Below, piece by piece: positions 1-64,000 of a stretch of 64,000 bases of DNA. The stretch is from NCBI GenBank assembly GCA_965237525.1, contig CBDEFO010000007.1, positions 160,001 through 224,000 on the forward strand, in the 5' to 3' direction. Origin of the DNA: Candidatus Latescibacterota bacterium (GTDB lineage Bacteria > Latescibacterota > CBDEFO01). Each line of letters opens with the position of its first letter. Within the stretch, counting starts at the first letter, position 1. The notes under the pieces were generated by a model. The model saw only the letters and a program-made list of their open reading frames with translations. It ran no database searches and was not told the origin of the DNA. The translations under genes and the position numbers were made by a program.

Positions 1-1110
1 CTCACCTCCGGAAAGGATGGTGCCATCCGCAAGGTCTTTCTTGGGGAATCTTAGGAGCTTGGAATTCTTGCCCCCAAGTTTGTTGCAGAGCAGATCGGAG
101 ATATGCTTGGTATTCCTGGCTTGAAGGTAATAGTTGCGCATAAAATCTTCTACAGCTAGCCCTTCAGGACTGTCGCAATATCCCAGGGCTTTAGCTATCT
201 GAGGTTGAAGTTCGTATCTGAGGACATCGGACTTGGCTCCTTCCAGAAAGTGGAGTTCATTGCGGACTTCAAGTAGAAAGTCCAGAGCCCCTACATAAAG
301 GTGATAGTCTCTTTTAGGGAGGAGTTTCGATGAAAGCAGACTTTCAAGGAAGAAAGAGCCTTTCCGGGCTTTCAGGAGCCACTGGACAGTATGTATATCT
401 CTAAGGCCGCCGGGACTCTCTTTGACGTTGGGTTCTAAGAGTTGGACTGAAAGACCCGTCCTTGCGTGGCGCTGGTTTTTCTCTGCTAACTTGGCTTTGA
501 TAAAGGCTCTGTCATTTAACTGCCCAACTATTGCGTCCTGAAATTCTCTGTAAAGGCTCGTATTGCCCGCAAGGTATCTGGATTCGAGCATTGCGGTCTT
601 GGAGGTGATATCCCTTTTAGCCTGATGGACACATTCTTTTGGGGTCCTTACACTGTGTCCGATATCAAAACGGAGATCCCATAGGAGATAGAGGATACCT
701 TTTACTATTTTCTCCGTCTTCTGGTCGTGGGACCTGATAATGAAGAGGATATCCACATCTGATTGAGGATTAAGAAGACCCCTTCCGTACCCGCCGAGAG
801 CCGCAACGGCACAGGGTGCTAAGTGCACTCCGTGCGAACCGTCTCTATGGCGATATCCCAGTATATCCTGAGTCATCTTTTCATAGGCCCTTTTGATCAC
901 GTTGTCCACCATCTGGCAGAGGGCGGAGGAGACGGATATCCCATGAGCGCCCGATCTGTGGAGATTGAGTATCCCCTGTCTTTGGGACTCAAGGAAGCTC
1001 TTGAAGACCTGGACTGCCTCTCTTTCGGAGGGTGTCTCTGATGCGGAACTCCCACTGCGGGTGGAGTTCCTGCTGCCAGAGGCCAAAGATGTCCCTCTAT
1101 TGTTGGTCAT
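1..1110 (-). CDS. glnD: [protein-PII] uridylyltransferase, N-terminal part (runs off the window)
   Basis: Manual translation from ATG at 1110 gives ALGGYGRGLLNPQSDVDILF, LWDLRFDIGHSVR and LLEPNVKESPGGLRD, which are GlnD nucleotidyltransferase motifs. Absent from the ORF track because it has no stop inside the window. Confidence 0.92.
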   Translation of the reverse strand, partial: MTNNRGTSLASGSRNSTRSGSSASETPSEREAVQVFKSFLESQRQGILNLHRSGAHGISVSSALCQMVDNVIKRAYEKMTQDILGYRHRDGSHGVHLAPCAVAALGGYGRGLLNPQSDVDILFIIRSHDQKTEKIVKGILYLLWDLRFDIGHSVRTPKECVHQAKRDITSKTAMLESRYLAGNTSLYREFQDAIVGQLNDRAFIKAKLAEKNQRHARTGLSVQLLEPNVKESPGGLRDIHTVQWLLKARKGSFFLESLLSSKLLPKRDYHLYVGALDFLLEVRNELHFLEGAKSDVLRYELQPQIAKALGYCDSPEGLAVEDFMRNYYLQARNTKHISDLLCNKLGGKNSKLLRFPKKDLADGTILSGGE

Positions 1111-1149
1111 TTGGTCCTACTCTCGGTAATTTCCACAAAAGCCTTATGG

Positions 1150-2418
1150 CTACTCTATCGGAATGCCTTTGGGCACTACTGTTATACCTTCCTCCGTTAC
1201 AGTGAATCTCTTCCTATCTTCTTCGAGGCAATATCCGATCTCGCATCCTTGGGGTATTCTTACATCTTTGTCTATTATGGCTCTTTTTATCCTGGCGCCC
1301 CTTCCGATGTCCACTCCTTCCAAAAGTATAGATTCAAAAACATGCGAGTAACTGTGTACTTTGACGCCGTGTGAAAGGACAGATCTTTCAACTGTTCCTC
1401 CTGAGATTATGCAACCTCCTGAGATTATGGAATCAAGAGCAAGTCCCACTCGATTCTCGCCGTAGCTGGAGAAGACTGTCTTGGCGGGCGGATATTGCTC
1501 CTGGTAGGTCCTTATGGGCCAATCCTCATCGTAGAGATTAAAGAGCGGAGTAACCTCGACAAGGTCCATGTTAGCCTCCCAGTAGGCATCTATCTTCCCT
1601 ATGTCCCTCCAGTATTTAGTCTCCTTTTTGTTCTCGTCTATGAAGTTGTAGGCAAAGACGGTGGAAGTATCTATCATTGTGGGGAGTATGTCTCTGCCGA
1701 AGTCGTGCGTGGAATCAACTTTGGCATCCTCAATAACCGCTCTGGCAAGGACAGGAGTCTCGAAGACATAGATCCCCATAGAGACGAGGGCATGTGTGGG
1801 TTTGCCCGGGATAGTTTTAGGATCTTCAGGTTTTTCCTGGAAACCTATTATTCTGGAGTCTTGATCTATCTGGATTACGCCGAAATCTTTAGTCTTAGTG
1901 GCCTCAAACTCCACTGCACCGACCGTAAGATCCGCACCCTTTTCCTCGTGAAATTCGAGCATGTGGCTGTAGTCCATCTTGTAGATGTGGTCTCCTGCAA
2001 GGATGAGGACCCTTTCGGGACGTTCCTGTTCGAGCGTGTAAATATTTTGATAAATGGCGTCGGCGGTTCCTCTGTACCAGCTTTGGGTAGTTCTCTGCTG
2101 GGGTGGAATAGTGTAGATAAATTCCCCGAGTTCGTCGTTGAAGATGTTCCATCCGAGTCTCAAATGCTTTTGAAGCGAGATAGATTTGTACTGAGTGAGG
2201 ACATAGATTCTTCTCATATTGGAGTTGACACAGTTCGAGAGCGTAAAATCGATGATTCTGTAGATTCCGCCAAAGGGCACGGCTGGCTTTGCCCTATCTC
2301 TTGTCAAAGGGTGGAGTCTTTCGCCCTGTCCTCCGGACAGCACTATAGCCAGCGTGTTTCTCAGAAGGGCGCGCAGATCTTTTCCGGGCATTATAGGTAA
2401 TTCCTTATTTTGAAACAT
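1150..2418 (-). CDS. glgC: Glucose-1-phosphate adenylyltransferase
   Basis: GGQGERLHPLTRDRAKPAVPFGG, WYRGTADAIYQN, GDHIYKMDY, DFGRDI and a C-terminal left-handed beta-helix. Confidence 0.97.
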   Translation of the reverse strand: MFQNKELPIMPGKDLRALLRNTLAIVLSGGQGERLHPLTRDRAKPAVPFGGIYRIIDFTLSNCVNSNMRRIYVLTQYKSISLQKHLRLGWNIFNDELGEFIYTIPPQQRTTQSWYRGTADAIYQNIYTLEQERPERVLILAGDHIYKMDYSHMLEFHEEKGADLTVGAVEFEATKTKDFGVIQIDQDSRIIGFQEKPEDPKTIPGKPTHALVSMGIYVFETPVLARAVIEDAKVDSTHDFGRDILPTMIDTSTVFAYNFIDENKKETKYWRDIGKIDAYWEANMDLVEVTPLFNLYDEDWPIRTYQEQYPPAKTVFSSYGENRVGLALDSIISGGCIISGGTVERSVLSHGVKVHSYSHVFESILLEGVDIGRGARIKRAIIDKDVRIPQGCEIGYCLEEDRKRFTVTEEGITVVPKGIPIE

Positions 2419-2423
2419 AGAGG

Positions 2424-3154
2424 CTATCTTAGACGGGTCACCTCATCGACCTAATGGATCAAGACGTCCTTGAACTTATATTTCCGGGACCTTATATTTC
2501 CGGCCGGATTTGGCGTTATAGAAGTCCAGATCGTACTTTATGGCCTTTTTTCCCGACCATATCAGCAGAGGCAAGATATGAACCCTCCTGAAGTTTATAC
2601 ACGCCTTCGTGGACATATTCTGTTGCCAAGTTCCAAGGGCGGTTCTCCCGAGAATCATATACGAGGAATTTGCCGCCCTTCATGGCAGTTTCCTGCGTTA
2701 CAGAGTTTTGGATAGCAGTCTTGACATCTGAGACTGAGTCGCCGGGATCGTCCGCTTCTTCTTCGCCTCGTATCCGAACTTTGGCTTTGACCTAGCGCAG
2801 AACGACCTCATCAACCTCCAAGATATCTTCTCCTTTACGGACGAAGAAGTCGAGGTCGAAGGTGTTATTCTGTGAGTCGGAAAAGTCAGCGCAGGCAAAG
2901 TACGATCTGTCCTTGACTCGGTGCACGCCTTTGTGGATTTCCAGGAACTCCAACTTGCGGACCAGCTCAGAGCGCAAGTCCCGTATGGCGTAGTGCTCTT
3001 TGTCTTTGATCTTACTCCACATATAGTCCTGAATAGATCGGCGTAAGTCTGATGGGGTATTTTCAACCTCAGCAGGTGCAGGGGAGGAGACAAAGCTCCA
3101 CACGAGGGCCGTTGTAACCAGAAAGACAAAGACACGAGACGAGCTATTTTTCAT
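2424..3154 (-). pseudogene. Secreted protein with two tandem copies of an uncharacterised ~100-aa domain; interrupted
   Basis: Signal peptide. Repeat 1 is IHKGVHRVKDRSYFACADF...FDLDFF...VVLR*V and repeat 2 is VHEGVYKLQEGSYLASADM...YDLDFY...VLIH*V. In-frame TAGs at 2792 and 2451, a +1 frameshift near 2537, and a duplicated 13-mer (16-bp period) at ~2475-2503. Confidence 0.7.
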
Positions 3155-3525
3155 CTACTCCCCCTCTTCTCGGCTTTTGCAAGCGATTTCTTGATCTCTT
3201 CCTTAAGTTCGGTGAGGTCTGAGGATTTGACGGCGTAGGCGTCGGCCGACCAGCTCATAAAATTGTCTTTGTGGCTGGCATAGGCCGTATTCAGTATGAC
3301 CGGCATTTTGCTATCCCTCCTGAGTATCCTCTCCAGCACCTCGAGCCCGTCCATTCCGGGCATCGCTATGTCCAGGACAACAAGATCGGGCCGGATTTGC
3401 TGAACTTTATCGAGGGCTTCCTGTCCGTCTGATGCCAGAATCACGTTGTAGCCGTCATCAGTGAGCTCCTGCTCGTAGAGGAGTCTCTGGTTCAAGTCGT
3501 CATCCACCAGTAATATAGTCTTCAC
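3151..3525 (-). CDS. Single-domain response regulator
   Basis: ILLVDDD, PDLVVLDIAMPGMDG, TAY and K conserved receiver residues. Confidence 0.95.
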   Translation of the reverse strand: MKTILLVDDDLNQRLLYEQELTDDGYNVILASDGQEALDKVQQIRPDLVVLDIAMPGMDGLEVLERILRRDSKMPVILNTAYASHKDNFMSWSADAYAVKSSDLTELKEEIKKSLAKAEKRGSR

Positions 3526-3527
3526 CC

Positions 3528-6382
3528 TTAATCACTCCCTTCGAGTTGATCCCCGAAAGAATCAATCGGGGACTGATCCTGTGATTCGGGGTTGACCGCG
3601 GGGAGACGGATAGTCAGGGTCATCCCGCTTCCCTCCGTGCTGTGAATGTCTATCTTTCCCCCCTGATCATCTATTATCTTCTGGCAGACAGCAAGACCGA
3701 GTCCAGTTCCGTAGGTCTTGGTAGTAAAAAAGGGACTGAAGATGTCTCCTATATCACCATCAGGTATTCCAGGACCGCTATCTGTTATCTCGATCTTCAC
3801 GTATGGGTTATCCTGGCTAGCTTTTATTTCTATCCTTCCCCCTTGGGGCATGGCTTCCAAGGAGTTCTGCACAGCGTTTAAAATCACCTGTTTGATCTGT
3901 CCGGCGTCAGCTAAAATCCGGGGTACATCGGGTTGGTATTGAACGGAAAAGTCTATAGAATTATCTTTAAGTCGGTGTTCAAGAATAGGATACAGTTCTT
4001 CTATTATCGAGTTTATATCTTCTGCCTCCTTTTTCAGGCTCTGTGGGTCTTACAAAGTCAAGGGTCTCTGAGATTACCCTTTCGAGCCTTTTCACTTCGT
4101 CCGCGATGATCGCGGCGTTTCTTTCTGTGCGTTCTGATGTAGGGTCCTTGACAATGGACCGGGCGAATCCGCCGATAGTGGAAAGAGGGTTTCTGATCTC
4201 GTGGGCGATTCGGGCGGAGATCTCCCCGATCTCTGCGAGCCTCTCGGAGCGAAGGAGCCGATCGTGAGCCTCTTCAAGCTTTTCATGGGCCCCTTCAAGT
4301 TCTTCGATCTTCTCCTCAATCTCCCTGTAAATTTCGGCATTTTCTATAGCGAGGCACGCCTGGTTTGCAAAGATAGTTAGAAGCTCCACGCTAAGATCGT
4401 CTATGGGTCGTCCGCTGTAGAGGTTGTCGGCGATTATAGCTCCTATGGCTCTATCCTTGAAGATCAAAGGAACACATATGAACTCAGGGGTGTTGAGAGC
4501 GTTTAAAAGTTGAGGATCTACTAAAGGGTTATCAAACGCATCAGTGATTTTGAAGGGAACCTTTTCGAATATAGAAAGGGCAGGGACAGTTCGGGCATTT
4601 GAAAGGGGAAACCTCAGCCCTTGGGAGACCCTATAAAGGGGAATTTCTTCTTTTTTGTCTTTTATGCGGTCATATTCGGAAAGGTGATCCTCGAGCTTTA
4701 GGTTCTGGTGCGCCATTTCATGCCATATTCTGTATGCATCTTCGCGGCTTGAAGGACCCACTCCCATTTTGCCTTCGAGCATATCTTTTTCCTCGTTTAC
4801 AAGGAAGAGAAAAGCCCGGTTGAATCCGAGGGCGTGTCCGGCTGTGACGTAGGTGAGTATAGCATAGAGGAGGCGATCCAAGTCGAAGATCGTCTGCATC
4901 ATTTCACCTGTCTGACGAAGCATAGAAAATTCATAAGCTTTTTCTACTGTATCAGTTACGTCCTCAATCACCACCAAAGCTCTCCCCATTCCTCCGTCTT
5001 TTGCGCTGGTTATCGAGACATTGAAGAATCCTACTGGAGGTGTGGGGCGTACGACCCTGAAGTTGGTGAGGTTGAAAGGTCCTTCTCCTGCTGTCGCCCG
5101 CTCTATAAGACTCTCGATGTCGGGTCGCAGGAGGAGCGATTCGGGGACAGTCTCGCGCAGGTTCTTACCCTCTATGTCTTCTCTTCGGAGACCTCTCCTC
5201 TGGCAGTAGGCATTGTTGGCAAGTATTATGTTGAGATCTTTGTCAAGAAGGAGGATAGCAGACGGCATCGTGGCTATCAGGCTTTCATTGAACTGATTGA
5301 GACGGACGCTCTCTTCGTAAAGACGGCTGTTTTCTGCAGCTCTTGCTATCTGGTTGGAGATGGTATGGAGGGAGGCCACGTCTATCCCGTCAAAGGAATT
5401 AAGGACAGCACTTTGCACGTCTATTACTCCTACTACGTTTCCAGATATTTTTATAGGGACACAAAGTTCGGACTTTGTCTTCGCCTCTTCAGGAAAGACA
5501 AATATATGTCTGGGCTCTGTTATCACATCGTTAGCCAAAAGGTGTTCCCCTGTTCGGGTGACGTAGCCTATTATGCCCTCATCGATACTCTGATGGTATC
5601 TCTCTGGGATTTTGAGTCCATCAGCGCTGGCGTGGGCTTTAAGGACGAGTTCTTCGGAAGGAGGACTATCCAGGAAGAATAGAAAGACTGCGTAGTATGC
5701 AAAGCTCTTTTGTATGGCTTCGGCGACCTCGCGGAGCATCCTGTCCTGATCGAGAGTGGACATCGCTATTTTGCCGACCTCGTTGACCATAGAAAGCTGA
5801 GTCGATCTCTTCTCAGTAGACTCGATCAGAGAACGTTGCTTCTCTTCTGATTCTCTCAGTTCCTCCTCCTGCCTGCGCTTTATAATTTTGGACGATCGCT
5901 CGGCAAGAGCGCTGATCAAATTTCTCTCTTCCTTGAGGAAAGGTCCCTCATCGCTTTCCGGTCTTTCTTCCAGGAGACAGACCTCCATTGTGCCGATTCG
6001 ATCGTCCTTCACAATCATGTCACAGGACTGCTTCCACATAGTTTCCTTAAAGTTGCTCGTTCTATACGTTTGATCGTCCAGAATGATTCGCGCGCACGTA
6101 ATCTGCCGGATACTGGCAGGCCGGCGGAATAAGGTCTACTATCCCCTGAAGTATCTCCCCCAGTGAAATATCTGGCTTTTCAACAAGGTTAGAAATGGCG
6201 TAGAGGCAATTTAGCTCCTTGTCGCGCTCGGCAAGATCGTATGTCCGCTTCTGTAATGCCTCCTCCGTCCGCTTGCATTCGGCTTTAGATGCTTCTATTT
6301 CACCAACCAATCGGCGCATTTCTGCCAATTCATCTATGAGTTGCTCTTTTGTCTTAGCTTCATCTTTCATAACGATATCCAT
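3528..6382 (-). CDS. GAF-PAS-GAF sensor histidine kinase, split by two frameshifts (~6100 and ~4030)
   Basis: ORFs 6062-6382, 3979-6039 and 3528-3887 join after single-base shifts. H-box AHEIRNPL, HATPase NAVQNS/DSGPG/FFTTK/GTGLGL and two GAF segments are present. Confidence 0.85.
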
Positions 6383-6585
6383 ATAGATAGGCAGCTTTTG
6401 GTATCGTTCACAATCGGAAAGCGACAGATGGCAGGTTTCATGTCTGTTTAGTGATAATACTTTTACATCACACTATGCCCTAACGGCTTAATTTACATAT
6501 AATATAAAAAATACTTCAACTATATGCAAGAGTGTTTTTGCCTCTTTGGGAAGGACAAAAACACTGGGGGTGAAGAATTGGATAG

Positions 6586-6625
6586 AGAAAATAAGAGGCG
6601 TCGACCGCCGGGAGGTCGACGCCTC
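6586..6625 (-). terminator. Rho-independent terminator
   Basis: Perfect 12-bp stem GAGGCGTCGACC/GGTCGACGCCTC followed by TTATTTTC on the minus strand. Confidence 0.8.
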
Positions 6626-6767
6626 AGCCCTGAATGAAGAGCGTCAACGCTCTCTCTTCGGGAATAGGTCTGAAACTCAATACTAGCCCGAATAATTCAC
6701 AGAAAAAGGCCGTGTATTAATTAAGGGATTGTATTATATTATAGTTATGCCTTTTACCACCTTCGGT

Positions 6768-6908
6768 GTCCTTGCGAGCCGAAGGCGAAGCAATCTCGAT
6801 TCTGTGGTAGATGTAACACTCTCCGGCTCTCATAGGAGACCACTATAAAACCTTGAGATTGCTTCCCCGATAGACTCAATCGGGGACCGCTTTGCTCCTC
6901 GCAATGAC
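6768..6908. repeat. REP/RPE-like palindromic element
   Basis: Arms GTCCTTGCGAG..GAAGCAATCTC and GAGATTGCTTC..CTCGCAATGAC, with an embedded CCCCGATAGACTCAATCGGGG hairpin. Related pieces at 23706-23789, 32735-32825 and 39188-39285. Confidence 0.7.
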
Positions 6909-6934
6909 TCCACCAGGTTTATGAATTAAACGGG

Positions 6935-7564
6935 CTAGTTAGTCGAGTATATAACAATTCTGGGCTCGTTCAGGATACATGGAATTTCATCACCTAACTG
7001 TTCTAATTCCTGCTGAATTTTGAGGCGGCTCCTGTTGACGCGCGATTTGATTGTTCCGACAGGAGAGTCTGTGATTCTGGCTATTTCGTCGTAGGACCGT
7101 CCCTCTATATCGCGCATTATGATAGCCTCGCGATATCTGGGAGGTAGAGAATCTATGGCCGTGCGGATCATCGAGTGCATGATTTTGGATTCTGTTGTGT
7201 GATCTGGCCGATGCGATTCGTCTATCGCTTCGACTATGACATCAGTATCTTCATGTGTGGAACTGTCTATAGATATAAACCTCCACCTCTTTCTGTATCT
7301 TAACTGGCTTTTTGCAAGGTTAGCGGCTATAGTAAATATCCACGTTGAGAAATTATTTAGAGTCCGCGCCCGATCGCTGTTGGTAAAGACTCTAAGAAAG
7401 GTCTCCTGGACTATATCTTCGGCCGTCTGTTGATCGCCCACAAACCTGAGCACGAAATTGAAGAGCTTATCGCTGTATCTCTCTACGATAACACTGAACG
7501 AATCTTCATCTCCGTTGGATGCTTGGATCAAAAGGTCTGTATCCTTGATAAGAGGAGTTACCAT
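6935..7564 (-). CDS. ECF sigma-70 factor (RpoE/SigW-like)
   Basis: AEDIVQETFLRVF, FSTWIFTIAAN (region 2) and SYDEIA...GTIKSRVNR (region 4). Confidence 0.95.
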   Translation of the reverse strand: MVTPLIKDTDLLIQASNGDEDSFSVIVERYSDKLFNFVLRFVGDQQTAEDIVQETFLRVFTNSDRARTLNNFSTWIFTIAANLAKSQLRYRKRWRFISIDSSTHEDTDVIVEAIDESHRPDHTTESKIMHSMIRTAIDSLPPRYREAIIMRDIEGRSYDEIARITDSPVGTIKSRVNRSRLKIQQELEQLGDEIPCILNEPRIVIYSTN

Positions 7565-7784
7565 AGCGTGTATTCTCTTTGCGATTTATGCATGTTTGCA
7601 GGATGTCTTAGAAGTTATCAACTACCCCTTGTTCTCTTATATGAGGAATATCAGGGGTAGCGTGACCAGATAAAGCCTTCAGTTTGGACCAGGCCAGGGG
7701 GGAGATAGCAGCGGTCCTACTTATGGGCTATGAATTCTACACGTCATCGCTATTCCCTGATATATCCTCACTCTGTCAGGATGC

Positions 7785-7799
7785 GCAAGTTATGTGCCA
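7785..7799 (-). promoter_or_regulatory. Sigma-54 promoter (-24/-12) upstream of the ECF sigma gene
   Basis: Minus strand reads TGGCACATAACTTGC, a full match to TGGCAC-N5-TTGC. Confidence 0.75.
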
Positions 7800-8223
7800 A
7801 GAAACAGAAAGCTTTTTCAGCTCCCTTGTGAAGCGGTAAAGAACGAGACTACTTTTTGAGTAAAGTGTTGAGATTTGTGTAATCGCCATTCTGGTATAGG
7901 TAAACGATACTATCATTGCCATTGTAAAATGCAATCGAGGCGACATCTCAATCTGAAATAGACTATAAGAGTATTGTTCAATTGTGTAATTAGTGAAGTA
8001 CAGAGATCATACCTGTGGACATAGGGAGACGGATTTTGCACCTTTTCTGTTTATCTCCTAAAAGATGCAAAGAGTCACATCCTTAAACTCATATTGTCAT
8101 AGAATTATGATATGCAATTGATTTTAATCTACTTAATTGACATAATCTGTAGGGAATCGCGAGTGCGAACAGAACATAAGGTATCGCTAAGAGCTTAAAA
8201 GGTATTGCAAATTATCAAAAAAG

Positions 8224-8254
8224 TGTTGACAAAGGGTCAACATTGTCATATATT
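8224..8254 (+). promoter_or_regulatory. Sigma-70 promoter with a palindromic operator over the -35
   Basis: TTGACA-17-TATATT, with TGTTGAC-N5-GTCAACA overlapping the -35 hexamer. Confidence 0.65.
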
Positions 8255-8423
8255 GTATCACTGCGATCTTGTGTGTACGATGTAGAAAGCACATATTAAG
8301 CACAGTAGGGCGTATGCTCTTTGGTGTGGATTTGTACAATCTATGTTCCTGCTTGGTCAGGAACCTAAAGTGAACATTAGAGCATAGCTGCCTTGAAATT
8401 ATTGCAGAAAACTAAAAAAAAGC

Positions 8424-8452
8424 TTGACAGTTTACAAATATTTTTATATACT
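8424..8452 (+). promoter_or_regulatory. Sigma-70 promoter
   Basis: TTGACA-17-TATACT with an A-tract upstream. Confidence 0.7.
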
Positions 8453-8849
8453 TATGCTTGACACTGTCAGGCTATATTAAAATCATCGGAGGAATTACAG
8501 AAAGTGACGGAGTGATTCAAGCAAACTAAGTATTTACTTACAATCGTTTAGCAGGTTAGGAACGCGTCGCATTTTTTTAAAATAGGCGCGCAAATGCTCA
8601 ATTTTTCGAGTGATCTTAAATTCAAGGGGGGTGCCATTCGAGATCTTTACGGTTTAAATTGTCCTGCTGTTCTGGAAATCTCTAGTTGCTAAAGCTCTTA
8701 AGGATTTTCAAGTCAGCTTTCAACAACCAGTAATACACGTGAGGGAGGATAAGTCAACTATGCCAGGTTCATTAGCAGAAGACACAGACGGTGCGTTTGA
8801 GAAATCGAGTCGTTTTACTTTTCAACCTTACGGTTCAAGGAGGGATGAC

Positions 8850-11800
8850 ATGAAAGCGAAGGCGGTGGTTGGTCTTTTAGCGGTTGGCTTGTTCATATTC
8901 GGGATGACTTTCTCTGCGGATGCTGCCTTAACGCAAGCTGTTACGAATGACGTAGCAACCACTCCGACGCGTGAAGGCAGTGATGTGACTTACGGTGGTG
9001 CGACTCTCGCTCCAGTAACGGGGCCGGTTTCTGTCCTTAGGGTCGTCCTTCAGTCTGACGTAACAGCCGAGACTATTAGTACCGTCAAGGTGGATATAAA
9101 CAGGGTATCTGGACAAGGCCTTCCCGACTCATACGTAGCTGCCCTTACTTCTGGTGATGACAGCGGCATTGCCATATACGTGGACGATGGTGATAATGTC
9201 TTTGAGCGCGTAGCAGATACTTTTGCCGGTGCTGGGACTATCAACTTTGATCCGGTGTCCGGCAATGAAGGTATTCGTACAGTCACCATAGAAAATCCTA
9301 CTACTGACGACGGTGCCCTCCCTGTAAATCCTGGGCCGTTGACGCTATTCATCGTTGCTAGAGGTGGAAGTGATTTAGATGCCGACGATCAGTTTACGTT
9401 CAGCACGGACCTCTCAAACTGGGTATTCAGCGGGGCGACGGCAGGAACTGGAACTGCAACTGCTACTTCAGGGACCATAACCGGCGATGTAACCGCTCCT
9501 ACTATAGCTGATGGCAACGTGGTGACGCTGGACGATGACTCCGATGGACTTTTGGACGGCGTACAGATAACCTGGAGTGAGGAAATCGCCGATGTAAGCT
9601 TTACCAGCTTTTCCAGTGCGACTGCTTCTTTTGCCGTAGCAGTTGACACTGAAGTCGGGGCCTACCAAAATCGGCAGATAGCCCAAGACGGTCCTCCTCG
9701 CACTCCGGATACCATAAACAACAACGTCACCTTCATCACTTTTGATGAACAGGTAACTCTTGGGACGAAGACCCTCGATCAGCTTGATACGGACGCGACT
9801 CCCACTTTAAATATGGCTACGGCTACCGTAACGGACCTTGCAGGCAACCCCATCGCCGGTGTCTCACTTACTTCGGTTGACAAAGCCCCTCCTGTCATCT
9901 TCCAGAGCCTCTATCTGGACGCCGATGATAATGGCAGGATAGATGAGGTGCAGGTCCAGTTTTCCGAGAACATTGATGATGCTACTTTTGGCAACAACAA
10001 CGGCTGGACTGTCGCTGGGTTTAATTTCAAAGACGTTGCCAATGATCCACCTGTCCTCATAGGTGCGGCTTCTTCTGCAGATCCTCCGACTATACCAACT
10101 GAAGGCACTACAGATGTCCTCAGGCTCCTGCTTGAAGAGGAGACTGACTTCTTCAGCACCGGTATAGATCTAGCAGGGGACCAGGTGACTTACAGAGCGA
10201 CTGTTGGCGATGTAGCAGATCTAGCGACTCCGCCTAACGAGCTTAATAGCGTGTTCGTAGGAACCGCTCCGGAGGTGGACAGAGCCAGTCCGATTTTGAT
10301 TGATGCGAAAACTGGAGACATTATCGCTACCCGACCTCGAGGTCAGATTGATCGATACGAGATTAAATTCAGCGAACCTGTGGAAGCGCGAGGTGAAGAA
10401 GCCGACTTTATCCTTTTGGACGACTTTGCAGTTGACTCTCTGAACGGCAACCTCACCAACACGCTTACTCTTGTAATAAGGGAGAGAGGCTTTATCGATA
10501 CGGGAGTCACACCCGGGCTCGGCGTAAATATAGACATAGACGCTAGTCCGAATGCAGGTATTGTAGACTTGGCCAAGGATAGGTTAGGAGCGAATGCCCC
10601 GAACGGTTTGGTTGCTCCTTCGTTAAATGTAATAGCCGGCGCAGTTACCTTCAATCTAGTGCCTGACGCAAAGCGACTCGACGGCGCTCCGCCCCTGATA
10701 AGGAGGGATGCTGTGATCACGGGAGACAGCAACAGAGATGGCAGGCTCGATCGGCTACTTGTGGAGTTTACTGAGGTCATGCCCGGTGATCAGGACTATG
10801 TCAGTGGTGTCACTATCGGAGGAATTGCTCCTAGTGGAGCGTCGCGGACGGCAGTCGATCAGGTGACCTATAGGTTGACAGTAGCTCCAGGCGCCCTGCC
10901 TAACACAGGCGTTGTACTCGACTATCTCTATCGCAGCGCTAGGGGAGCCATATCAGATCCCGCCGGGCTGCAGTTGCTGGATGTCCGGAGCGCCGATATT
11001 GCGGAGCTGGATGGAGCTGCTCCGGTCCTCGTGACCGCTGTCACAGATGACGCTGACGGAGACGGAAAAATAGATAAATACGTTATCACTGCAAGTGAGC
11101 CTATATCGATAGCTGGTGGTGCGGCCTCGACAGGAATAGGCCTGAGAGTTGAGGATCGCCCCGATACACTCGCCACCCTGGATGCAACCAAGAAGATTAT
11201 CACCTTATTCTTCCGTGAAACAGCCGCGACAACGCTGGACGATTTCGATACTGGAGTGACCCCTGACGTTACTTATACTAGAGTGCAGGATGAGCGTGGC
11301 GAGATCAAGGATCTTTCAGGCCCCGGCGGTACGCCAAATATTCCTATGACGAACATACTCGACGACGACGCTGTCCTGACGGAGACTGACGGCGCGAGGC
11401 CCGTTATTGTTGTCGCTGATGATGATACCTCAAGCACAGGGGACGGAAACAGCGATGGCTTTATAGATCAGTTGACGGTGACCTTCAGCGAGCCTGTGAC
11501 GGCGGACAGCGGTAACATCGGCATAACCGTTGATAAAACTGCTTCGGGCGGCAACAAGGTAACCCTCAGTGAAGTCTTGAGCGGCGGCGGAACCAGGGCT
11601 GTGGTCTTCCGCGGAACTTCCGACAGATCCGGAAATCCCGATACGGAGGACATTCCGTTCTTTGACTACGTCGAGGCCGGATCTATTCGCGATATGTCTG
11701 CTGCTGCAAATGCACTTCGAGCTGCTGCCGATCAGATAACGATAGATGAGGCAAGGCCCGTTATTGTCTTTACGACGGGGAGGGATAAAGGACTGCGGAT

Positions 11801-14669
11801 AAAGTTCTCCGAGGCTGTACTCGGTACTGGAGTCGCAGGGGATCTGCGTGTAGCCGATCTCTTCTATGAGAATACCAACGGAGTCGGGGCCGGCGATATT
11901 GACGCTGTGGACGATGAAGCAGCAGCTGTCAATGGGGCCGATGAACTCATAACAGTCACTTTGGATAATACCCTTAGCCTTCAAGATGTGCTACAGGACT
12001 CTATATCGTTCGCTCCGTCAACTACGAATCGAGCTTTCAGCCTTGTGACGGATGCAGCGTCTGTGCCTAATCAAGCGCGCGTCATCCTCGTCACAATAGA
12101 CGATCGCATAAGTCCCACAATCACGGCCATGAGCACGGTGGACGAGGACGCAAACGGATGGATTGATCATATCAGGATCCAGCTGAGTGAGCCTGTGGAC
12201 GATTCGGGCCTTATCGGTTTTGTAACCACCGACAGCCTGTCCGCTCCCATCGGTGACCAGGGATGGGATGTGGTGGGCTATACAGGCGAGAAGTGGAACC
12301 TCTATGTCACCGGCGGCAAAGGGGCTGCTGCTGACACGGCCGTTGCTTTCGGAGATAATGCTGCAAATGACAATGTCCTCTACATACAGGTTGACGAGCA
12401 GAGCGCCGGTGGAAATGCAAAAACGGGAACAGGCGATACTGATGCTACACCTGCGTCGGTTATTGCTGCGGATACGACAGGGCCAGATGAGGCGGGTGTG
12501 AGTGTGAGCGCCTTCTCGGGATTGGTTGACTTCAAGCCTAATCCTCTGAACCTGAACACGTCGGTAACGACTCCGAGCGATAAGGTAGGTCCTGTGATTA
12601 TGGAAGCCAAGGCCTTGACAACTACGGCGGTCCTGGTGACTATGAGCGAGGACATCGATGGCGAGACTGTTCATCGGGAGGACTTTGATCTCGAAATAGC
12701 CAGCTCTCCTAACGGCACCCAGGACTCCGTTGGAGTAAGTCATGTGGCTGAGACGGAGCCGGGGATTGTCAAAGTAAGAGTTAAACAGACTGATGAATGG
12801 TACCCGGATTTAGGTGGACAGATAACTGTTGCAGTTGGCTCTATTGCAGATGTCCCTGGAAACGTGAATCCAGAAACCGATACTGCGTTTGTTCCTGTTG
12901 TCGCATTCGCACCCACAGTCGCAGTCACACCCACAATAGATGCTCCCGATACTCTGGCAGTTAGAGACAGGCCCGGCGATCAGGGAGGTGTCGTGATTGT
13001 GGAGTTCGACGCATCTGCTAATCACCCGGGGATAGGCCTGCAAAATATAGTGGATGCATACGTGCTGGAGCGGGAGATGGATGACGGCACCGGAACAGTT
13101 AAGTTCATAGTGATCCAACTGCTGGCAGCCGTACCAGGAGAGAATCCTATCATCCGTCAGGTCTTCCTTGGCGACGCTTTGCAGACGAACTACAGAGTAA
13201 AGGCTGTGTCTGGAGTAACCGTCTCTGGACCGTCTGCCAAGCAGGCCGGCTCCAACAGCGTTCTGGTCGCAGAGGCCCAGAGCGGAGATGCCATAGATAA
13301 TAGGATATCTGCATTCTCGGTGTATAGCCCGACCGCTATTGGCCAAGCTCTGGACGATCTGGCTCCTGCTGCTGTGGCAGCGTTCACTGCTCAGGATGCT
13401 CCCGACGACGACGGCGGGGCTATTAAGCTAACGTGGACACCGTCTGAGGACGACAAATTGGTTGAGGCGTTCTCAACGGGAGGACGTATGGTTCCGCTCT
13501 TTGGAGTTACCAGTTACAAGATCATGCGTAAGACTCCTGCTGAGGCCGATTTTTCGCTGATCGGTACGGCGCTTCCGGGATCTAACTCGTTCGTGGATAA
13601 CACGGCTGTGACAGGTACAACTTACGAATATAAGGTCATAGCTGCAGATACACAGAACGACGCCGAGCCGGACTTCACCAGGAAGGCATCTGCCATCAGA
13701 AACACTAATGTGGTAGATGAAAGTGGCCAGCCTGTGTTCGGATACTTCGGACCGGACGACGGCGAAGTCGGCTTAAACGACTTTGTGACGTTCCTGGATA
13801 AGTTCGGAATAGGAGAAGATTCAGAGAGCTTCGAGCCGGCGTTGGATATAGACGCCGACGGCGACATCGGTCTTTCTGACTTCGTGATCTTTTTGGACAA
13901 CTTCGGGAAGCCGGTCGTCACAGCTTCCGGTAAGGCTCTGCCTCCTCAAGTGGGCGCGAACAAAGATGCAAAGATGTCGCTCTCCCTTGCCAGTGATGTC
14001 GTGAGGGCCGGAACGGAGATAATCATCGATGCCTCGGTGTCGAGTGTGACGAATCTCAAGGGATACAGCTTCGCTTTAAGCTACGATCCTGACAAATTTG
14101 AGTTTGTAGGCGCCGAAAGCGGCCAGGACAATTTACTGAACATCAACGGTGGAGCGACTCCGCTGTTCCTTTCAAAGTCGGATGAGCCGGGCAAGGTGAA
14201 TCTGGCAAACGGTATTTCTGATGACGATCTTGCCAGCGGCGAAGGTTTAACCGCCGAGATCACGTTCAGAGTTAAATCCGACTTTGAGGACGACGTGAGC
14301 ATCGCCATAATTGACGGCGAGATTATTGACGGCTTCTATCTCCTTAACAACGTTAGGGAGATGGGATCTTTGACCGTAGCGATAACTCCTGACAGATATG
14401 ACCTTGCTCAGAACTATCCCAACCCGTTCAACCCCAGTACGACTATCGAGTACGCCCTGCCCAAGACCTCGTCCGTACAGCTGACGATCTACAACGTGGC
14501 TGGACAGGCTGCAAGGACGCTTGTAGACGATCGGCAGAAGGCGGGAAGCTACTCGGTGGAGTGGGACGGTAGGGATAACAGCGGACGTCAGATGGCAAGC
14601 GGTATATACTTTTACAACATCAAGGCGGACGACTTCCAGTCAGTCCGGAAAATGGTATTAGTAAAATAA
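8850..14669 (+). CDS. Giant secreted surface protein: ~9 Ig-like repeats, FN3-like, dockerin-like EF-hand pair, cohesin-like, FlgD/T9SS-type C-terminal domain
   Basis: RBS GGAGG then MKAKAVVGLLAVGLFIFGMTFSADA signal peptide. Repeated DxxxPxI...DxDGxID....FSE units, DGEVGLNDFVTF/DIDADGDIGLSDFVIF, NLKGYSFALSYDPDKFEF, and the tail LAQNYPNPFNPSTTI...WDGRD...SGIYFY...KMVLVK. Confidence 0.88.
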   Translation: MKAKAVVGLLAVGLFIFGMTFSADAALTQAVTNDVATTPTREGSDVTYGGATLAPVTGPVSVLRVVLQSDVTAETISTVKVDINRVSGQGLPDSYVAALTSGDDSGIAIYVDDGDNVFERVADTFAGAGTINFDPVSGNEGIRTVTIENPTTDDGALPVNPGPLTLFIVARGGSDLDADDQFTFSTDLSNWVFSGATAGTGTATATSGTITGDVTAPTIADGNVVTLDDDSDGLLDGVQITWSEEIADVSFTSFSSATASFAVAVDTEVGAYQNRQIAQDGPPRTPDTINNNVTFITFDEQVTLGTKTLDQLDTDATPTLNMATATVTDLAGNPIAGVSLTSVDKAPPVIFQSLYLDADDNGRIDEVQVQFSENIDDATFGNNNGWTVAGFNFKDVANDPPVLIGAASSADPPTIPTEGTTDVLRLLLEEETDFFSTGIDLAGDQVTYRATVGDVADLATPPNELNSVFVGTAPEVDRASPILIDAKTGDIIATRPRGQIDRYEIKFSEPVEARGEEADFILLDDFAVDSLNGNLTNTLTLVIRERGFIDTGVTPGLGVNIDIDASPNAGIVDLAKDRLGANAPNGLVAPSLNVIAGAVTFNLVPDAKRLDGAPPLIRRDAVITGDSNRDGRLDRLLVEFTEVMPGDQDYVSGVTIGGIAPSGASRTAVDQVTYRLTVAPGALPNTGVVLDYLYRSARGAISDPAGLQLLDVRSADIAELDGAAPVLVTAVTDDADGDGKIDKYVITASEPISIAGGAASTGIGLRVEDRPDTLATLDATKKIITLFFRETAATTLDDFDTGVTPDVTYTRVQDERGEIKDLSGPGGTPNIPMTNILDDDAVLTETDGARPVIVVADDDTSSTGDGNSDGFIDQLTVTFSEPVTADSGNIGITVDKTASGGNKVTLSEVLSGGGTRAVVFRGTSDRSGNPDTEDIPFFDYVEAGSIRDMSAAANALRAAADQITIDEARPVIVFTTGRDKGLRIKFSEAVLGTGVAGDLRVADLFYENTNGVGAGDIDAVDDEAAAVNGADELITVTLDNTLSLQDVLQDSISFAPSTTNRAFSLVTDAASVPNQARVILVTIDDRISPTITAMSTVDEDANGWIDHIRIQLSEPVDDSGLIGFVTTDSLSAPIGDQGWDVVGYTGEKWNLYVTGGKGAAADTAVAFGDNAANDNVLYIQVDEQSAGGNAKTGTGDTDATPASVIAADTTGPDEAGVSVSAFSGLVDFKPNPLNLNTSVTTPSDKVGPVIMEAKALTTTAVLVTMSEDIDGETVHREDFDLEIASSPNGTQDSVGVSHVAETEPGIVKVRVKQTDEWYPDLGGQITVAVGSIADVPGNVNPETDTAFVPVVAFAPTVAVTPTIDAPDTLAVRDRPGDQGGVVIVEFDASANHPGIGLQNIVDAYVLEREMDDGTGTVKFIVIQLLAAVPGENPIIRQVFLGDALQTNYRVKAVSGVTVSGPSAKQAGSNSVLVAEAQSGDAIDNRISAFSVYSPTAIGQALDDLAPAAVAAFTAQDAPDDDGGAIKLTWTPSEDDKLVEAFSTGGRMVPLFGVTSYKIMRKTPAEADFSLIGTALPGSNSFVDNTAVTGTTYEYKVIAADTQNDAEPDFTRKASAIRNTNVVDESGQPVFGYFGPDDGEVGLNDFVTFLDKFGIGEDSESFEPALDIDADGDIGLSDFVIFLDNFGKPVVTASGKALPPQVGANKDAKMSLSLASDVVRAGTEIIIDASVSSVTNLKGYSFALSYDPDKFEFVGAESGQDNLLNINGGATPLFLSKSDEPGKVNLANGISDDDLASGEGLTAEITFRVKSDFEDDVSIAIIDGEIIDGFYLLNNVREMGSLTVAITPDRYDLAQNYPNPFNPSTTIEYALPKTSSVQLTIYNVAGQAARTLVDDRQKAGSYSVEWDGRDNSGRQMASGIYFYNIKADDFQSVRKMVLVK

Positions 14670-14695
14670 CCTTGAGTCTGTAAGGAGGAGTCATC

Positions 14696-14740
14696 GGGAG
14701 TCCCCCCTGGTAGACCTTTTGGAGGGACTCCCATTTCTTG
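14696..14740 (+). terminator. Intergenic hairpin (terminator/attenuator)
   Basis: GGGAGTCCC...GGGACTCCC stem followed by ATTTCTT. Confidence 0.5.
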
Positions 14741-14775
14741 GGTACCTTTCAAGCTTTAACAAGAGGGGTGATACG

Positions 14776-15429
14776 ATGGCAAGATTAACGATTATAGGAG
14801 GTGTTGCCCTCTGGGTCTTATGCGCGGTTGGTATGGCTTCTGCCGGGCAGAATTCGGGGGCTACCATAGTTTTGGATCTTGATGCCGCAACTGCAGGCAA
14901 TCAGGCCAACGACCTTCAGCAGAACGTCGGAGCGAGTGAGGCTGTTGACATAGCGGTTTACGTCACAGGAGCGCAGAATCTGAAGGCATATCAGGTAGAC
15001 CTCATGTTCGACACGACTAAGGTTGAGTGGAATTCTGCCCTTACGGGCGATGCGTTTGGTAGAGAGGAGACGAACTTTCTGGGTTCGGAGGGAGGGGCAT
15101 TTGTCTTCGGGAACCTTCTTAAGGCGGGTACGACAGACGTAGTCAGAATACTAAACGGAATTACCGGCGCGACAGAAGCAAACGCCCCTGAGGGGGATGG
15201 CCTCATAGGTGTTATCAGCTTTACAACACTGGGAGGATTTGACACCAACGCTGATGCAATCTTCACAGTGGTGTTCTTTGAGTTTTCAGATACGAATAAT
15301 GACCTGGACACATTCGACATGCCCTCGCCTCATGACCCTGGTATTCGCGTTTTCCTAAATAAGAGAACAGCGGTTGAAGCCGACACTTGGGGGAGGGTAA
15401 AGGAGCTATTTTCGGGTCTGCTCAGGTAG
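14776..15429 (+). CDS. Secreted cohesin-like protein with C-terminal TWGRVK tail
   Basis: RBS GAGGGG, signal peptide, VDIAVYVTGAQNLKAYQVDLMFD...GDGLIGVISF; ends TAVEADTWGRVKELFSGLLR. Confidence 0.75.
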   Translation: MARLTIIGGVALWVLCAVGMASAGQNSGATIVLDLDAATAGNQANDLQQNVGASEAVDIAVYVTGAQNLKAYQVDLMFDTTKVEWNSALTGDAFGREETNFLGSEGGAFVFGNLLKAGTTDVVRILNGITGATEANAPEGDGLIGVISFTTLGGFDTNADAIFTVVFFEFSDTNNDLDTFDMPSPHDPGIRVFLNKRTAVEADTWGRVKELFSGLLR

Positions 15430-15660
15430 GCTATCTTGTACGGAATAGTAAGATATAGGCTTGCTTGAGACCTTATGAACATCCTCAAGAAGGCACAGAT
15501 GGAGATCGAGGCCGAGCGGCGAGCGCTTGAGTTCTCACTTACTTGACTTTTAAGGCTGATTTTCGTATCCTACACGTGGCCACAACTCTAGCGGCAGGTT
15601 CGGCGTGGGCCCGCTGCGGAGGAAACTGCTACTACTTACTTTCTAGAAAGGGAGATAATC

Positions 15661-16638
15661 GTGAAAAAGACCTCAATCCTGGTGGCTCTTCTTGTCGTGG
15701 CGCTCGGAGGCGTGCCGAGCCCGGCGCAAGGGCAGGGCTGGTATCTGGGGAGCGAACTGGGCGGGCATGTGGTCCCGGCCTTGGGCTTCACCGGGCTGTC
15801 CAACGACGTAGCGAGTGTGTGTGACGAGTTTATCAATCCGGAATATGCAACGGTGACACAGACGGCGGGATATGAAGCCTACAACTGCACGGGACCGGAT
15901 CGCAGTGATGACTGGGCTAATGAGTTCGCCAGGGCCACGGGCCTCCAGGCCAGCTGGGTGCTGGGGTATCGCTTCGGGGCCGACGCCTCTGGCCCGCGGT
16001 GGCACCACGTGCGGACGGAGATGGAATACTTCTACCGAGCCACCGCCTACGACCAGAGCGAAGCCGTTCCCGGCATCGGCGGTGGCTCGGGCAGCGTCAC
16101 CGCCGACAAGCTGAATCAAGAAATTCGGAAGGCGACGGACTACCTCGGCCGTGTGACCGCGCACACCCTGTTTGCCAACCTGTATTGGGACGTTCGGACG
16201 CGCAGTCGGCTCACGCCCTATGTCGGCGTGGGTGTGGGGATCGGGTGGACGGCGGTGTCCTACGGCAGTCTGTGGTCGAGGAACGCCAATGCCACGGCGA
16301 TTACCACCGGCGAGGGGCTGCCCAACGTGGACGAGATTCGCCAGAACCTAGCAGCCACGACAAGTAGCTTCCAGGGCATCCTGTCCGACAAGCTGATCAG
16401 CGAGCAGGTGCTGGTCGGAGTGAACTACGCGCTCACCGAGGGTCTGTCGGTGGGTGTCAAGGGTCGCTGGGTCCACGTTGCGGCCTTCGAGAGTCCCCAA
16501 GGCAGCCTCATCTGGGATCCGCTGCGTAGTCACGTCCCCAATCTGCGGCGCGATGGGAGCGAACCCGTCACGGGGCAGGTGCTGACCGACGCCAGCACGC
16601 TCTGGGATGTGGGCCTGAGTCTCACGTACCACTTGTAA
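15661..16638 (+). CDS. Outer-membrane beta-barrel protein (opacity/P44-like), transposon cargo
   Basis: Signal peptide, GWYLGSELG, LFANLYWD, LTPYVGVGVG and C-terminal GLSLTYHL. Visibly more GC-rich than the flanks. Confidence 0.75.
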   Translation: MKKTSILVALLVVALGGVPSPAQGQGWYLGSELGGHVVPALGFTGLSNDVASVCDEFINPEYATVTQTAGYEAYNCTGPDRSDDWANEFARATGLQASWVLGYRFGADASGPRWHHVRTEMEYFYRATAYDQSEAVPGIGGGSGSVTADKLNQEIRKATDYLGRVTAHTLFANLYWDVRTRSRLTPYVGVGVGIGWTAVSYGSLWSRNANATAITTGEGLPNVDEIRQNLAATTSSFQGILSDKLISEQVLVGVNYALTEGLSVGVKGRWVHVAAFESPQGSLIWDPLRSHVPNLRRDGSEPVTGQVLTDASTLWDVGLSLTYHL

Positions 16639-16744
16639 AGCGGGACGCTGGGTCCCCGGCTCGCCGGCCACCCCCTTCCACGGGGAGGTCCACCGTAAAG
16701 CGCGCCTCGTAGCCAGTAAGGGTGTGCCGAACGGCAACGATGCC

Positions 16745-18400
16745 TTAGGGGGCGCTCAGCGCCTCGGGCGTGGCCTTCCACAACGGAATAGCAAGATATG
16801 GGCTTGCTTGAGACCTTAGCAAGTTGTAGTGGTACCGTGTGCAAATTGTCTTCGACGGCAAGTCCAGTTTGATCTGTTGCTTGTGTTCCTTACGCCCCAA
16901 CCATAGGGAGTAGGGAGTATCGAAGGTTTTCCCCTCAAATATCTCGGCTACCGTCAATAACAGCATCCTGGGAAACAGACGCCCCTTGGCCTCCAAATGT
17001 CCAGCTTTAGCCATTTCCCTATGAAAATTGCGTTCTTTGGTTTGGCCCAGAGGTTCAAGTATAATCAGGCCAGCCATTAAGGCGCCCCAACCCTCAAGGA
17101 CTCCACGAAGTCGCTGCACAGCGGCCGTCCCGACATTCCTTCCGCCCTTGACCTAAATAATCATGCTTTGAAGCTCGCCTTCTTCTTCTAGCTCAAAATA
17201 CAAACGTCCATCTACTCCACCGTCCGCCGTGTTCTTGTCTGTTACAAAGCCGTCTACCGTTTCAACCGCCCAGGTTTGGAACGTGTACTTATCCTGCTCC
17301 CAGAGATGCCTTGCGCCCTCTACATTCTCAGGAAGTCCATCTATTTCAAAGTCACGTCCTTCTTTCAGGCCAGGACGATCTTTCAATCTGATTGCGGACA
17401 CTCGCTTAATGGCGTGTATGGCAATGTCCGTACCGATCCATTGGCGACCTGGTCTGTGCGCTGCCTCTAAAGTGCTTCCGCAGCCGCAGAAGGGATCAAA
17501 AATAACATCTCCCTTTTTACTGCTCGCCTCTATAATTCTATGCATAAGTTTCAGTGGTTTTTGCGTAGCATAGCCTGGCCTCTCTTTTGATCCGGGATTC
17601 AGAGGGTCAATCTCCCAAACATCAGGGCAGGGCCTATCTCCCGTTTTCTTCGTCTGATCTACTCTTTCCAGTTCAGGGGAAAGCCGACCGGATGATATTG
17701 CGCCTTCAACTTTTCTTTTATTGTAAACTCTTATTCTTGAACCTCTTTCCCCATTTCTTTCAATGGTATCTGTGCCCCAGCCGCGCTCTATATCTTTTCT
17801 TACTCGATCCCCTGGAACAGTTAAAACCTTGAAGGTGTGCTTGTCGGTTTTCGTGTAGAACAGAATTACATCATGTTGAGACTGCCATTTTTTGGCTTTC
17901 GCCGGCCATCTATTTTTATAATACCAAGTAATTTCGTTGCGGAAATTAGAGTGATGAAAGATAGAATCCATCATCACCTTGACATAATGACTTGCCGTGG
18001 GATCACAGTGCAAATATATCGATCCAGTAGGTTTTATAATGCGCTTGATCCAAATTAATCTTTCTGTCATATAGGCAAGATAGGCCAGCAATTCGGGTTG
18101 CGTCTCCCTAAGAGCATTCATCCATAAACGCCAGAACTCAGTAACGCTATCTTCAATGCCTGACTCCCTCATCAACACGGGCATCTGTCGAATGATGCGC
18201 TCCTTATCTTGATCGAGTGTCCAGGCATCATTGAACGCCCTTACTTGATCTGGCAAGAGCCGTCCCGTCTCATCCTTGTAGATGCTATTGTAGGCACTTT
18301 GGGAATTGAACGGCGGATCGAGGTAGACCAGATCAACACTGGCCAAGCGGATCTTATCCCTGATAATGGTGAGGCAATCCCCGAAGTAAAGGCGATTCAC
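16745..18400 (-). pseudogene. N6/N4 DNA methyltransferase fused to a C-terminal Mrr-like endonuclease domain; interrupted by an in-frame TAG at 17153
   Basis: VYLDPPFNS, YATQKP, FDPFCGCGST, then ADGGVDGRLYF...SMII*VKGG continuing in frame into ORF 16745-17119. GTG start overlaps the transposase stop. Confidence 0.85.
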
Positions 18401-19272
18401 GAGAAGCACGCCACCAGAAAGTTCTCAAAAGCATGATTGCTTTTGCGGTGGTTGTACTTAAAGCAGGCCTTAGGGACATAGAGGGGCATGTAACGCTTTG
18501 AATAGTGATGGTGCGATCCATACCAAGCCCGTTTTAGCAGCGACCAGACACCCTCTGTCGTATTGGTATGAATACCGCCCTCGGCATAGGTTTGACTGTG
18601 GTCGATTACTGAACGGGAGACGAACTTCTCAACCGCATTATAGGCGCGATATTCGTCTGTGATGAGGTGGGAACCGGCAGGATCTACAGTACCTTTGATG
18701 AATTTCAAGACGCCCTTGCCGGTTAGGTCTTTGGCTGCTTGGGCAACTACGCGGCCGCCGCGTTCTACGGCCCCGATAACTGGCGTTTTGCTGGTGCCAC
18801 GGCCCCTTGGATGCTGGGTCTTGTCGTTGCGGTGCCGCTTTCGAGGCTTCCCGCCGACATAGGTTTCGTCAGCTTCTATGCTGCGATGTAACATTCTGGC
18901 GCCGTGCTTAGACGTCATTTCGGAACGGATGCGCTCTTGCATGAAAAGTGCCGTTTGGTGTGTCAATTCAAGGTCTCTGGCAAGCTGGTAGCTCGACAAG
19001 GATTTCTTGGCATTGACCATCAACCCGATAGCCATGAACCATTTTTGAAGGGGGACTTTCGTCTTGCTCAGGATGGTGCCGGACAATACATTGAAGCTTG
19101 ACTTGCAGTTGTGGCAATTCCATCGACCTATGCGGTCGCCGTCCATCCTGCGCTCAACCCTGGGGTTTTCGCAATGCGGACAAGTTGGAACGCCGCACCA
19201 GCGCACTTTTTCAAGGTGCTCAATGCAAGCTTCCTGATCAGGGAAAAGGCTAAAAACGGTGAGTAAATTCAT
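18397..19272 (-). CDS. IS1595-family transposase
   Basis: CPHC/CHNC zinc ribbon, EADETYVGG, LITDEY, HTNTTEG and RAWYGSHH. Confidence 0.95.
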   Translation of the reverse strand: MNLLTVFSLFPDQEACIEHLEKVRWCGVPTCPHCENPRVERRMDGDRIGRWNCHNCKSSFNVLSGTILSKTKVPLQKWFMAIGLMVNAKKSLSSYQLARDLELTHQTALFMQERIRSEMTSKHGARMLHRSIEADETYVGGKPRKRHRNDKTQHPRGRGTSKTPVIGAVERGGRVVAQAAKDLTGKGVLKFIKGTVDPAGSHLITDEYRAYNAVEKFVSRSVIDHSQTYAEGGIHTNTTEGVWSLLKRAWYGSHHHYSKRYMPLYVPKACFKYNHRKSNHAFENFLVACFS

Positions 19273-19415
19273 GGCTGATCTCCTTTACAATTAAGATACA
19301 AAAATCAGCCTTAAAAGTCAAGCCCATATCTTGCTATTCCGATCTTGTATTACAATAATCGCTGTTGGAAATAACCACGCCTCAGGTCATCGTCTCCATC
19401 TAAAGCAGTACAGTT

Positions 19416-19444
19416 AAAAAGGCTATGTTGTGACATAGCCTTTT
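19416..19444. terminator. Bidirectional terminator-like hairpin
   Basis: AAAAAGGCTATGT-TGTG-ACATAGCCTTTT. Confidence 0.75.
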
Positions 19445-19481
19445 CATTTTGATGCACTGTGGACTTATGCCAAGCCTACTT

Positions 19482-19946
19482 TTACCTGAAAAGCTCCTTG
19501 ATCTTTCCCCACGTGGTCTTACCCACGTCTGTAGGCTTGAGCAGCCTCTCAACGACGGATGTTATCGAATCGTATTCGTATCCCTCCTGGCTGTAGGTGA
19601 TGTTCAGATCGCTGTCGAGAACTACAGTGTAGTTGCGCATCTTTGCGGATATGTCAGTGATCAGCCGATAGGAGACATCAAGACCTTCGGTCAGATGGGG
19701 CGTGGAGCTTACGCCTATTATCTGCACGTCTTTGTTTCTGTATTTGGCCCACATACCATTTTCGATGGATAGCGCAGTCTCTCGGTCATCACCGAAGAAA
19801 TGGACAACTATGATCTTATCCGGATAACCCTGGAGGATGTCCTGCTTTAAGTAATCCCCGAACACTGCACCTTTATCGGGGCTTGGGGCTCCGGGAACTG
19901 CGGCAAAGAGTATAAGAAGGGGTATCAACAAATAGATGGCTTTCAC
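19482..19946 (-). CDS. Secreted redoxin-fold-like protein lacking CxxC, with C-terminal TWGKIK tail
   Basis: Signal peptide. KIIVVHFF, YRNKDVQIIGVS and TVVLDSDLNITY resemble a TlpA/peroxiredoxin fold. Ends PTDVGKTTWGKIKELFR. Confidence 0.7.
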   Translation of the reverse strand: MKAIYLLIPLLILFAAVPGAPSPDKGAVFGDYLKQDILQGYPDKIIVVHFFGDDRETALSIENGMWAKYRNKDVQIIGVSSTPHLTEGLDVSYRLITDISAKMRNYTVVLDSDLNITYSQEGYEYDSITSVVERLLKPTDVGKTTWGKIKELFR

Positions 19947-19987
19947 TGCTGAACCACCTCCTGAATAAGTAGACAGTAGGGGTTGAA

Positions 19988-21275
19988 TATCAAATGAAAT
20001 CGGTGCACCTAATTTGATCTTTGTTTAGAGTATTAGTAGATTAAGTTGAGTTGATTGTCTTAACTTTAATCTACGGAGTCCTATGGACAAAGAGAGATTG
20101 GCCGTATTAAGACAAGAAGTCAACGAGATGTATTTTAAGAAAGAAATGTCAAAGCGAGAAGTTATCAAACAAGCGAGAGTTTCCAATGATTTCGTTACGG
20201 CTTGGACTAAATCTCCGGATCAGGATTTTGCCATGGATAATCGGGGTTGGCCAAAAGGAAAAAGGCAAAAATTGGCTAAAGTTGACGAACAGAGAATCAA
20301 AGAGATTTACCATAGCTTAGAGGACGATCCTTATCAGTTCTATTCAGGAGCCACTGTTATTGAACAAGAATGGAGGAATCGATATTCTAGCACCCCTCCT
20401 CCGTCGTTGCCGACTATCGGCAGAATGCTTTCAGATTTAGGACTTTCCCAGAGAAGGAAGAAAGGTAAAAACAAGGGTGCATCTCGTTATCTTTGTTATC
20501 CAGAGTATACCATTTACTATCTTTCAGGAGGCAGAGTCCTAGAATCAGACTTTATTGGTAAAAAGTATCTTACCGGCAGAACTGAGCCGGTCAACTTCGT
20601 TGGATTTTCCTTTAAGAAAGAGCCTAAGTTAAGGTATTTTCGGCGGGTTGACGGTCAAACAGCAACTAACTTTATCGAGAAGTGTCAGTCTTTCTTTGAC
20701 AGGTTTGAAAAACCAGATTTCGTTAAGGTGGACAATTGCTCGGCGACTATTGGCAGTGTTTCAGGTAAAAGGAATGTCAGCAAAGCAATGCAGTTTCTCT
20801 TGAAAAATCAAGTGATTCCGATATTTGCCGTTCCCAGAAGGCCCTTTTCTCAAGCATCTATAGAAGGCAACAATTCTGTATTTTCAAGGAAGTTCTGGAA
20901 CAGAATTCAGTTCAAAAGCTTACAAGAAGTTGATCAGAAGTTAGAATGGTTTAATCTTTCATCACAGAGATACACCGGCTACCGTCCACCTAAGCAAGAG
21001 AAGTCAAACGAGAAAGATTTCATTCCCAAGACCTATTTTATCAGACAAGTCAAACAGGACACAGAACAGACAGATAAAGCCTTTATCGATGTCCTAAATG
21101 AGAAAGTATCTCTTCCCTCCTCTTACACCAACTACTTTGTCCTGGCTGAATGGAACCTAAAAGAAGAACAATTATACATCCATTTTGAAAAAGAACAGAA
21201 ACCAAAGATTGTCCAAAACCTATCATTCAAGATCAATCAAAGATCGAAAGAGAAGTGCACCGATTTCATTTGATA
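19988..21275 (+). mobile_element. Insertion sequence, family not assigned
   Basis: Perfect 21-bp IRs TATCAAATGAAATCGGTGCAC at 19988-20008 and 21255-21275. The outer TA could be a target duplication. Confidence 0.88.
20083..21273 (+). CDS. DDE/integrase-core transposase
   Basis: N-terminal HTH-like region, ESDF / KVDN / SIEGNN candidate DDE triad; the stop codon lies inside the right IR. Confidence 0.85.
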   Translation: MDKERLAVLRQEVNEMYFKKEMSKREVIKQARVSNDFVTAWTKSPDQDFAMDNRGWPKGKRQKLAKVDEQRIKEIYHSLEDDPYQFYSGATVIEQEWRNRYSSTPPPSLPTIGRMLSDLGLSQRRKKGKNKGASRYLCYPEYTIYYLSGGRVLESDFIGKKYLTGRTEPVNFVGFSFKKEPKLRYFRRVDGQTATNFIEKCQSFFDRFEKPDFVKVDNCSATIGSVSGKRNVSKAMQFLLKNQVIPIFAVPRRPFSQASIEGNNSVFSRKFWNRIQFKSLQEVDQKLEWFNLSSQRYTGYRPPKQEKSNEKDFIPKTYFIRQVKQDTEQTDKAFIDVLNEKVSLPSSYTNYFVLAEWNLKEEQLYIHFEKEQKPKIVQNLSFKINQRSKEKCTDFI

Positions 21276-21326
21276 AATAACCAGTAGTCAGTAAACAGGG
21301 CACCTCTCCTCTCCCTGTCTGTCCAG

Positions 21327-22382
21327 CTATTCGGTTCTGAGCATATTGCCTTCCTTGATATCGCTGTAGCCTTCAATTATCCTTGCTTTGGAAAAGTGCT
21401 TGGCAGTGACTTCAATGACCTGGATAGTTCCTACCTTTATCTCATCGGTTTTTCCCACTACCTTGCCCGTGATAGGGTCTGAAAGCTCTTCTCCCTCTTG
21501 ATATACACTATATTTGTCTCCTGCCTCAACTCCATCGGCGATCCCTATGTTGACATACACCTCATCGTCTTGGACCCAGAGTACGACAGGATCCGAGACT
21601 TCGGGCTGAGGCGGTGGTTCTATGTATTCTTCGATTTTGGCTTTGATCTGTTCAGAACACCTTGTAAAGGCTATGCCTACTACAGTATCTTTGAGCTCCT
21701 CTGACTCGAATTCATAGTTTCCCATCTCAAAGAACTCTTTGTTCCTCTGTCTTGCTTTGTCATCCCGATAACTGGCTCCAAGTTCGTTGTCATCGTATTC
21801 CCCAACTCCCTCGATTATGCCGAGTTCCATTCCGTCCACAACGCGAAAGATCGTCAGTTTTACATTGACATATGCTCCGTACCTGAAGAATCCGGCGAGT
21901 GGAACTCCAGCTCTGAAGCGAGTTACGTTAAAGTTTTCGATCTCTCCGGTCAGGACGAAGTCAGCTTTGACGTCTCGACCTATCTGGATGGCTCTTTCGT
22001 TTTTAAATTTACCGAGAGTCTCTTTTCCATCCTTCAATCGCTCCAATATTGCGCCATGCGGAACTGTTTTGTAGAAGGGATTTTCCGACAGTTTCTGAGC
22101 GATAGCTTGAGGAACGCTGTTTACTATGTCCCAGGTCCCCTTTAATTTGGATCTATCCTCCAAGGGGAGTATAAGCAGAGTCTGGGACCCTGTGGAGTGC
22201 GAAAATAGAGTGTCCTGTACAGCCTTGCCATTCGTCTTTTGTACGTTTGGGGAGGTCTGAACCGATGAATATCCCAAAGCGACCAGAGCCGACAGAACGC
22301 CAACGCCGAGTATTCTGGGTAGTCGACTGTTAGGACTACTTTTCAAAGCTGCGCCAGAACCTGTCTTGCCTCTTTTGTTCAT
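21327..22382 (-). CDS. CsgG/TolB_N-like plus FlgT C-terminal-like envelope protein
   Basis: N-terminal hydrophobic segment, AIQIGRDVKADFVLTGEIENF, VYVNIGIADGVEAGD and LSDPITGKVVG. Confidence 0.65.
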   Translation of the reverse strand: MNKRGKTGSGAALKSSPNSRLPRILGVGVLSALVALGYSSVQTSPNVQKTNGKAVQDTLFSHSTGSQTLLILPLEDRSKLKGTWDIVNSVPQAIAQKLSENPFYKTVPHGAILERLKDGKETLGKFKNERAIQIGRDVKADFVLTGEIENFNVTRFRAGVPLAGFFRYGAYVNVKLTIFRVVDGMELGIIEGVGEYDDNELGASYRDDKARQRNKEFFEMGNYEFESEELKDTVVGIAFTRCSEQIKAKIEEYIEPPPQPEVSDPVVLWVQDDEVYVNIGIADGVEAGDKYSVYQEGEELSDPITGKVVGKTDEIKVGTIQVIEVTAKHFSKARIIEGYSDIKEGNMLRTE

Positions 22383-22394
22383 ATCAGTTCACCT

Positions 22395-23675
22395 TTACGC
22401 CGCTTTTCTGATTTTAGGGAGGACGTATGGTCCCTTCGGTATTACCGCTATTTTAGCATCTCTACCGGATTTTTGAAGGGCCTGCTGGACTCCGTCCTCT
22501 ACAGATTCTACAGGTTGAACCATAATGCTTTTAGCTCGTTGGGAATCTATGCCTTCGCTGTATAAGAGTACCTCGCCCCTTTTGAGGGCTTTACACATCT
22601 CCTGCACCTGCCATTGGTCGTGGCAGAAGAACATGGGGCTTTTTATGGTTTGAAGGAAGTTTTCGGGATCTTTTGTGTCATTAAGGAGGCGGGAAAACTC
22701 CGAACTCCCGATACCTTCAGTGCATCGGGAAGCTACAATAAGCGTCCCATCTTGCTTCAGCACGGGTAAAGCGGCGGTCATACCCTTTATGGTCTGGTAG
22801 AATGTGAGGTCGAGAGGGTATCCCGCGCTGGTAGTTATCACTATATCGGCGAGCTCATCAAGATAGGCGGTAGATTGTCTTTCGACGAATTTTACGCCTG
22901 CCCAGTGGGCGGCTTCAAGTTCGCCACAGAAGAGTCCGGTTATCTGTCTTTTTCCGTTGATGGCTACATTGAGGCTAAAATCGACCCCGGCTTTGTGTGC
23001 AACTTCTAACATCTGTTGATGTACAGGGTTGCCATCAATTATGCCTTCAGCTGCCCGGGGCGATGAGAGTATTTCATATCCGTGCAGGACTTTGACAGTT
23101 TCGACTCCGCATATCCCGGGGCAGATAGCCTTTCTCCCGCCTGAGTAGCCCGCCATAAGGTGAGGTTCAATCAGGGAGGTGGCGATCGTGAGATCGGATT
23201 CGAGGTAGAGCGTATTGACATAGACAGGCACGCCGAACGAAGTCTCACCGAGGTGGCTTAGCGTATCTTTTTCACTGGATAGGTGATTGACTATCTTGTA
23301 GTTTCGGACTATATGCTCCCCGACCATTGTGCTGAGCTCTTGCTCCGTATTGGGTCGATGGAGTCCCGTCCCGACGAGGATGGTGATATTTTCTTTGGGG
23401 ATGTCAGAGTCCTGGAGGACCTTCAGCATTGGTGGCAAAATAGTTTCGTTGGGCACAGGCCTGGTGATGTCTGAGATGACGATACAGGCGTTTCTTTTGC
23501 CATGTGCAAGCTCCCAAAGCGGTGGCGAGGATGCAGGGTTTTCAAGGCCCTCCAAGACGGCTGATTGTGGGTCCTGTAGAGGTTCCACTGGTTTTATGTC
23601 GAGAACGCCCTCTAGATTCTGATCGGGAAGATCGACCCAGAGTCCTTCTTTTCCATAGGCGAGTTTGATTTTCAA
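22395..23675 (-). CDS. larA: LarA-family nickel-dependent racemase/epimerase
   Basis: ISDITRPVPN, GTGLHR, EPHLMAGYSGGRKAICPG and GYPLDLTFYQTIKG. Likely TTG start at 23675 after GGGAG. Substrate not determinable. Confidence 0.85.
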   Translation of the reverse strand: MKIKLAYGKEGLWVDLPDQNLEGVLDIKPVEPLQDPQSAVLEGLENPASSPPLWELAHGKRNACIVISDITRPVPNETILPPMLKVLQDSDIPKENITILVGTGLHRPNTEQELSTMVGEHIVRNYKIVNHLSSEKDTLSHLGETSFGVPVYVNTLYLESDLTIATSLIEPHLMAGYSGGRKAICPGICGVETVKVLHGYEILSSPRAAEGIIDGNPVHQQMLEVAHKAGVDFSLNVAINGKRQITGLFCGELEAAHWAGVKFVERQSTAYLDELADIVITTSAGYPLDLTFYQTIKGMTAALPVLKQDGTLIVASRCTEGIGSSEFSRLLNDTKDPENFLQTIKSPMFFCHDQWQVQEMCKALKRGEVLLYSEGIDSQRAKSIMVQPVESVEDGVQQALQKSGRDAKIAVIPKGPYVLPKIRKAA

Positions 23676-23918
23676 ATCTCTAATCTCCCTACTGCTGAGT
23701 GGATCGAGGTTTCTGCCCCTCGCAATGTCAGGAGACACGCGATGGCATTGTAATGCATCTATGACAGCCACAGCAAACGAAGCAATCTCGTAGAGAGGGT
23801 ACTGCCCCTCCTAAACCGTGTACATCCACAAAGGAGTCGCCCAACACGAAGTCCTCGGCTATTCCTAGAGCGCCTCTGAGTCCCAGGGGGAATTCCTACC
23901 CTGGGGTTATTGTCTGCC

Positions 23919-24082
23919 GGGTGTAAAAGAGATTTACCATTGTGTTCCCGGTTCTAAATGCTCTAAAAGATGGAGTTTGTTGTCATCAAACAGCGTGTGC
24001 AAAAATCCAGGATCTTTATCGAAGTGATCTTCTACGGAACGCTTACTTTTTCCTGTGACAAATGGTAAATTCTTTGACTCCC
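23919..24082. mobile_element. Possible MITE/IS remnant
   Basis: Imperfect ~22-bp inverted ends GGGTGTAAAAGAGATTTACCATT and (reverse complement) GGGAGTCAAAGAATTTACCATT. No ORF and no clear target duplication. Confidence 0.35.
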
Positions 24083-24330
24083 TGTCGGGTCATCTCCTCG
24101 ACCGTCTGCTGGCCTACGGGCTTTATCCCGACGGGGAGCATCACCTTGGGCTGAGATTTTGTACCAGGCTGTAGTTTAGTGCCCAGTTCAGCTTATGTTT
24201 TCCCTTGACAGCTTGGGTTTTATGTATTAAAGTTCGCTCTATCAATCGGACAATCTCGTACAAAATATAACCTTGGGGCTTGGAAATGTCAAGCTAAAAT
24301 GGTCTGATGTAATATATCTGATATGTACTC

Positions 24331-24561
24331 TTGAATTTAGGGGGAGTCTTTATCTGTCAGATAATCTTATATCCGGGCAAGGATGGTTTTTGGATATTAG
24401 AATGTTTCAGCCTTCCAGGATGTATAAGTCAGGGAACGACAAGGGAGGAGGCACTAAGGAATATCAAGGAGGCTATCGAGTGTTACATTGAGAGTTTGGA
24501 AGAGGATGGTCTGCCGGTGCCCCCTGATAGAATTGAGGCTATGGTGGTGACGATTGAATAG
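24331..24561 (+). CDS. hicB: HicB-family antitoxin (start uncertain or damaged)
   Basis: SLPGCISQGTTREEALRNIKEAIECYIESLEEDGLPVP. Confidence 0.8.
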   Translation: MNLGGVFICQIILYPGKDGFWILECFSLPGCISQGTTREEALRNIKEAIECYIESLEEDGLPVPPDRIEAMVVTIE

Positions 24562-24774
24562 ACTTCCAACACTGTCAGGAAAAAAGTTGATCAAGCTTCT
24601 ACAAAAGACCGGATTTTACGTACAACGACGGAAGGGGAGTCATATGAAATTGAGAGGGATGATCCCTTCTGCCAGGTTGTCGTTCCTGATCATAGGACCT
24701 TAGAGAGAGGCACGCTGAGAGGAATCATCAGACAGACAGGAATGTCCGTTGATTAATTCATCAATCTCGTATAG
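24554..24774 (+). pseudogene. hicA: HicA-family toxin, frameshifted with an internal TAA
   Basis: LPTLSGKKLIKLLQKTGF...RKGSH, then in a shifted frame VVVPDHRTLERGTLRGIIRQTGMSVD*F. Confidence 0.8.
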
Positions 24775-25164
24775 AGACCATCGTAGAGCGCGAAGGAGAT
24801 AGGAATCTCTTGCCATCTGTGTCGGCGAATACTCCGATCACTTGAAAAATGCCGCAAACTCCTAAAATAATTGCTCATACGCTCAAAAAAAGATTGACCT
24901 TGCGACAAGAATGTAATAAATTGATATAACACGAAATCCTAGATGCTCTAAACGTCTTATTCTTCGAGCAGCCATACTCGTTGTAGCAGCTTTGGTTCTC
25001 TAATGAAGTGTGGGAACACCGAATCTCTCTGGAAGTCCGCTTGATCAGGATCTAATCAGAAAAAATTTGAACTTAGTGTTCTAAATCACAAAAAATCTTA
25101 TCCGGATGTCTTATAATATTATTTGATTAATCTCTTTATCAACAGAAAAAGGGGACATCTTTCG

Positions 25165-26049
25165 ATGAAATTAGTCACGTTTGATTATAAGAAGAAAGAG
25201 AATTTCGGAGCTTTACTAGGGCAGGAGAATATTGTTGATTTAGGAAGTGTAGCCGGATCTGTAATAGAACTTTTAGGGATGCGGGATGAGGGAATAGAGA
25301 GAGCGCGCAGGGCGGTTGAGGAAAATGAGCCGGCATTGAAGTTGAAGGATGTGACCTTGAAAGCCCCTGTGCCAAGGCCTTCTAAGCTTTTGTGTTTGGC
25401 TGGGAATTACGCAGAACATATAAGAGAGGGAGGTGGAGAAGTGAGCGAGAAGGAAAAGACGACCCCGCGCGTGTTTATGAAACCTCCTTCCACAACGGTG
25501 ATAGGCTCAGGGCAGCCCATAATCCTGCCTAAGAATGCCAACAAGATAGATTGGGAGTGCGAAATTGGAGCTGTGATAGGAAAGAACGCGCGTTTTGTGA
25601 GCGCAGATGAGGCTCTGGATTATGTTGCTGGTTATACTATCGTAAACGATGTATCGGAAAGAGCGTTGAAGATCGAAAAGGACAGAGAGCCGAGGGACGG
25701 AGACGGTTGGTTCGACTGGCTAAACGGCAAGTGGTTCGATACGTTTGCCCCTATGGGTCCCTGTCTTGTGTTGAAGGATGAGATGCAAGACCCTCAAAGC
25801 TTAAGGATTACTTTAAGGGTGAACGGAGAGACAAAGCAGGATTCCAATACCAGTCAGATGATATTTACTGTGGCTGAGCTGGTGGAATGGGCGTCCACGT
25901 TAGTGACGTTGGAGCCGGGCGACGTTATATCGACGGGGACACCCTCGGGTGTAGGATCAACTACAGGGACGTTTCTTTCTGCGGGAGATGTTGTAGAGGC
26001 TGAGATCGAGGGGATAGGAATACTGAGGAATCCTGTGGAGAAAGGGTAG
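25165..26049 (+). CDS. Fumarylacetoacetate hydrolase family protein
   Basis: KLLCLAGNYAEH, DWECE, GYTIVNDVSER, GKWFDTFAPMGP and PGDVISTGTP. Confidence 0.95.
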   Translation: MKLVTFDYKKKENFGALLGQENIVDLGSVAGSVIELLGMRDEGIERARRAVEENEPALKLKDVTLKAPVPRPSKLLCLAGNYAEHIREGGGEVSEKEKTTPRVFMKPPSTTVIGSGQPIILPKNANKIDWECEIGAVIGKNARFVSADEALDYVAGYTIVNDVSERALKIEKDREPRDGDGWFDWLNGKWFDTFAPMGPCLVLKDEMQDPQSLRITLRVNGETKQDSNTSQMIFTVAELVEWASTLVTLEPGDVISTGTPSGVGSTTGTFLSAGDVVEAEIEGIGILRNPVEKG

Positions 26050-26092
26050 GCTTTCAACGGCTGTTGGATCACCCATTAGCTTGGACGAACAT

Positions 26093-27046
26093 ATGAATAT
26101 AAAGTTCTGGGGCGTGAGAGGTTCCATCCCAACTCCCATTGGTCCTAAGGAGATTCGAAAAAAGATAGAAGACGTCCTCTTTGAGGCAAAGGACATAAAG
26201 TTTTCCAGCCGGGAAGACGTAACTAAGTATGTGGAGGGACTGCATTATCTGCAGCGAGGCACAGTTGGGGGCAACAGCTCCTGCGTGGAAGTCCAGACGC
26301 AGACTGGACATGTTCTTATTCTGGACGCGGGCTCGGGGATCGTAAAGCTGGGAGCAGAATTGATGAAAGGGGATTTCGGAAGGGGTAGCGGGGTAGCTCA
26401 CATATTTTTGTCTCATACTCATTGGGATCATATTATAGGTTTTCCGTTGTTTACTCCTGCGTATATTAAGGGAAACAGGATAATCTTTTACGGCGTGCAC
26501 GAAGATTTAGAGAAAAGGCTAAGACACCAGCAAAATGCCCCCGACCATTTTCCGGCGTCCCTGGAATTGATGGAAGCTGATATAGAATTTGTTCAGCTTA
26601 AAGGGAAGAAAAAGCTGAAGATAGGTAGCATGACTGTGGATAGCAAGGAGCTTTACCATCCGGGCGCAGCTTACAGTTATAGGATCACAGAAAATGAGAA
26701 GACCTTGGTCTATGCGACAGACGGTGAGTATAAGGTGGAGTGGGAAAATGTGCAGCAGTATCATAGCTATTATCAAAACGCCGATGTGTTGATCTTCGAC
26801 GCTATGTATACTGCTGGAGAGGCGATCGACCGCGAGGACTGGGGTCACAGCACCTCATTCATAGGAGCAGACATAGCGTCTATTACGGGGATCAAAAAGC
26901 TCGTATTGTTTCATCACTATCCCGCACGAGATGATGAGGCTATACATAGGATTTTGAAAGAGACAGAGGCGTACTGGAACGATCTCTATTCGGACTTTGA
27001 TTGTGAGATACTCATGGCACACGAGGGATTAGAAATAGAAATATAA
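26093..27046 (+). CDS. MBL-fold metallo-hydrolase (cyclic nucleotide phosphodiesterase-like)
   Basis: FWGVRGSIP, GGNSSCVE, SHTHWDHIIG, WGHS and LFHH. Confidence 0.92.
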   Translation: MNIKFWGVRGSIPTPIGPKEIRKKIEDVLFEAKDIKFSSREDVTKYVEGLHYLQRGTVGGNSSCVEVQTQTGHVLILDAGSGIVKLGAELMKGDFGRGSGVAHIFLSHTHWDHIIGFPLFTPAYIKGNRIIFYGVHEDLEKRLRHQQNAPDHFPASLELMEADIEFVQLKGKKKLKIGSMTVDSKELYHPGAAYSYRITENEKTLVYATDGEYKVEWENVQQYHSYYQNADVLIFDAMYTAGEAIDREDWGHSTSFIGADIASITGIKKLVLFHHYPARDDEAIHRILKETEAYWNDLYSDFDCEILMAHEGLEIEI

Positions 27047-27137
27047 CGTTTTTACTCCCAAAATATTCTTCGATACTTTTCGGGGCTCCCGAGTATATTA
27101 TTGCGAAAGCTCCTTTATCGAAGATCATCTTAGTACC

Positions 27138-27171
27138 GGCGGAAGCCATCAAGGTTTCCGCCTCTTTTTTT
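27138..27171 (+). terminator. Rho-independent terminator
   Basis: GGCGGAAGCC-ATCAA-GGTTTCCGCC followed by a T-tract. Confidence 0.8.
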
Positions 27172-27379
27172 GTTTCGCCGGATAGCACGATAAAGAAAAC
27201 AGATAATTACGATCCTGATAATCACAAAAACTCCTTGACATCCGCGAAAATATAGTTTTAATTGTACATAAAGAGTGATTGTGCTGTTTTTGTGCGTTGT
27301 CAGTGCAAGAATATCCAAGAAGACAAGTCTCATGTAGCTTGTTGATGGGAGTTGTCTTGTAAGGAGGTGATGAAACAAA

Positions 27380-28483
27380 ATGACAAGACGAGCAGTGAAA
27401 CCTTCCACAGTTCTGGCTACGATAACTTTCGTTATCTTGGGTATCGCTGCACAAATACACGCCCAGATGTCCGCCCCAATTATCACTAATTACGTCAGAG
27501 CAGTGGCAGTACTACCTGGAGGGAACGCGGTCTATGTGGGCATTGAAGAATTTGAAACGGGCGGGGTCCTTCGAATAAATGTAGATACTGGAGAAGTACA
27601 AGCGATGAACGAGGGTTTAACAGACCTGAATCTCCGCAGCCTCGTCATTGATCCTTCCGATCCATCACGGATCTATGTAGCTTCGGGAGAGGGTATCTTT
27701 CGCAGCGAAGATGGAGGAAGACACTGGATAGGGATCAACCAGGGGATATCTTCGGGTGGTATAAATGAAATCTGGGTAAGTTCCCTTAATTCGGACTTGC
27801 TATTGGCACAAGGTGCAGTCGGCTCTGTTTACCGTACAGATGATGGAGGGAACCAGTGGCGTTTGTTGTATGTGCCTCGTATCGACTATGGAAGTAATTG
27901 GGAGACTGCAATCGAAGCGACCAGTAACGGCAGTACTATCTTTGCCTTCAAGGCCGGCGTACCTTTCCGTCGGAGCACTGATGGTGGTGAGACCTGGGAG
28001 GATCTTTCAATAGTGAGTAGGGCCTTCGCGTTCTCTTCGGACGAGAAAATCTTTTACGCTGGCAAAGGATTAATCAGAGATGAAAGAGCGGTGGTCGTAT
28101 ATCGGAGTCTGGACGAAGGAGATACGTGGGAGGGACTCGAGTATGGTCCTCCGATCGATACTGAAGAATATCGGCTTCCTCAATGGGGAAACACTATCTG
28201 CCTGCTGCCAGATCCACACGCTCCTGGTGTTATCTATGCGGGTACTACAGAGGGGGTGTTTTACACGACTGATGGGGGAGTTGTCTGGCAGCCTTTGGGC
28301 AGTCAACCGTTGAACTTTGAAGAATGGAACGGTCTTGTTTTTGCACTGGCCTTAGACCTGGATAGATCGCGTCTTTACGTCGGGAGGCCTGACGGTCTGT
28401 TCTTCGTGCCGCTTCCAGAGTATCCTGATCCGACCGCTGTGGAGGCTAATTCGTGGGGAAAGATTAAAAGCCTTGTGAAATAG
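27380..28483 (+). CDS. Secreted BNR/Asp-box beta-propeller protein with C-terminal SWGKIK tail
   Basis: Signal peptide and five S/TxDGGxxW-type Asp boxes. Ends PTAVEANSWGKIKSLVK; the last codons come from the adjacent IS end. Confidence 0.85.
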   Translation: MTRRAVKPSTVLATITFVILGIAAQIHAQMSAPIITNYVRAVAVLPGGNAVYVGIEEFETGGVLRINVDTGEVQAMNEGLTDLNLRSLVIDPSDPSRIYVASGEGIFRSEDGGRHWIGINQGISSGGINEIWVSSLNSDLLLAQGAVGSVYRTDDGGNQWRLLYVPRIDYGSNWETAIEATSNGSTIFAFKAGVPFRRSTDGGETWEDLSIVSRAFAFSSDEKIFYAGKGLIRDERAVVVYRSLDEGDTWEGLEYGPPIDTEEYRLPQWGNTICLLPDPHAPGVIYAGTTEGVFYTTDGGVVWQPLGSQPLNFEEWNGLVFALALDLDRSRLYVGRPDGLFFVPLPEYPDPTAVEANSWGKIKSLVK

Positions 28484-29987
28484 TTATGTCGCAGGCAGCG
28501 TCTGAAGCGCCGATTATGGGTCAAAGAGTAGCATATCGTATCGTTTTGCTGTGGAATAAGCAAAATAGTCTTATCAGAGTTCTGGTCAGCAAGGAATAGG
28601 AGCTGTTTGAAGAACAGGATGCACTGTCTTTGACAGACAGGGCACACATAGACGCTTTCCCCCTTCTTATGAAAGATACAAGCCTCTTGAGATTCTGTAC
28701 TGTTGCAACAAGATTCAACTGTTCATTCAGTGAGGCTGGTCCTCTGTAACGGGCTCGTCCCATACCGTGTTGTTGCCTGGCTTCAGCAAAGATATGTTCA
28801 CTGCGTTTACGGAGTCTCCGGGAGAGTTTGTAGTCAGCTGTTAATGAGATAGACCGTGCATGATTTCTGGCTTTCGCCTCTCGCACTTTTCTATCCCGTT
28901 CGGCCTGAATATGTGCTGAATTTGTCTTGTTTTTCCATGTAGGAATCGGTTCAATCTTCTCATCGGCTCGCAGAGGAATATGGGGTATGATTCCCCGGTC
29001 AAGTACATCAGCGATAAAATTACCAGAACCGTAACCGGTATCGGCACTAAGTGTCTGAATGTCTTTGGGCATGGTGTATGTTTCAAGGTCATCTACCATC
29101 TTAAGGGCACTTTCGGGCTCTGCTGTCCCTGTCGCCTGCGTGCCCTGAGTCTCAAGGATTACTCTGCTTTTTGTGTCGATCAGATCATGGCCCATAAACG
29201 AGAGAAAAGCCCCTTTGCCCTTCGATTTGCTGTATAAGCGCGCGTCGGGGTCTGTAGTCGAACGGTGTGTTTGGTTCGTCCACTTTTCACCATGAAAGTC
29301 TTTATCCTGAGGATGCCCGGACCTACCCTTTGTCTTATCACCTTCAAAACCGATTCCCTTGAGATAATCATCAAGAGAAACAGGGGGTTCTATCGGCTCA
29401 ATACTTTTCACTGAAGCATCAGCTTGTATCTGAGTGCCGTCGACACTAAGGTGTTTACCGCTCACAAGACCGACATCTATGCAACACTGGACTACCTGAC
29501 GCATTATCCGTTCAAACAACCCACTGGATGCCCACTTGTGATTGCGAAGCTTGTTGATCGTGCTCCTATCCGGAACCGCATCATCAAATGTCTGATGACA
29601 AAACAACCGATATGCCGCATGCATCCCCACTTCCTGACAGAGCCGATTCTCACTCAAATTATACAGATAGCCAATAAGGATCATTCGAACAACTAATTCA
29701 GGATCAATACCGGGTCTGCCATTGTCAGGGCAATAACAATCTGATACAACGTCTCGTACAAATGAAAAATCAACTGCCTCATCAATCTGACGAAGGATAT
29801 GATCCTCGGGAACTAAATCCTCCATCTGAAAATAGTGAAACATCGGATTTGTCTGTTCCTGCTTTTGTGGGGTCATTGTTTCCTCCATGTATAATATTAT
29901 CAATAACATAATATAATACATCGGAGCTGCTTTATCAATGCTTGTTTTATACTATTTTCTGAATCTAAGGGTTTTTCACAAGGCTTC
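28468..29987 (-). mobile_element. IS1182-family insertion sequence
   Basis: IRs AAGCCTTGTGAAA (28468-28480) and TTTCACAAGGCTT (29974-29986), with TAA on both flanks. Confidence 0.85.
28521..29876 (-). CDS. IS1182-family transposase
   Basis: LVPEDHILRQID, GRPGIDPE, SVDGTQIQADAS, STTDPDARL, ADTGYG and RSEHIFAE. Confidence 0.93.
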   Translation of the reverse strand: MTPQKQEQTNPMFHYFQMEDLVPEDHILRQIDEAVDFSFVRDVVSDCYCPDNGRPGIDPELVVRMILIGYLYNLSENRLCQEVGMHAAYRLFCHQTFDDAVPDRSTINKLRNHKWASSGLFERIMRQVVQCCIDVGLVSGKHLSVDGTQIQADASVKSIEPIEPPVSLDDYLKGIGFEGDKTKGRSGHPQDKDFHGEKWTNQTHRSTTDPDARLYSKSKGKGAFLSFMGHDLIDTKSRVILETQGTQATGTAEPESALKMVDDLETYTMPKDIQTLSADTGYGSGNFIADVLDRGIIPHIPLRADEKIEPIPTWKNKTNSAHIQAERDRKVREAKARNHARSISLTADYKLSRRLRKRSEHIFAEARQQHGMGRARYRGPASLNEQLNLVATVQNLKRLVSFIRRGKASMCALSVKDSASCSSNSSYSLLTRTLIRLFCLFHSKTIRYATL

Positions 29988-29988
29988 T

Positions 29989-30888
29989 AAGTTCATACAG
30001 AAAGTGGACGAATGGGCATATAGAGACCGCGAAAATCTAAAAAAGATGGGATGCGAACCGATTTATCATGAAAAACACTATCCGGAAAGAGCCGCCGTTG
30101 TGGATTTTGTACGAAACGCTAACATTAGCTCAAGCTATTATCCATGGGGAAAACCCCTCCGATACGGAGATTTCCATCATTTCCGGCCTGTCCAGGTATT
30201 CATAAGCCCAGATATGCTCTTTGATGAGCCTATAGATTACCTGGAGAAAAGGGCGCAGGAATTGGGCGACGAGATAGGCTGTCTATTTAGGGATGGCCAC
30301 AGAGAGCGTATGGATATTGTACGTAGGTACTATGAGGATTTATTTCCCGAACTTCTTAAAAAAAATAGCTGGCTTTTCGATAGCAAGGAATCACTATTAA
30401 GTCTAAAGAGAAATTGGAAAAGAAAGAAACTTGGACTTGATCAATTATGGAGGGATTTTGATGACATTATGAAAAAGGCAAATGAGTTAATTAGAGAGAT
30501 TGAACGATCTATTGAAGCCGCCAGGAAAGATATTTCACAAGCTTATCCTGTACCAATACCAGATCCCGTTACTGGAGAACTGCTTTGGTCCCGTATGGAA
30601 TTATCAGAAGTCCTTACGGAAAACCAGGGGACAGTCTTATTCCGTCTCTTGAGGGGAAAAGAAGTTAAACGCGAAGAGTTTACAACATATAATGGAGATC
30701 CGTTCATGGTTGACCAATTACGACAGGATCTAAGTGCTCTGAGAAAACTATACCCTGGGTTGATCCCCCAAGGGACGACGAGGAAGGAAGGCCACTCCTA
30801 CTACGTAATCGTTGAGAATAAAGCCCTGCAGTACTTCCGTGAAGGTGATCTCAAGCGTATAAGGCAACAGCAGCCAAAGGAAGCATAA
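29989..30888 (+). pseudogene. Hypothetical protein, 5'-truncated by IS1182; possible C-terminal winged-helix
   Basis: The 300-codon open frame begins at the IS boundary, and the track's ATG at 29938 lies inside the IS. Confidence 0.5.
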
Positions 30889-31132
30889 GCCGTGAGCTTC
30901 AAAGTTCCTAATTGGAAAAAGCTTGACATAGGGCGAAGTCATGACAAAATCGAGAAAAATTGGCCGGCTAGTAGGCATAATTATGGTTCTGGTCATCGTG
31001 GGAATAACGATTCTCCTGAGCCAACCCGAAGGTGGTCCCTATCCACTGCGGTGTTCTAAATGAAGTAGAATGTACATGGTAGACCACTACAGCGGCCTAC
31101 TATTTACCTAACCTGGAGGGAGGCAAAAACAA

Positions 31133-32770
31133 ATGGTCCAAGATAACTCTGATACTTCTACCCAGCGCAAAGAAGGCAACGGAAGTCTCCGACGGATTGT
31201 TATCGGCATTATAATCGCTATTGTCATCGGTACTTCGGTGGGCGGTTGGCTGCCGAGGCTCGCGGTGAAGTTCGAGATTCTGGGTGATATGTTTCTGAAT
31301 TCGCTGATGATGATCGTTGTTCCACTTGTTATTTTTTCGATAATCGTTGGGATCACTGGCTTGGGTGATATTCGCAAGATCGGCTCTATTGGAAGGCGGA
31401 CTGTCATATATTACATGGTGACGACAGGTATTTCAGTACTCATTGGCATCATCTTAGTCAACATCATCAGACCGGGCGCAGGTATCTCTCCCGGTGAGGA
31501 GCACGCCGCATTTAACTATACGGTTGGTGGATTGAATAATCGCACTGTCATACTAACAAACAGAACATGGGAAAAGACAAACTATAGCCAGAAGTATCTA
31601 CTTGTTTTGATAGACCAAAAAGTGCAGGGGACCGTTGAGTCCTTCTCGGAAACTTCGGTGACGGTGAAACTCTGGGAACCTCAAGAATCAAGAGATGTAT
31701 TCTATGTCACTGCCGAGGATGGCACACGTCTCCCATTCCGCCGAGTCGGGGGACGATTAGTTTCTGCCGAGCCAGAACTTGCGCCGTCAGGGACGGGTGT
31801 CGAAATCACCTTACCTATCGCTCAAAAAGTGCGCGGTAAAGAGGAGAAAGACATCGGTCGTACGGTGGAAGAAGTCCTCGTCGGAGACAAGGAGACAGGA
31901 AAAGAGGGGTTAATTCCACGCAATCTCTTCAATGCGATGGTGAACACAGCCATACTGCCGTTGATTTTCTTCTCACTTCTATTAGGTGCGACACTTTCGG
32001 TCCTGGGCGAACGAGGACGTTTGGCTATTGATTTTATCTCAACACTAAACGATGCCGTGATGCGAATAGTACACTGGATTATGATTGTGGCACCTATCGG
32101 CATCTTTGGATTGATAGCAGCACGTATTGGGAACGCAGGTGGATTCAGTGGATTTATGCCGGAACTGCTTGCCCTCGGTAAATATAGTTTCACCGTCGTA
32201 TTCGGACTGTCGATTCACGCATTCATAGTGTTGCCGCTTATCCTGTTGCTTATCGGACGACAGAATCCCCTGAGATATGCTAGAGGTGTAGGCGCAGCCC
32301 TTTTGAACGCATTTTCTACAGCTTCCAGCTCTGCAACACTGCCACTGACGATGGAAGGAGTCCAGGAGGAGAATGGCATCTCAAATCGGACAGCCAGTTT
32401 TGTCCTGCCGCTCGGTGCCACCATTAACATGGATGGTACTGCCCTTTATGAGGCCGTTGCCGCCATGTTCATTGCACAAGTCTATGGAATTGCGATGAGT
32501 CCTGTGGAACAAGCTGTTATTTTTCTTACAGCAACACTTGCAGCCATCGGTGCAGCCGGGATTCCTGAAGCCGGACTCGTAACGATGGTGATTGTCTTGA
32601 AGGCTGTCGGGCTGCCAATTGAAGGCATCGGATTGATTCTAACCATTGACTGGCTGCTGGATCGCTTCAGGACTACGGCCAATGTCTGGGGTGATAGTGT
32701 CGGAGCAGGCGTTATCGAGACACTTGAAATGAACCCCCGATTTAATCGGGGATCGGTAGAGGGAAGTTAA
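31133..32770 (+). CDS. Dicarboxylate/amino acid:cation symporter (DAACS/SLC1)
   Basis: FSTASSSATLP, LPLGATINMDGTALYE and DWLLDRFRT. Confidence 0.95.
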   Translation: MVQDNSDTSTQRKEGNGSLRRIVIGIIIAIVIGTSVGGWLPRLAVKFEILGDMFLNSLMMIVVPLVIFSIIVGITGLGDIRKIGSIGRRTVIYYMVTTGISVLIGIILVNIIRPGAGISPGEEHAAFNYTVGGLNNRTVILTNRTWEKTNYSQKYLLVLIDQKVQGTVESFSETSVTVKLWEPQESRDVFYVTAEDGTRLPFRRVGGRLVSAEPELAPSGTGVEITLPIAQKVRGKEEKDIGRTVEEVLVGDKETGKEGLIPRNLFNAMVNTAILPLIFFSLLLGATLSVLGERGRLAIDFISTLNDAVMRIVHWIMIVAPIGIFGLIAARIGNAGGFSGFMPELLALGKYSFTVVFGLSIHAFIVLPLILLLIGRQNPLRYARGVGAALLNAFSTASSSATLPLTMEGVQEENGISNRTASFVLPLGATINMDGTALYEAVAAMFIAQVYGIAMSPVEQAVIFLTATLAAIGAAGIPEAGLVTMVIVLKAVGLPIEGIGLILTIDWLLDRFRTTANVWGDSVGAGVIETLEMNPRFNRGSVEGS

Positions 32771-33044
32771 TTTAAGTCAGTAGATCCCCGATCCCCGTTA
32801 GACTCAATCGGAGATTCAATCGGCGACTGGTCGTCGTGCGTATTTATAGGCGAATCCAGAGCGCAGTACACCGGCAGCTCTAAATCAGTTCTAAAAAGGA
32901 TTCCACTTATCTGGTGCATCAGTAGCGGGCCTGTGTTGTAGACGGTAGAATCATAAGCCATGTTCTAGTCTTGTCCTGGATGATCTGCCTTGATGTCAAC
33001 AATTGCCCTGGCAGCTTGTATACGATGATAAGGACCCGAATAGA

Positions 33045-34177
33045 ATGAGGAGTCGCCCAAGACATCGAATAGTAGCAGTATCCCTCGTCTGTGCAACGCT
33101 CTTGCATATACTCGCGTTCTGGTTAATTGACCTGTTTATCCCCTCTGAGGTCCAACAGCAGTTCTTCCGTGCGCGGTTAGTTGTAAGACCCAAGCTGAAA
33201 CCGAAGCGCTTTGAACCTCGTCGGGGTATATCTATCCCTCGTCAGATATTGCAACGAATGGCCGTAGAAGGTGACCCTCTTCCTCCAGAAGAAGGAATAT
33301 TCGAGATGAAAGTTGAACATCTACCAATAGCAGAACAACCTATGGTGGAGGAATTCTTGCCATTGCCCGGGGAAAAGGAGACAGTCAGATGGGAAACATG
33401 GCGGGATTCGGTAGATATAGATCTGGATATTAGGACACATGAGACGGAATTGCCCGAGATGGATGCTGTGCAGTTGGATGCGGAGCGCCGCCGATATAAC
33501 GTAGTCCTGATCGACCGAGAGACAGGGAAACTGAAAGAAGCCTACTTGCATATTCCGGCCTATAGGGGGGCATAGCGAATGGTCTGGAAAATTTGCAAAG
33601 GAAATTGAAATATGGAATACGTCTGCCGGGAAAAGTGCCGATCGTTTGTGAAGTACACCTCTACAGGAAGGGTCGCCGTCAACGTACCCCTGGGTGGATA
33701 AAGATAGAAGGACAACCGGATCCCGATCCCATCCATCGTTTTATTTATTATCACCGCAGACATAAACTGCACCATTCAGAGATGAAGGAATATTCAGTCT
33801 TACTTCTGCAGTACATTGATGTGGAATCAACGGAGGCTATGGCTCGTTACCTGATGGATGGTAGATTTGCTGTGGTGAGCTATGGACAGCTTCGGATACT
33901 GCAAAGGGAGATCCAGAAACACGTCAGCGATCATCGCCTTCAAGCAGTCAAGTTAGGGTTGGAGCATCCGCTCTTTCGCTCTTTCTACGATATAACAGAT
34001 GGTGGACCTGAATTGGAATCGATCAACTGTCTTGAGCTTGACGGACGTCTGATAGCAGTAACAGGAGTGCGGTTTGTACGGGGAAACAGATACACCAAAG
34101 CCAACAAACTCTTCGTCAATGTACTCGCTTACGGCCTAATCCAACCTAGCAAGATGGGAAGATATTTAGTTAGGTGA
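33045..34177 (+). CDS. Membrane-anchored DUF4159-like protein, frameshifted at the G6 run (33565-33570)
   Basis: N-terminal SLVCATLLH anchor and C-terminal LEHPLFRSFYDI...ELDGRL...LFVNVLAYGL. One extra G joins the two ORFs. Confidence 0.55.
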
Positions 34178-34538
34178 AGGAATCTTTAAGCCTTGAGGGA
34201 AACTGGTTATACCAGACGGATCTGGGTCGATCTATAGTAACGAAGTGCGGATACATTGCCAAACCGGGGAAGATTCCTGCAATAATGTGGATGTGAACGA
34301 GTTCGGACACACGGCGGCAGCACCAGCTGGAAATGTCCGCGTCTTGGCCTGGGAGATCTACCCCGCAGGCAGGAACGTGCGCTTCGGATCGAAAGGCATG
34401 GTCGCAACCCTGCCCGAATAGCGCCAGCAGGGATGTGCTACTACTTGATAGGTGCGGCTCTACTGAACGTCCTGTCCTTTTGTTCGATCGGAGAGGCATG
34501 CGTTACTCAGGGGTAGGAGTTTGCCCTGGCCTTTCTTG

Positions 34539-35033
34539 TTACTCAGAGTTGCCGATCATAAGCACTGCTGCAGTGTGTGATGAATTTTCCGCCTTTTCAA
34601 AGGCGTCGGGTATCGTCCAGATGTCCTCATTACGGGCGAGTGTAGAATAAGGGATGTCCCAGGCTTTCAGGGTGGGTTCCAGGAGGGTAGCAACGCTGTC
34701 AACGTATTTTCCACCATCGGCCATAGATTTATAACCTCTGTAGCCTATGATCATAACGAGTGGAATTTTCATGTTCAGGACATTTCCTCTTATTCCGTCT
34801 CCCGATTCCAAGAAACCCGTATTTTGAATAATGACTATCGGCTTTTTGCCTCCTATATAAAGACCGGAGGCTATTGAGACGGCCTCTCCCTCTCTGGTTG
34901 CCGTAATCACATCAATATCATCGTCCTTCCAGAGAAGTTCATAAATCGCACTAGACCCGTTATCCGGCACGCCGATCATATGCGTAACGCCCTGGTTCTT
35001 GAACTCTTCCACTATCAACCGAGCGCTGATCAA
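34539..35033 (-). CDS. ThDP-dependent decarboxylase alpha subunit (ComD/phosphonopyruvate decarboxylase-like)
   Basis: GVPD, TREGEAVSIASG, IQNTGF and IGYRG. Likely TTG start at 35033. Confidence 0.85.
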   Translation of the reverse strand: MISARLIVEEFKNQGVTHMIGVPDNGSSAIYELLWKDDDIDVITATREGEAVSIASGLYIGGKKPIVIIQNTGFLESGDGIRGNVLNMKIPLVMIIGYRGYKSMADGGKYVDSVATLLEPTLKAWDIPYSTLARNEDIWTIPDAFEKAENSSHTAAVLMIGNSE

Positions 35034-35156
35034 GAAGAAGACCCCTTTCATACTGGTGCTCAGGATTCTAGCAAAGGAAGCCGTAAGCAGGCGAAAAATA
35101 GGCTGGGCGAACCTGCATGCCCAGCCTGCATAGGCCAAATATAGATAGTTGCCTGT

Positions 35157-35873
35157 TTAATCTCCTGCCTCTTCCTCCTCTTTTTCCATGATTAAGACAT
35201 TATACAGAAGCGCGGCTACGGAGCCCCCTACGATAGGTCCTATCCAGTAGACCAGATGATTGACACCGCCCCAGTAGCCCCCAACCAAGGCTGGCCCGAA
35301 CGCCCTGGCCGGATTCATCGCAGCTCCGGTTAAGCCACCACCCACAAGGATGTCCATAGTGAGCACAAGACCTATCCCGAATCCGCCTAGCTTGGGTGCC
35401 CGTTTGTCAACTGCCGTCCCGAAGATCGCAAAGAGAAGCAGGAAGGTCAAAAAAGCCTCAATCATACAACCTCTCTTAAAGCCGATGTCGCTTGTAAGAG
35501 TGGGCGTTCCGAGCTTCGCCATTTCCATCACAAACTTATTTCCGATCATAAGCCCCTTAAAGGTCGATCTGACCGCGATTGCGCCTAAAGCCCCGCCTAT
35601 CAGCTGAGATATGATGTACATTATCGCCGTTCCAGCCCTGATTTTCCGGGTTATCAGCATAGCGATGGTCACAGCCGGGTTGATGTGTCCTCCTGAGATA
35701 TTCATCGTCGCCGAGACGGCAATAGACAGTGCAAGACCATGAGCAATGGCTATCCCTAGAAGCCCTACTCCTCCCTTAGTATAGACGTCCATACAGATTG
35801 CCCCGGCTCCTATGAAGATCAGAGTGAACGTCCCGACTAACTCAGCCAGATAGGATTTCAAGCTGCTGTTCAT
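35157..35873 (-). CDS. MIP family channel (aquaporin)
   Basis: SGGHINPAVT and AMNPARAFGP, the two NPA motifs. Confidence 0.95.
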   Translation of the reverse strand: MNSSLKSYLAELVGTFTLIFIGAGAICMDVYTKGGVGLLGIAIAHGLALSIAVSATMNISGGHINPAVTIAMLITRKIRAGTAIMYIISQLIGGALGAIAVRSTFKGLMIGNKFVMEMAKLGTPTLTSDIGFKRGCMIEAFLTFLLLFAIFGTAVDKRAPKLGGFGIGLVLTMDILVGGGLTGAAMNPARAFGPALVGGYWGGVNHLVYWIGPIVGGSVAALLYNVLIMEKEEEEAGD

Positions 35874-35893
35874 CTTGATTTCCCTCCCTCATC

Positions 35894-35944
35894 AGTGTAA
35901 AGCGTGAAAGACACAAGTGGCGGTCTTCCACGCTTTACACTTTT
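35894..35944. terminator. Long hairpin between sod and the aquaporin gene
   Basis: AGTGTAAAGCGTG...CACGCTTTACACT stem. Confidence 0.55.
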
Positions 35945-35956
35945 GGCTAATAGTCT

Positions 35957-36595
35957 TTATCCCATCGCCTGTTTGTAGTTCTCAGCCACCTGGTTCCAGC
36001 TGACCACGTTCCACCAGGCGGCGATATAGTCAGGACGGCGATTCTGGTAGTTCAGATAATAGGCGTGCTCCCATACATCCAGACCCAGAATGGGCGTGCG
36101 CCCTTCTGAGAGCGGGCTATCCTGGTTCGGAGTTGATTCGACGATCAACTTGCCCGATCCGTCAACTGAGAGCCAGGCCCAGCCGCTGCCGAAGCGGGTT
36201 GCACCTGCGGTTGATAGTTTCTCCTTGAACGAGGCGAAGGAGCCGAAAGTGCTGTTGATGGCTCCTGCCAGTTCACCGGAGGGGTTTTCGCCCTCGGACC
36301 AGCGGTTTCCGCCGCGGTTACCGGTCATAAGGCGCCAGAACAGACTGTGGTTAGCGTGTCCTCCGCCGTTGTTTCTCACAGCCGTACGGATGCCCTCAGG
36401 GACGCTGTCGAGGGAGCTGATCAGCTCCTCAATGCTCTTGCCCTGAAGGTCTACGTTGCTCCCCCAAAGTGCCTTGTTGAGGTTGGTCACGTAGGCGTTG
36501 TGATGTTTGCCGTGATGGATCTCCATCGTCCGAGCGTCGATGTGCGGCTCCAACGCACCGTAATCGTACGGCAGTGCCGGTAATTCGTGTGGCAT
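35957..36595 (-). CDS. sodA: Superoxide dismutase (Mn/Fe; Mn-type signature)
   Basis: [27 protein letters not shown] and DVWEHAYY. Confidence 0.93.
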
Positions 36596-36714
36596 ATACG
36601 TCCTCCTTTATGTCATGGTTTGTATTGGTGATGGACGAACTCGATGATATATCAGCAACTTGACTTCCTCTTATTCTTCGCCAGCATTCAGGTATTTTAA
36701 CTTTGGAACTAACC

Positions 36715-37130
36715 TCAATTGGAAGAGAGTCCGTAAAATTCCACGCGGCTGTCATCTACCCTGAACCCCGTCTTCGCCTGTGCCGAGCACTCCAGGTCTT
36801 CCAGCGGAGACGGCGGAAGGTCCACATTGACTATGTCACGGCAACTGACGCAGACGGCGTGGTGGTGTTCGGCCATATTGCCGTCGTACCGAGCAGAGTG
36901 ATCACCCCAGTTTAGTTCTCGTACCAGATTGTTCTCCTTGGGGGATCGCAAGCTCCCTTAAACCGTTCCAAAACTTATGTTGGGCATCTTCTCCTTTACT
37001 CGCGCATATATATCTGCCGCCCGGGGATGATCCCGAGATCTTTGTGCCTCCTCCAATATAAGATTTCTCTGCCGGGTCAGCCTCTGACCCTTCTTGTTCA
37101 GTTTAATTTTAAGAGTATTCTTATTTCAAT
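36715..37130 (-). pseudogene. Fur/PerR-family repressor with multiple lesions
   Basis: RLTRQR / DHPRAADIYARVKEKMPNISFGTV* / RYDGNMAEHHHAVCVSC...VEFYGL across frames. The second CxxC is lost. Confidence 0.8.
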
Positions 37131-37170
37131 CGCTTAATTCGGCCTCCATTAAATGGTACCAATGGTTGAT

Positions 37171-37199
37171 AATATATGCCGACAGGAAAGACATGTCAA
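37171..37199 (-). promoter_or_regulatory. Sigma-70 promoter for the perR-sod unit
   Basis: TTGACA-17-TATATT on the minus strand. Confidence 0.65.
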
Positions 37200-37578
37200 G
37201 TGATTTTTTCTTTCCATAAAGTATAGATAAAGATTGCGAAAGGGCAAAACAATATCTCTTTTTTTCTCAGCCTTCTATTATTCTACAGAACAATTTCCAC
37301 GAGCCAAAGGTTACCTGAACGGCGGTAGGATCATACGTCAGATTAAGTGTGAATCGCGGCAAGATTAAAGTCACAGACTAAAAGAGAACCACCGTCACAG
37401 GCACTTCGCTCTTTCCTGGCTCCAGCTCATGCTTCCAACAAAGTTCCCACGGTGCGTCGCCCATACTTTTGTGCTTGACTGAGATGCAGCTTTTATTTAT
37501 CTTTCACTCAGCCGCTCTTTTCGAGCTGCTGCAGTAAGCACGCCTGCATTGGGAATTTTGATCACATAAGGAGGTGAA

Positions 37579-38937
37579 ATGGCAAAAGAGGCTGTGGAAC
37601 TCGCTGTCAAAGAGCCGCCTGAGGGATTGCTAGGAACCCTGCGCAATATTGGTCCGGGAATCGTCATATCTGGCTCGGTGATAGGCTCAGGGGAGTTGAT
37701 CCTAACAACCACGATGGGAGCAAGGCACGGATTCGTATTCCTGTGGGCCGTGATCATCTGCTGCGTGATTAAATACTTCATACAGATAGAATTAGGAAGA
37801 TATTGCCTGATCAACAACTACACCACCATTCAGGCCCTGAACAATGTCCCCGGACCCAAATTTCGCGGAACCTCATGGATTGTGCTGATCATCTTTGTCG
37901 GTATTGCGCTGACTATGATAGCGCTGGCGGGGATCTTAGGCTCCGTTGTGGGATTATTTATGACGATATTCCCGAGAATCGGCGCGGAAGTCTGGGCAGG
38001 TATTATCTGTATCAGCATTATTGCGCTCCTTTTTCGCGGACTTTACAGCGACATAGAAAAGATCGTCATCTCCCTTGTGGCCGGATTCTCGCTTGTCGTC
38101 ATCTCCTTGTTATTTCTCATCCAGGGGACAGAGTACTCGATCTCCCTTGCCCAGCTTAAAAGTGGTCTTCTATTCAACATACCCGAAGATGGCGTCAAAA
38201 TAGCTCTGGGCCTGATGGGAGCTGTGGGGATAACGGCTATCGAGCTGTTTATGTATCCGTACTGGATTTTAGAGAAGGGCTATGCAAGTTTTATCGGCGG
38301 GAAGCACCATTACGATAACGATAAGGACGGATGGATAAGGAGGAGTAGAGGTTGGATTGGCGTGATGAGAGCAGATGTTCTGATATGCACGGGACTGGCT
38401 ACAATCATAACCTTCGCATATTATCTGATAGGCGCGTCTGTCCTGCACGGATTAAGGGTGCTCCCGGAGGGAACGGATGTGGTGAGGGACATCTCCAGCA
38501 TATTCACTGAAACCTATGGCAAATGGGCGTACTGGGTCTTTATGTTCGGGGCATTTTGCACTCTGTATTCCACCCTCACAGTCTGCACGGCAGCGGTGGG
38601 AAGGATGTGGACAGACCTGTCAGCAAGCCTGGGATTTACCGTGTGGGATGACGAAAAGGCACGATTCAAATGGATCAGATTTTTCCAGGTGTTCTTTCTC
38701 CTCCTGTGGCTGGGATTTTCCCTGGGCATCCCCCGACCTGTCACGCTCATCGTGTTCGGCGCATCAGCAAATGGCCTGAACCTTGCCGTTTTTGCCGTCG
38801 GAATCCTTCTCATTGTCAGAAAAGTCGATAAAGTCGATAAAGAAGTGGCGATGGGCAGGTTTTCCAACTTTATGCTCACCTTCACTACGGCGATCACCTT
38901 TATCTATTTTATCTATATCATTTCACCAGTACTGTGA
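37579..38937 (+). CDS. Nramp-like/APC-superfamily transporter
   Basis: IGPGIVISGSVIGSGE, QIELGRY and YPYWILEKG, with about 11 hydrophobic segments. The canonical MntH DPGN motif is absent. Confidence 0.75.
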   Translation: MAKEAVELAVKEPPEGLLGTLRNIGPGIVISGSVIGSGELILTTTMGARHGFVFLWAVIICCVIKYFIQIELGRYCLINNYTTIQALNNVPGPKFRGTSWIVLIIFVGIALTMIALAGILGSVVGLFMTIFPRIGAEVWAGIICISIIALLFRGLYSDIEKIVISLVAGFSLVVISLLFLIQGTEYSISLAQLKSGLLFNIPEDGVKIALGLMGAVGITAIELFMYPYWILEKGYASFIGGKHHYDNDKDGWIRRSRGWIGVMRADVLICTGLATIITFAYYLIGASVLHGLRVLPEGTDVVRDISSIFTETYGKWAYWVFMFGAFCTLYSTLTVCTAAVGRMWTDLSASLGFTVWDDEKARFKWIRFFQVFFLLLWLGFSLGIPRPVTLIVFGASANGLNLAVFAVGILLIVRKVDKVDKEVAMGRFSNFMLTFTTAITFIYFIYIISPVL

Positions 38938-39353
38938 TCACCTTTATCTATTTTATTTATCATTTCAGCCTTGTAGTGGTAAACCAATTGTAAGGCGCCT
39001 TTTCCCCCCAAAAGTTCTTCGATACCCCTCGCTCAAAGTTAGATTCGACAACAACAGGCAATGTTGTTATATTCAAATAGAAGTTATTATATTCAAATGG
39101 AATCAGAGATGATTAGACAGGTAGGTACTTTCTCTAATGCCACCAGAATGGTCCTGGCTCCGCGTCCCCTTTGGGGTCGGGGCGAGTGCTCCTCGCGATG
39201 ACAGGAGGTAAGAGTAGGCAGTGTCATTACGGAGCCCCCCCCGATTGAATCTATCGGGGGTTAAATAGGGGGAGCGAAGCCATCTGACTCCTTGTAGGGG
39301 GGTGGGTTGGATTGCCCTGTATGGTGACTACTGTCTGCTCGGTCGAGAGGGAT

Positions 39354-40418
39354 ATGCTCAAAACACTTGAAAAGTACAGCAAAAATATTCTGCAGAGCAT
39401 CACCGAAGGGATAGTTGCGTTCGGTTCGGACAGGACAGTCCTTGCTGCTAACAGATGTTTTCTGGAGATGCTGAAAAAGACAAAAAAGGGGGTTTTAGGG
39501 CAATGCTACACAACCGTCTTTGAGGGAGTGCCTGATCTTATAAACGTTTTACATGATGCTTTCAAAAAGGCTCTATTCTCAGAAGACCGCGATATAGACT
39601 ACCCCTTGCACAACGGAACTAGCAGACTCTTGAGGGTTACTACGTCTCCCTTAAAGGACGAAGAAGACTCCGTCCTGGGGATAGTTATGATCCTCAAGGA
39701 CATATCAGTTCTCAAGAGTGCCCAGCACTCGATGTTGCAGATAGAAAAGATGAACGCCTTGGGCAGGCTTGCAGTATCCATCGCGCACGAAATCAGGAAT
39801 CCCCTAAGCGCCATCAACATTCAACTGCAGCTTTTGGAGGAGGACTTAGAACAAGAGGGTCCCTCGTTAAGAGAGAAGATTTACGATCGAACGGGAATAG
39901 CCCAGGTTGAGATGAGAAGGCTGGACAATATCCTGAACAACTTCTTGCGCTTTTCCCGTCCCCCACAGTTGAAGCTTTCCTGTGTTAACCTTAACGATAC
40001 GGTAGGATACGTGATAACCTTGGTGACGCCTGAGGCGAACGAAAGAGAGATTAAGCTTGAGGCACAGCTTGAGAAAGGACTTCCCAATATAGAGGGAGAC
40101 GAAGATCAACTTAGCCAGGCACTTTTGAATATAGTCATAAACTCCTTTCAGGCTATAGATGGCAAGGGTCATATCTCTATTAAAACAAAGTCCGCTTCCG
40201 GGGAGATTTTACTGGAAGTGTCCGACGACGGATGCGGGCTTCACCAGAAGGAACTTCCTAACATCTTTGAATTCTACTACACGACAAAAGATGAAGGCAC
40301 AGGATTGGGGTTGTCCATAGCACAGAGGGCTATCCATCAGCATCAAGGTACAATCGCGGTAAAGAGCAGACACGGGTCCGGGACAACCGTTGTGATCGCT
40401 ATTCCAGCCAGGTCATAG
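39354..40418 (+). CDS. PAS sensor histidine kinase
   Basis: ILQSITEG PAS, AHEIRNPL, DDGCG and YYTTKDEGTGLGL. Confidence 0.93.
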   Translation: MLKTLEKYSKNILQSITEGIVAFGSDRTVLAANRCFLEMLKKTKKGVLGQCYTTVFEGVPDLINVLHDAFKKALFSEDRDIDYPLHNGTSRLLRVTTSPLKDEEDSVLGIVMILKDISVLKSAQHSMLQIEKMNALGRLAVSIAHEIRNPLSAINIQLQLLEEDLEQEGPSLREKIYDRTGIAQVEMRRLDNILNNFLRFSRPPQLKLSCVNLNDTVGYVITLVTPEANEREIKLEAQLEKGLPNIEGDEDQLSQALLNIVINSFQAIDGKGHISIKTKSASGEILLEVSDDGCGLHQKELPNIFEFYYTTKDEGTGLGLSIAQRAIHQHQGTIAVKSRHGSGTTVVIAIPARS

Positions 40419-40421
40419 AAG

Positions 40422-41792
40422 ATGGAATCTGGAGTGGAAATACCTAACGTTAAGATATTGGTCGCGGACGACGAGTTCAACATATCCAGTGGACTGAAAG
40501 AGGTGCTTCAGAAGAGCGGATACCTGGTCGATGTGGCATCTGATGGAAACAGGAGCGCCGAACTGGTCGAAAAGGAGCTATACAACCTGGCCATCGTAGA
40601 CCTCAAAATGCCAGGCCCTGGAGGGCTTGAAATCTTAAGGCGCATAAGAGAAAAGAGTCCGGACACCATAGTGATAATTATCACAGCCTACGGGACTGTC
40701 TCCACAGCCGTAGATGCTATCAAAAGCGGAGCCTATGACTATATCACCAAGCCTATGGATATTAAGCGTTTAAGGCTTATCGTTGATCATGCCCTGGAGC
40801 ATCAGGCCCTCATCGCGGAGAATAAGGAGTTGCGCTCGCGTCTTGAAGGTGACGATTCCCTGGGCACCATCGTCGCCAGGAGCCAGGGGATGAGGAAAGT
40901 AACCGACATTGTAAAACAGGTCGCTTTAAGTGATGTGCCTGTCCTGCTTCAGGGTGAAACGGGGACGGGGAAGGAACTTGTAGCTCGCTCGATCCATCAA
41001 AGAAGCCAGCACCGCGAGGGACCTTTCATCGCCCTAAACTGTGGAGCCGTTCCGGACAATCTCTTTGAAAGTGAGCTTTTCGGGCATACAAAAGGGGCGT
41101 TTACTGGAGCCCACGCCGACAGACCCGGCAGGTTCCATATGGCTCAGGGCGGCACCCTCTTTCTGGATGAAATAACTGAAATTCCCCTTCAAAACCAGGT
41201 GGACCTTTTGAGGGTGCTTGAAGAGAAGGAGTTTCAAGCTGTGGGAGGAACGGATACTATCAAGTCCGCTGTAAGGATTATCTCTGCGACCAACAGAGAT
41301 CTTCAAAAGGCAGTGGAGGATGGATCTTTCAGAGAAGACCTTTACTACCGCCTCAACGTTGTCCCCATAGAGCTCCCTCCTCTCCGAGATAGAAAGGAGG
41401 ACATACCTGTCCTTATCGAATCCTTTTTGGAGCAGTTCTGTCACATACATAGACAGAGATCCAGACGTATCTGTGCCGATGCGATGAGAGCCCTTATCGA
41501 CTACCGGTGGCCCGGAAATGTCCGTGAGCTTAAGAACACTGTCGAAAGGATAGTCGTAACGTCTTCAGAGCAGGAGATAAAGCCCGAACATCTCCCTCTG
41601 CAGATACAATCGGCACGTGAACCTTCCCATTCCTTCACGGTGGGATTAGGCATCTCTATCCAGGAGATGGAAAAAAGACTCATCCGCGAGACGCTCACCC
41701 ACGTCAGTTCCAACCGCAAGCAGGCCGCATCTGCGCTCGGAATCAGCCTGCGCACACTCCAGTACAAACTTAAAGAGTACAAGCTCCTTTAG
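40422..41792 (+). CDS. Sigma-54-dependent NtrC-family response regulator
   Basis: Receiver domain, [31 protein letters not shown] and a Fis-type HTH. Confidence 0.96.
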
Positions 41793-41911
41793 ATAGCGTA
41801 ATCTTCTAATTCCCCTATTTCTTGGTTCTTCAAGAAAGTTCTTCGATGCTTTTTGAGACCTTTATGCTTTCAGCTATCTGATCAAGGATCATGCATCCAT
41901 AACTTGTCGGT

Positions 41912-43456
41912 ATGGCATCCAACCGTTCTCACAAATCATCCGCGGCAGCCCAAGGCACCTTCTGGAATCACCTTTTTGCTCCAGTTGATATCGCCTCCCT
42001 CGTTTACTTCCGTATCGCCTTTGGTGTGATCATGCTCTGGGAGGTGTATCGCTACTTCGATCATGGCTGGATCCATCGCTACTTCATTGACCCGACCTTT
42101 TACTTCAAGTACTATGGTTTTGAATGGATACGACCGTTGCCTGGCCACGGCATGTATCTGCACTTCTTAGTCCTCGCTGCACTCGCCATCTGTATCGTCC
42201 TCGGCCTGTGGTACCGTATCAGTGCCACACTCTTTTTCGTAGGATTCACCTACGTCTTCCTGTTAGATCAGGCGAACTATCTAAACCATTTTTATCTGAT
42301 TAGCCTAATCAGCCTGCTGCTGATCTTCGTGCCTGCGCATCCCTCTCTCTCGATCGATTCGGCTCGACGCCCAAAGATCCATTCTAACACCGCACCGGCA
42401 TGGACGCTGTGGCTGCTTCAAGCGCAGATCGGTATCGCTTATTTCTACGGTGGTCTGGCGAAGGTGAACGATGATTGGGTACATGGTGAGCCGATGCGGA
42501 TGTGGCTGGCTGCGCGCACTAGCTTTCCCATAATCGGCCCGCACTTCACCGAGGAATGGATGGTCTACCTATTCAGCTACGGTGGTCTGCTACTCGATCT
42601 ATTGATTGTCCCTTTGCTTCTATGGCAGCGAACACGCGTCTTTGGATTCGCTGCAGCTGTTGCGTTTCACCTGCTAAATGCAAAGCTCTTCAAGATAGGA
42701 ATCTTCCCATGGTTCATGATTGCCGCAACAGCGCTGTTCTTCTCTCCGGACTGGCCGCGTCTCGGCGGTCGGTGGTGGACGGTCAAAAAGCGTGAAGAAC
42801 GTCAGCCGACTGGTACGGCCTTCCTGAGTTCTGGACAGCGCGCCACAGTCGTACTGCTGGGGATCTATCTTGCACTACAACTCCTGGTGCCGCTGCGCCA
42901 CTTCCAATATCCTGGGAATGTGGGCTGGACGGAGGAGGGACACCGCTTTGCATGGCACATGAAGCTGCGCACCAAGAAAGTTAAGGCAAGGTTCTTTGCA
43001 ACCGACCCGGTGAATCATACGACCTGGGAGGTCAATCCAAAGAATTACCTGACTCGTCGGCAGCGGAAGAAGATGCCTAAACGACCAGATATGATCCTGC
43101 AGTTCTGCCGCTACATTGCCAGTGAACTGCGCAAGGAGGGCTACGATCAGATCGAGGTTCGAGCGAGGGTCTTGGCATCTCTAAACGGGCGCAAACACCA
43201 GTTACTAATCGATCCAACGGTTAATCTGGCTTCGAAACCGCGCACGCTGATGTCAGAACCATGGATCGTGCCCCTGATAGAACTACTACCAAACGCAAGA
43301 ATAGGACCGAAAGAGCGACAGAAAGTGTGGGAGAACCATCAGTTTGGAATGAGAGCCTCGAAGACAAGGCTGAACCCGGACGAGCCGCGAAGTATCTTTG
43401 GAGCGATTTTCAGATATTCTCAGAAAATACAAACTTTCCGAATCACTGTGGGTTGA
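41912..43456 (+). CDS. HTTM-domain protein, vitamin K-dependent gamma-carboxylase-like
   Basis: YLNHFYL, YFYGGLAKVNDDW, FKIGIFPW, WTEEGHRFAWHMKLR and SLNGR...IDP. Confidence 0.9.
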   Translation: MASNRSHKSSAAAQGTFWNHLFAPVDIASLVYFRIAFGVIMLWEVYRYFDHGWIHRYFIDPTFYFKYYGFEWIRPLPGHGMYLHFLVLAALAICIVLGLWYRISATLFFVGFTYVFLLDQANYLNHFYLISLISLLLIFVPAHPSLSIDSARRPKIHSNTAPAWTLWLLQAQIGIAYFYGGLAKVNDDWVHGEPMRMWLAARTSFPIIGPHFTEEWMVYLFSYGGLLLDLLIVPLLLWQRTRVFGFAAAVAFHLLNAKLFKIGIFPWFMIAATALFFSPDWPRLGGRWWTVKKREERQPTGTAFLSSGQRATVVLLGIYLALQLLVPLRHFQYPGNVGWTEEGHRFAWHMKLRTKKVKARFFATDPVNHTTWEVNPKNYLTRRQRKKMPKRPDMILQFCRYIASELRKEGYDQIEVRARVLASLNGRKHQLLIDPTVNLASKPRTLMSEPWIVPLIELLPNARIGPKERQKVWENHQFGMRASKTRLNPDEPRSIFGAIFRYSQKIQTFRITVG

Positions 43457-43709
43457 GAGGTTTTCCTTGAAACGTAACAATTTTCTTTGTTGGTTGTATC
43501 AAATGTTCAGTTTCCATAAAGCCATCCACGTATAAGATTGTCAATATTTGTAGATCCTAAAGGGGGTTCAACCTTTTTTAAATTTTCCACAAAGCGTGAT
43601 TGTAGTCACAGACAGGAAGTTTGTCCAGCATTATCTTTGGTTATGATTTCCACAACACACTTTTATAGTTGGTGAATACGCCTGTCTACCGGGGAGGTGT
43701 GATCAACCT

Positions 43710-44732
43710 ATGGGCAAATTTGCCCTTATTCTGGTGGCGAGCTTTACGTTTGTGTTTGCCACCGTAAAAAATGACCTTAATAAGATCAGCGAAGACGTAG
43801 TTGACACCTTTGCGGATCACTATGAACAGGTTGCAACTCGCGTCACGGCTGCAAGCGCAGCCAACATAGCCTTAGGGGAGCTTACGAACGACGATACGTT
43901 TACAGGGGAAGGCTACAGCAACATAAGTCTAAATGCTGGCACCTTCAGTATCGGCGTGGCAGATTCGACTGTTGTGGTGACCCTATCCTCCAACCAGAAC
44001 CTGATAACTGCCACAGCAATCACAGTAGGTGATACCTCCTCCAGTTCCGTTACTGCTGATAAAAAGAGCATTTTACCTGTAATCTCGGCATCAGTTAGTG
44101 TAAATGCAAGCATTGCAGGATTTTTTGACGACGATGAGGATGGAGATGGAGACGGAGATGATGACGACGAGGAAAGTGTCGATTTTCCTGGGATCAATTT
44201 TGCAAGTTCTTCTGATAGTTCGGCTTTAATTCTGAAAGGCAACGCCGAGGTTAACGGTTCTGCTTCAATGGCTGTTGTCGCCAGCTTCCCCGATCTCGAA
44301 GAACTTATGGACAAAATTAAAGATCTTGAGTTTTATGACGAATATTTGACCGACACCAGCATCAGTGGGTTTAAGAGGTACGGGAGTATGCCCAGCGATC
44401 CCGAGATCACATATCTTGAACCGAGTGACGGTAGTGTAAGCCTGTCAGGCAATGTCGAAGGAGCGGGTCTTCTGATCGTGGATGCTGAGGAATTGGATCT
44501 GTCCGGCCAATTCAGTTGGGAGGGTGTGGTAATGATAGTCGGCGAAAATGTTGATGTCAAAATGTCTGGACAGTCATATATACCTAGAGCGTTTATGCTG
44601 GAAGCTGATTCAGCGACGATAAAGATTAGCGGCAATGCCCAGATCATGTACGACGAAGAGGCGATTACTAATACGAAGAATAATCTTCCAAGGAAATACT
44701 ACTACGCTGTAAATAGTTGGAGAGAACATTAA
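43710..44732 (+). CDS. PilX-like membrane-anchored acidic protein with a beta-helix-like C-terminus
   Basis: MGKFALILV N-terminus, AASAANIALGEL, GAGLLIV/SGQFSWEGVV/ISGNAQIMYD, an acidic insert and the ending VNSWRE. Confidence 0.55.
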   Translation: MGKFALILVASFTFVFATVKNDLNKISEDVVDTFADHYEQVATRVTAASAANIALGELTNDDTFTGEGYSNISLNAGTFSIGVADSTVVVTLSSNQNLITATAITVGDTSSSSVTADKKSILPVISASVSVNASIAGFFDDDEDGDGDGDDDDEESVDFPGINFASSSDSSALILKGNAEVNGSASMAVVASFPDLEELMDKIKDLEFYDEYLTDTSISGFKRYGSMPSDPEITYLEPSDGSVSLSGNVEGAGLLIVDAEELDLSGQFSWEGVVMIVGENVDVKMSGQSYIPRAFMLEADSATIKISGNAQIMYDEEAITNTKNNLPRKYYYAVNSWREH

Positions 44733-45015
44733 ACAGGTGTAGGTAGGCAGTATAGAAGCGCTCCTTGAAAATCACAAGACGTTTTCTCTTTCCCAGAAGA
44801 CTTTAGTAAAAGTAGAATCAGCAATTCACTTTGCTTCCTGGGAAACTCAAACACTGCTCGTAAACTTCTATTTTTTAACTTGCTTGGCGAGTCACTTCCC
44901 TAGTGCAACTTTTGCATTAGTCCCCCATCCTCACTGAGGATCCCCTTTTACACGAAATCTATTAACTCTAGATAATACCTTGTTTTAACATGACTTATGC
45001 CAATTCTACTTTTAT

Positions 45016-45031
45016 TGGCATTATATTTGCT
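45016..45031 (+). promoter_or_regulatory. Sigma-54 promoter upstream of the transglycosylase gene
   Basis: TGGCATTATATTTGCT (GG-N10-GC), with a TGCAA-N3-TTGCA palindrome about 100 bp upstream. Confidence 0.65.
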
Positions 45032-45142
45032 AGCTTAAAAGGGACGAAAGGGCAAATCTTCACTTGAAGTCGATGTAATAAAACTCTAAAGGTCCTTTAT
45101 ATGAACCGCGTCTAATTTATAGCATCTCCGGTTATCGTCTAT

Positions 45143-45895
45143 ATGCTGTCGTTTGGGGATATGACTTCCAGTCCAAATCCGTCGGAAAGCTGGATAGACA
45201 TTTCTCTGATGGATGACTACACCGAATCCCCGATTTACTTGGAATCAGAGAGGACCAATCCTCTATCAGATACCGTTGGGACAGCAGATCTGGCTATCTC
45301 ACGATACGACTCCCTGATCAAGAAATATTCAGATCAGCACGGTTTCGACTGGCTGCTTATTGCCGCCTTGATCTGGGAGGAGTCCCGGTTTGATCCAAAA
45401 GCCATCAGCCGCTCCAGGGCCAAGGGGCTGATGCAGATTATGCCACAGACTGCGCAAGAGTTGAAGTTAGTCAAGATATACGATCCTGAATCCAATATCT
45501 GTGCGGGTGTTAAATACTTTAAAAGGCAGTGTGAACTCTTCCGACAGGAGGAGGGGATAGAGCTTGTACGCTTTGCTTTAGCGAGTTATCACAGTGGGTT
45601 TGGCCGCGTGGTGGATGCTCAGAAGATAGCCCGGCACATCGGTCTTCCGACGGACAGTTGGGAATCTTTGAGAAAGACGCTCCCTATGCTCGACAGGAAA
45701 CAGAGTCAACTACATCGGCGCATCTGGGCCAAACCCAGGCCGAGACACGGGTTCTACCGGGGTGCCAGAAGGACTATCGCCTACGTAGAATTAGTTGAGA
45801 AAAAATATATGGAATATCAAAAGTTAGCTGGTCTGGATGTTCAGGACCGGGAATTGGCTGCAATCTATCAACGCTCAAAGGAGGATTTGTATTAA
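45143..45895 (+). CDS. Lytic transglycosylase (SLT, MltF-like); start uncertain
   Basis: EESRFDPKA, AKGLMQIMP and ALASYHSG. Confidence 0.9.
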   Translation: MLSFGDMTSSPNPSESWIDISLMDDYTESPIYLESERTNPLSDTVGTADLAISRYDSLIKKYSDQHGFDWLLIAALIWEESRFDPKAISRSRAKGLMQIMPQTAQELKLVKIYDPESNICAGVKYFKRQCELFRQEEGIELVRFALASYHSGFGRVVDAQKIARHIGLPTDSWESLRKTLPMLDRKQSQLHRRIWAKPRPRHGFYRGARRTIAYVELVEKKYMEYQKLAGLDVQDRELAAIYQRSKEDLY

Positions 45896-46070
45896 ACTGT
45901 TCATGTGAAAGCAAGTGCAACGCTTGCACAAATTGTAGTGATCACTATAAATTACATATCCTGCTAATTCTTCTGAATTTAACTCTCTTTTTAACCGTAA
46001 TATGCGCTGCAACACCGATGTTACATGCAATAGTTGCACTTATTCTTTAAGTGGGTCGGAGAATTAGGAC

Positions 46071-46535
46071 ATGGACTTGCCGAATCATATCTTCGATACT
46101 GATCTGCTTGTTCCGAAACTGAGATCGTCTGATAAGATTGGAGCTATCAAAGAACTCGTTGATGTGATGTATAAAGCAAATTACGTGAAAGATAGCCTGG
46201 GATTTCTGCAGTCGGTGCTGGAAAGGGAGGACATCGAAAGCACAGTAGTGGATGACGGTGTGGCGTTTCCTCACGCAAGAAGCAGGTGTGTCGAAAAGCT
46301 CGGCGTAGCTGTGGGGATATCCCGCAAAGGGGTGGATTTCCGTCCGGAGCAGGACGATGCACCAGTCCATCTTATCTGCCTTTTTGCTGTTCCTCCGTCA
46401 GTTTCCGGTTCGTATCTGTCTCTGCTATCTTCGCTGTCCAAGGTTCTGGAGGATAATAGGCTAAAGCATAACCTTGCCGAATGCCATTCAGCCAATGAGA
46501 TATATGAATTGTTCTTTCAGAGGATGAACGGTTAA
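46071..46535 (+). CDS. PTS EIIA (fructose/Ntr type)
   Basis: LERE...GVAFPHAR and GVDF. Confidence 0.92.
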   Translation: MDLPNHIFDTDLLVPKLRSSDKIGAIKELVDVMYKANYVKDSLGFLQSVLEREDIESTVVDDGVAFPHARSRCVEKLGVAVGISRKGVDFRPEQDDAPVHLICLFAVPPSVSGSYLSLLSSLSKVLEDNRLKHNLAECHSANEIYELFFQRMNG

Positions 46536-46667
46536 TCAGAATTATTAATATCTTTTGCAACGGATAATCTACTTTTTTACCCAATAAGTTCATCGAACCA
46601 CCTCGTGGTCTGATGTTGACTTTTGAGGGTGCCCTTAGCTTAACACAGGAGGTCCATTTTGGGTCAT

Positions 46668-47504
46668 ATGTTAAAAGATGTCTTTGACGACAATCAGGTT
46701 TCCCTGAAGACATATTTTTCAGAGATAGTGGACTCGCAGCCTCTGTCCCTGGAGGAAGAGATGCAATTAGCTCAGCGAATAAAGAATGGAGACGAAAAAG
46801 CGCGGAACAAACTCGTAGAGGCGAATCTGCGTTTTGTAGTTGATACAGCCAAAGAATACAGAAACAGAAGCCTTCCACTTTCAGAGTTGATCAGCGCTGG
46901 GAACATGGGTTTGATGATTGCAGCTGAAAGATACGATGGAACTAAAGGATATAAGTTTATCTCCTACGCCGTATGGTGGATACGTCAGGCTATATTGCAG
47001 GCTCTTTCTCAAGATTCCAGGATGGTGCGGATCCCGCCCAACAGGATGAGTTTGCTTAGAAACATCTCCAGGACATCCCGAGCTCTCGAGCAGGAAATGG
47101 AGGGAGATCCGGGTGTGGAGGACATAGCAAAAGAGTTGGGAATATCGGCGGATTCGGTGGAGACAACCTTGCAGATGGGATGGGACGTAAAATCCCTGGA
47201 CGAGCCGTTCTTGGACGACGATGAACACAGTCTGCACGATCTGCTGCCGGATATGGCTCAGACGCTGCCGGACACCTCGGTGATGGAAAAATCTTCGACC
47301 GAGCAGATAGAGTTGGTGCTTTCCGAGTTGAAGGAGCGAGAGGTGCAGGTTCTCAGGCTGTACTTTGGCCTGGATGGAAACGATCCGCTCACCTTGGAGG
47401 AGGTCGGTGAAAGGATCAATTTAACTCGCGAAAGAGTGCGCCAGATAAAGGAAACAGCCCTGCGCAAACTGCGCCATCCAAAGCGCCGCGCTATGCTCAC
47501 TTGA
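46668..47504 (+). CDS. RpoD/SigA-family sigma factor lacking region 1.1
   Basis: ANLRFVV, KFISYAVWWIRQAI and TRERVRQIKETALRKLR. Confidence 0.93.
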   Translation: MLKDVFDDNQVSLKTYFSEIVDSQPLSLEEEMQLAQRIKNGDEKARNKLVEANLRFVVDTAKEYRNRSLPLSELISAGNMGLMIAAERYDGTKGYKFISYAVWWIRQAILQALSQDSRMVRIPPNRMSLLRNISRTSRALEQEMEGDPGVEDIAKELGISADSVETTLQMGWDVKSLDEPFLDDDEHSLHDLLPDMAQTLPDTSVMEKSSTEQIELVLSELKEREVQVLRLYFGLDGNDPLTLEEVGERINLTRERVRQIKETALRKLRHPKRRAMLT

Positions 47505-47730
47505 TCTGTTAGTGGCTTGCCATCTGTATTAAGTCCCTTACCACATCTATCGACGCATTTCTGTTCAGACTTTGTCTGGAATTCTTAAGTGCTCTTGATC
47601 GGCCATTAACTGGGCGATGAGTCTGTCCACGTTTGCGGCTATCTTCTGATGCCCTTCCAATTGCAGCCTGTGCTGTTTGAGCTCTTTTTTCTCTGTGATC
47701 GTATCTTCCTCTCCTAGTCTTCAGGAATAA

Positions 47731-47768
47731 CTAAAAGCCGCAGGGTCAAGTAACCGTGCGGCTTTTAG
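47731..47768. terminator. Terminator-like hairpin
   Basis: CTAAAAGCCGCA...TGCGGCTTTTAG. Confidence 0.65.
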
Positions 47769-47999
47769 TGTGCTCTATAATCTTTATCGGTTTTTCTGAG
47801 GGGTCCCCTCTGGAATTTGCTACGGAGAGGCATCCCACAGTTATTACGTTTTCAATAGGTGTTGATGTGCAGAATCTATAGTCATTTTCTTACTATTTCT
47901 CAAACATATCGAACTTGAGAGAAATGTCTCTGGTCAAAAAATTCTCATGTCTGTTCCTTTACAGTGATCTTATAGGGAAAATCTGAAGCTTTCACGACA

Positions 48000-48028
48000 T
48001 TGACACCTGTGGATATTTTTATTATATT
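48000..48028 (+). promoter_or_regulatory. Sigma-70 promoter for gatCA
   Basis: TTGACA-17-TATATT. Confidence 0.65.
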
Positions 48029-48074
48029 TTTGAGTGTGTTCAAGTAGCTTTGGACTTTAGAATCGGGGAAAAGG

Positions 48075-48437
48075 ATGCAGGATAAATCCGTAGATTTAGA
48101 TATCGTGGAGAAGATGGCTCAGCTTGCTTATTTAGAGCTGAGCCAAGAAGATAAGGGGGATTTCCCCAGGGAGCTTGCGAGCGTACTGGAGAATATCCAC
48201 TTTCTTATGACTGTGGATGTCACAGGGGTTGAGGCTACTTATCAGGTGCTCCCTTTAAGGTTTCTGTCCGTTTCAAGGAAGCAGGATAAGGCTACAAAAT
48301 CTCTCACGGCGGATGAAAGGAAGATAATATTTGAGAATGCTCCTGATAAAAGGGACTACTACGACGCGGACGATCGTGAGAAAGCTGAACCAACGGTGTA
48401 TTTTACTATGCCAAAGCTTATGCAGGATCACGGATAG
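48075..48437 (+). CDS. gatC: Asp/Glu-tRNA amidotransferase subunit C
   Basis: VEKMAQLAYLEL, VDVTGVEAT, NAP...YFTMPK, and position directly before gatA. Confidence 0.85.
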   Translation: MQDKSVDLDIVEKMAQLAYLELSQEDKGDFPRELASVLENIHFLMTVDVTGVEATYQVLPLRFLSVSRKQDKATKSLTADERKIIFENAPDKRDYYDADDREKAEPTVYFTMPKLMQDHG

Positions 48438-48443
48438 CCCGAA

Positions 48444-49961
48444 ATGGCAGATATGAATCTTACGATACACGAACTCCACGAAACGCTTATAAGTGGGGAA
48501 GCCTCGTCCGTAGAGCTTACGAGAGGTCTGATAGATAACATAAGGCGCCTTGATCCAGATCTAAACTCTTTTATAACTGTGACGGAGGAAGAGGCGTTAA
48601 GCTCGGCAGAGGATGCAGACAGAAGGATAAAGGCTGGAGATGATGTCGATCCCCTTTTGGGTATTCCTTATGCAGTGAAGGATATAATATGCACCAAGGG
48701 CATAAGGACAACGTGTGCCTCGAAGATCTTGGAGGACTTTGTGCCCCCCTATGACGCGACGGTCATAAAAAGGCTCAAATCTTTGGGAGCAGTGTTGCTG
48801 GGAAAGACAAATCTGGATGAGTTTGCTATGGGGTCATCTACGGAAACGTCTTTTTACGGTACGACCCATAATCCATGGGATGTGTCTTTCAGCCCGGGAG
48901 GGTCGAGCGGAGGGTCTGCTGCTGCGGTGGCTGCCAATGAGTGTGTCTTTTCGCTGGGGACGGATACTGGAGGATCGATTCGGCTTCCGGCGAGCTTTTG
49001 CGGTGTGGTGGGATTGAGACCTACCTACGGGAGGGTTTCTCGCTACGGACTGGTTCATTTTTCTTCTTCGATGGACGCTATCGGGCCAATAACCAAGGAC
49101 GTGGAGGACTGCGCCCTTGTTATGAATGCTATATCTGGATGGGATCGCGTAGACGTGACATGCGCAAGATTAGATGTACCCGATTATATACAGCTTATTA
49201 AAGCTCCCAGGAAGAAGCTGACCGTTGGAATCTCGGACGATTTCCTCGATTTCCAGATAGGAAACAGGATAGTAGAGGTAGATGTTAATATAAGAGAAAC
49301 TTTTCTTTCTCTTGTGGAAAGACTTAGAGATTATGCCCAGTTTGAAAGTGTGAATGTGGAGAAACATAAGCTCGAGTATCTGGGCTATACTATTCCTACA
49401 TATCAGCTATTGTGTAGCTCGGAGGCAAGCTCGAATCTGGCAAGGTACGACGGGACGATTTACGGTCACAGATCATACGGAAGTTACACGGATCCTGTGG
49501 AGATGATGATAAAAACCAGGGGAGAGGGATTCGGCAAAGAGGTGAAAAGGAGGATAATGATAGGGACTTACTATTTGAGTGCGGGATTTCAGGATGAGTA
49601 TTTCACAAGGGCTCAAAAGGTCAGGACTCTCATAAGGCGGGATCTGGAAAAAGTCCTGTCCCGATGTGATGTTTTAGTGGCTCCGACAACAGCACAGGAG
49701 GCGTTCAAGATAGGCTCTCTTTCCGACGATCCTGTCAAAATGCATCTAACGGATATATGTGTAGCTCCTGCGGGGTTAGCGGGGATTCCGTCCATAACAG
49801 TACCTGGCGGATTTTCCAACGGCCTTCCTATCGGATTTCAGATAATGGGCAACCAGTTCGATGAGGGAACAGTTATGCAGGTGGCGTATGCGATAGAGCA
49901 AGTCGTAAGGGAGAAGGAAGACATAGAGAGCCACTTTGCAGAAAAGGTGGATGGTGTTTAG
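48444..49961 (+). CDS. gatA: Asp/Glu-tRNA amidotransferase subunit A
   Basis: [38 protein letters not shown] and [10 protein letters not shown]. Confidence 0.96.
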
Positions 49962-50002
49962 ATTTTAGTTGTGGGAAAAGTCGAAATGACCTATCTTTAA
50001 AC

Positions 50003-50031
50003 TTGACAAAGACTTAATTTCGATTTATTAT
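50003..50031 (+). promoter_or_regulatory. Sigma-70 promoter for the polysaccharide locus
   Basis: TTGACA-17-TATTAT. Confidence 0.6.
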
Positions 50032-50246
50032 ATGCCACGTACAGAGCAATCTTTCCTGTATGTCTTTACTGATAAAAAGTGCGATGAAAGTAGATAAAAT
50101 TAAGATTAGCACAAATCTATTTTAATGACAATGTGACCAAGGTCACTGAACAAAAGTTTAAATAATATGATCTTTAGACATAATCGGGTATCACCGTAAA
50201 ATGATCAGTTTGCTCACGCGACTGTGAGTGCATCAGGTTAGGAGCA

Positions 50247-52875
50247 ATGAATACTAAAGAGACTGAAAGACCTCGTACACACTCGATCCGATATTTGATA
50301 GATATATTGTTCAGAAGAAAATGGGTGATCTTGCTGTGCCTTTGCGGAGTGTTGGCTCCTATAGTTTATCACAATGAGATGTCCTTGCCTGTCTATCAAG
50401 CCAAGACGACTATTGTAGTTCAGGAGTCAAGGAGTCCTATACCCAGTTCGGCGGACTTATCCGAATCGATCTTTGGAAAAAAGACGTTCATAAGCAATCA
50501 GATTCAGGAGATCAAAAGCAGGACGCTTGCTGAAGAAGTCGTAAGGAATCTTCCTGAGGAAGTTAAGGAGAGCTTTCCTGAGCCCGATCCACTCCTTCGT
50601 TCGTTTAACTTCGACAGGTTCTTAGCATCACAGATCCGCAACAGCATCTCGGCTGATCAGATCAGGGAGGCAGATGTTATAAATATACAGGTGGAATCCT
50701 ACGATGCCGGAGCGTGCGCTGTAATCGCCAATACAGTGACAAAGGTGCTCCAAGATAGGAGCCTGGATGTAAATCGCGAAGCAGTTACCGAGGTTAGAAA
50801 GTTAATTGGGAAACAGTTGAAAGACTATAAAGAGCTCTTAGAGGCCGCTGAGGAGGATTTAAAGTCTTTTAAAGAGGAAAACAAAGTAGTCCTTCTGGAC
50901 GATGAGGCACGTGAGATATTAAGGAGAATAACCGAGGCTGAAAGGTTACATAGTGCTGTTATGTCGGAAAAGAAGGGAGTTTTAGCCGGTTTAGAGATAG
51001 TGGAGAAGAGACTATCACAGGAGAAGGATAAGATTATACCGTCGGCTACACAGGCGACGATCTTCTGGTCGAACGAACTGCAGGGAATGACTTCCTCATT
51101 GAACGAACTGAAGATGAAACTATTAGAACTTCAGACTTCGCGCGACAAATTGGAGATTGAGGGCTATTCTGAAGATCATCAGAAGATAAAAGAATTCGAT
51201 AAAGATATAGAAAGGGCTAAAACAAAGTTGGCTCAGGAGGCTTTAAAGATAATAGATCAGGAGAATATCTTGGATCCACTATCCCAGATGCAAGATCTAG
51301 CTGAGAGATCCGTCCAGATGAGCATAAACCTGGAGACATTGGATGCACGGTAAAAGGCGCTCAGGACGATAATTGATTCTTACGAGGATGGTCTCACCTC
51401 CCTGCCCAAGAAGGAATTGCAGTTGGCGCAATTGACAAGGAGTAAAGAGGTAAATAATAGTATATACATGATGCTACGTCGTAAGTACGAGGAAGCGCGA
51501 ATAAACGAAGCCGGTAAATTGGCAAATATAAGAGTGATCGATCCTGCGGAAGTCCCTTCTGGTCCTATAAGACCGAGGAAGGGACTTAATCTATTGATAG
51601 GTCTTATAGTCGGATCGATATTAGGACTTGGCCTGGCTCTATTCTTGGAGTCTCTGGATACTTCACTCAAGACTATAGAGGATGTGGAAAACTACGTCGA
51701 TCTTCCTATGATGGGATCTATTATGCTGATGAAGAATGTGGCCAACGGTAAGTCAAGAAGAAGACGCAAGGATGAACAGGATGCAGAAGTCACTAACATC
51801 GCTGAGCATCTGATCACAGCTTATAATCCCAATTCGCCCTATTCAGAGGGATATAGGACCATCAGGACGAATTTACAATTTTCGGGAGTGGACCGGCAAT
51901 TAAGAACGGTTTTAGTCACCAGCCCTGAGCCTCAAGATGGCAAGTCTATCACAACGGCGAATTTGGCTATAGCGGCTGCTCAGGTAGGTCTCAGGACGCT
52001 TGTTGTGGATACTGACTTGAGGCGGACCCGTAATTCACCATCTCTTCAACGTGGACAGGGAGCCAGGCATCACTAATATCTTGACCAAAAGCGCCGAGAT
52101 GGATGAGTCTATAAGACACACCGATATCGAGAACTTAGATCTTCTGCCCTGCGGTGTTCTGCCGCCCAATCCTTCGGAGATATTGGCTTCGCAGAGTATG
52201 AGAGACGTTTTGGAAGAACTTAAAAAGCGCTACGACGTTGTGTTTTTTGACTCCCCTCCAGCTATAGCTGTTACAGACGCTTCGGTTTTAGGGGCCCAGA
52301 CGGATGGTGTGTCCCTAGTTCTACGGTCTGGTAAGACAAGCGCGGAAGCAGCGCTGCGAGCGAAGACGCTTCTGGAGAACGGCCAGGCCAAGGTCATCGG
52401 AACGATTCTCAACGGTATAGACATAGAGCATACTTATGGAAAATATGGCTATTATTATTACCATTACTACTATTATTATTCGTCAGATGAGGATGGCGAC
52501 GGCCAGGTCAGGAAAGGTAAAAAGAGGGGGACGCATCGCCGCCAGAGTCGTTCGATCTGGAAATTGATAGTTCCGATCTTGGTTCTCCTCATAGTAGGCG
52601 GCATCTTGGCGAGAGAGAGCATACTGGAGTTTATAGGATCCGATATCCCTTATCTTAATTCCCTCTTGAGGGATAAAAAGGATGATTCTGGTGATGAGAC
52701 AATGTCATCTGATAGAGTAGGAAGAGACTTGTCGGGTGAGTCAGAGAGCGCCCAGACTGCCGGTTTAGATCTCCAAGATGTGAAAGGAGTTCCTGTTATA
52801 TCAGGCATAAACCAAAGCGCTTCACAGGAGAAAACACCCTCTCGGAGTGAACCCGATGGCTTGAATACTAAGTGA
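50247..52875 (+). pseudogene. wzc: Wzc-like polysaccharide co-polymerase/tyrosine autokinase with an in-frame TAA (51351) and a frameshift (~52030)
   Basis: RRKW-TM, coiled coil, VIDPAEVP, EGYRTIRTNL, Walker A EPQDGKS, DTDLRR, FDSPP and a Tyr cluster. Confidence 0.88.
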
Positions 52876-53128
52876 CGAATGTTGAGATTAGGTACTACGA
52901 GCTTGAGTTTAAGATCTGGACGGTTAGACGAACGTCTTTTTTTATTTGTAGGTGAGGAGTTGGCACCCATAGATTCAAGATACGTTTTGAAGGAATGGTT
53001 ATAGCAAAGATGAATAGTGCACTGGTGTCTAAATATCTAAAGATTACTATCTTACTGCTCTTGGGCTCCCCTTTACAAAAGCTACAGGTCAAGCTATAGT
53101 CAGCTTTTCAGAGAGTGGAGAATTAAGC

Positions 53129-53738
53129 TTGGGAATTATGGCGCGCGGGATGTTAGTTCCCCTGTTTTACCTTTCCTTGCTCATTTTCTTATTAAATGTT
53201 GACCTTGCGCAGTTGCTCTCCTCAGTCAAGAGATTTGACATCACTTTAGGCCATGTTCTTCTGGTCCTTCCACTGTCCTTTGCTGCTGGATATTTTTCCT
53301 TATGGATAGCCGTCTATGGAGCAACTTATGCTCTGTTGGCTATAATCGTGGTATTAGGGCTTTTGGGATCGCTCTTTCTCTTAGTAGCTCGAGATGACGT
53401 ATATGGTCTGTCACTTGCTTTTGTAACTCTCCCCTTTCTCAGCTTCTTAGAGTGGGATCTTATTCGGAATACTCCTTTGGGAGGTGGAGCGTGGGGACCG
53501 ATCTTTATTACACCTTCTGTTGTCTATATTTGGCTTGTATTTCTTGCTTGGGCGGTGGGAAGGACCATTCGCCAGCAGGGCATAGTTAGAACCGCTCTGG
53601 ATAAGTACACAGCCTTTTGGGCTTTCTTTCTGCTCGTATCCTCACTGCTTTCGGGTGATACCAACAGGAACTTACAGGCTTGCTATTTAACTTTTCTAGG
53701 AGTCCTGTACTTTTTTATCGTGGTGGGTACAGCACGCA
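53129..53738 (+). pseudogene. Polytopic membrane protein (O-antigen ligase/polymerase-like), 3'-truncated by IS3
   Basis: Continuous hydrophobic helices cut at the IS end. The function is inferred from locus context only. Confidence 0.55.
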
Positions 53739-53802
53739 CATACCGCTCCCCTTGACAGAGCGAAAATATTTCGCAAATTGGGGTTTGAGAAAGGAGGTCA
53801 AA

Positions 53803-54114
53803 GTGTCAAGCCCCGAAGTGAAAGATGGTAAGTGCTGGACGGTGACCCGTAAGGCAGAGGTCGTGTTGGCTCTTTTGAGAGGAGCGGATGTAGCAGAGGT
53901 GTGTCGGAAGAATGGAATTAGCCAGTCGCAGGCATATGCTTGGCGTGATAGTTTCTTAGAAGGAGGCCAGGAGAGTCTGAAGTCTCGGCGTGGTCGCAAG
54001 GATCCGAAGGAGCGGGAGGTCAGCCGTTTGGAGCGCAAGGTAGGGCAGTTGACGCTCCTGTTGGAGATACTCCAGGAAGTAGCCCGTCTAAAAAAAACGA
54101 AGCGATTGCCTTGA
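53803..54114 (+). CDS. IS3 OrfA
   Basis: HTH VAEVCRKNGISQSQAYAWR and coiled coil LERKVGQL. Confidence 0.88.
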   Translation: MSSPEVKDGKCWTVTRKAEVVLALLRGADVAEVCRKNGISQSQAYAWRDSFLEGGQESLKSRRGRKDPKEREVSRLERKVGQLTLLLEILQEVARLKKTKRLP

Positions 54115-54974
54115 GTGGACGGTTTTTGGGTCGAGGCTATTCGTACGGGGTGATGGCCTTGGCTTTGGGTTTGCATCGTTCGACTCTGTATAGGCTTAGG
54201 GATAGAGGTGTCAGTTCTTCTGTCAAAGAGCCTGTGATAGATGGAGAGCTTGCTTTTCGTATTCGAGGGATACTGGACAGAGAAGAAGCGTTTGGTCACA
54301 GGCGGGTTTGGGCGCATCTTCGTTTCAAGGAAGGGGCACGTGTCAACATCAAGAAGGTTCATAGGATAATGAAGCTTAAGGGGTGGCAGTGTAAGCTGTG
54401 GAATCGTCCCGGCAGAAAGGGGCCTCAGGTTGTCCAGAAGCGTTCTGTAGTAGATCGTCCTGACAGTCTCTGGTCGGCTGACTTGACCAGGATCTATTGT
54501 GGGCAAGACGGTTGGTGTCCTCTTATTACGGTGGTGGACAACGGGAGTCGGGAGGTTCCCGGGTATCGTTTTAGTCGAAGAGGGAGGGCACTGGAGGCCA
54601 CAGATGCCTTGGATCGGGCCGTGATCTCTCGATACACCTCCAAAGAGGCTGTCCCCCAGGGTCTCACTTTGCGCTCTGACAATGGTTCCATCTTTTTGGC
54701 TCGGGCCTACTTGGCCAGTACCGAATATTGGGGAATTCGCCAGGAGTACATACCAAGTGGTAAGCCCGATTGGAACGGTGTTGTAGAGCGTTTTTTCAGG
54801 ACCCTTAAGCAAGAGTGTGTTTGGCTTCACAATTTTGAATCCTTTGAACAGGCTGAGAAGATCATATCTCAGTGGATCGATAATTACAACAAGAACCGGC
54901 TTCATTCATCCCTGGGATATAAGACCCCAGAAGGGTGGAGAAAACAATTCTATCTACTACCCCAGGTTGCTTAA
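54111..54974 (+). CDS. IS3 OrfB (DDE integrase core)
   Basis: WSADLT, RSDNGS, NGVVERFFRTLKQE and RLHSSLGYKTP. Confidence 0.92.
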   Translation: MSGRFLGRGYSYGVMALALGLHRSTLYRLRDRGVSSSVKEPVIDGELAFRIRGILDREEAFGHRRVWAHLRFKEGARVNIKKVHRIMKLKGWQCKLWNRPGRKGPQVVQKRSVVDRPDSLWSADLTRIYCGQDGWCPLITVVDNGSREVPGYRFSRRGRALEATDALDRAVISRYTSKEAVPQGLTLRSDNGSIFLARAYLASTEYWGIRQEYIPSGKPDWNGVVERFFRTLKQECVWLHNFESFEQAEKIISQWIDNYNKNRLHSSLGYKTPEGWRKQFYLLPQVA

Positions 54975-55003
54975 TTGATGTCGCTTTCCAGGGGGGCAGT
55001 ACA

Positions 55004-55984
55004 GTTCTGGTAGAGGAATTATTGAAGAGCGGAAAGAAAGTCAGGGTCTTTGACAAGCTCTATTTCGGTAAGAAAGCTTTAAGCGGCATCATAGATGAGA
55101 TCGAACTTGTGCAGGGAGATATACAGAGCTTCGATCCTTCTATTTTAGACGGAATAGAGGCTGTTGTACACCTTGCGGGACTTTCTAACGACCCTACGGC
55201 TGAGTTCAACCCTCCTGCCAATATGGCAATGAACGCCCTGGGGACAGGCAATCTTGCGAGAATGTGCAAAGAAAAGGGAATAAGAAGGTTTACGTACGCG
55301 TCGAGCTGTTCAATCTACGACAGGGGCTTGGAGGCTGAGGATATCCTGCAGGATGAGACAGCGGAGGTGACCCCTATAGCGGCTTACGCAGTGTCGAAAT
55401 ACAAGGGAGAACGGGCTCTTTTGGAGTTGACGGATGAGGGTTTTTGCCCCGTGATATTGCGCCAGGGTACTGTCTACGGCTTCAGTCCTCGGATGAGATA
55501 CGATCTCGTAGTAAATACGTTTGTAAAGAGCGCTCTTCTAAACGGTAACTTGACCGTGTTCTGCGGAGGACAGATATGGCGTCCCTTAGTGGATGTGGTG
55601 GATGTGGCCAAGGCTCATATAGCGTGTCTGGAGGCGGATGAGAGCACGGTAAAAGGAAATATTTTCAACGTCTCTTACGACAACTATAAGATTTTGGACC
55701 TGGCTTATGAGGTGAGAGACGCTCTGGAGGGGATAGATGTGGAAATCCAGGTGGATCAAAGCAAAAGAAGAGATAGGAGCTACAGGGCCTCCACAGACAA
55801 GATTGAAAGGGTCTTGGGATTTAAGCATTCTGTATCTGTCGCTGAGTCCGTGGCTAGGATGGCGGAGAGGATTAGAGAGTGTGGTTATACGGACTTTTCG
55901 CATCCAAGGTACTATAACATAAACTGGATGATGCTCTTGACTGAGGTTGAGAGCAATCTCAAGAAGATGGGCGCGGTGTTTTAA
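55004..55984 (+). pseudogene. NAD-dependent epimerase/dehydratase, 5'-truncated by IS3
   Basis: HLAGLSNDP, YAVSK and RYDLVVN. The GxxGxxG start is missing and the native frame begins VLVEELL at the IS boundary. Confidence 0.85.
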
Positions 55985-56007
55985 GTTTAAGATAGGAAGG
56001 CGTCTTT

Positions 56008-57798
56008 TTGTTCATACTCGGTATCTCCTGTTTCTACCACGATGCTGCCGCTGCTATCTTAAAGGACGGTCAGCTCATAGCGGCTGCTGAGGAGGAGAGG
56101 TTTTCAAGGAAGAAGCACGACTTTGGATTCCCGATCAACGCTATAGAGTTCTGTCTGAGAACCGCGGGAATTACGGCGGATGACTTAGACTACGTCGTCT
56201 TCTACGAGAAGCCCTTCGTCAAGTTCGAACGCATATTGATGACCGTATTCCAGACCTTTCCCAAATCGTGGAAGGTCTTTCGTGAGGCGATGGTTACGTG
56301 GCTTTTGGACAAACTCTGGGTAAAGGGGATCCTGAAGGACAAGGTGAATGTGAGCTCAGAAAAGGTGCTATTTGCTGAGCACCATCTTTCGCACGCTGCG
56401 AGCGCCTTTCTGTGTTCCCCTTTCGACGAGGCTGCTATCCTGACGATCGACGGCGTTGGGGAGTGGACAACCACGACCATGGGCAAAGGGGTCGGGACGG
56501 ATATTACGGTTATAAAGGAGGTTCATTTTCCTCATTCATTAGGTCTGTTATACAGTGCTTTTACAGCTTTCTTGGGGTTTGAGGTGAATGAGGGGGAATA
56601 TAAGGTTATGGGTATGGCTCCTTACGGGCAGCCTAAGTACTTGGAAAAGGTTCATAGACTCATAGAACTATATTGCGATGGAAGTTTCGAACTGGATATG
56701 GATTATTTCTGCTATCACTATTCCACCGAAAAGACATATAATTCAAAGTTCACATATCTTTTTGGAACCCCCAGAGACCCCAAATCCAATTTTTTCACGC
56801 CTTCTACGGGCTATCCCTCCTACTTCGGAGAGAAACCGCAGAACTATGACGAGGCGGGCAGAGAGAATCAGTACTATGCTGATATAGCGGCGAGCATTCA
56901 GGCCGTTACCGAAGAGGCCGTTTTGAAGATGGCAAACTGTTTGCACGAGGAGACAAGGAGTACAAGACTGTGTATGGCGGGAGGTGTGGCCTTAAACAGC
57001 GTAGCCAACGGGAAAATATTGAAAGATACTCCGTTTGAGGAGCTATACATACATCCCGCCGCGGGGGACGGAGGAGGCGCTGTGGGGGCTGCTCTTTACG
57101 CCTATCACTGTCTTTTGGGAAAGCCAAGGGAGTTTATAATGGAGCATGCTTTTTGGGGAGAGGATTACGGCGAGGACAAGATCAAGAGCTTTCTTGAAGG
57201 GAACGGTACAAGTTATGAGTATGTGGAAGACGATGAGATCCTGTTCGACAGGATGGTGGATCATCTCCAGGACGGGAAGGTTATAGGATGGTTTCAGGGC
57301 AGATTCGAGTGGGGACCGAGGGCCCTGGGCAACAGGAGCATCTTAGCAGACCCAAGAAAGGCCGAGATGAAGGATATCGTGAACACCAAGATCAAGTTTC
57401 GGGAGCCCTTCAGACCGTTTGCACCTTCTGTTTTAGTGGAGAGGACCGAGGAGTTTTTCGATCTTCCACAAGCTGATAAGCACTACCCTGCAAGGTTTAT
57501 GTTGTACGTAGTGGATGTTAAGGAGGATAAACGAGATGTGATTCCGGCTATAACCCACGTTGACGGATCAGGCAGGCTCCAGACCGTGGTAAAGGAGACC
57601 AATCCGAGGTACTACAGACTGATAGAGAAGTTCGGCCAGGCTACAGGCGTTCCTTTGGTGCTGAATACCTCTTTTAACCTTAAGGGCGAGCCCATAGTCA
57701 ACACGCCCCAGGATGCGTTTAATACGTTTATGTCAAGCGGCATGGATGTCTTGATATTGGATAGGTTTGTGATAGAAAAAGAAGGTGAGGAGACATGA
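56008..57798 (+). CDS. Carbamoyltransferase (NodU/CmcH family)
   Basis: YHDAAA, EEERFSRKKH, EHHLSHA, GEYKVMG, GPRALGNRS and LNTSFN. Confidence 0.95.
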   Translation: MFILGISCFYHDAAAAILKDGQLIAAAEEERFSRKKHDFGFPINAIEFCLRTAGITADDLDYVVFYEKPFVKFERILMTVFQTFPKSWKVFREAMVTWLLDKLWVKGILKDKVNVSSEKVLFAEHHLSHAASAFLCSPFDEAAILTIDGVGEWTTTTMGKGVGTDITVIKEVHFPHSLGLLYSAFTAFLGFEVNEGEYKVMGMAPYGQPKYLEKVHRLIELYCDGSFELDMDYFCYHYSTEKTYNSKFTYLFGTPRDPKSNFFTPSTGYPSYFGEKPQNYDEAGRENQYYADIAASIQAVTEEAVLKMANCLHEETRSTRLCMAGGVALNSVANGKILKDTPFEELYIHPAAGDGGGAVGAALYAYHCLLGKPREFIMEHAFWGEDYGEDKIKSFLEGNGTSYEYVEDDEILFDRMVDHLQDGKVIGWFQGRFEWGPRALGNRSILADPRKAEMKDIVNTKIKFREPFRPFAPSVLVERTEEFFDLPQADKHYPARFMLYVVDVKEDKRDVIPAITHVDGSGRLQTVVKETNPRYYRLIEKFGQATGVPLVLNTSFNLKGEPIVNTPQDAFNTFMSSGMDVLILDRFVIEKEGEET

Positions 57799-57974
57799 GG
57801 GCTGTTAAGAATTTCCTTGGCAAGTTTCCGATAGCCGGGGAGCTTTTGGTCTTTTTCTGGAAGCGGAAGCTCTGGTGGTTGATTCCGATGATGGTCGTAC
57901 TCCTGGCGTTCGGCCTTTTGATGGTGTTCGCTCAGGGGACAGCTATCGCTCCGTTCGTATATACTCTATTTTAG
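57795..57974 (+). CDS. DUF5989-like small membrane protein (59 aa)
   Basis: RKLWWLIPMMVVLL...AIAPFVYTLF*, a typical companion of NodU-type genes. Below the ORF track cutoff. Confidence 0.85.
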   Translation: MRAVKNFLGKFPIAGELLVFFWKRKLWWLIPMMVVLLAFGLLMVFAQGTAIAPFVYTLF

Positions 57975-57992
57975 TCGAGACGGCGAACATAA

Positions 57993-58871
57993 ATGCGTGT
58001 AGCGCTTATTGGAGCCAACGGACAGTTGGGCTGTGATATTACGAGGGTCTTGAACGGTAGTGATCTGATCTCTTTGGCTCATTCGGATATCGAGATTACG
58101 GACTTCAAGCTTATGGCCGATGTGCTGTCTGAGCATAAACCAGACATAGTTATCAACACCGCGGCTTATCACAGGGTAGATGACTGCGAAACAAATCTGG
58201 AGAAGGCTTTCTCTGTGAACGCCCTTGGGGCAAGAAATCTTGCCCTCTACTCTAAAGAGAATAAAATTTGTCTTATGCACATCAGCACAGATTACGTGTT
58301 CGATGGAAAGAAGACTTCACCCTATGTTGAGTCTGACCTTCCCGATCCGCTGAATGCTTACGGAGTGTCGAAACTTGCGGGGGAGCATTTCGTAAGGAGC
58401 ATTACGGATGAGCATTTCATAGTCAGGACGTCGGGTCTCTATGGGATTCACAAGTGCAGGGCAAAGGGCGGGAACTTCATTGATACTATGGTCAAGTTAT
58501 CCCAAGAGCAGGATGTTATAAGGGTGGTAGACGATGAGGTTCTGACTCCGACTTACACTTTAGATGTGGCTTATCAGATACGGGAATTGATAGAAACAGG
58601 CGCTTATGGGACCTATCACATAACTAATCAGGACCAGTGTTCCTGGTACGAGTTTGCAAGTAAGATATTCGAGCTTATGGATATCCAAGTGAATCTTGAA
58701 AGAATCACAGCAGATGAGTTCAGGAGTCCTGCCAGGCGTCCCTCCTATTCTGTGCTTGAGAATAAGGCTTTGAAGGACATAGGGATAGATAGAATGAGAG
58801 ATTGGGATGACGCATTAAATGCGTATTTGCAGAAAAGGGCGAAACGGAGCCAAGATGGATACGGAGGTTAG
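57993..58871 (+). CDS. rfbD: dTDP-4-dehydrorhamnose reductase
   Basis: GANGQLG, STDYVFDG, YGVSKLAGE and ARRP. Confidence 0.93.
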   Translation: MRVALIGANGQLGCDITRVLNGSDLISLAHSDIEITDFKLMADVLSEHKPDIVINTAAYHRVDDCETNLEKAFSVNALGARNLALYSKENKICLMHISTDYVFDGKKTSPYVESDLPDPLNAYGVSKLAGEHFVRSITDEHFIVRTSGLYGIHKCRAKGGNFIDTMVKLSQEQDVIRVVDDEVLTPTYTLDVAYQIRELIETGAYGTYHITNQDQCSWYEFASKIFELMDIQVNLERITADEFRSPARRPSYSVLENKALKDIGIDRMRDWDDALNAYLQKRAKRSQDGYGG

Positions 58872-59793
58872 CATTTTCGTGCTCAACTACAACGGTGAAG
58901 ATCTCTTAGAGGAATATCTTCCCTCTGTAGTAGAAGCTGTGAAGTACGATGGCAACGGGCACGAGATAGTCGTTGTAGATAATGTCAGTACGGATGACAG
59001 CGTGGAATTTGTGGAGAGGAACTTCCCCCAGGTTGAAGTCAGAAAGATGGAGACGAATAGACTCCTCTTTACTTATAATCAGGTTCTAAAAGAGTGCAAG
59101 AACGATTATGTAATCCTTTTGAACAGTGACATAAAGGTAGTAGAACCTGACTTTGTGCGTCCTCTTTTAAGACATTTTTCGGACCCTCATATCTTTGCTG
59201 TTGTACCAAAGGTCCTATCCGATCATCCTTCAGAGGAGTACCTTTACAGGTGTCCCGGAGTCTTTTCACGGGGTATTTTATGGACAGGGAGATGGAAGAA
59301 GTTGCCGGGGAGGGGATTTACACTCTTTGCGCACGGGGGAGCGGCCACCTACGACAGAAGAAAGTTTTTGGAACTCGGTGGATTCAATGATATTTACTAC
59401 CCTGGGTATGGTGAAGATATGGATATTTCCTATTTAGCGTGGATGAGGGGATGGAAGATTATCTTTGAACCCCAAAGCGTGGTGTTTCACAGGGGAGGCG
59501 CTACGTTCAAAAGGACTTATAAAGATGATATGATGGAGCGGCATAAACAAAAGGTGTGGATGCTTTTTGTCCTTAAGAATATATCTGATCGTAGAATGCT
59601 CGCTGATTTCTTCTTGTGGTCTGTGATTAGATTTTTCAAATACTTCTTGGGTTTTGATCTATGTAGAGCAAAGGCTTACAAAGATGTTATGAAGATGGCA
59701 TTTCGTATTTTAAGGTCCAGGAGAAAGACCAAAATATTCAGGTGGGTTTCCGACAGAGATATTTTTGAAACGATAAGACAGAATCATTTATAG
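58855..59793 (+). CDS. Glycosyltransferase family 2
   Basis: LNYNG, VVDN, LLNSD and EDMD. Confidence 0.9.
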   Translation: MDTEVSIFVLNYNGEDLLEEYLPSVVEAVKYDGNGHEIVVVDNVSTDDSVEFVERNFPQVEVRKMETNRLLFTYNQVLKECKNDYVILLNSDIKVVEPDFVRPLLRHFSDPHIFAVVPKVLSDHPSEEYLYRCPGVFSRGILWTGRWKKLPGRGFTLFAHGGAATYDRRKFLELGGFNDIYYPGYGEDMDISYLAWMRGWKIIFEPQSVVFHRGGATFKRTYKDDMMERHKQKVWMLFVLKNISDRRMLADFFLWSVIRFFKYFLGFDLCRAKAYKDVMKMAFRILRSRRKTKIFRWVSDRDIFETIRQNHL

Positions 59794-59886
59794 TCTTTTG
59801 AGGGGATAACAATAAATGTCTATTGAGTTTACCTCTTTGTGTCCTGGGGGAGCCTCATAGACGAAAAAAAGAGTAAGAGTTGAAGA

Positions 59887-61152
59887 ATGCCTAATGATAT
59901 TTCAATAGTCATATACCTCACAGCTGAATGGGAAACGTTTCATCGGCGTCCGATGATAGAAGCCATGGCGCGCAATCTTTTGAGCGTAGGTAGGATATTG
60001 TGCGTGAATCCTGTTATAAATCCGATCACTGCCTTGCTGCGCGGCGATAGGAGAAGTGCTATACAGACCGTAACTGACGGGGGTATTCAAAAGATCAGTG
60101 AGAATCTATATGTGGTGCATCAGCACGCTCCTTTCTATTCTACATTGGCCAGGTTCTTCGAGCTTTCGAACCACATCCGTAATATACTATCGACGCAGAT
60201 AAGGAAGGCGTTAGAGGTCATAGGAGCATCATCAGCAGATAAACAAATAGCCTGGCTTTATAGGCCGGAACAGATAGGTAATATCGGTTTGATAGATGAA
60301 ACTCACGTTCTTTATGAGTGCTACGATGAATATTGCTACACGATTGTGGATTACAAGCCCAAGCCATCTGTTATAGAGCAGGAGAAGCTTCTGCTACAAC
60401 AGGCGGATATTGTGTTCACTACATCAAAGGCTCTGTACGAATCGAGGAGAAGATTGCATTCGAACGTGCATCTTGTTCCAAATGGTGTAGATTTTGAGCA
60501 TTTCGCGTCGACTCTGAATGCTAGGAAATCCCCTCCGCAGGACATTTTGGACATCAGAAAGCCGATTATCGGTTACGTCGGAAATTTTAGGAGCTGGCTA
60601 GATTTTGATGTTTTGTTGGATATTGTTGATAATCCAGAATGGTCATTTGTACTTATCGGGGACATACTATACGATGACCCGAAGGGGGATTTAAAGTCCA
60701 CTCTCAATTGCCTCAAAAAGCGTAGTAATTTCTATCATTTAGGATGGAAAAAGCGCAGTCAGCTCCCTGCTTATCTTGACGCTATGGATGTGGCCGTGAT
60801 ACCCTTCATCGTCAACGATTTCTTTAAAAGTGTTCATCCTCTCAAACTATGGGAATACCTTGCGGCTGGAAGACCTGTGATCTCGACGAACATCAGTAGT
60901 GAGGTCTGGGAGTTAAGAGAGGTTGTTCTAGTGGCTCATAATAGGGATGAATTCCTCCGGTTTATTGATTATGCTCTCAAGAAGGATGTAAGGGAGCGAA
61001 TCGCTAAGGGCGTTGAAATAGCACGACAAAATAGCTGGGACAGGATTACAAAGGATGCTGTTGACATAATACAACGGGCTGTAAATTCAACCGGAAGAGG
61101 TTTGAACAGGCTTCGGATTACAGATGATAAAGGAAACGCTATTAGTGACTGA
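59887..61152 (+). CDS. Glycosyltransferase (GT-B, TuaH-like)
   Basis: YECYD, PNGVD, IGYVG and PLKLWEYLAAGRPV. Confidence 0.9.
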   Translation: MPNDISIVIYLTAEWETFHRRPMIEAMARNLLSVGRILCVNPVINPITALLRGDRRSAIQTVTDGGIQKISENLYVVHQHAPFYSTLARFFELSNHIRNILSTQIRKALEVIGASSADKQIAWLYRPEQIGNIGLIDETHVLYECYDEYCYTIVDYKPKPSVIEQEKLLLQQADIVFTTSKALYESRRRLHSNVHLVPNGVDFEHFASTLNARKSPPQDILDIRKPIIGYVGNFRSWLDFDVLLDIVDNPEWSFVLIGDILYDDPKGDLKSTLNCLKKRSNFYHLGWKKRSQLPAYLDAMDVAVIPFIVNDFFKSVHPLKLWEYLAAGRPVISTNISSEVWELREVVLVAHNRDEFLRFIDYALKKDVRERIAKGVEIARQNSWDRITKDAVDIIQRAVNSTGRGLNRLRITDDKGNAISD

Positions 61153-61289
61153 ATTACGCCATGTTTCGTGCTCCGTCTGCGGTTCCTCTGAGAAACGAAC
61201 CGTCGGTAAACCGTGTTATGTCTCGCCAGTACCTAAGCATCTAATATCGCGCTATGATGGGGCACTTGTAGCATTCCAACGGGATTAGC
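61145..61289 (+). pseudogene. Remnant of a zinc-ribbon methyltransferase N-terminus
   Basis: A GTG overlapping the previous stop gives MTELRHVSCSVCGS, then an early stop. Confidence 0.35.
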
Positions 61290-61310
61290 AACACTGAATT
61301 ATCATTAGAG

Positions 61311-62066
61311 ATGAGCAAAATGTACGATTTGCTTAAAGAGTTTATCCCAAATGACCACAGTCGTCAAGTTAACTCGATGTACTATATTAAATACGTCCTA
61401 GGAGATAATGACATAAGATGGGTGATGGACCTGGGGTGTGGAGCCGGGAACTTGGTAGACTACTTCCGAAGGAAGGATCCAAGTATCAGATGGGTCGGTC
61501 TAGATATAGAGGAATCGCCGGAGGTAATGTCACGGACGAAAACCGATGCAGACTTCTATAGGTTTGACGGTATACATATACCTTTCGATGACAATTATTT
61601 TGACCTGATTTACTGCAATCAAGTACTTGAACATGTGAGATACCCTAGCGATCTTTTGAAGGAAGTTTATAGAGTTCTCAGACATAACGGACATTTCGTT
61701 GGATCTACTTCCCAACTTGAACCTTATCACTCATACAGTTTGTGGAATTACACTCCTTATGGTTTTCGTCTCTTGATAGAAGAAGCGGGCTTGCAATTGA
61801 TAGAAATCAGGCCCAGTATCGATGCTCTTACCTTAATTATTAGGTGTAGCTTAGCTAATTCCAAGATCTTCTCACACTGGTGGGGGAAAGAATCTCCTCT
61901 TAATCAGGTCATCAGTTTCTTCGGAAAGATGATGAGAAAACGTTCGGCATCAGTCAATGCTGTGAAATTGCTTTTTTGTGGCCATTTTTGTTTTTTAGTT
62001 CGCAAATCGGATGCAACGCCAGAATCCTTGAAGGATGACACATCACTAATTGTTCCCTGGTGTTGA
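61311..62066 (+). CDS. Class I SAM-dependent methyltransferase
   Basis: MDLGCGAG, IPFDDNYFD, VLEHV and RVLRHNG. Confidence 0.9.
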   Translation: MSKMYDLLKEFIPNDHSRQVNSMYYIKYVLGDNDIRWVMDLGCGAGNLVDYFRRKDPSIRWVGLDIEESPEVMSRTKTDADFYRFDGIHIPFDDNYFDLIYCNQVLEHVRYPSDLLKEVYRVLRHNGHFVGSTSQLEPYHSYSLWNYTPYGFRLLIEEAGLQLIEIRPSIDALTLIIRCSLANSKIFSHWWGKESPLNQVISFFGKMMRKRSASVNAVKLLFCGHFCFLVRKSDATPESLKDDTSLIVPWC

Positions 62067-62093
62067 GGGAGTATTCTGAGAGGTCTAATCACT

Positions 62094-63230
62094 ATGTGTA
62101 ATTATACCTTGAAAAAGAAAGTGCTCTTTTCCTTGATACCCATAACTATCTCTGTCTCTCTTGGATTGGTTTTAGGTGAAATATACGTTCGCCTGTTTTC
62201 TCAAGAGGGATATATAACTCCGGAAATTCTGAAAAACAGATCTCTTCCATTTGTACCATCTCTTTTTTCAAGGCATGTCTTCCCGCGAAAAGAGAAGACG
62301 GCTTATGGATGGGATAACGCAAAATATTACATCAACGAAAAGGGTTATAGAGGGCATAATTTTACAGTTACAAAACCCCGGGGAACATTACGAATTATAT
62401 TCTATGGAGGTTCCGCTGTATTTGATTCACCGCAAACGAAAGATTGGCCACATAGGGTAGAAGGTATTCTCAGGCAAAACGGTTTTCCAGAGGTCGAAGT
62501 CATAAATGCCGGTATTTCTGGACATGCCTCTTTCGACTCGGTTGGCAGACTTTTCAGCGAAGGTCATATTTTCAGCCCTGATTATGTTATTTTGTATAAT
62601 GCATGGAATGACATTAAGTATTTTCGATCTAAGGAGCCTTTAATAAGGCTATTTCGACCTTTTGTTCAATCAAGTAATCCTTTCTTGAATTATCAAGGTG
62701 CGCTTGATCGTTTTTTGTGTGAGCACTCTCAACTGTACGTGCGCCTAAGATATAGATACTTTAACAGGACATTACGTGTGGGTGCAGAAGGTGTGAAACA
62801 AGCCGGAGAAGAATATTCTTCGGAGATTAGTGAATTAGGCTTGAGGCAGTATCGTCTGAATGTAGAGATGTTTGTCGACCTTGCTCGAAATATTGGCGCT
62901 GTTCCAATTTTGTTCACCCAGGCACGTCTGGTAACGCGAAGCAACACTGAGAGTCAAAAGGCGCGCATTGTGTATGATTACCAGTTCTTAACTCATCATG
63001 CTCTTTGTAAAGCGTTTGAGAAAACCGATGAAATAATTTATCGTGTAGCAAAAGCAAAAAACGTTTTAGTGATAGATGCTTCAAAACATCTTACCGGGGA
63101 AGACGATTTGTTTAGAGATCACGTTCATTTGACTGACAGGGGTGCCGAAGAGCTTGCACGCTTAACCGCCCAAGAGATGGCGGAACTTTTGAAGGAAAGA
63201 GCATCGAAGGAAGAGAGAGGGGACAAATAG
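62094..63230 (+). CDS. Membrane-anchored SGNH/GDSL hydrolase family protein
   Basis: TM helix, GGSAV, VINAGISG, WND and DHVH. Confidence 0.88.
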   Translation: MCNYTLKKKVLFSLIPITISVSLGLVLGEIYVRLFSQEGYITPEILKNRSLPFVPSLFSRHVFPRKEKTAYGWDNAKYYINEKGYRGHNFTVTKPRGTLRIIFYGGSAVFDSPQTKDWPHRVEGILRQNGFPEVEVINAGISGHASFDSVGRLFSEGHIFSPDYVILYNAWNDIKYFRSKEPLIRLFRPFVQSSNPFLNYQGALDRFLCEHSQLYVRLRYRYFNRTLRVGAEGVKQAGEEYSSEISELGLRQYRLNVEMFVDLARNIGAVPILFTQARLVTRSNTESQKARIVYDYQFLTHHALCKAFEKTDEIIYRVAKAKNVLVIDASKHLTGEDDLFRDHVHLTDRGAEELARLTAQEMAELLKERASKEERGDK

Positions 63231-63281
63231 GTTTTTCCTCTGAAAAACAGATGAACAAAAAAACAAAATCTAGTTCACAGT

Positions 63282-64000
63282 ATGCTTAAGGATATACAAT
63301 ACGCATCGATAATTACGTGTCTTTTTTGGGGGCGCCATTTCATGATAATTTCCCGACCGCATGAGGCATTTTACTATGGTCAGACATTGGAGGAATTTGT
63401 TTCTGTTTGTATTAGCCTTTTCTTGATTATTTTGGTCCTCTCTTTTGTGTTTTCGGCAGCCAGGAAGTTTTTACCAAAACAGTATAAAAGGATTGTATTC
63501 ACTACCTTATATATATCAATACTTCCTCTCTTAGATTTTATATTTATAGCTACTTTTGATGTTCCAATCACAGGATTTAGCAAATTTATATATCCTATTG
63601 TTACACTCGCTTATATTCCGGTTCTTATTTTAATTTCTTTTGGATTTAAATATCCAATAGAAAAACATGGAGATAGGATTATCGGCGTACTTTCATTTGT
63701 TTGCATATTAATTTTGTATTACGCAGTGCCACGATCATTTAGCAAAATCACTATAGAGAATGAATTTGTTCCTCAAAACGGACCTTCTGCACCTGTACAT
63801 TTGATTATTTTTGATGGAATGTCTTATGGTGCCCTTAGTGAACCGGATATAAGACATTTGTTTCCAAACCTTAATAGATCGTTTGCTAATGATAGTTTTG
63901 TTTTTGAGGACGCATATTCGCCAGGGGCTTGGACAAGAGACTCAATACCTAAGTTAATAACAGGGATAGAATATGATCGATATCGCGAAGAAGATCTACA
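63282..64000 (+). CDS. Membrane sulfatase/LTA-synthase-like protein (runs off the window)
   Basis: Several TM helices, then HLIIFDGMSY, FPNL and AYSPGAWTRDSIP. Confidence 0.7.
   Translation, partial: MLKDIQYASIITCLFWGRHFMIISRPHEAFYYGQTLEEFVSVCISLFLIILVLSFVFSAARKFLPKQYKRIVFTTLYISILPLLDFIFIATFDVPITGFSKFIYPIVTLAYIPVLILISFGFKYPIEKHGDRIIGVLSFVCILILYYAVPRSFSKITIENEFVPQNGPSAPVHLIIFDGMSYGALSEPDIRHLFPNLNRSFANDSFVFEDAYSPGAWTRDSIPKLITGIEYDRYREEDL

Follow-up and report, generated by a model that had tools for sequence, protein, structure and literature searches.

Three otherwise unrelated exported proteins, encoded within a 64,000-nt stretch of a Candidatus Latescibacterota genome (contig CBDEFO010000007.1, positions 160,001 to 224,000; 'the window'), end in the same short C-terminal tail, which, judging from sequence, is probably an undescribed docking label that sends small proteins to the type IX outer-membrane machinery. 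Our overall reading, to which we assign a probability of about 0.5, is of a two-part address: a T-AVE segment conforming to the PorU cleavage consensus, joined to a peptide, predicted to be helical, whose docking site would be an accessory of the T9SS (type IX secretion system) at the outer membrane, most likely the protein termed lipoprotein B below.

Tails in the window

The relevant features are as follows.

8739..14669, + strand: canonical T9SS cargo, 1976 aa, with a type A C-terminal domain (CTD) and without the tail (TIGR04183 over cut-off; PF13860 E = 2.4e-12)
14776..15429, + strand: exported cohesin-like protein with tail (217 aa from the ATG at 14776; the ORF opens with a TTG at 14719)
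15367..15411, + strand: tail 1, TAVEADTWGRVKELF, then five more residues (read from the sequence)
19482..19946, – strand: exported 154-aa protein with tail and no assigned family (ORF translation)
19485..19532, – strand: tail 2, TDVGKTTWGKIKELFR, without the small residue that X/(GSA)(VLI) calls for
27380..28483, + strand: exported BNR/sortilin-type beta-propeller with tail (Pfam E = 2.6e-10)
28433..28468, + strand: tail 3, TAVEANSWGKIK, cut after its Lys by the end of an insertion sequence (IS)
28464..29990, – strand: IS1182/IS5-like element adjoining tail 3 (transposase 28521-29921, with NCBIfam transposase matches)

The proteins end in TAVEADTWGRVKELFSGLLR (cohesin-like), PTDVGKTTWGKIKELFR (154 aa) and PTAVEANSWGKIKSLVK (beta-propeller). 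The original prediction had located these three ORFs and their motifs correctly, apart from an end of tail 1 that runs five residues further than given, and had rightly denied the motif to the cytoplasmic ORFs: beyond these three, the window's ORFs give no match. The folds it had assigned fared unevenly. The beta-propeller stands; the likeness of the first protein to cohesins is weak (Pfam Cohesin E = 0.0026) and lies under the Pfam cut-off; and the 154-aa protein, which had been called redoxin-like, has no significant match in Pfam, NCBIfam or the PDB. A homologue search with the cohesin-like protein returned two close relatives only, and its single-sequence structure model reached a pLDDT of 33. 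The propeller's tail is present through the Lys, but its last residues are encoded by the IS end and are not native sequence, with loss of the aromatic residue at +7 that is kept in both paralogues elsewhere in the genome (each reading KIKSVFTEE). That element has 17-nt inverted repeats (28464-28480 / 29974-29990) and 133 full copies in the genome. The canonical T9SS cargo, which also has a weak dockerin match, is encoded upstream, 50 bp from the tail-1 ORF. Contigs of three RNA runs covered the neighbouring barrel gene and did not cover the tail.

A conserved, terminal motif on exported proteins

The tail consensus, T-AVE-x-x-[TS]WGx[IV]K-x-x-[FY], spans about 15 residues. Across the genome's 16,620 ORFs of at least 60 aa, the pattern [TS]WG.[IVL]K lies no more than 15 residues from the C-terminus in 23 of 26 matches, versus 0.5 terminal of 2.7 total matches per residue-shuffled set (20 shuffles), which bears out the predicted C-terminal enrichment; a tail profile gave 25 C-terminal and no internal matches at 15 bits or more. 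Elsewhere, a stop codon follows the Lys by 3–13 residues in 108/110 independent genome matches, and the tail was terminal in all 31 matches checked from the Eisenbacteria-centred and control searches. No copy stands immediately ahead of a CTD among this genome's 88 CTD ORFs, the 110 genome matches or 121 metagenome matches of a longer variant, 37 of the last being copies of a single, apparently wrong-frame sequence. Signal peptides, called by eye and a simple heuristic rather than by SignalP, are enriched as had been proposed, being found on 15/19 tail ORFs of at least 150 aa against 473/2323 in the background, and on 45/66 tail ORFs of relatives.

Within the tail, W-G and K are near-invariant, and Thr precedes AVE in 71/108 tails even though the search left that position free. 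The final residue varies (R 33, Q 19, K 16, E 16, F 6 among 108 tails), and no single residue is conserved as a fixed terminus. Lipoproteins P0002, P0004 and P0005 carry two to four tandem copies, and one copy lies inside a Tat-type aldo-keto reductase, four of whose 13 homologues contain WG.[IV]K. Against 1.84 billion representatives the tail profile gave 19 matches at E ≤ 0.001, among them P0015, which we rejected as a low-complexity false match; it found nothing significant in the PDB, and a search of the ESM Atlas gave no usable match. In line with the original prediction, we found no named family for the tail, and no description of it in a literature search mostly confined to open papers.

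Could the tail be a remnant without function, spread by gene duplication? One unnamed family does account for 12/26 tails here and 40/66 complete ORFs in relatives, and some copies are degenerate or IS-cut, but the core is conserved, in several phyla, and the unrelated protein groups that bear it number 12 here and 22 in relatives, which makes this very improbable.

Relation to type IX secretion

T9SS cargo, studied in Bacteroidota, is defined by a folded C-terminal domain. The present genome encodes SprA (764 bits, cut-off 200), PorU (710, cut-off 420) and PorV-family proteins (244, cut-off 90), and several features place the tail near this system. In 6/17 cases a CTD gene is found no more than 3 kb from the tail locus, versus 9.5% for the background. 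The TAV linker that had been said to be shared with CTD cargo indeed occurs in 13/61 of such proteins, as compared with 1.5% of windows in the background. Three tail-bearing families (cohesin-like, CHRD and an unnamed 300-aa family) have paralogues among the CTD proteins, with likeness that stops at the tail or a few residues before it: the window's cohesin-like protein shares 73% identity across 181 aa with one domain in a CTD protein (G000:C8:1349104) and 32% with a cohesin-plus-CTD protein (C3:251440). Only the latter approaches a clean swap of tail for CTD; in the other pairs extra domains lie between passenger and CTD. GldM and GldN were matched in none of five genomes, and no positive control matched either.

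The best surviving alternative, though an unlikely one, is that the tail is itself a minimal T9SS signal, read by PorV or a paralogue, cut by PorU between T and AV and followed by glycan anchoring, with the lipoproteins as further cargo. The PorU cleavage-site consensus X/(GSA)(VLI) (Gorasia 2015, PMC4560394) is present in 19/26 tails of this genome, including two of the three in the window; tail 2 is among the seven that miss it. The 88 CTD ORFs of the genome never carry the tail, in line with the predicted mutual exclusion, and there are 12 PorV-family matches; T9SS signals of 40–55 aa do exist in Prevotella intermedia (PMC11969387); and PorU is of the Cys type in six tail-bearing families (f2, f3, f5, f8, f9, f10). 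Yet neither the three tails nor their proteins match any CTD family, and the tail has no beta-sheet and, on inspection of alignments A1 and A2 against a published description (PMC11969387), none of motifs B, D (GxY) and E; a published account calls the architecture of the CTD essential (PMC11285876). The genome's only C25 gene, PorU, keeps His and aligns Ser at the catalytic Cys; Ser also stands there in seven of eight loci of family f12 (Ser 8, Cys 23 over 31 loci), and C690A abolishes cleavage in PorU (PMC4560394). Internal and tandem copies fit a single terminal cut poorly, and the spacing from AV to TWG varies between tail variants. We also considered Ser-type PorU as the tail's partner and rejected it because six tail-bearing families keep the Cys. 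Taken together, the tandem copies, the internal copy, the native copy in a lipoprotein and the Ser-type PorU favour, at the level of sequence, a docking peptide over a cleave-and-anchor signal, and point to terminal address tagging as its commonest use.

A lipoprotein ending in the tail core

New here is that the tail core also forms, by prediction, the last helix of a conserved lipoprotein of NTF2 fold whose gene adjoins a pair of PorV-family genes. This lipoprotein A ends in [TS]WGxLRAx[FY] across ten families (core TWGxLRAxF), the core is predicted helical (pLDDT 96), and its alignment with the cargo tail by hhalign covers 13 columns at E = 0.0002 and a probability of 48%. The first half of the tail matches the PorU consensus; the second is the TWG core that it has in common with lipoprotein A. 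In predicted structure the fold is NTF2-like (TM to target up to 0.75 at a Foldseek probability of 1.00); the protein has no named family in Pfam or NCBIfam, and sequence searches gave no solved relative.

Lipoprotein A adjoins an M50 peptidase gene in 28/30 loci, and in nine of the 11 genomes with coordinates for both it is separated from PorV-family genes by no more than about 5 kb. The next gene encodes a paralogue, lipoprotein B, which lacks the last helix, and the tail with it, in most lineages; in f12 it carries a degenerate tail. Lipoprotein B loci include G000:C8:1175454-1176110 and C8:1453050-1453682. Two family members (L109, L331) end in the full cargo tail, and the tandem-copy proteins P0002, P0004 and P0005 also belong to the family, forming a bridge between lipoprotein and cargo tail. 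The family occurs in 79/80 tail-bearing genomes and, with an alignment (A3) that was drawn from positive families and might overlook distant members, in 0/56 genomes of f7, f13 and f14, where tails are absent too; these three are possibly one clade, so the double absence may be a single event. Look-alikes occur in Ignavibacteriota, Bacteroidota and Rhodothermota clusters. Two other identities were tried and rejected: lipoprotein A is not BamH, which is a two-domain protein with a carbohydrate-binding fold (PMC12611786), and the PorV pair is not BamG, as its PDB matches are PorV only, apart from one unrelated-looking PCNA chain.

We think it rather improbable that the tail is an amphipathic helix which needs no machinery and attaches to a membrane or to an LPS surface, resembling the membrane-targeting helices of MinD and FtsA. 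The tail does place W at 0, an aliphatic residue at +3 and an aromatic at +7 (82/108), with a net charge of about +1.7; a helix is predicted, in lipoprotein A only; and tandem copies would add avidity. Its predicted amphipathicity is, however, only weakly borne out, as the mean hydrophobic moment does not peak at 100 degrees (0.36) and is higher at 180 degrees (0.50). The near-invariant W-G and K and the conserved acidic T-AVE prefix are more than lipid binding needs; a lipid-anchored protein would gain little; and the tail is confined to SprA- and lipoprotein-bearing lineages.

Distribution across genomes

The tail recurs in Latescibacterota, Eisenbacteria, Krumholzibacteria and Coatesbacteria, with up to about 50 detected tail proteins per genome, nearly always alongside SprA, which is present in all 80 tail-bearing genomes of the phylum itself and in 61/61 genomes of an Eisenbacteria-centred sample. 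Profiling for a co-occurring channel, which the original prediction had called for, yields an association, but a weakly informative one, because SprA (149), PorV-family (151) and C25 genes (148) are near-universal among the 151 genomes sampled. Family f12 is the lineage richest in tails, f6 has 0–2 per genome, and f4 has the lipoproteins with tails in none of four genomes; in a control phylum, 0/100 other genomes have the tail.

If the tail instead docked proteins in the periplasm on a chaperone, a protease or a scaffold with no link to T9SS, this would accommodate the internal copy in the Tat-type enzyme, an untypical T9SS cargo, the unmatched GldM and GldN (subject to their failed positive control), and two MAGs (G151, G152) that have 1–3 tails and neither SprA nor PorV, on short contigs. 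Against it stand the PorU-type prefix, the nearness of CTD genes and the copy native to a PorV-family operon, and we hold it to be slightly less probable still than the lipid-binding helix.

A proposed two-part address

The address proposed here would work in four steps. Cargo would be exported by Sec to the periplasm, as signal-peptide-like N-termini suggest. The core is native to lipoprotein A as its predicted last helix, where it may pack on the protein's own NTF2 domain, and lipoprotein B, lacking that helix, would present an empty site to the tail in trans. Docked cargo would then be held at, or passed to, the SprA/PorV pathway in place of an 80-residue CTD, a hand-over to which CTD exclusion, the paralogue pairs and co-occurrence point. 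Cleavage at T/AV with glycan anchoring would not be obligatory: it is plausible with a PorU that retains its Cys and doubtful in this genome, whose single C25 enzyme has Ser.

These parts differ in strength. That the tail is a protein-docking peptide we consider fairly probable; that its partner is tied to T9SS has about an even chance; PorU cleavage in at least some lineages falls somewhat short of that; and lipoprotein B as the partner is a tentative assignment. Equally tentative is the broader proposal of a second, peptide-based cargo route in Ser-PorU lineages, in which the conserved lipoprotein pair would work by helix complementation: in each genome dozens of small exported proteins would have borrowed the last helix of lipoprotein A, and lipoprotein B would capture them, feeding them to SprA or displaying them on the surface without a CTD.

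If the proposal is true, a 15-residue tag would be a second class of T9SS signal in several uncultured SprA-bearing phyla, tail-bearing hypothetical proteins could be annotated as envelope-addressed, and the two unannotated lipoproteins would become candidate T9SS accessories. At its centre stands a prediction, that a peptide binds a single small domain, which is testable in vitro without culture, and a short tag of this kind could serve surface display.

Comparison with known systems

Like the T9SS type A CTD (TIGR04183, PF18962, PF13860), which is served by the PorV shuttle and the PorU sortase, the tail closes a variety of Sec-exported proteins as a C-terminal module, follows an X/(GSA)(VLI) site, and occurs in genomes that have SprA, PorV and PorU and on passenger families common to both. 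Unlike that CTD, a beta-sandwich of 70–80 aa with motifs B, D and E, it has 15–20 residues, is predicted helical, occurs in tandem, internally and on lipoproteins, never shares a terminus with a CTD here, and accompanies a PorU with Ser for the catalytic Cys. P. intermedia's short CTDs show that T9SS signals can shrink, and their cleavage consensus, PT/GI, resembles PT/AV, but at 40–55 aa they remain three-stranded sheets that keep motifs B, D and E, of which the tail has none (Ye et al. 2025, PMC11969387). By its sequence, the tail is thus neither a T9SS CTD, having no CTD and no motifs B, D or E, nor a sortase tag, having no transmembrane helix.

LPXTG, PEP-CTERM and GlyGly-CTERM tags are likewise short C-terminal signatures on unrelated exported proteins, but a transmembrane helix follows them; none follows the tail, as predicted (0/108; over the last 40 residues, 19-residue hydropathy peaks at 1.41, and no tail reaches 1.6). 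From the BAM beta-signal and PDZ-type ligands it differs in having no conserved residue at a fixed end. The closest parallel to the proposed docking partner lies with NTF2-like (SnoaL/DUF4440) proteins, whose fold lipoprotein A shares in its predicted structure; some NTF2-like domains bind short aromatic-glycine peptides.

Occurrence and passengers of the tail

Three ORFs in the window end in a tail of ~15 residues (consensus T-AVE-x-x-[TS]WGx[IV]K-x-x-[FY]), much as originally noted, with small corrections needed in the last residues of the tails. One tail is interrupted by an element present in 133 near-identical full copies in the source genome (G000; 4.58 Mb, 96.6% complete).

14776-15429, + strand: cohesin-like protein
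19482-19946, - strand: protein of no family
27380-28483, + strand: BNR/sortilin propeller
28464-29990: IS1182/IS5-like element, interrupting the propeller tail after its Lys

Among the 16,620 G000 ORFs of at least 60 aa, [TS]WG.[IVL]K matched 26 times, 23 of them within 15 residues of the C-terminus versus a mean of 0.5 in residue-shuffled ORF sets, which bears out the predicted C-terminal enrichment; all 25 hits of a tail profile at 15 bits were terminal. The 26 tail ORFs analysed further comprise 12 unrelated groups and include several gene fragments, and two doubtful members (C8:458897, C8:660611) were left out of the distance test. Passengers with a name are CHRD and BNR propeller, plus cohesin and TIMP on weak matches. 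The main carrier is an unnamed ~300-aa exported family (12 of 26 in G000, including C8:2017988-2022072 and C4:527746-531192, and 40 of 66 in relatives), which had no hit in Pfam or NCBIfam and may resemble CBM9-type sugar-binding domains.

In the window, a 1976-aa protein with a type IX secretion (T9SS) C-terminal domain (CTD) and a weak dockerin hit precedes the cohesin-like ORF by 50 bp (8739-15429 together), making a cohesin–dockerin pairing possible. Beyond them (15661-16638) lies an outer-membrane protein, opacity/surface-antigen-like by weak Pfam hits, with relatives in contigs from three RNA runs.

An internal copy of the motif occurs in a Tat-type aldo-keto reductase, within a stretch that some homologues lack; WG.[IV]K is present in 4 of 13 homologues and degenerate in some others.

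G000 C3:253225-254350 (L022): aldo-keto reductase, twin-arginine-type leader, internal TWG-like stretch, this C3 copy being broken across two frames; paralogues at C8:1495512 and C7:602925

Possible links to the type IX system

Its sequence, position, absence from CTD ORFs, distribution and gene context suggest, with a probability of about 0.5, that the tail is a docking ligand for a protein site, linking cargo to T9SS outer-membrane parts. G000 encodes SprA, PorU followed by PorV, 12 PorV-family matches and 88 CTD-profile ORFs. None of these 88 bears the tail, in keeping with the mutual exclusion that had been proposed, and across all fetched loci 1 of 181 tail ORFs combines the two (L331, G008:C231), the CTD being internal. 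The L331 frame, of 440 residues, runs from this CTD through an NTF2-lipoprotein-family domain to a terminal tail.

That the tail is instead a minimal T9SS signal read directly by PorV seems unlikely, for all that CTD ORFs lack it and that 19 of the 26 G000 tails fit the PorU cleavage consensus X/(GSA)(VLI), given by Gorasia (2015; PMC4560394) together with the loss of cleavage in PorU C690A. A link to the T9SS accords with the CTD-bearing paralogues of tail families: over 181 aa the window cohesin-like protein shares 73% identity with one domain of a CTD protein, it is 32% identical to another protein that combines cohesin with a CTD, and such paralogues also exist for the CHRD and unnamed 300-aa families. 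TA[VI] occurs in the linker ahead of 13 of 61 CTDs, as against 1.5% of background windows. Against a plain T9SS signal, the tail has no CTD fold, described as essential by Mizgalska (2024; PMC11285876); searches of five genomes, run with no positive control, did not find GldM or GldN; and the sole G000 C25 peptidase carries Ser for the catalytic Cys. Ye (2025; PMC11969387) reports cleavage at PT/GI and short CTDs of three strands (40-55 aa).

G000 C4:430770-434645 (L028:5770-9645): PorU with Ser at the alignment position of the P. gingivalis PorU Cys
G000 C4:429276-430358: ORF immediately 5' of porU; lipoprotein-like, with long repeats rich in His and Asp

The same Ser occurs in seven of eight loci of family f12 (one of 14, f1-f14, within 151 own-phylum genomes) and is thus probably no sequencing error; Cys is retained in the remaining 23 of 31 loci. 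Ser-type PorU may be either a serine sortase or an inactive scaffold. Among the matches listed, the tail-less f7 and f13 have a single C25 gene, with a frame of ~1900 aa; in tail-bearing families there is a frame of about 1250-1350 aa, frequently accompanied by the long one.

A lipoprotein pair, one member of which ends in the tail core

The tail core also ends lipoprotein A, encoded in a conserved cluster.

G000 C8:1169801-1176110 (L244): CTD-bearing BNR propeller, two PorV-family barrels, M50 peptidase, two unnamed NTF2-fold lipoproteins
G000 C8:1174671-1175270: lipoprotein A, 199 aa, ending TWGELRARFLN

Its gene is second after the PorV-family pair, which follows the propeller gene, and its tail-less paralogue, lipoprotein B, comes next. 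Orthologues of A in ten families end in [TS]WGxLRAx[FY], a relaxed form of which matches 33 of 43 aligned members, and B lacks the tail in f1, f2, f3, f5, f6, f8 and f10. Of 30 loci, 28 have the M50 gene next to that of the lipoprotein; PorV-family genes are no more than about 5 kb away in 9 of the 11 genomes with coordinates for both. In some family members the C-terminus is the complete cargo tail, or consists of two to four copies. The A family had no naming match in Pfam or NCBIfam; in the ESM Atlas its neighbours at 0.96 belong to clusters without a name, found most often in Ignavibacteriota, Bacteroidota and Rhodothermota. A near-invariant C-x-N-P-F opens both lipoproteins and recalls the PNPF with which local CTDs begin.

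An AlphaFold2 model of A (43 sequences, pLDDT 91.8) predicts the motif to be a helix (173-181) in a fold that Foldseek places among NTF2/SnoaL proteins, and profile comparison aligns this helix to the cargo tail (E 0.0002, probability 48%). Lipid binding by such a helix is improbable in our judgement. The terminal, tandem and internal positions of the motif and its near-invariant W-G and K are what would be expected of a ligand for a protein site.

Distribution across genomes

Searching the genome collection for DNA that exactly encodes AVExx[TS]WGxIK, with no stop codon demanded, gave 110 loci, drawn from 7 of its 64 parts. Of these, 108 reach a stop 3-13 residues past the Lys, one extends beyond the end of its locus and one is a chance match with an internal stop. 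Labels are chiefly Latescibacterota, Eisenbacteria and ‘Gemmatimonadota’, with Handelsmanbacteria, Krumholzibacteriia, Coatesbacteria and unclassified MAGs; no locus is labelled Bacteroidota. Among titled sequences, L106, labelled Latescibacterota, comes closest to a G000 tail protein, at 93% identity. The tail was found in 48 of 61 genomes of an Eisenbacteria-centred sample, all 61 of which have SprA (both tallies count the unpublished G172), and in 0 of 100 further genomes of a control phylum. A longer variant, AV-x4-KLATTWG, matched 121 times in metagenomes, 72 terminally, 26 of these with the strict AV prefix.

Within the phylum, 80 of 151 genomes have tails: every genome of f1, f2, f3, f5, f8, f9 and f10, 67/67 of f12 and 1/11 of f6, with none in f4, f7, f11, f13 or f14 by this first search. 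A broader profile, applied to 24 chosen genomes, added genuine low-copy tails in f6 (4/11) and f11; f4 again had none, and six f7/f13/f14 genomes gave a single weak hit. The lipoprotein family is present in 94 of the 151, including 79 of the 80 with tails, also in f4, f6 and f11, and in 0 of 56 f7/f13/f14 genomes.

A tag independent of the T9SS is improbable. Within the 151 genomes SprA is present wherever the tail is, yet it does not predict the tail, SprA, C25 and PorV-family genes being near-universal (149, 148 and 151 of 151). Two MAGs on short contigs had 1-3 tails and no SprA or PorV found, by mis-binning at a guess.

Proposed docking and comparison with known systems

If the tail is a docking ligand, the simplest site would be one that holds the same helix within lipoprotein A, an empty version of which could be offered by lipoprotein B in the families where B is tail-less. 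The T-AVE prefix suggests that PorU meets docked cargo in at least some lineages, and cargo might then pass through SprA across the outer membrane or merely be retained there. We found no description of the tail among the papers searched; its spread into other phyla, the two lipoproteins, the PorU with Ser and the copies in tandem or inside a protein appear new. The tail would work next to the T9SS signal and may resemble it in action, but with neither CTD fold nor CTD motifs it falls outside the CTDs, and unlike sortase tags it has no membrane helix.
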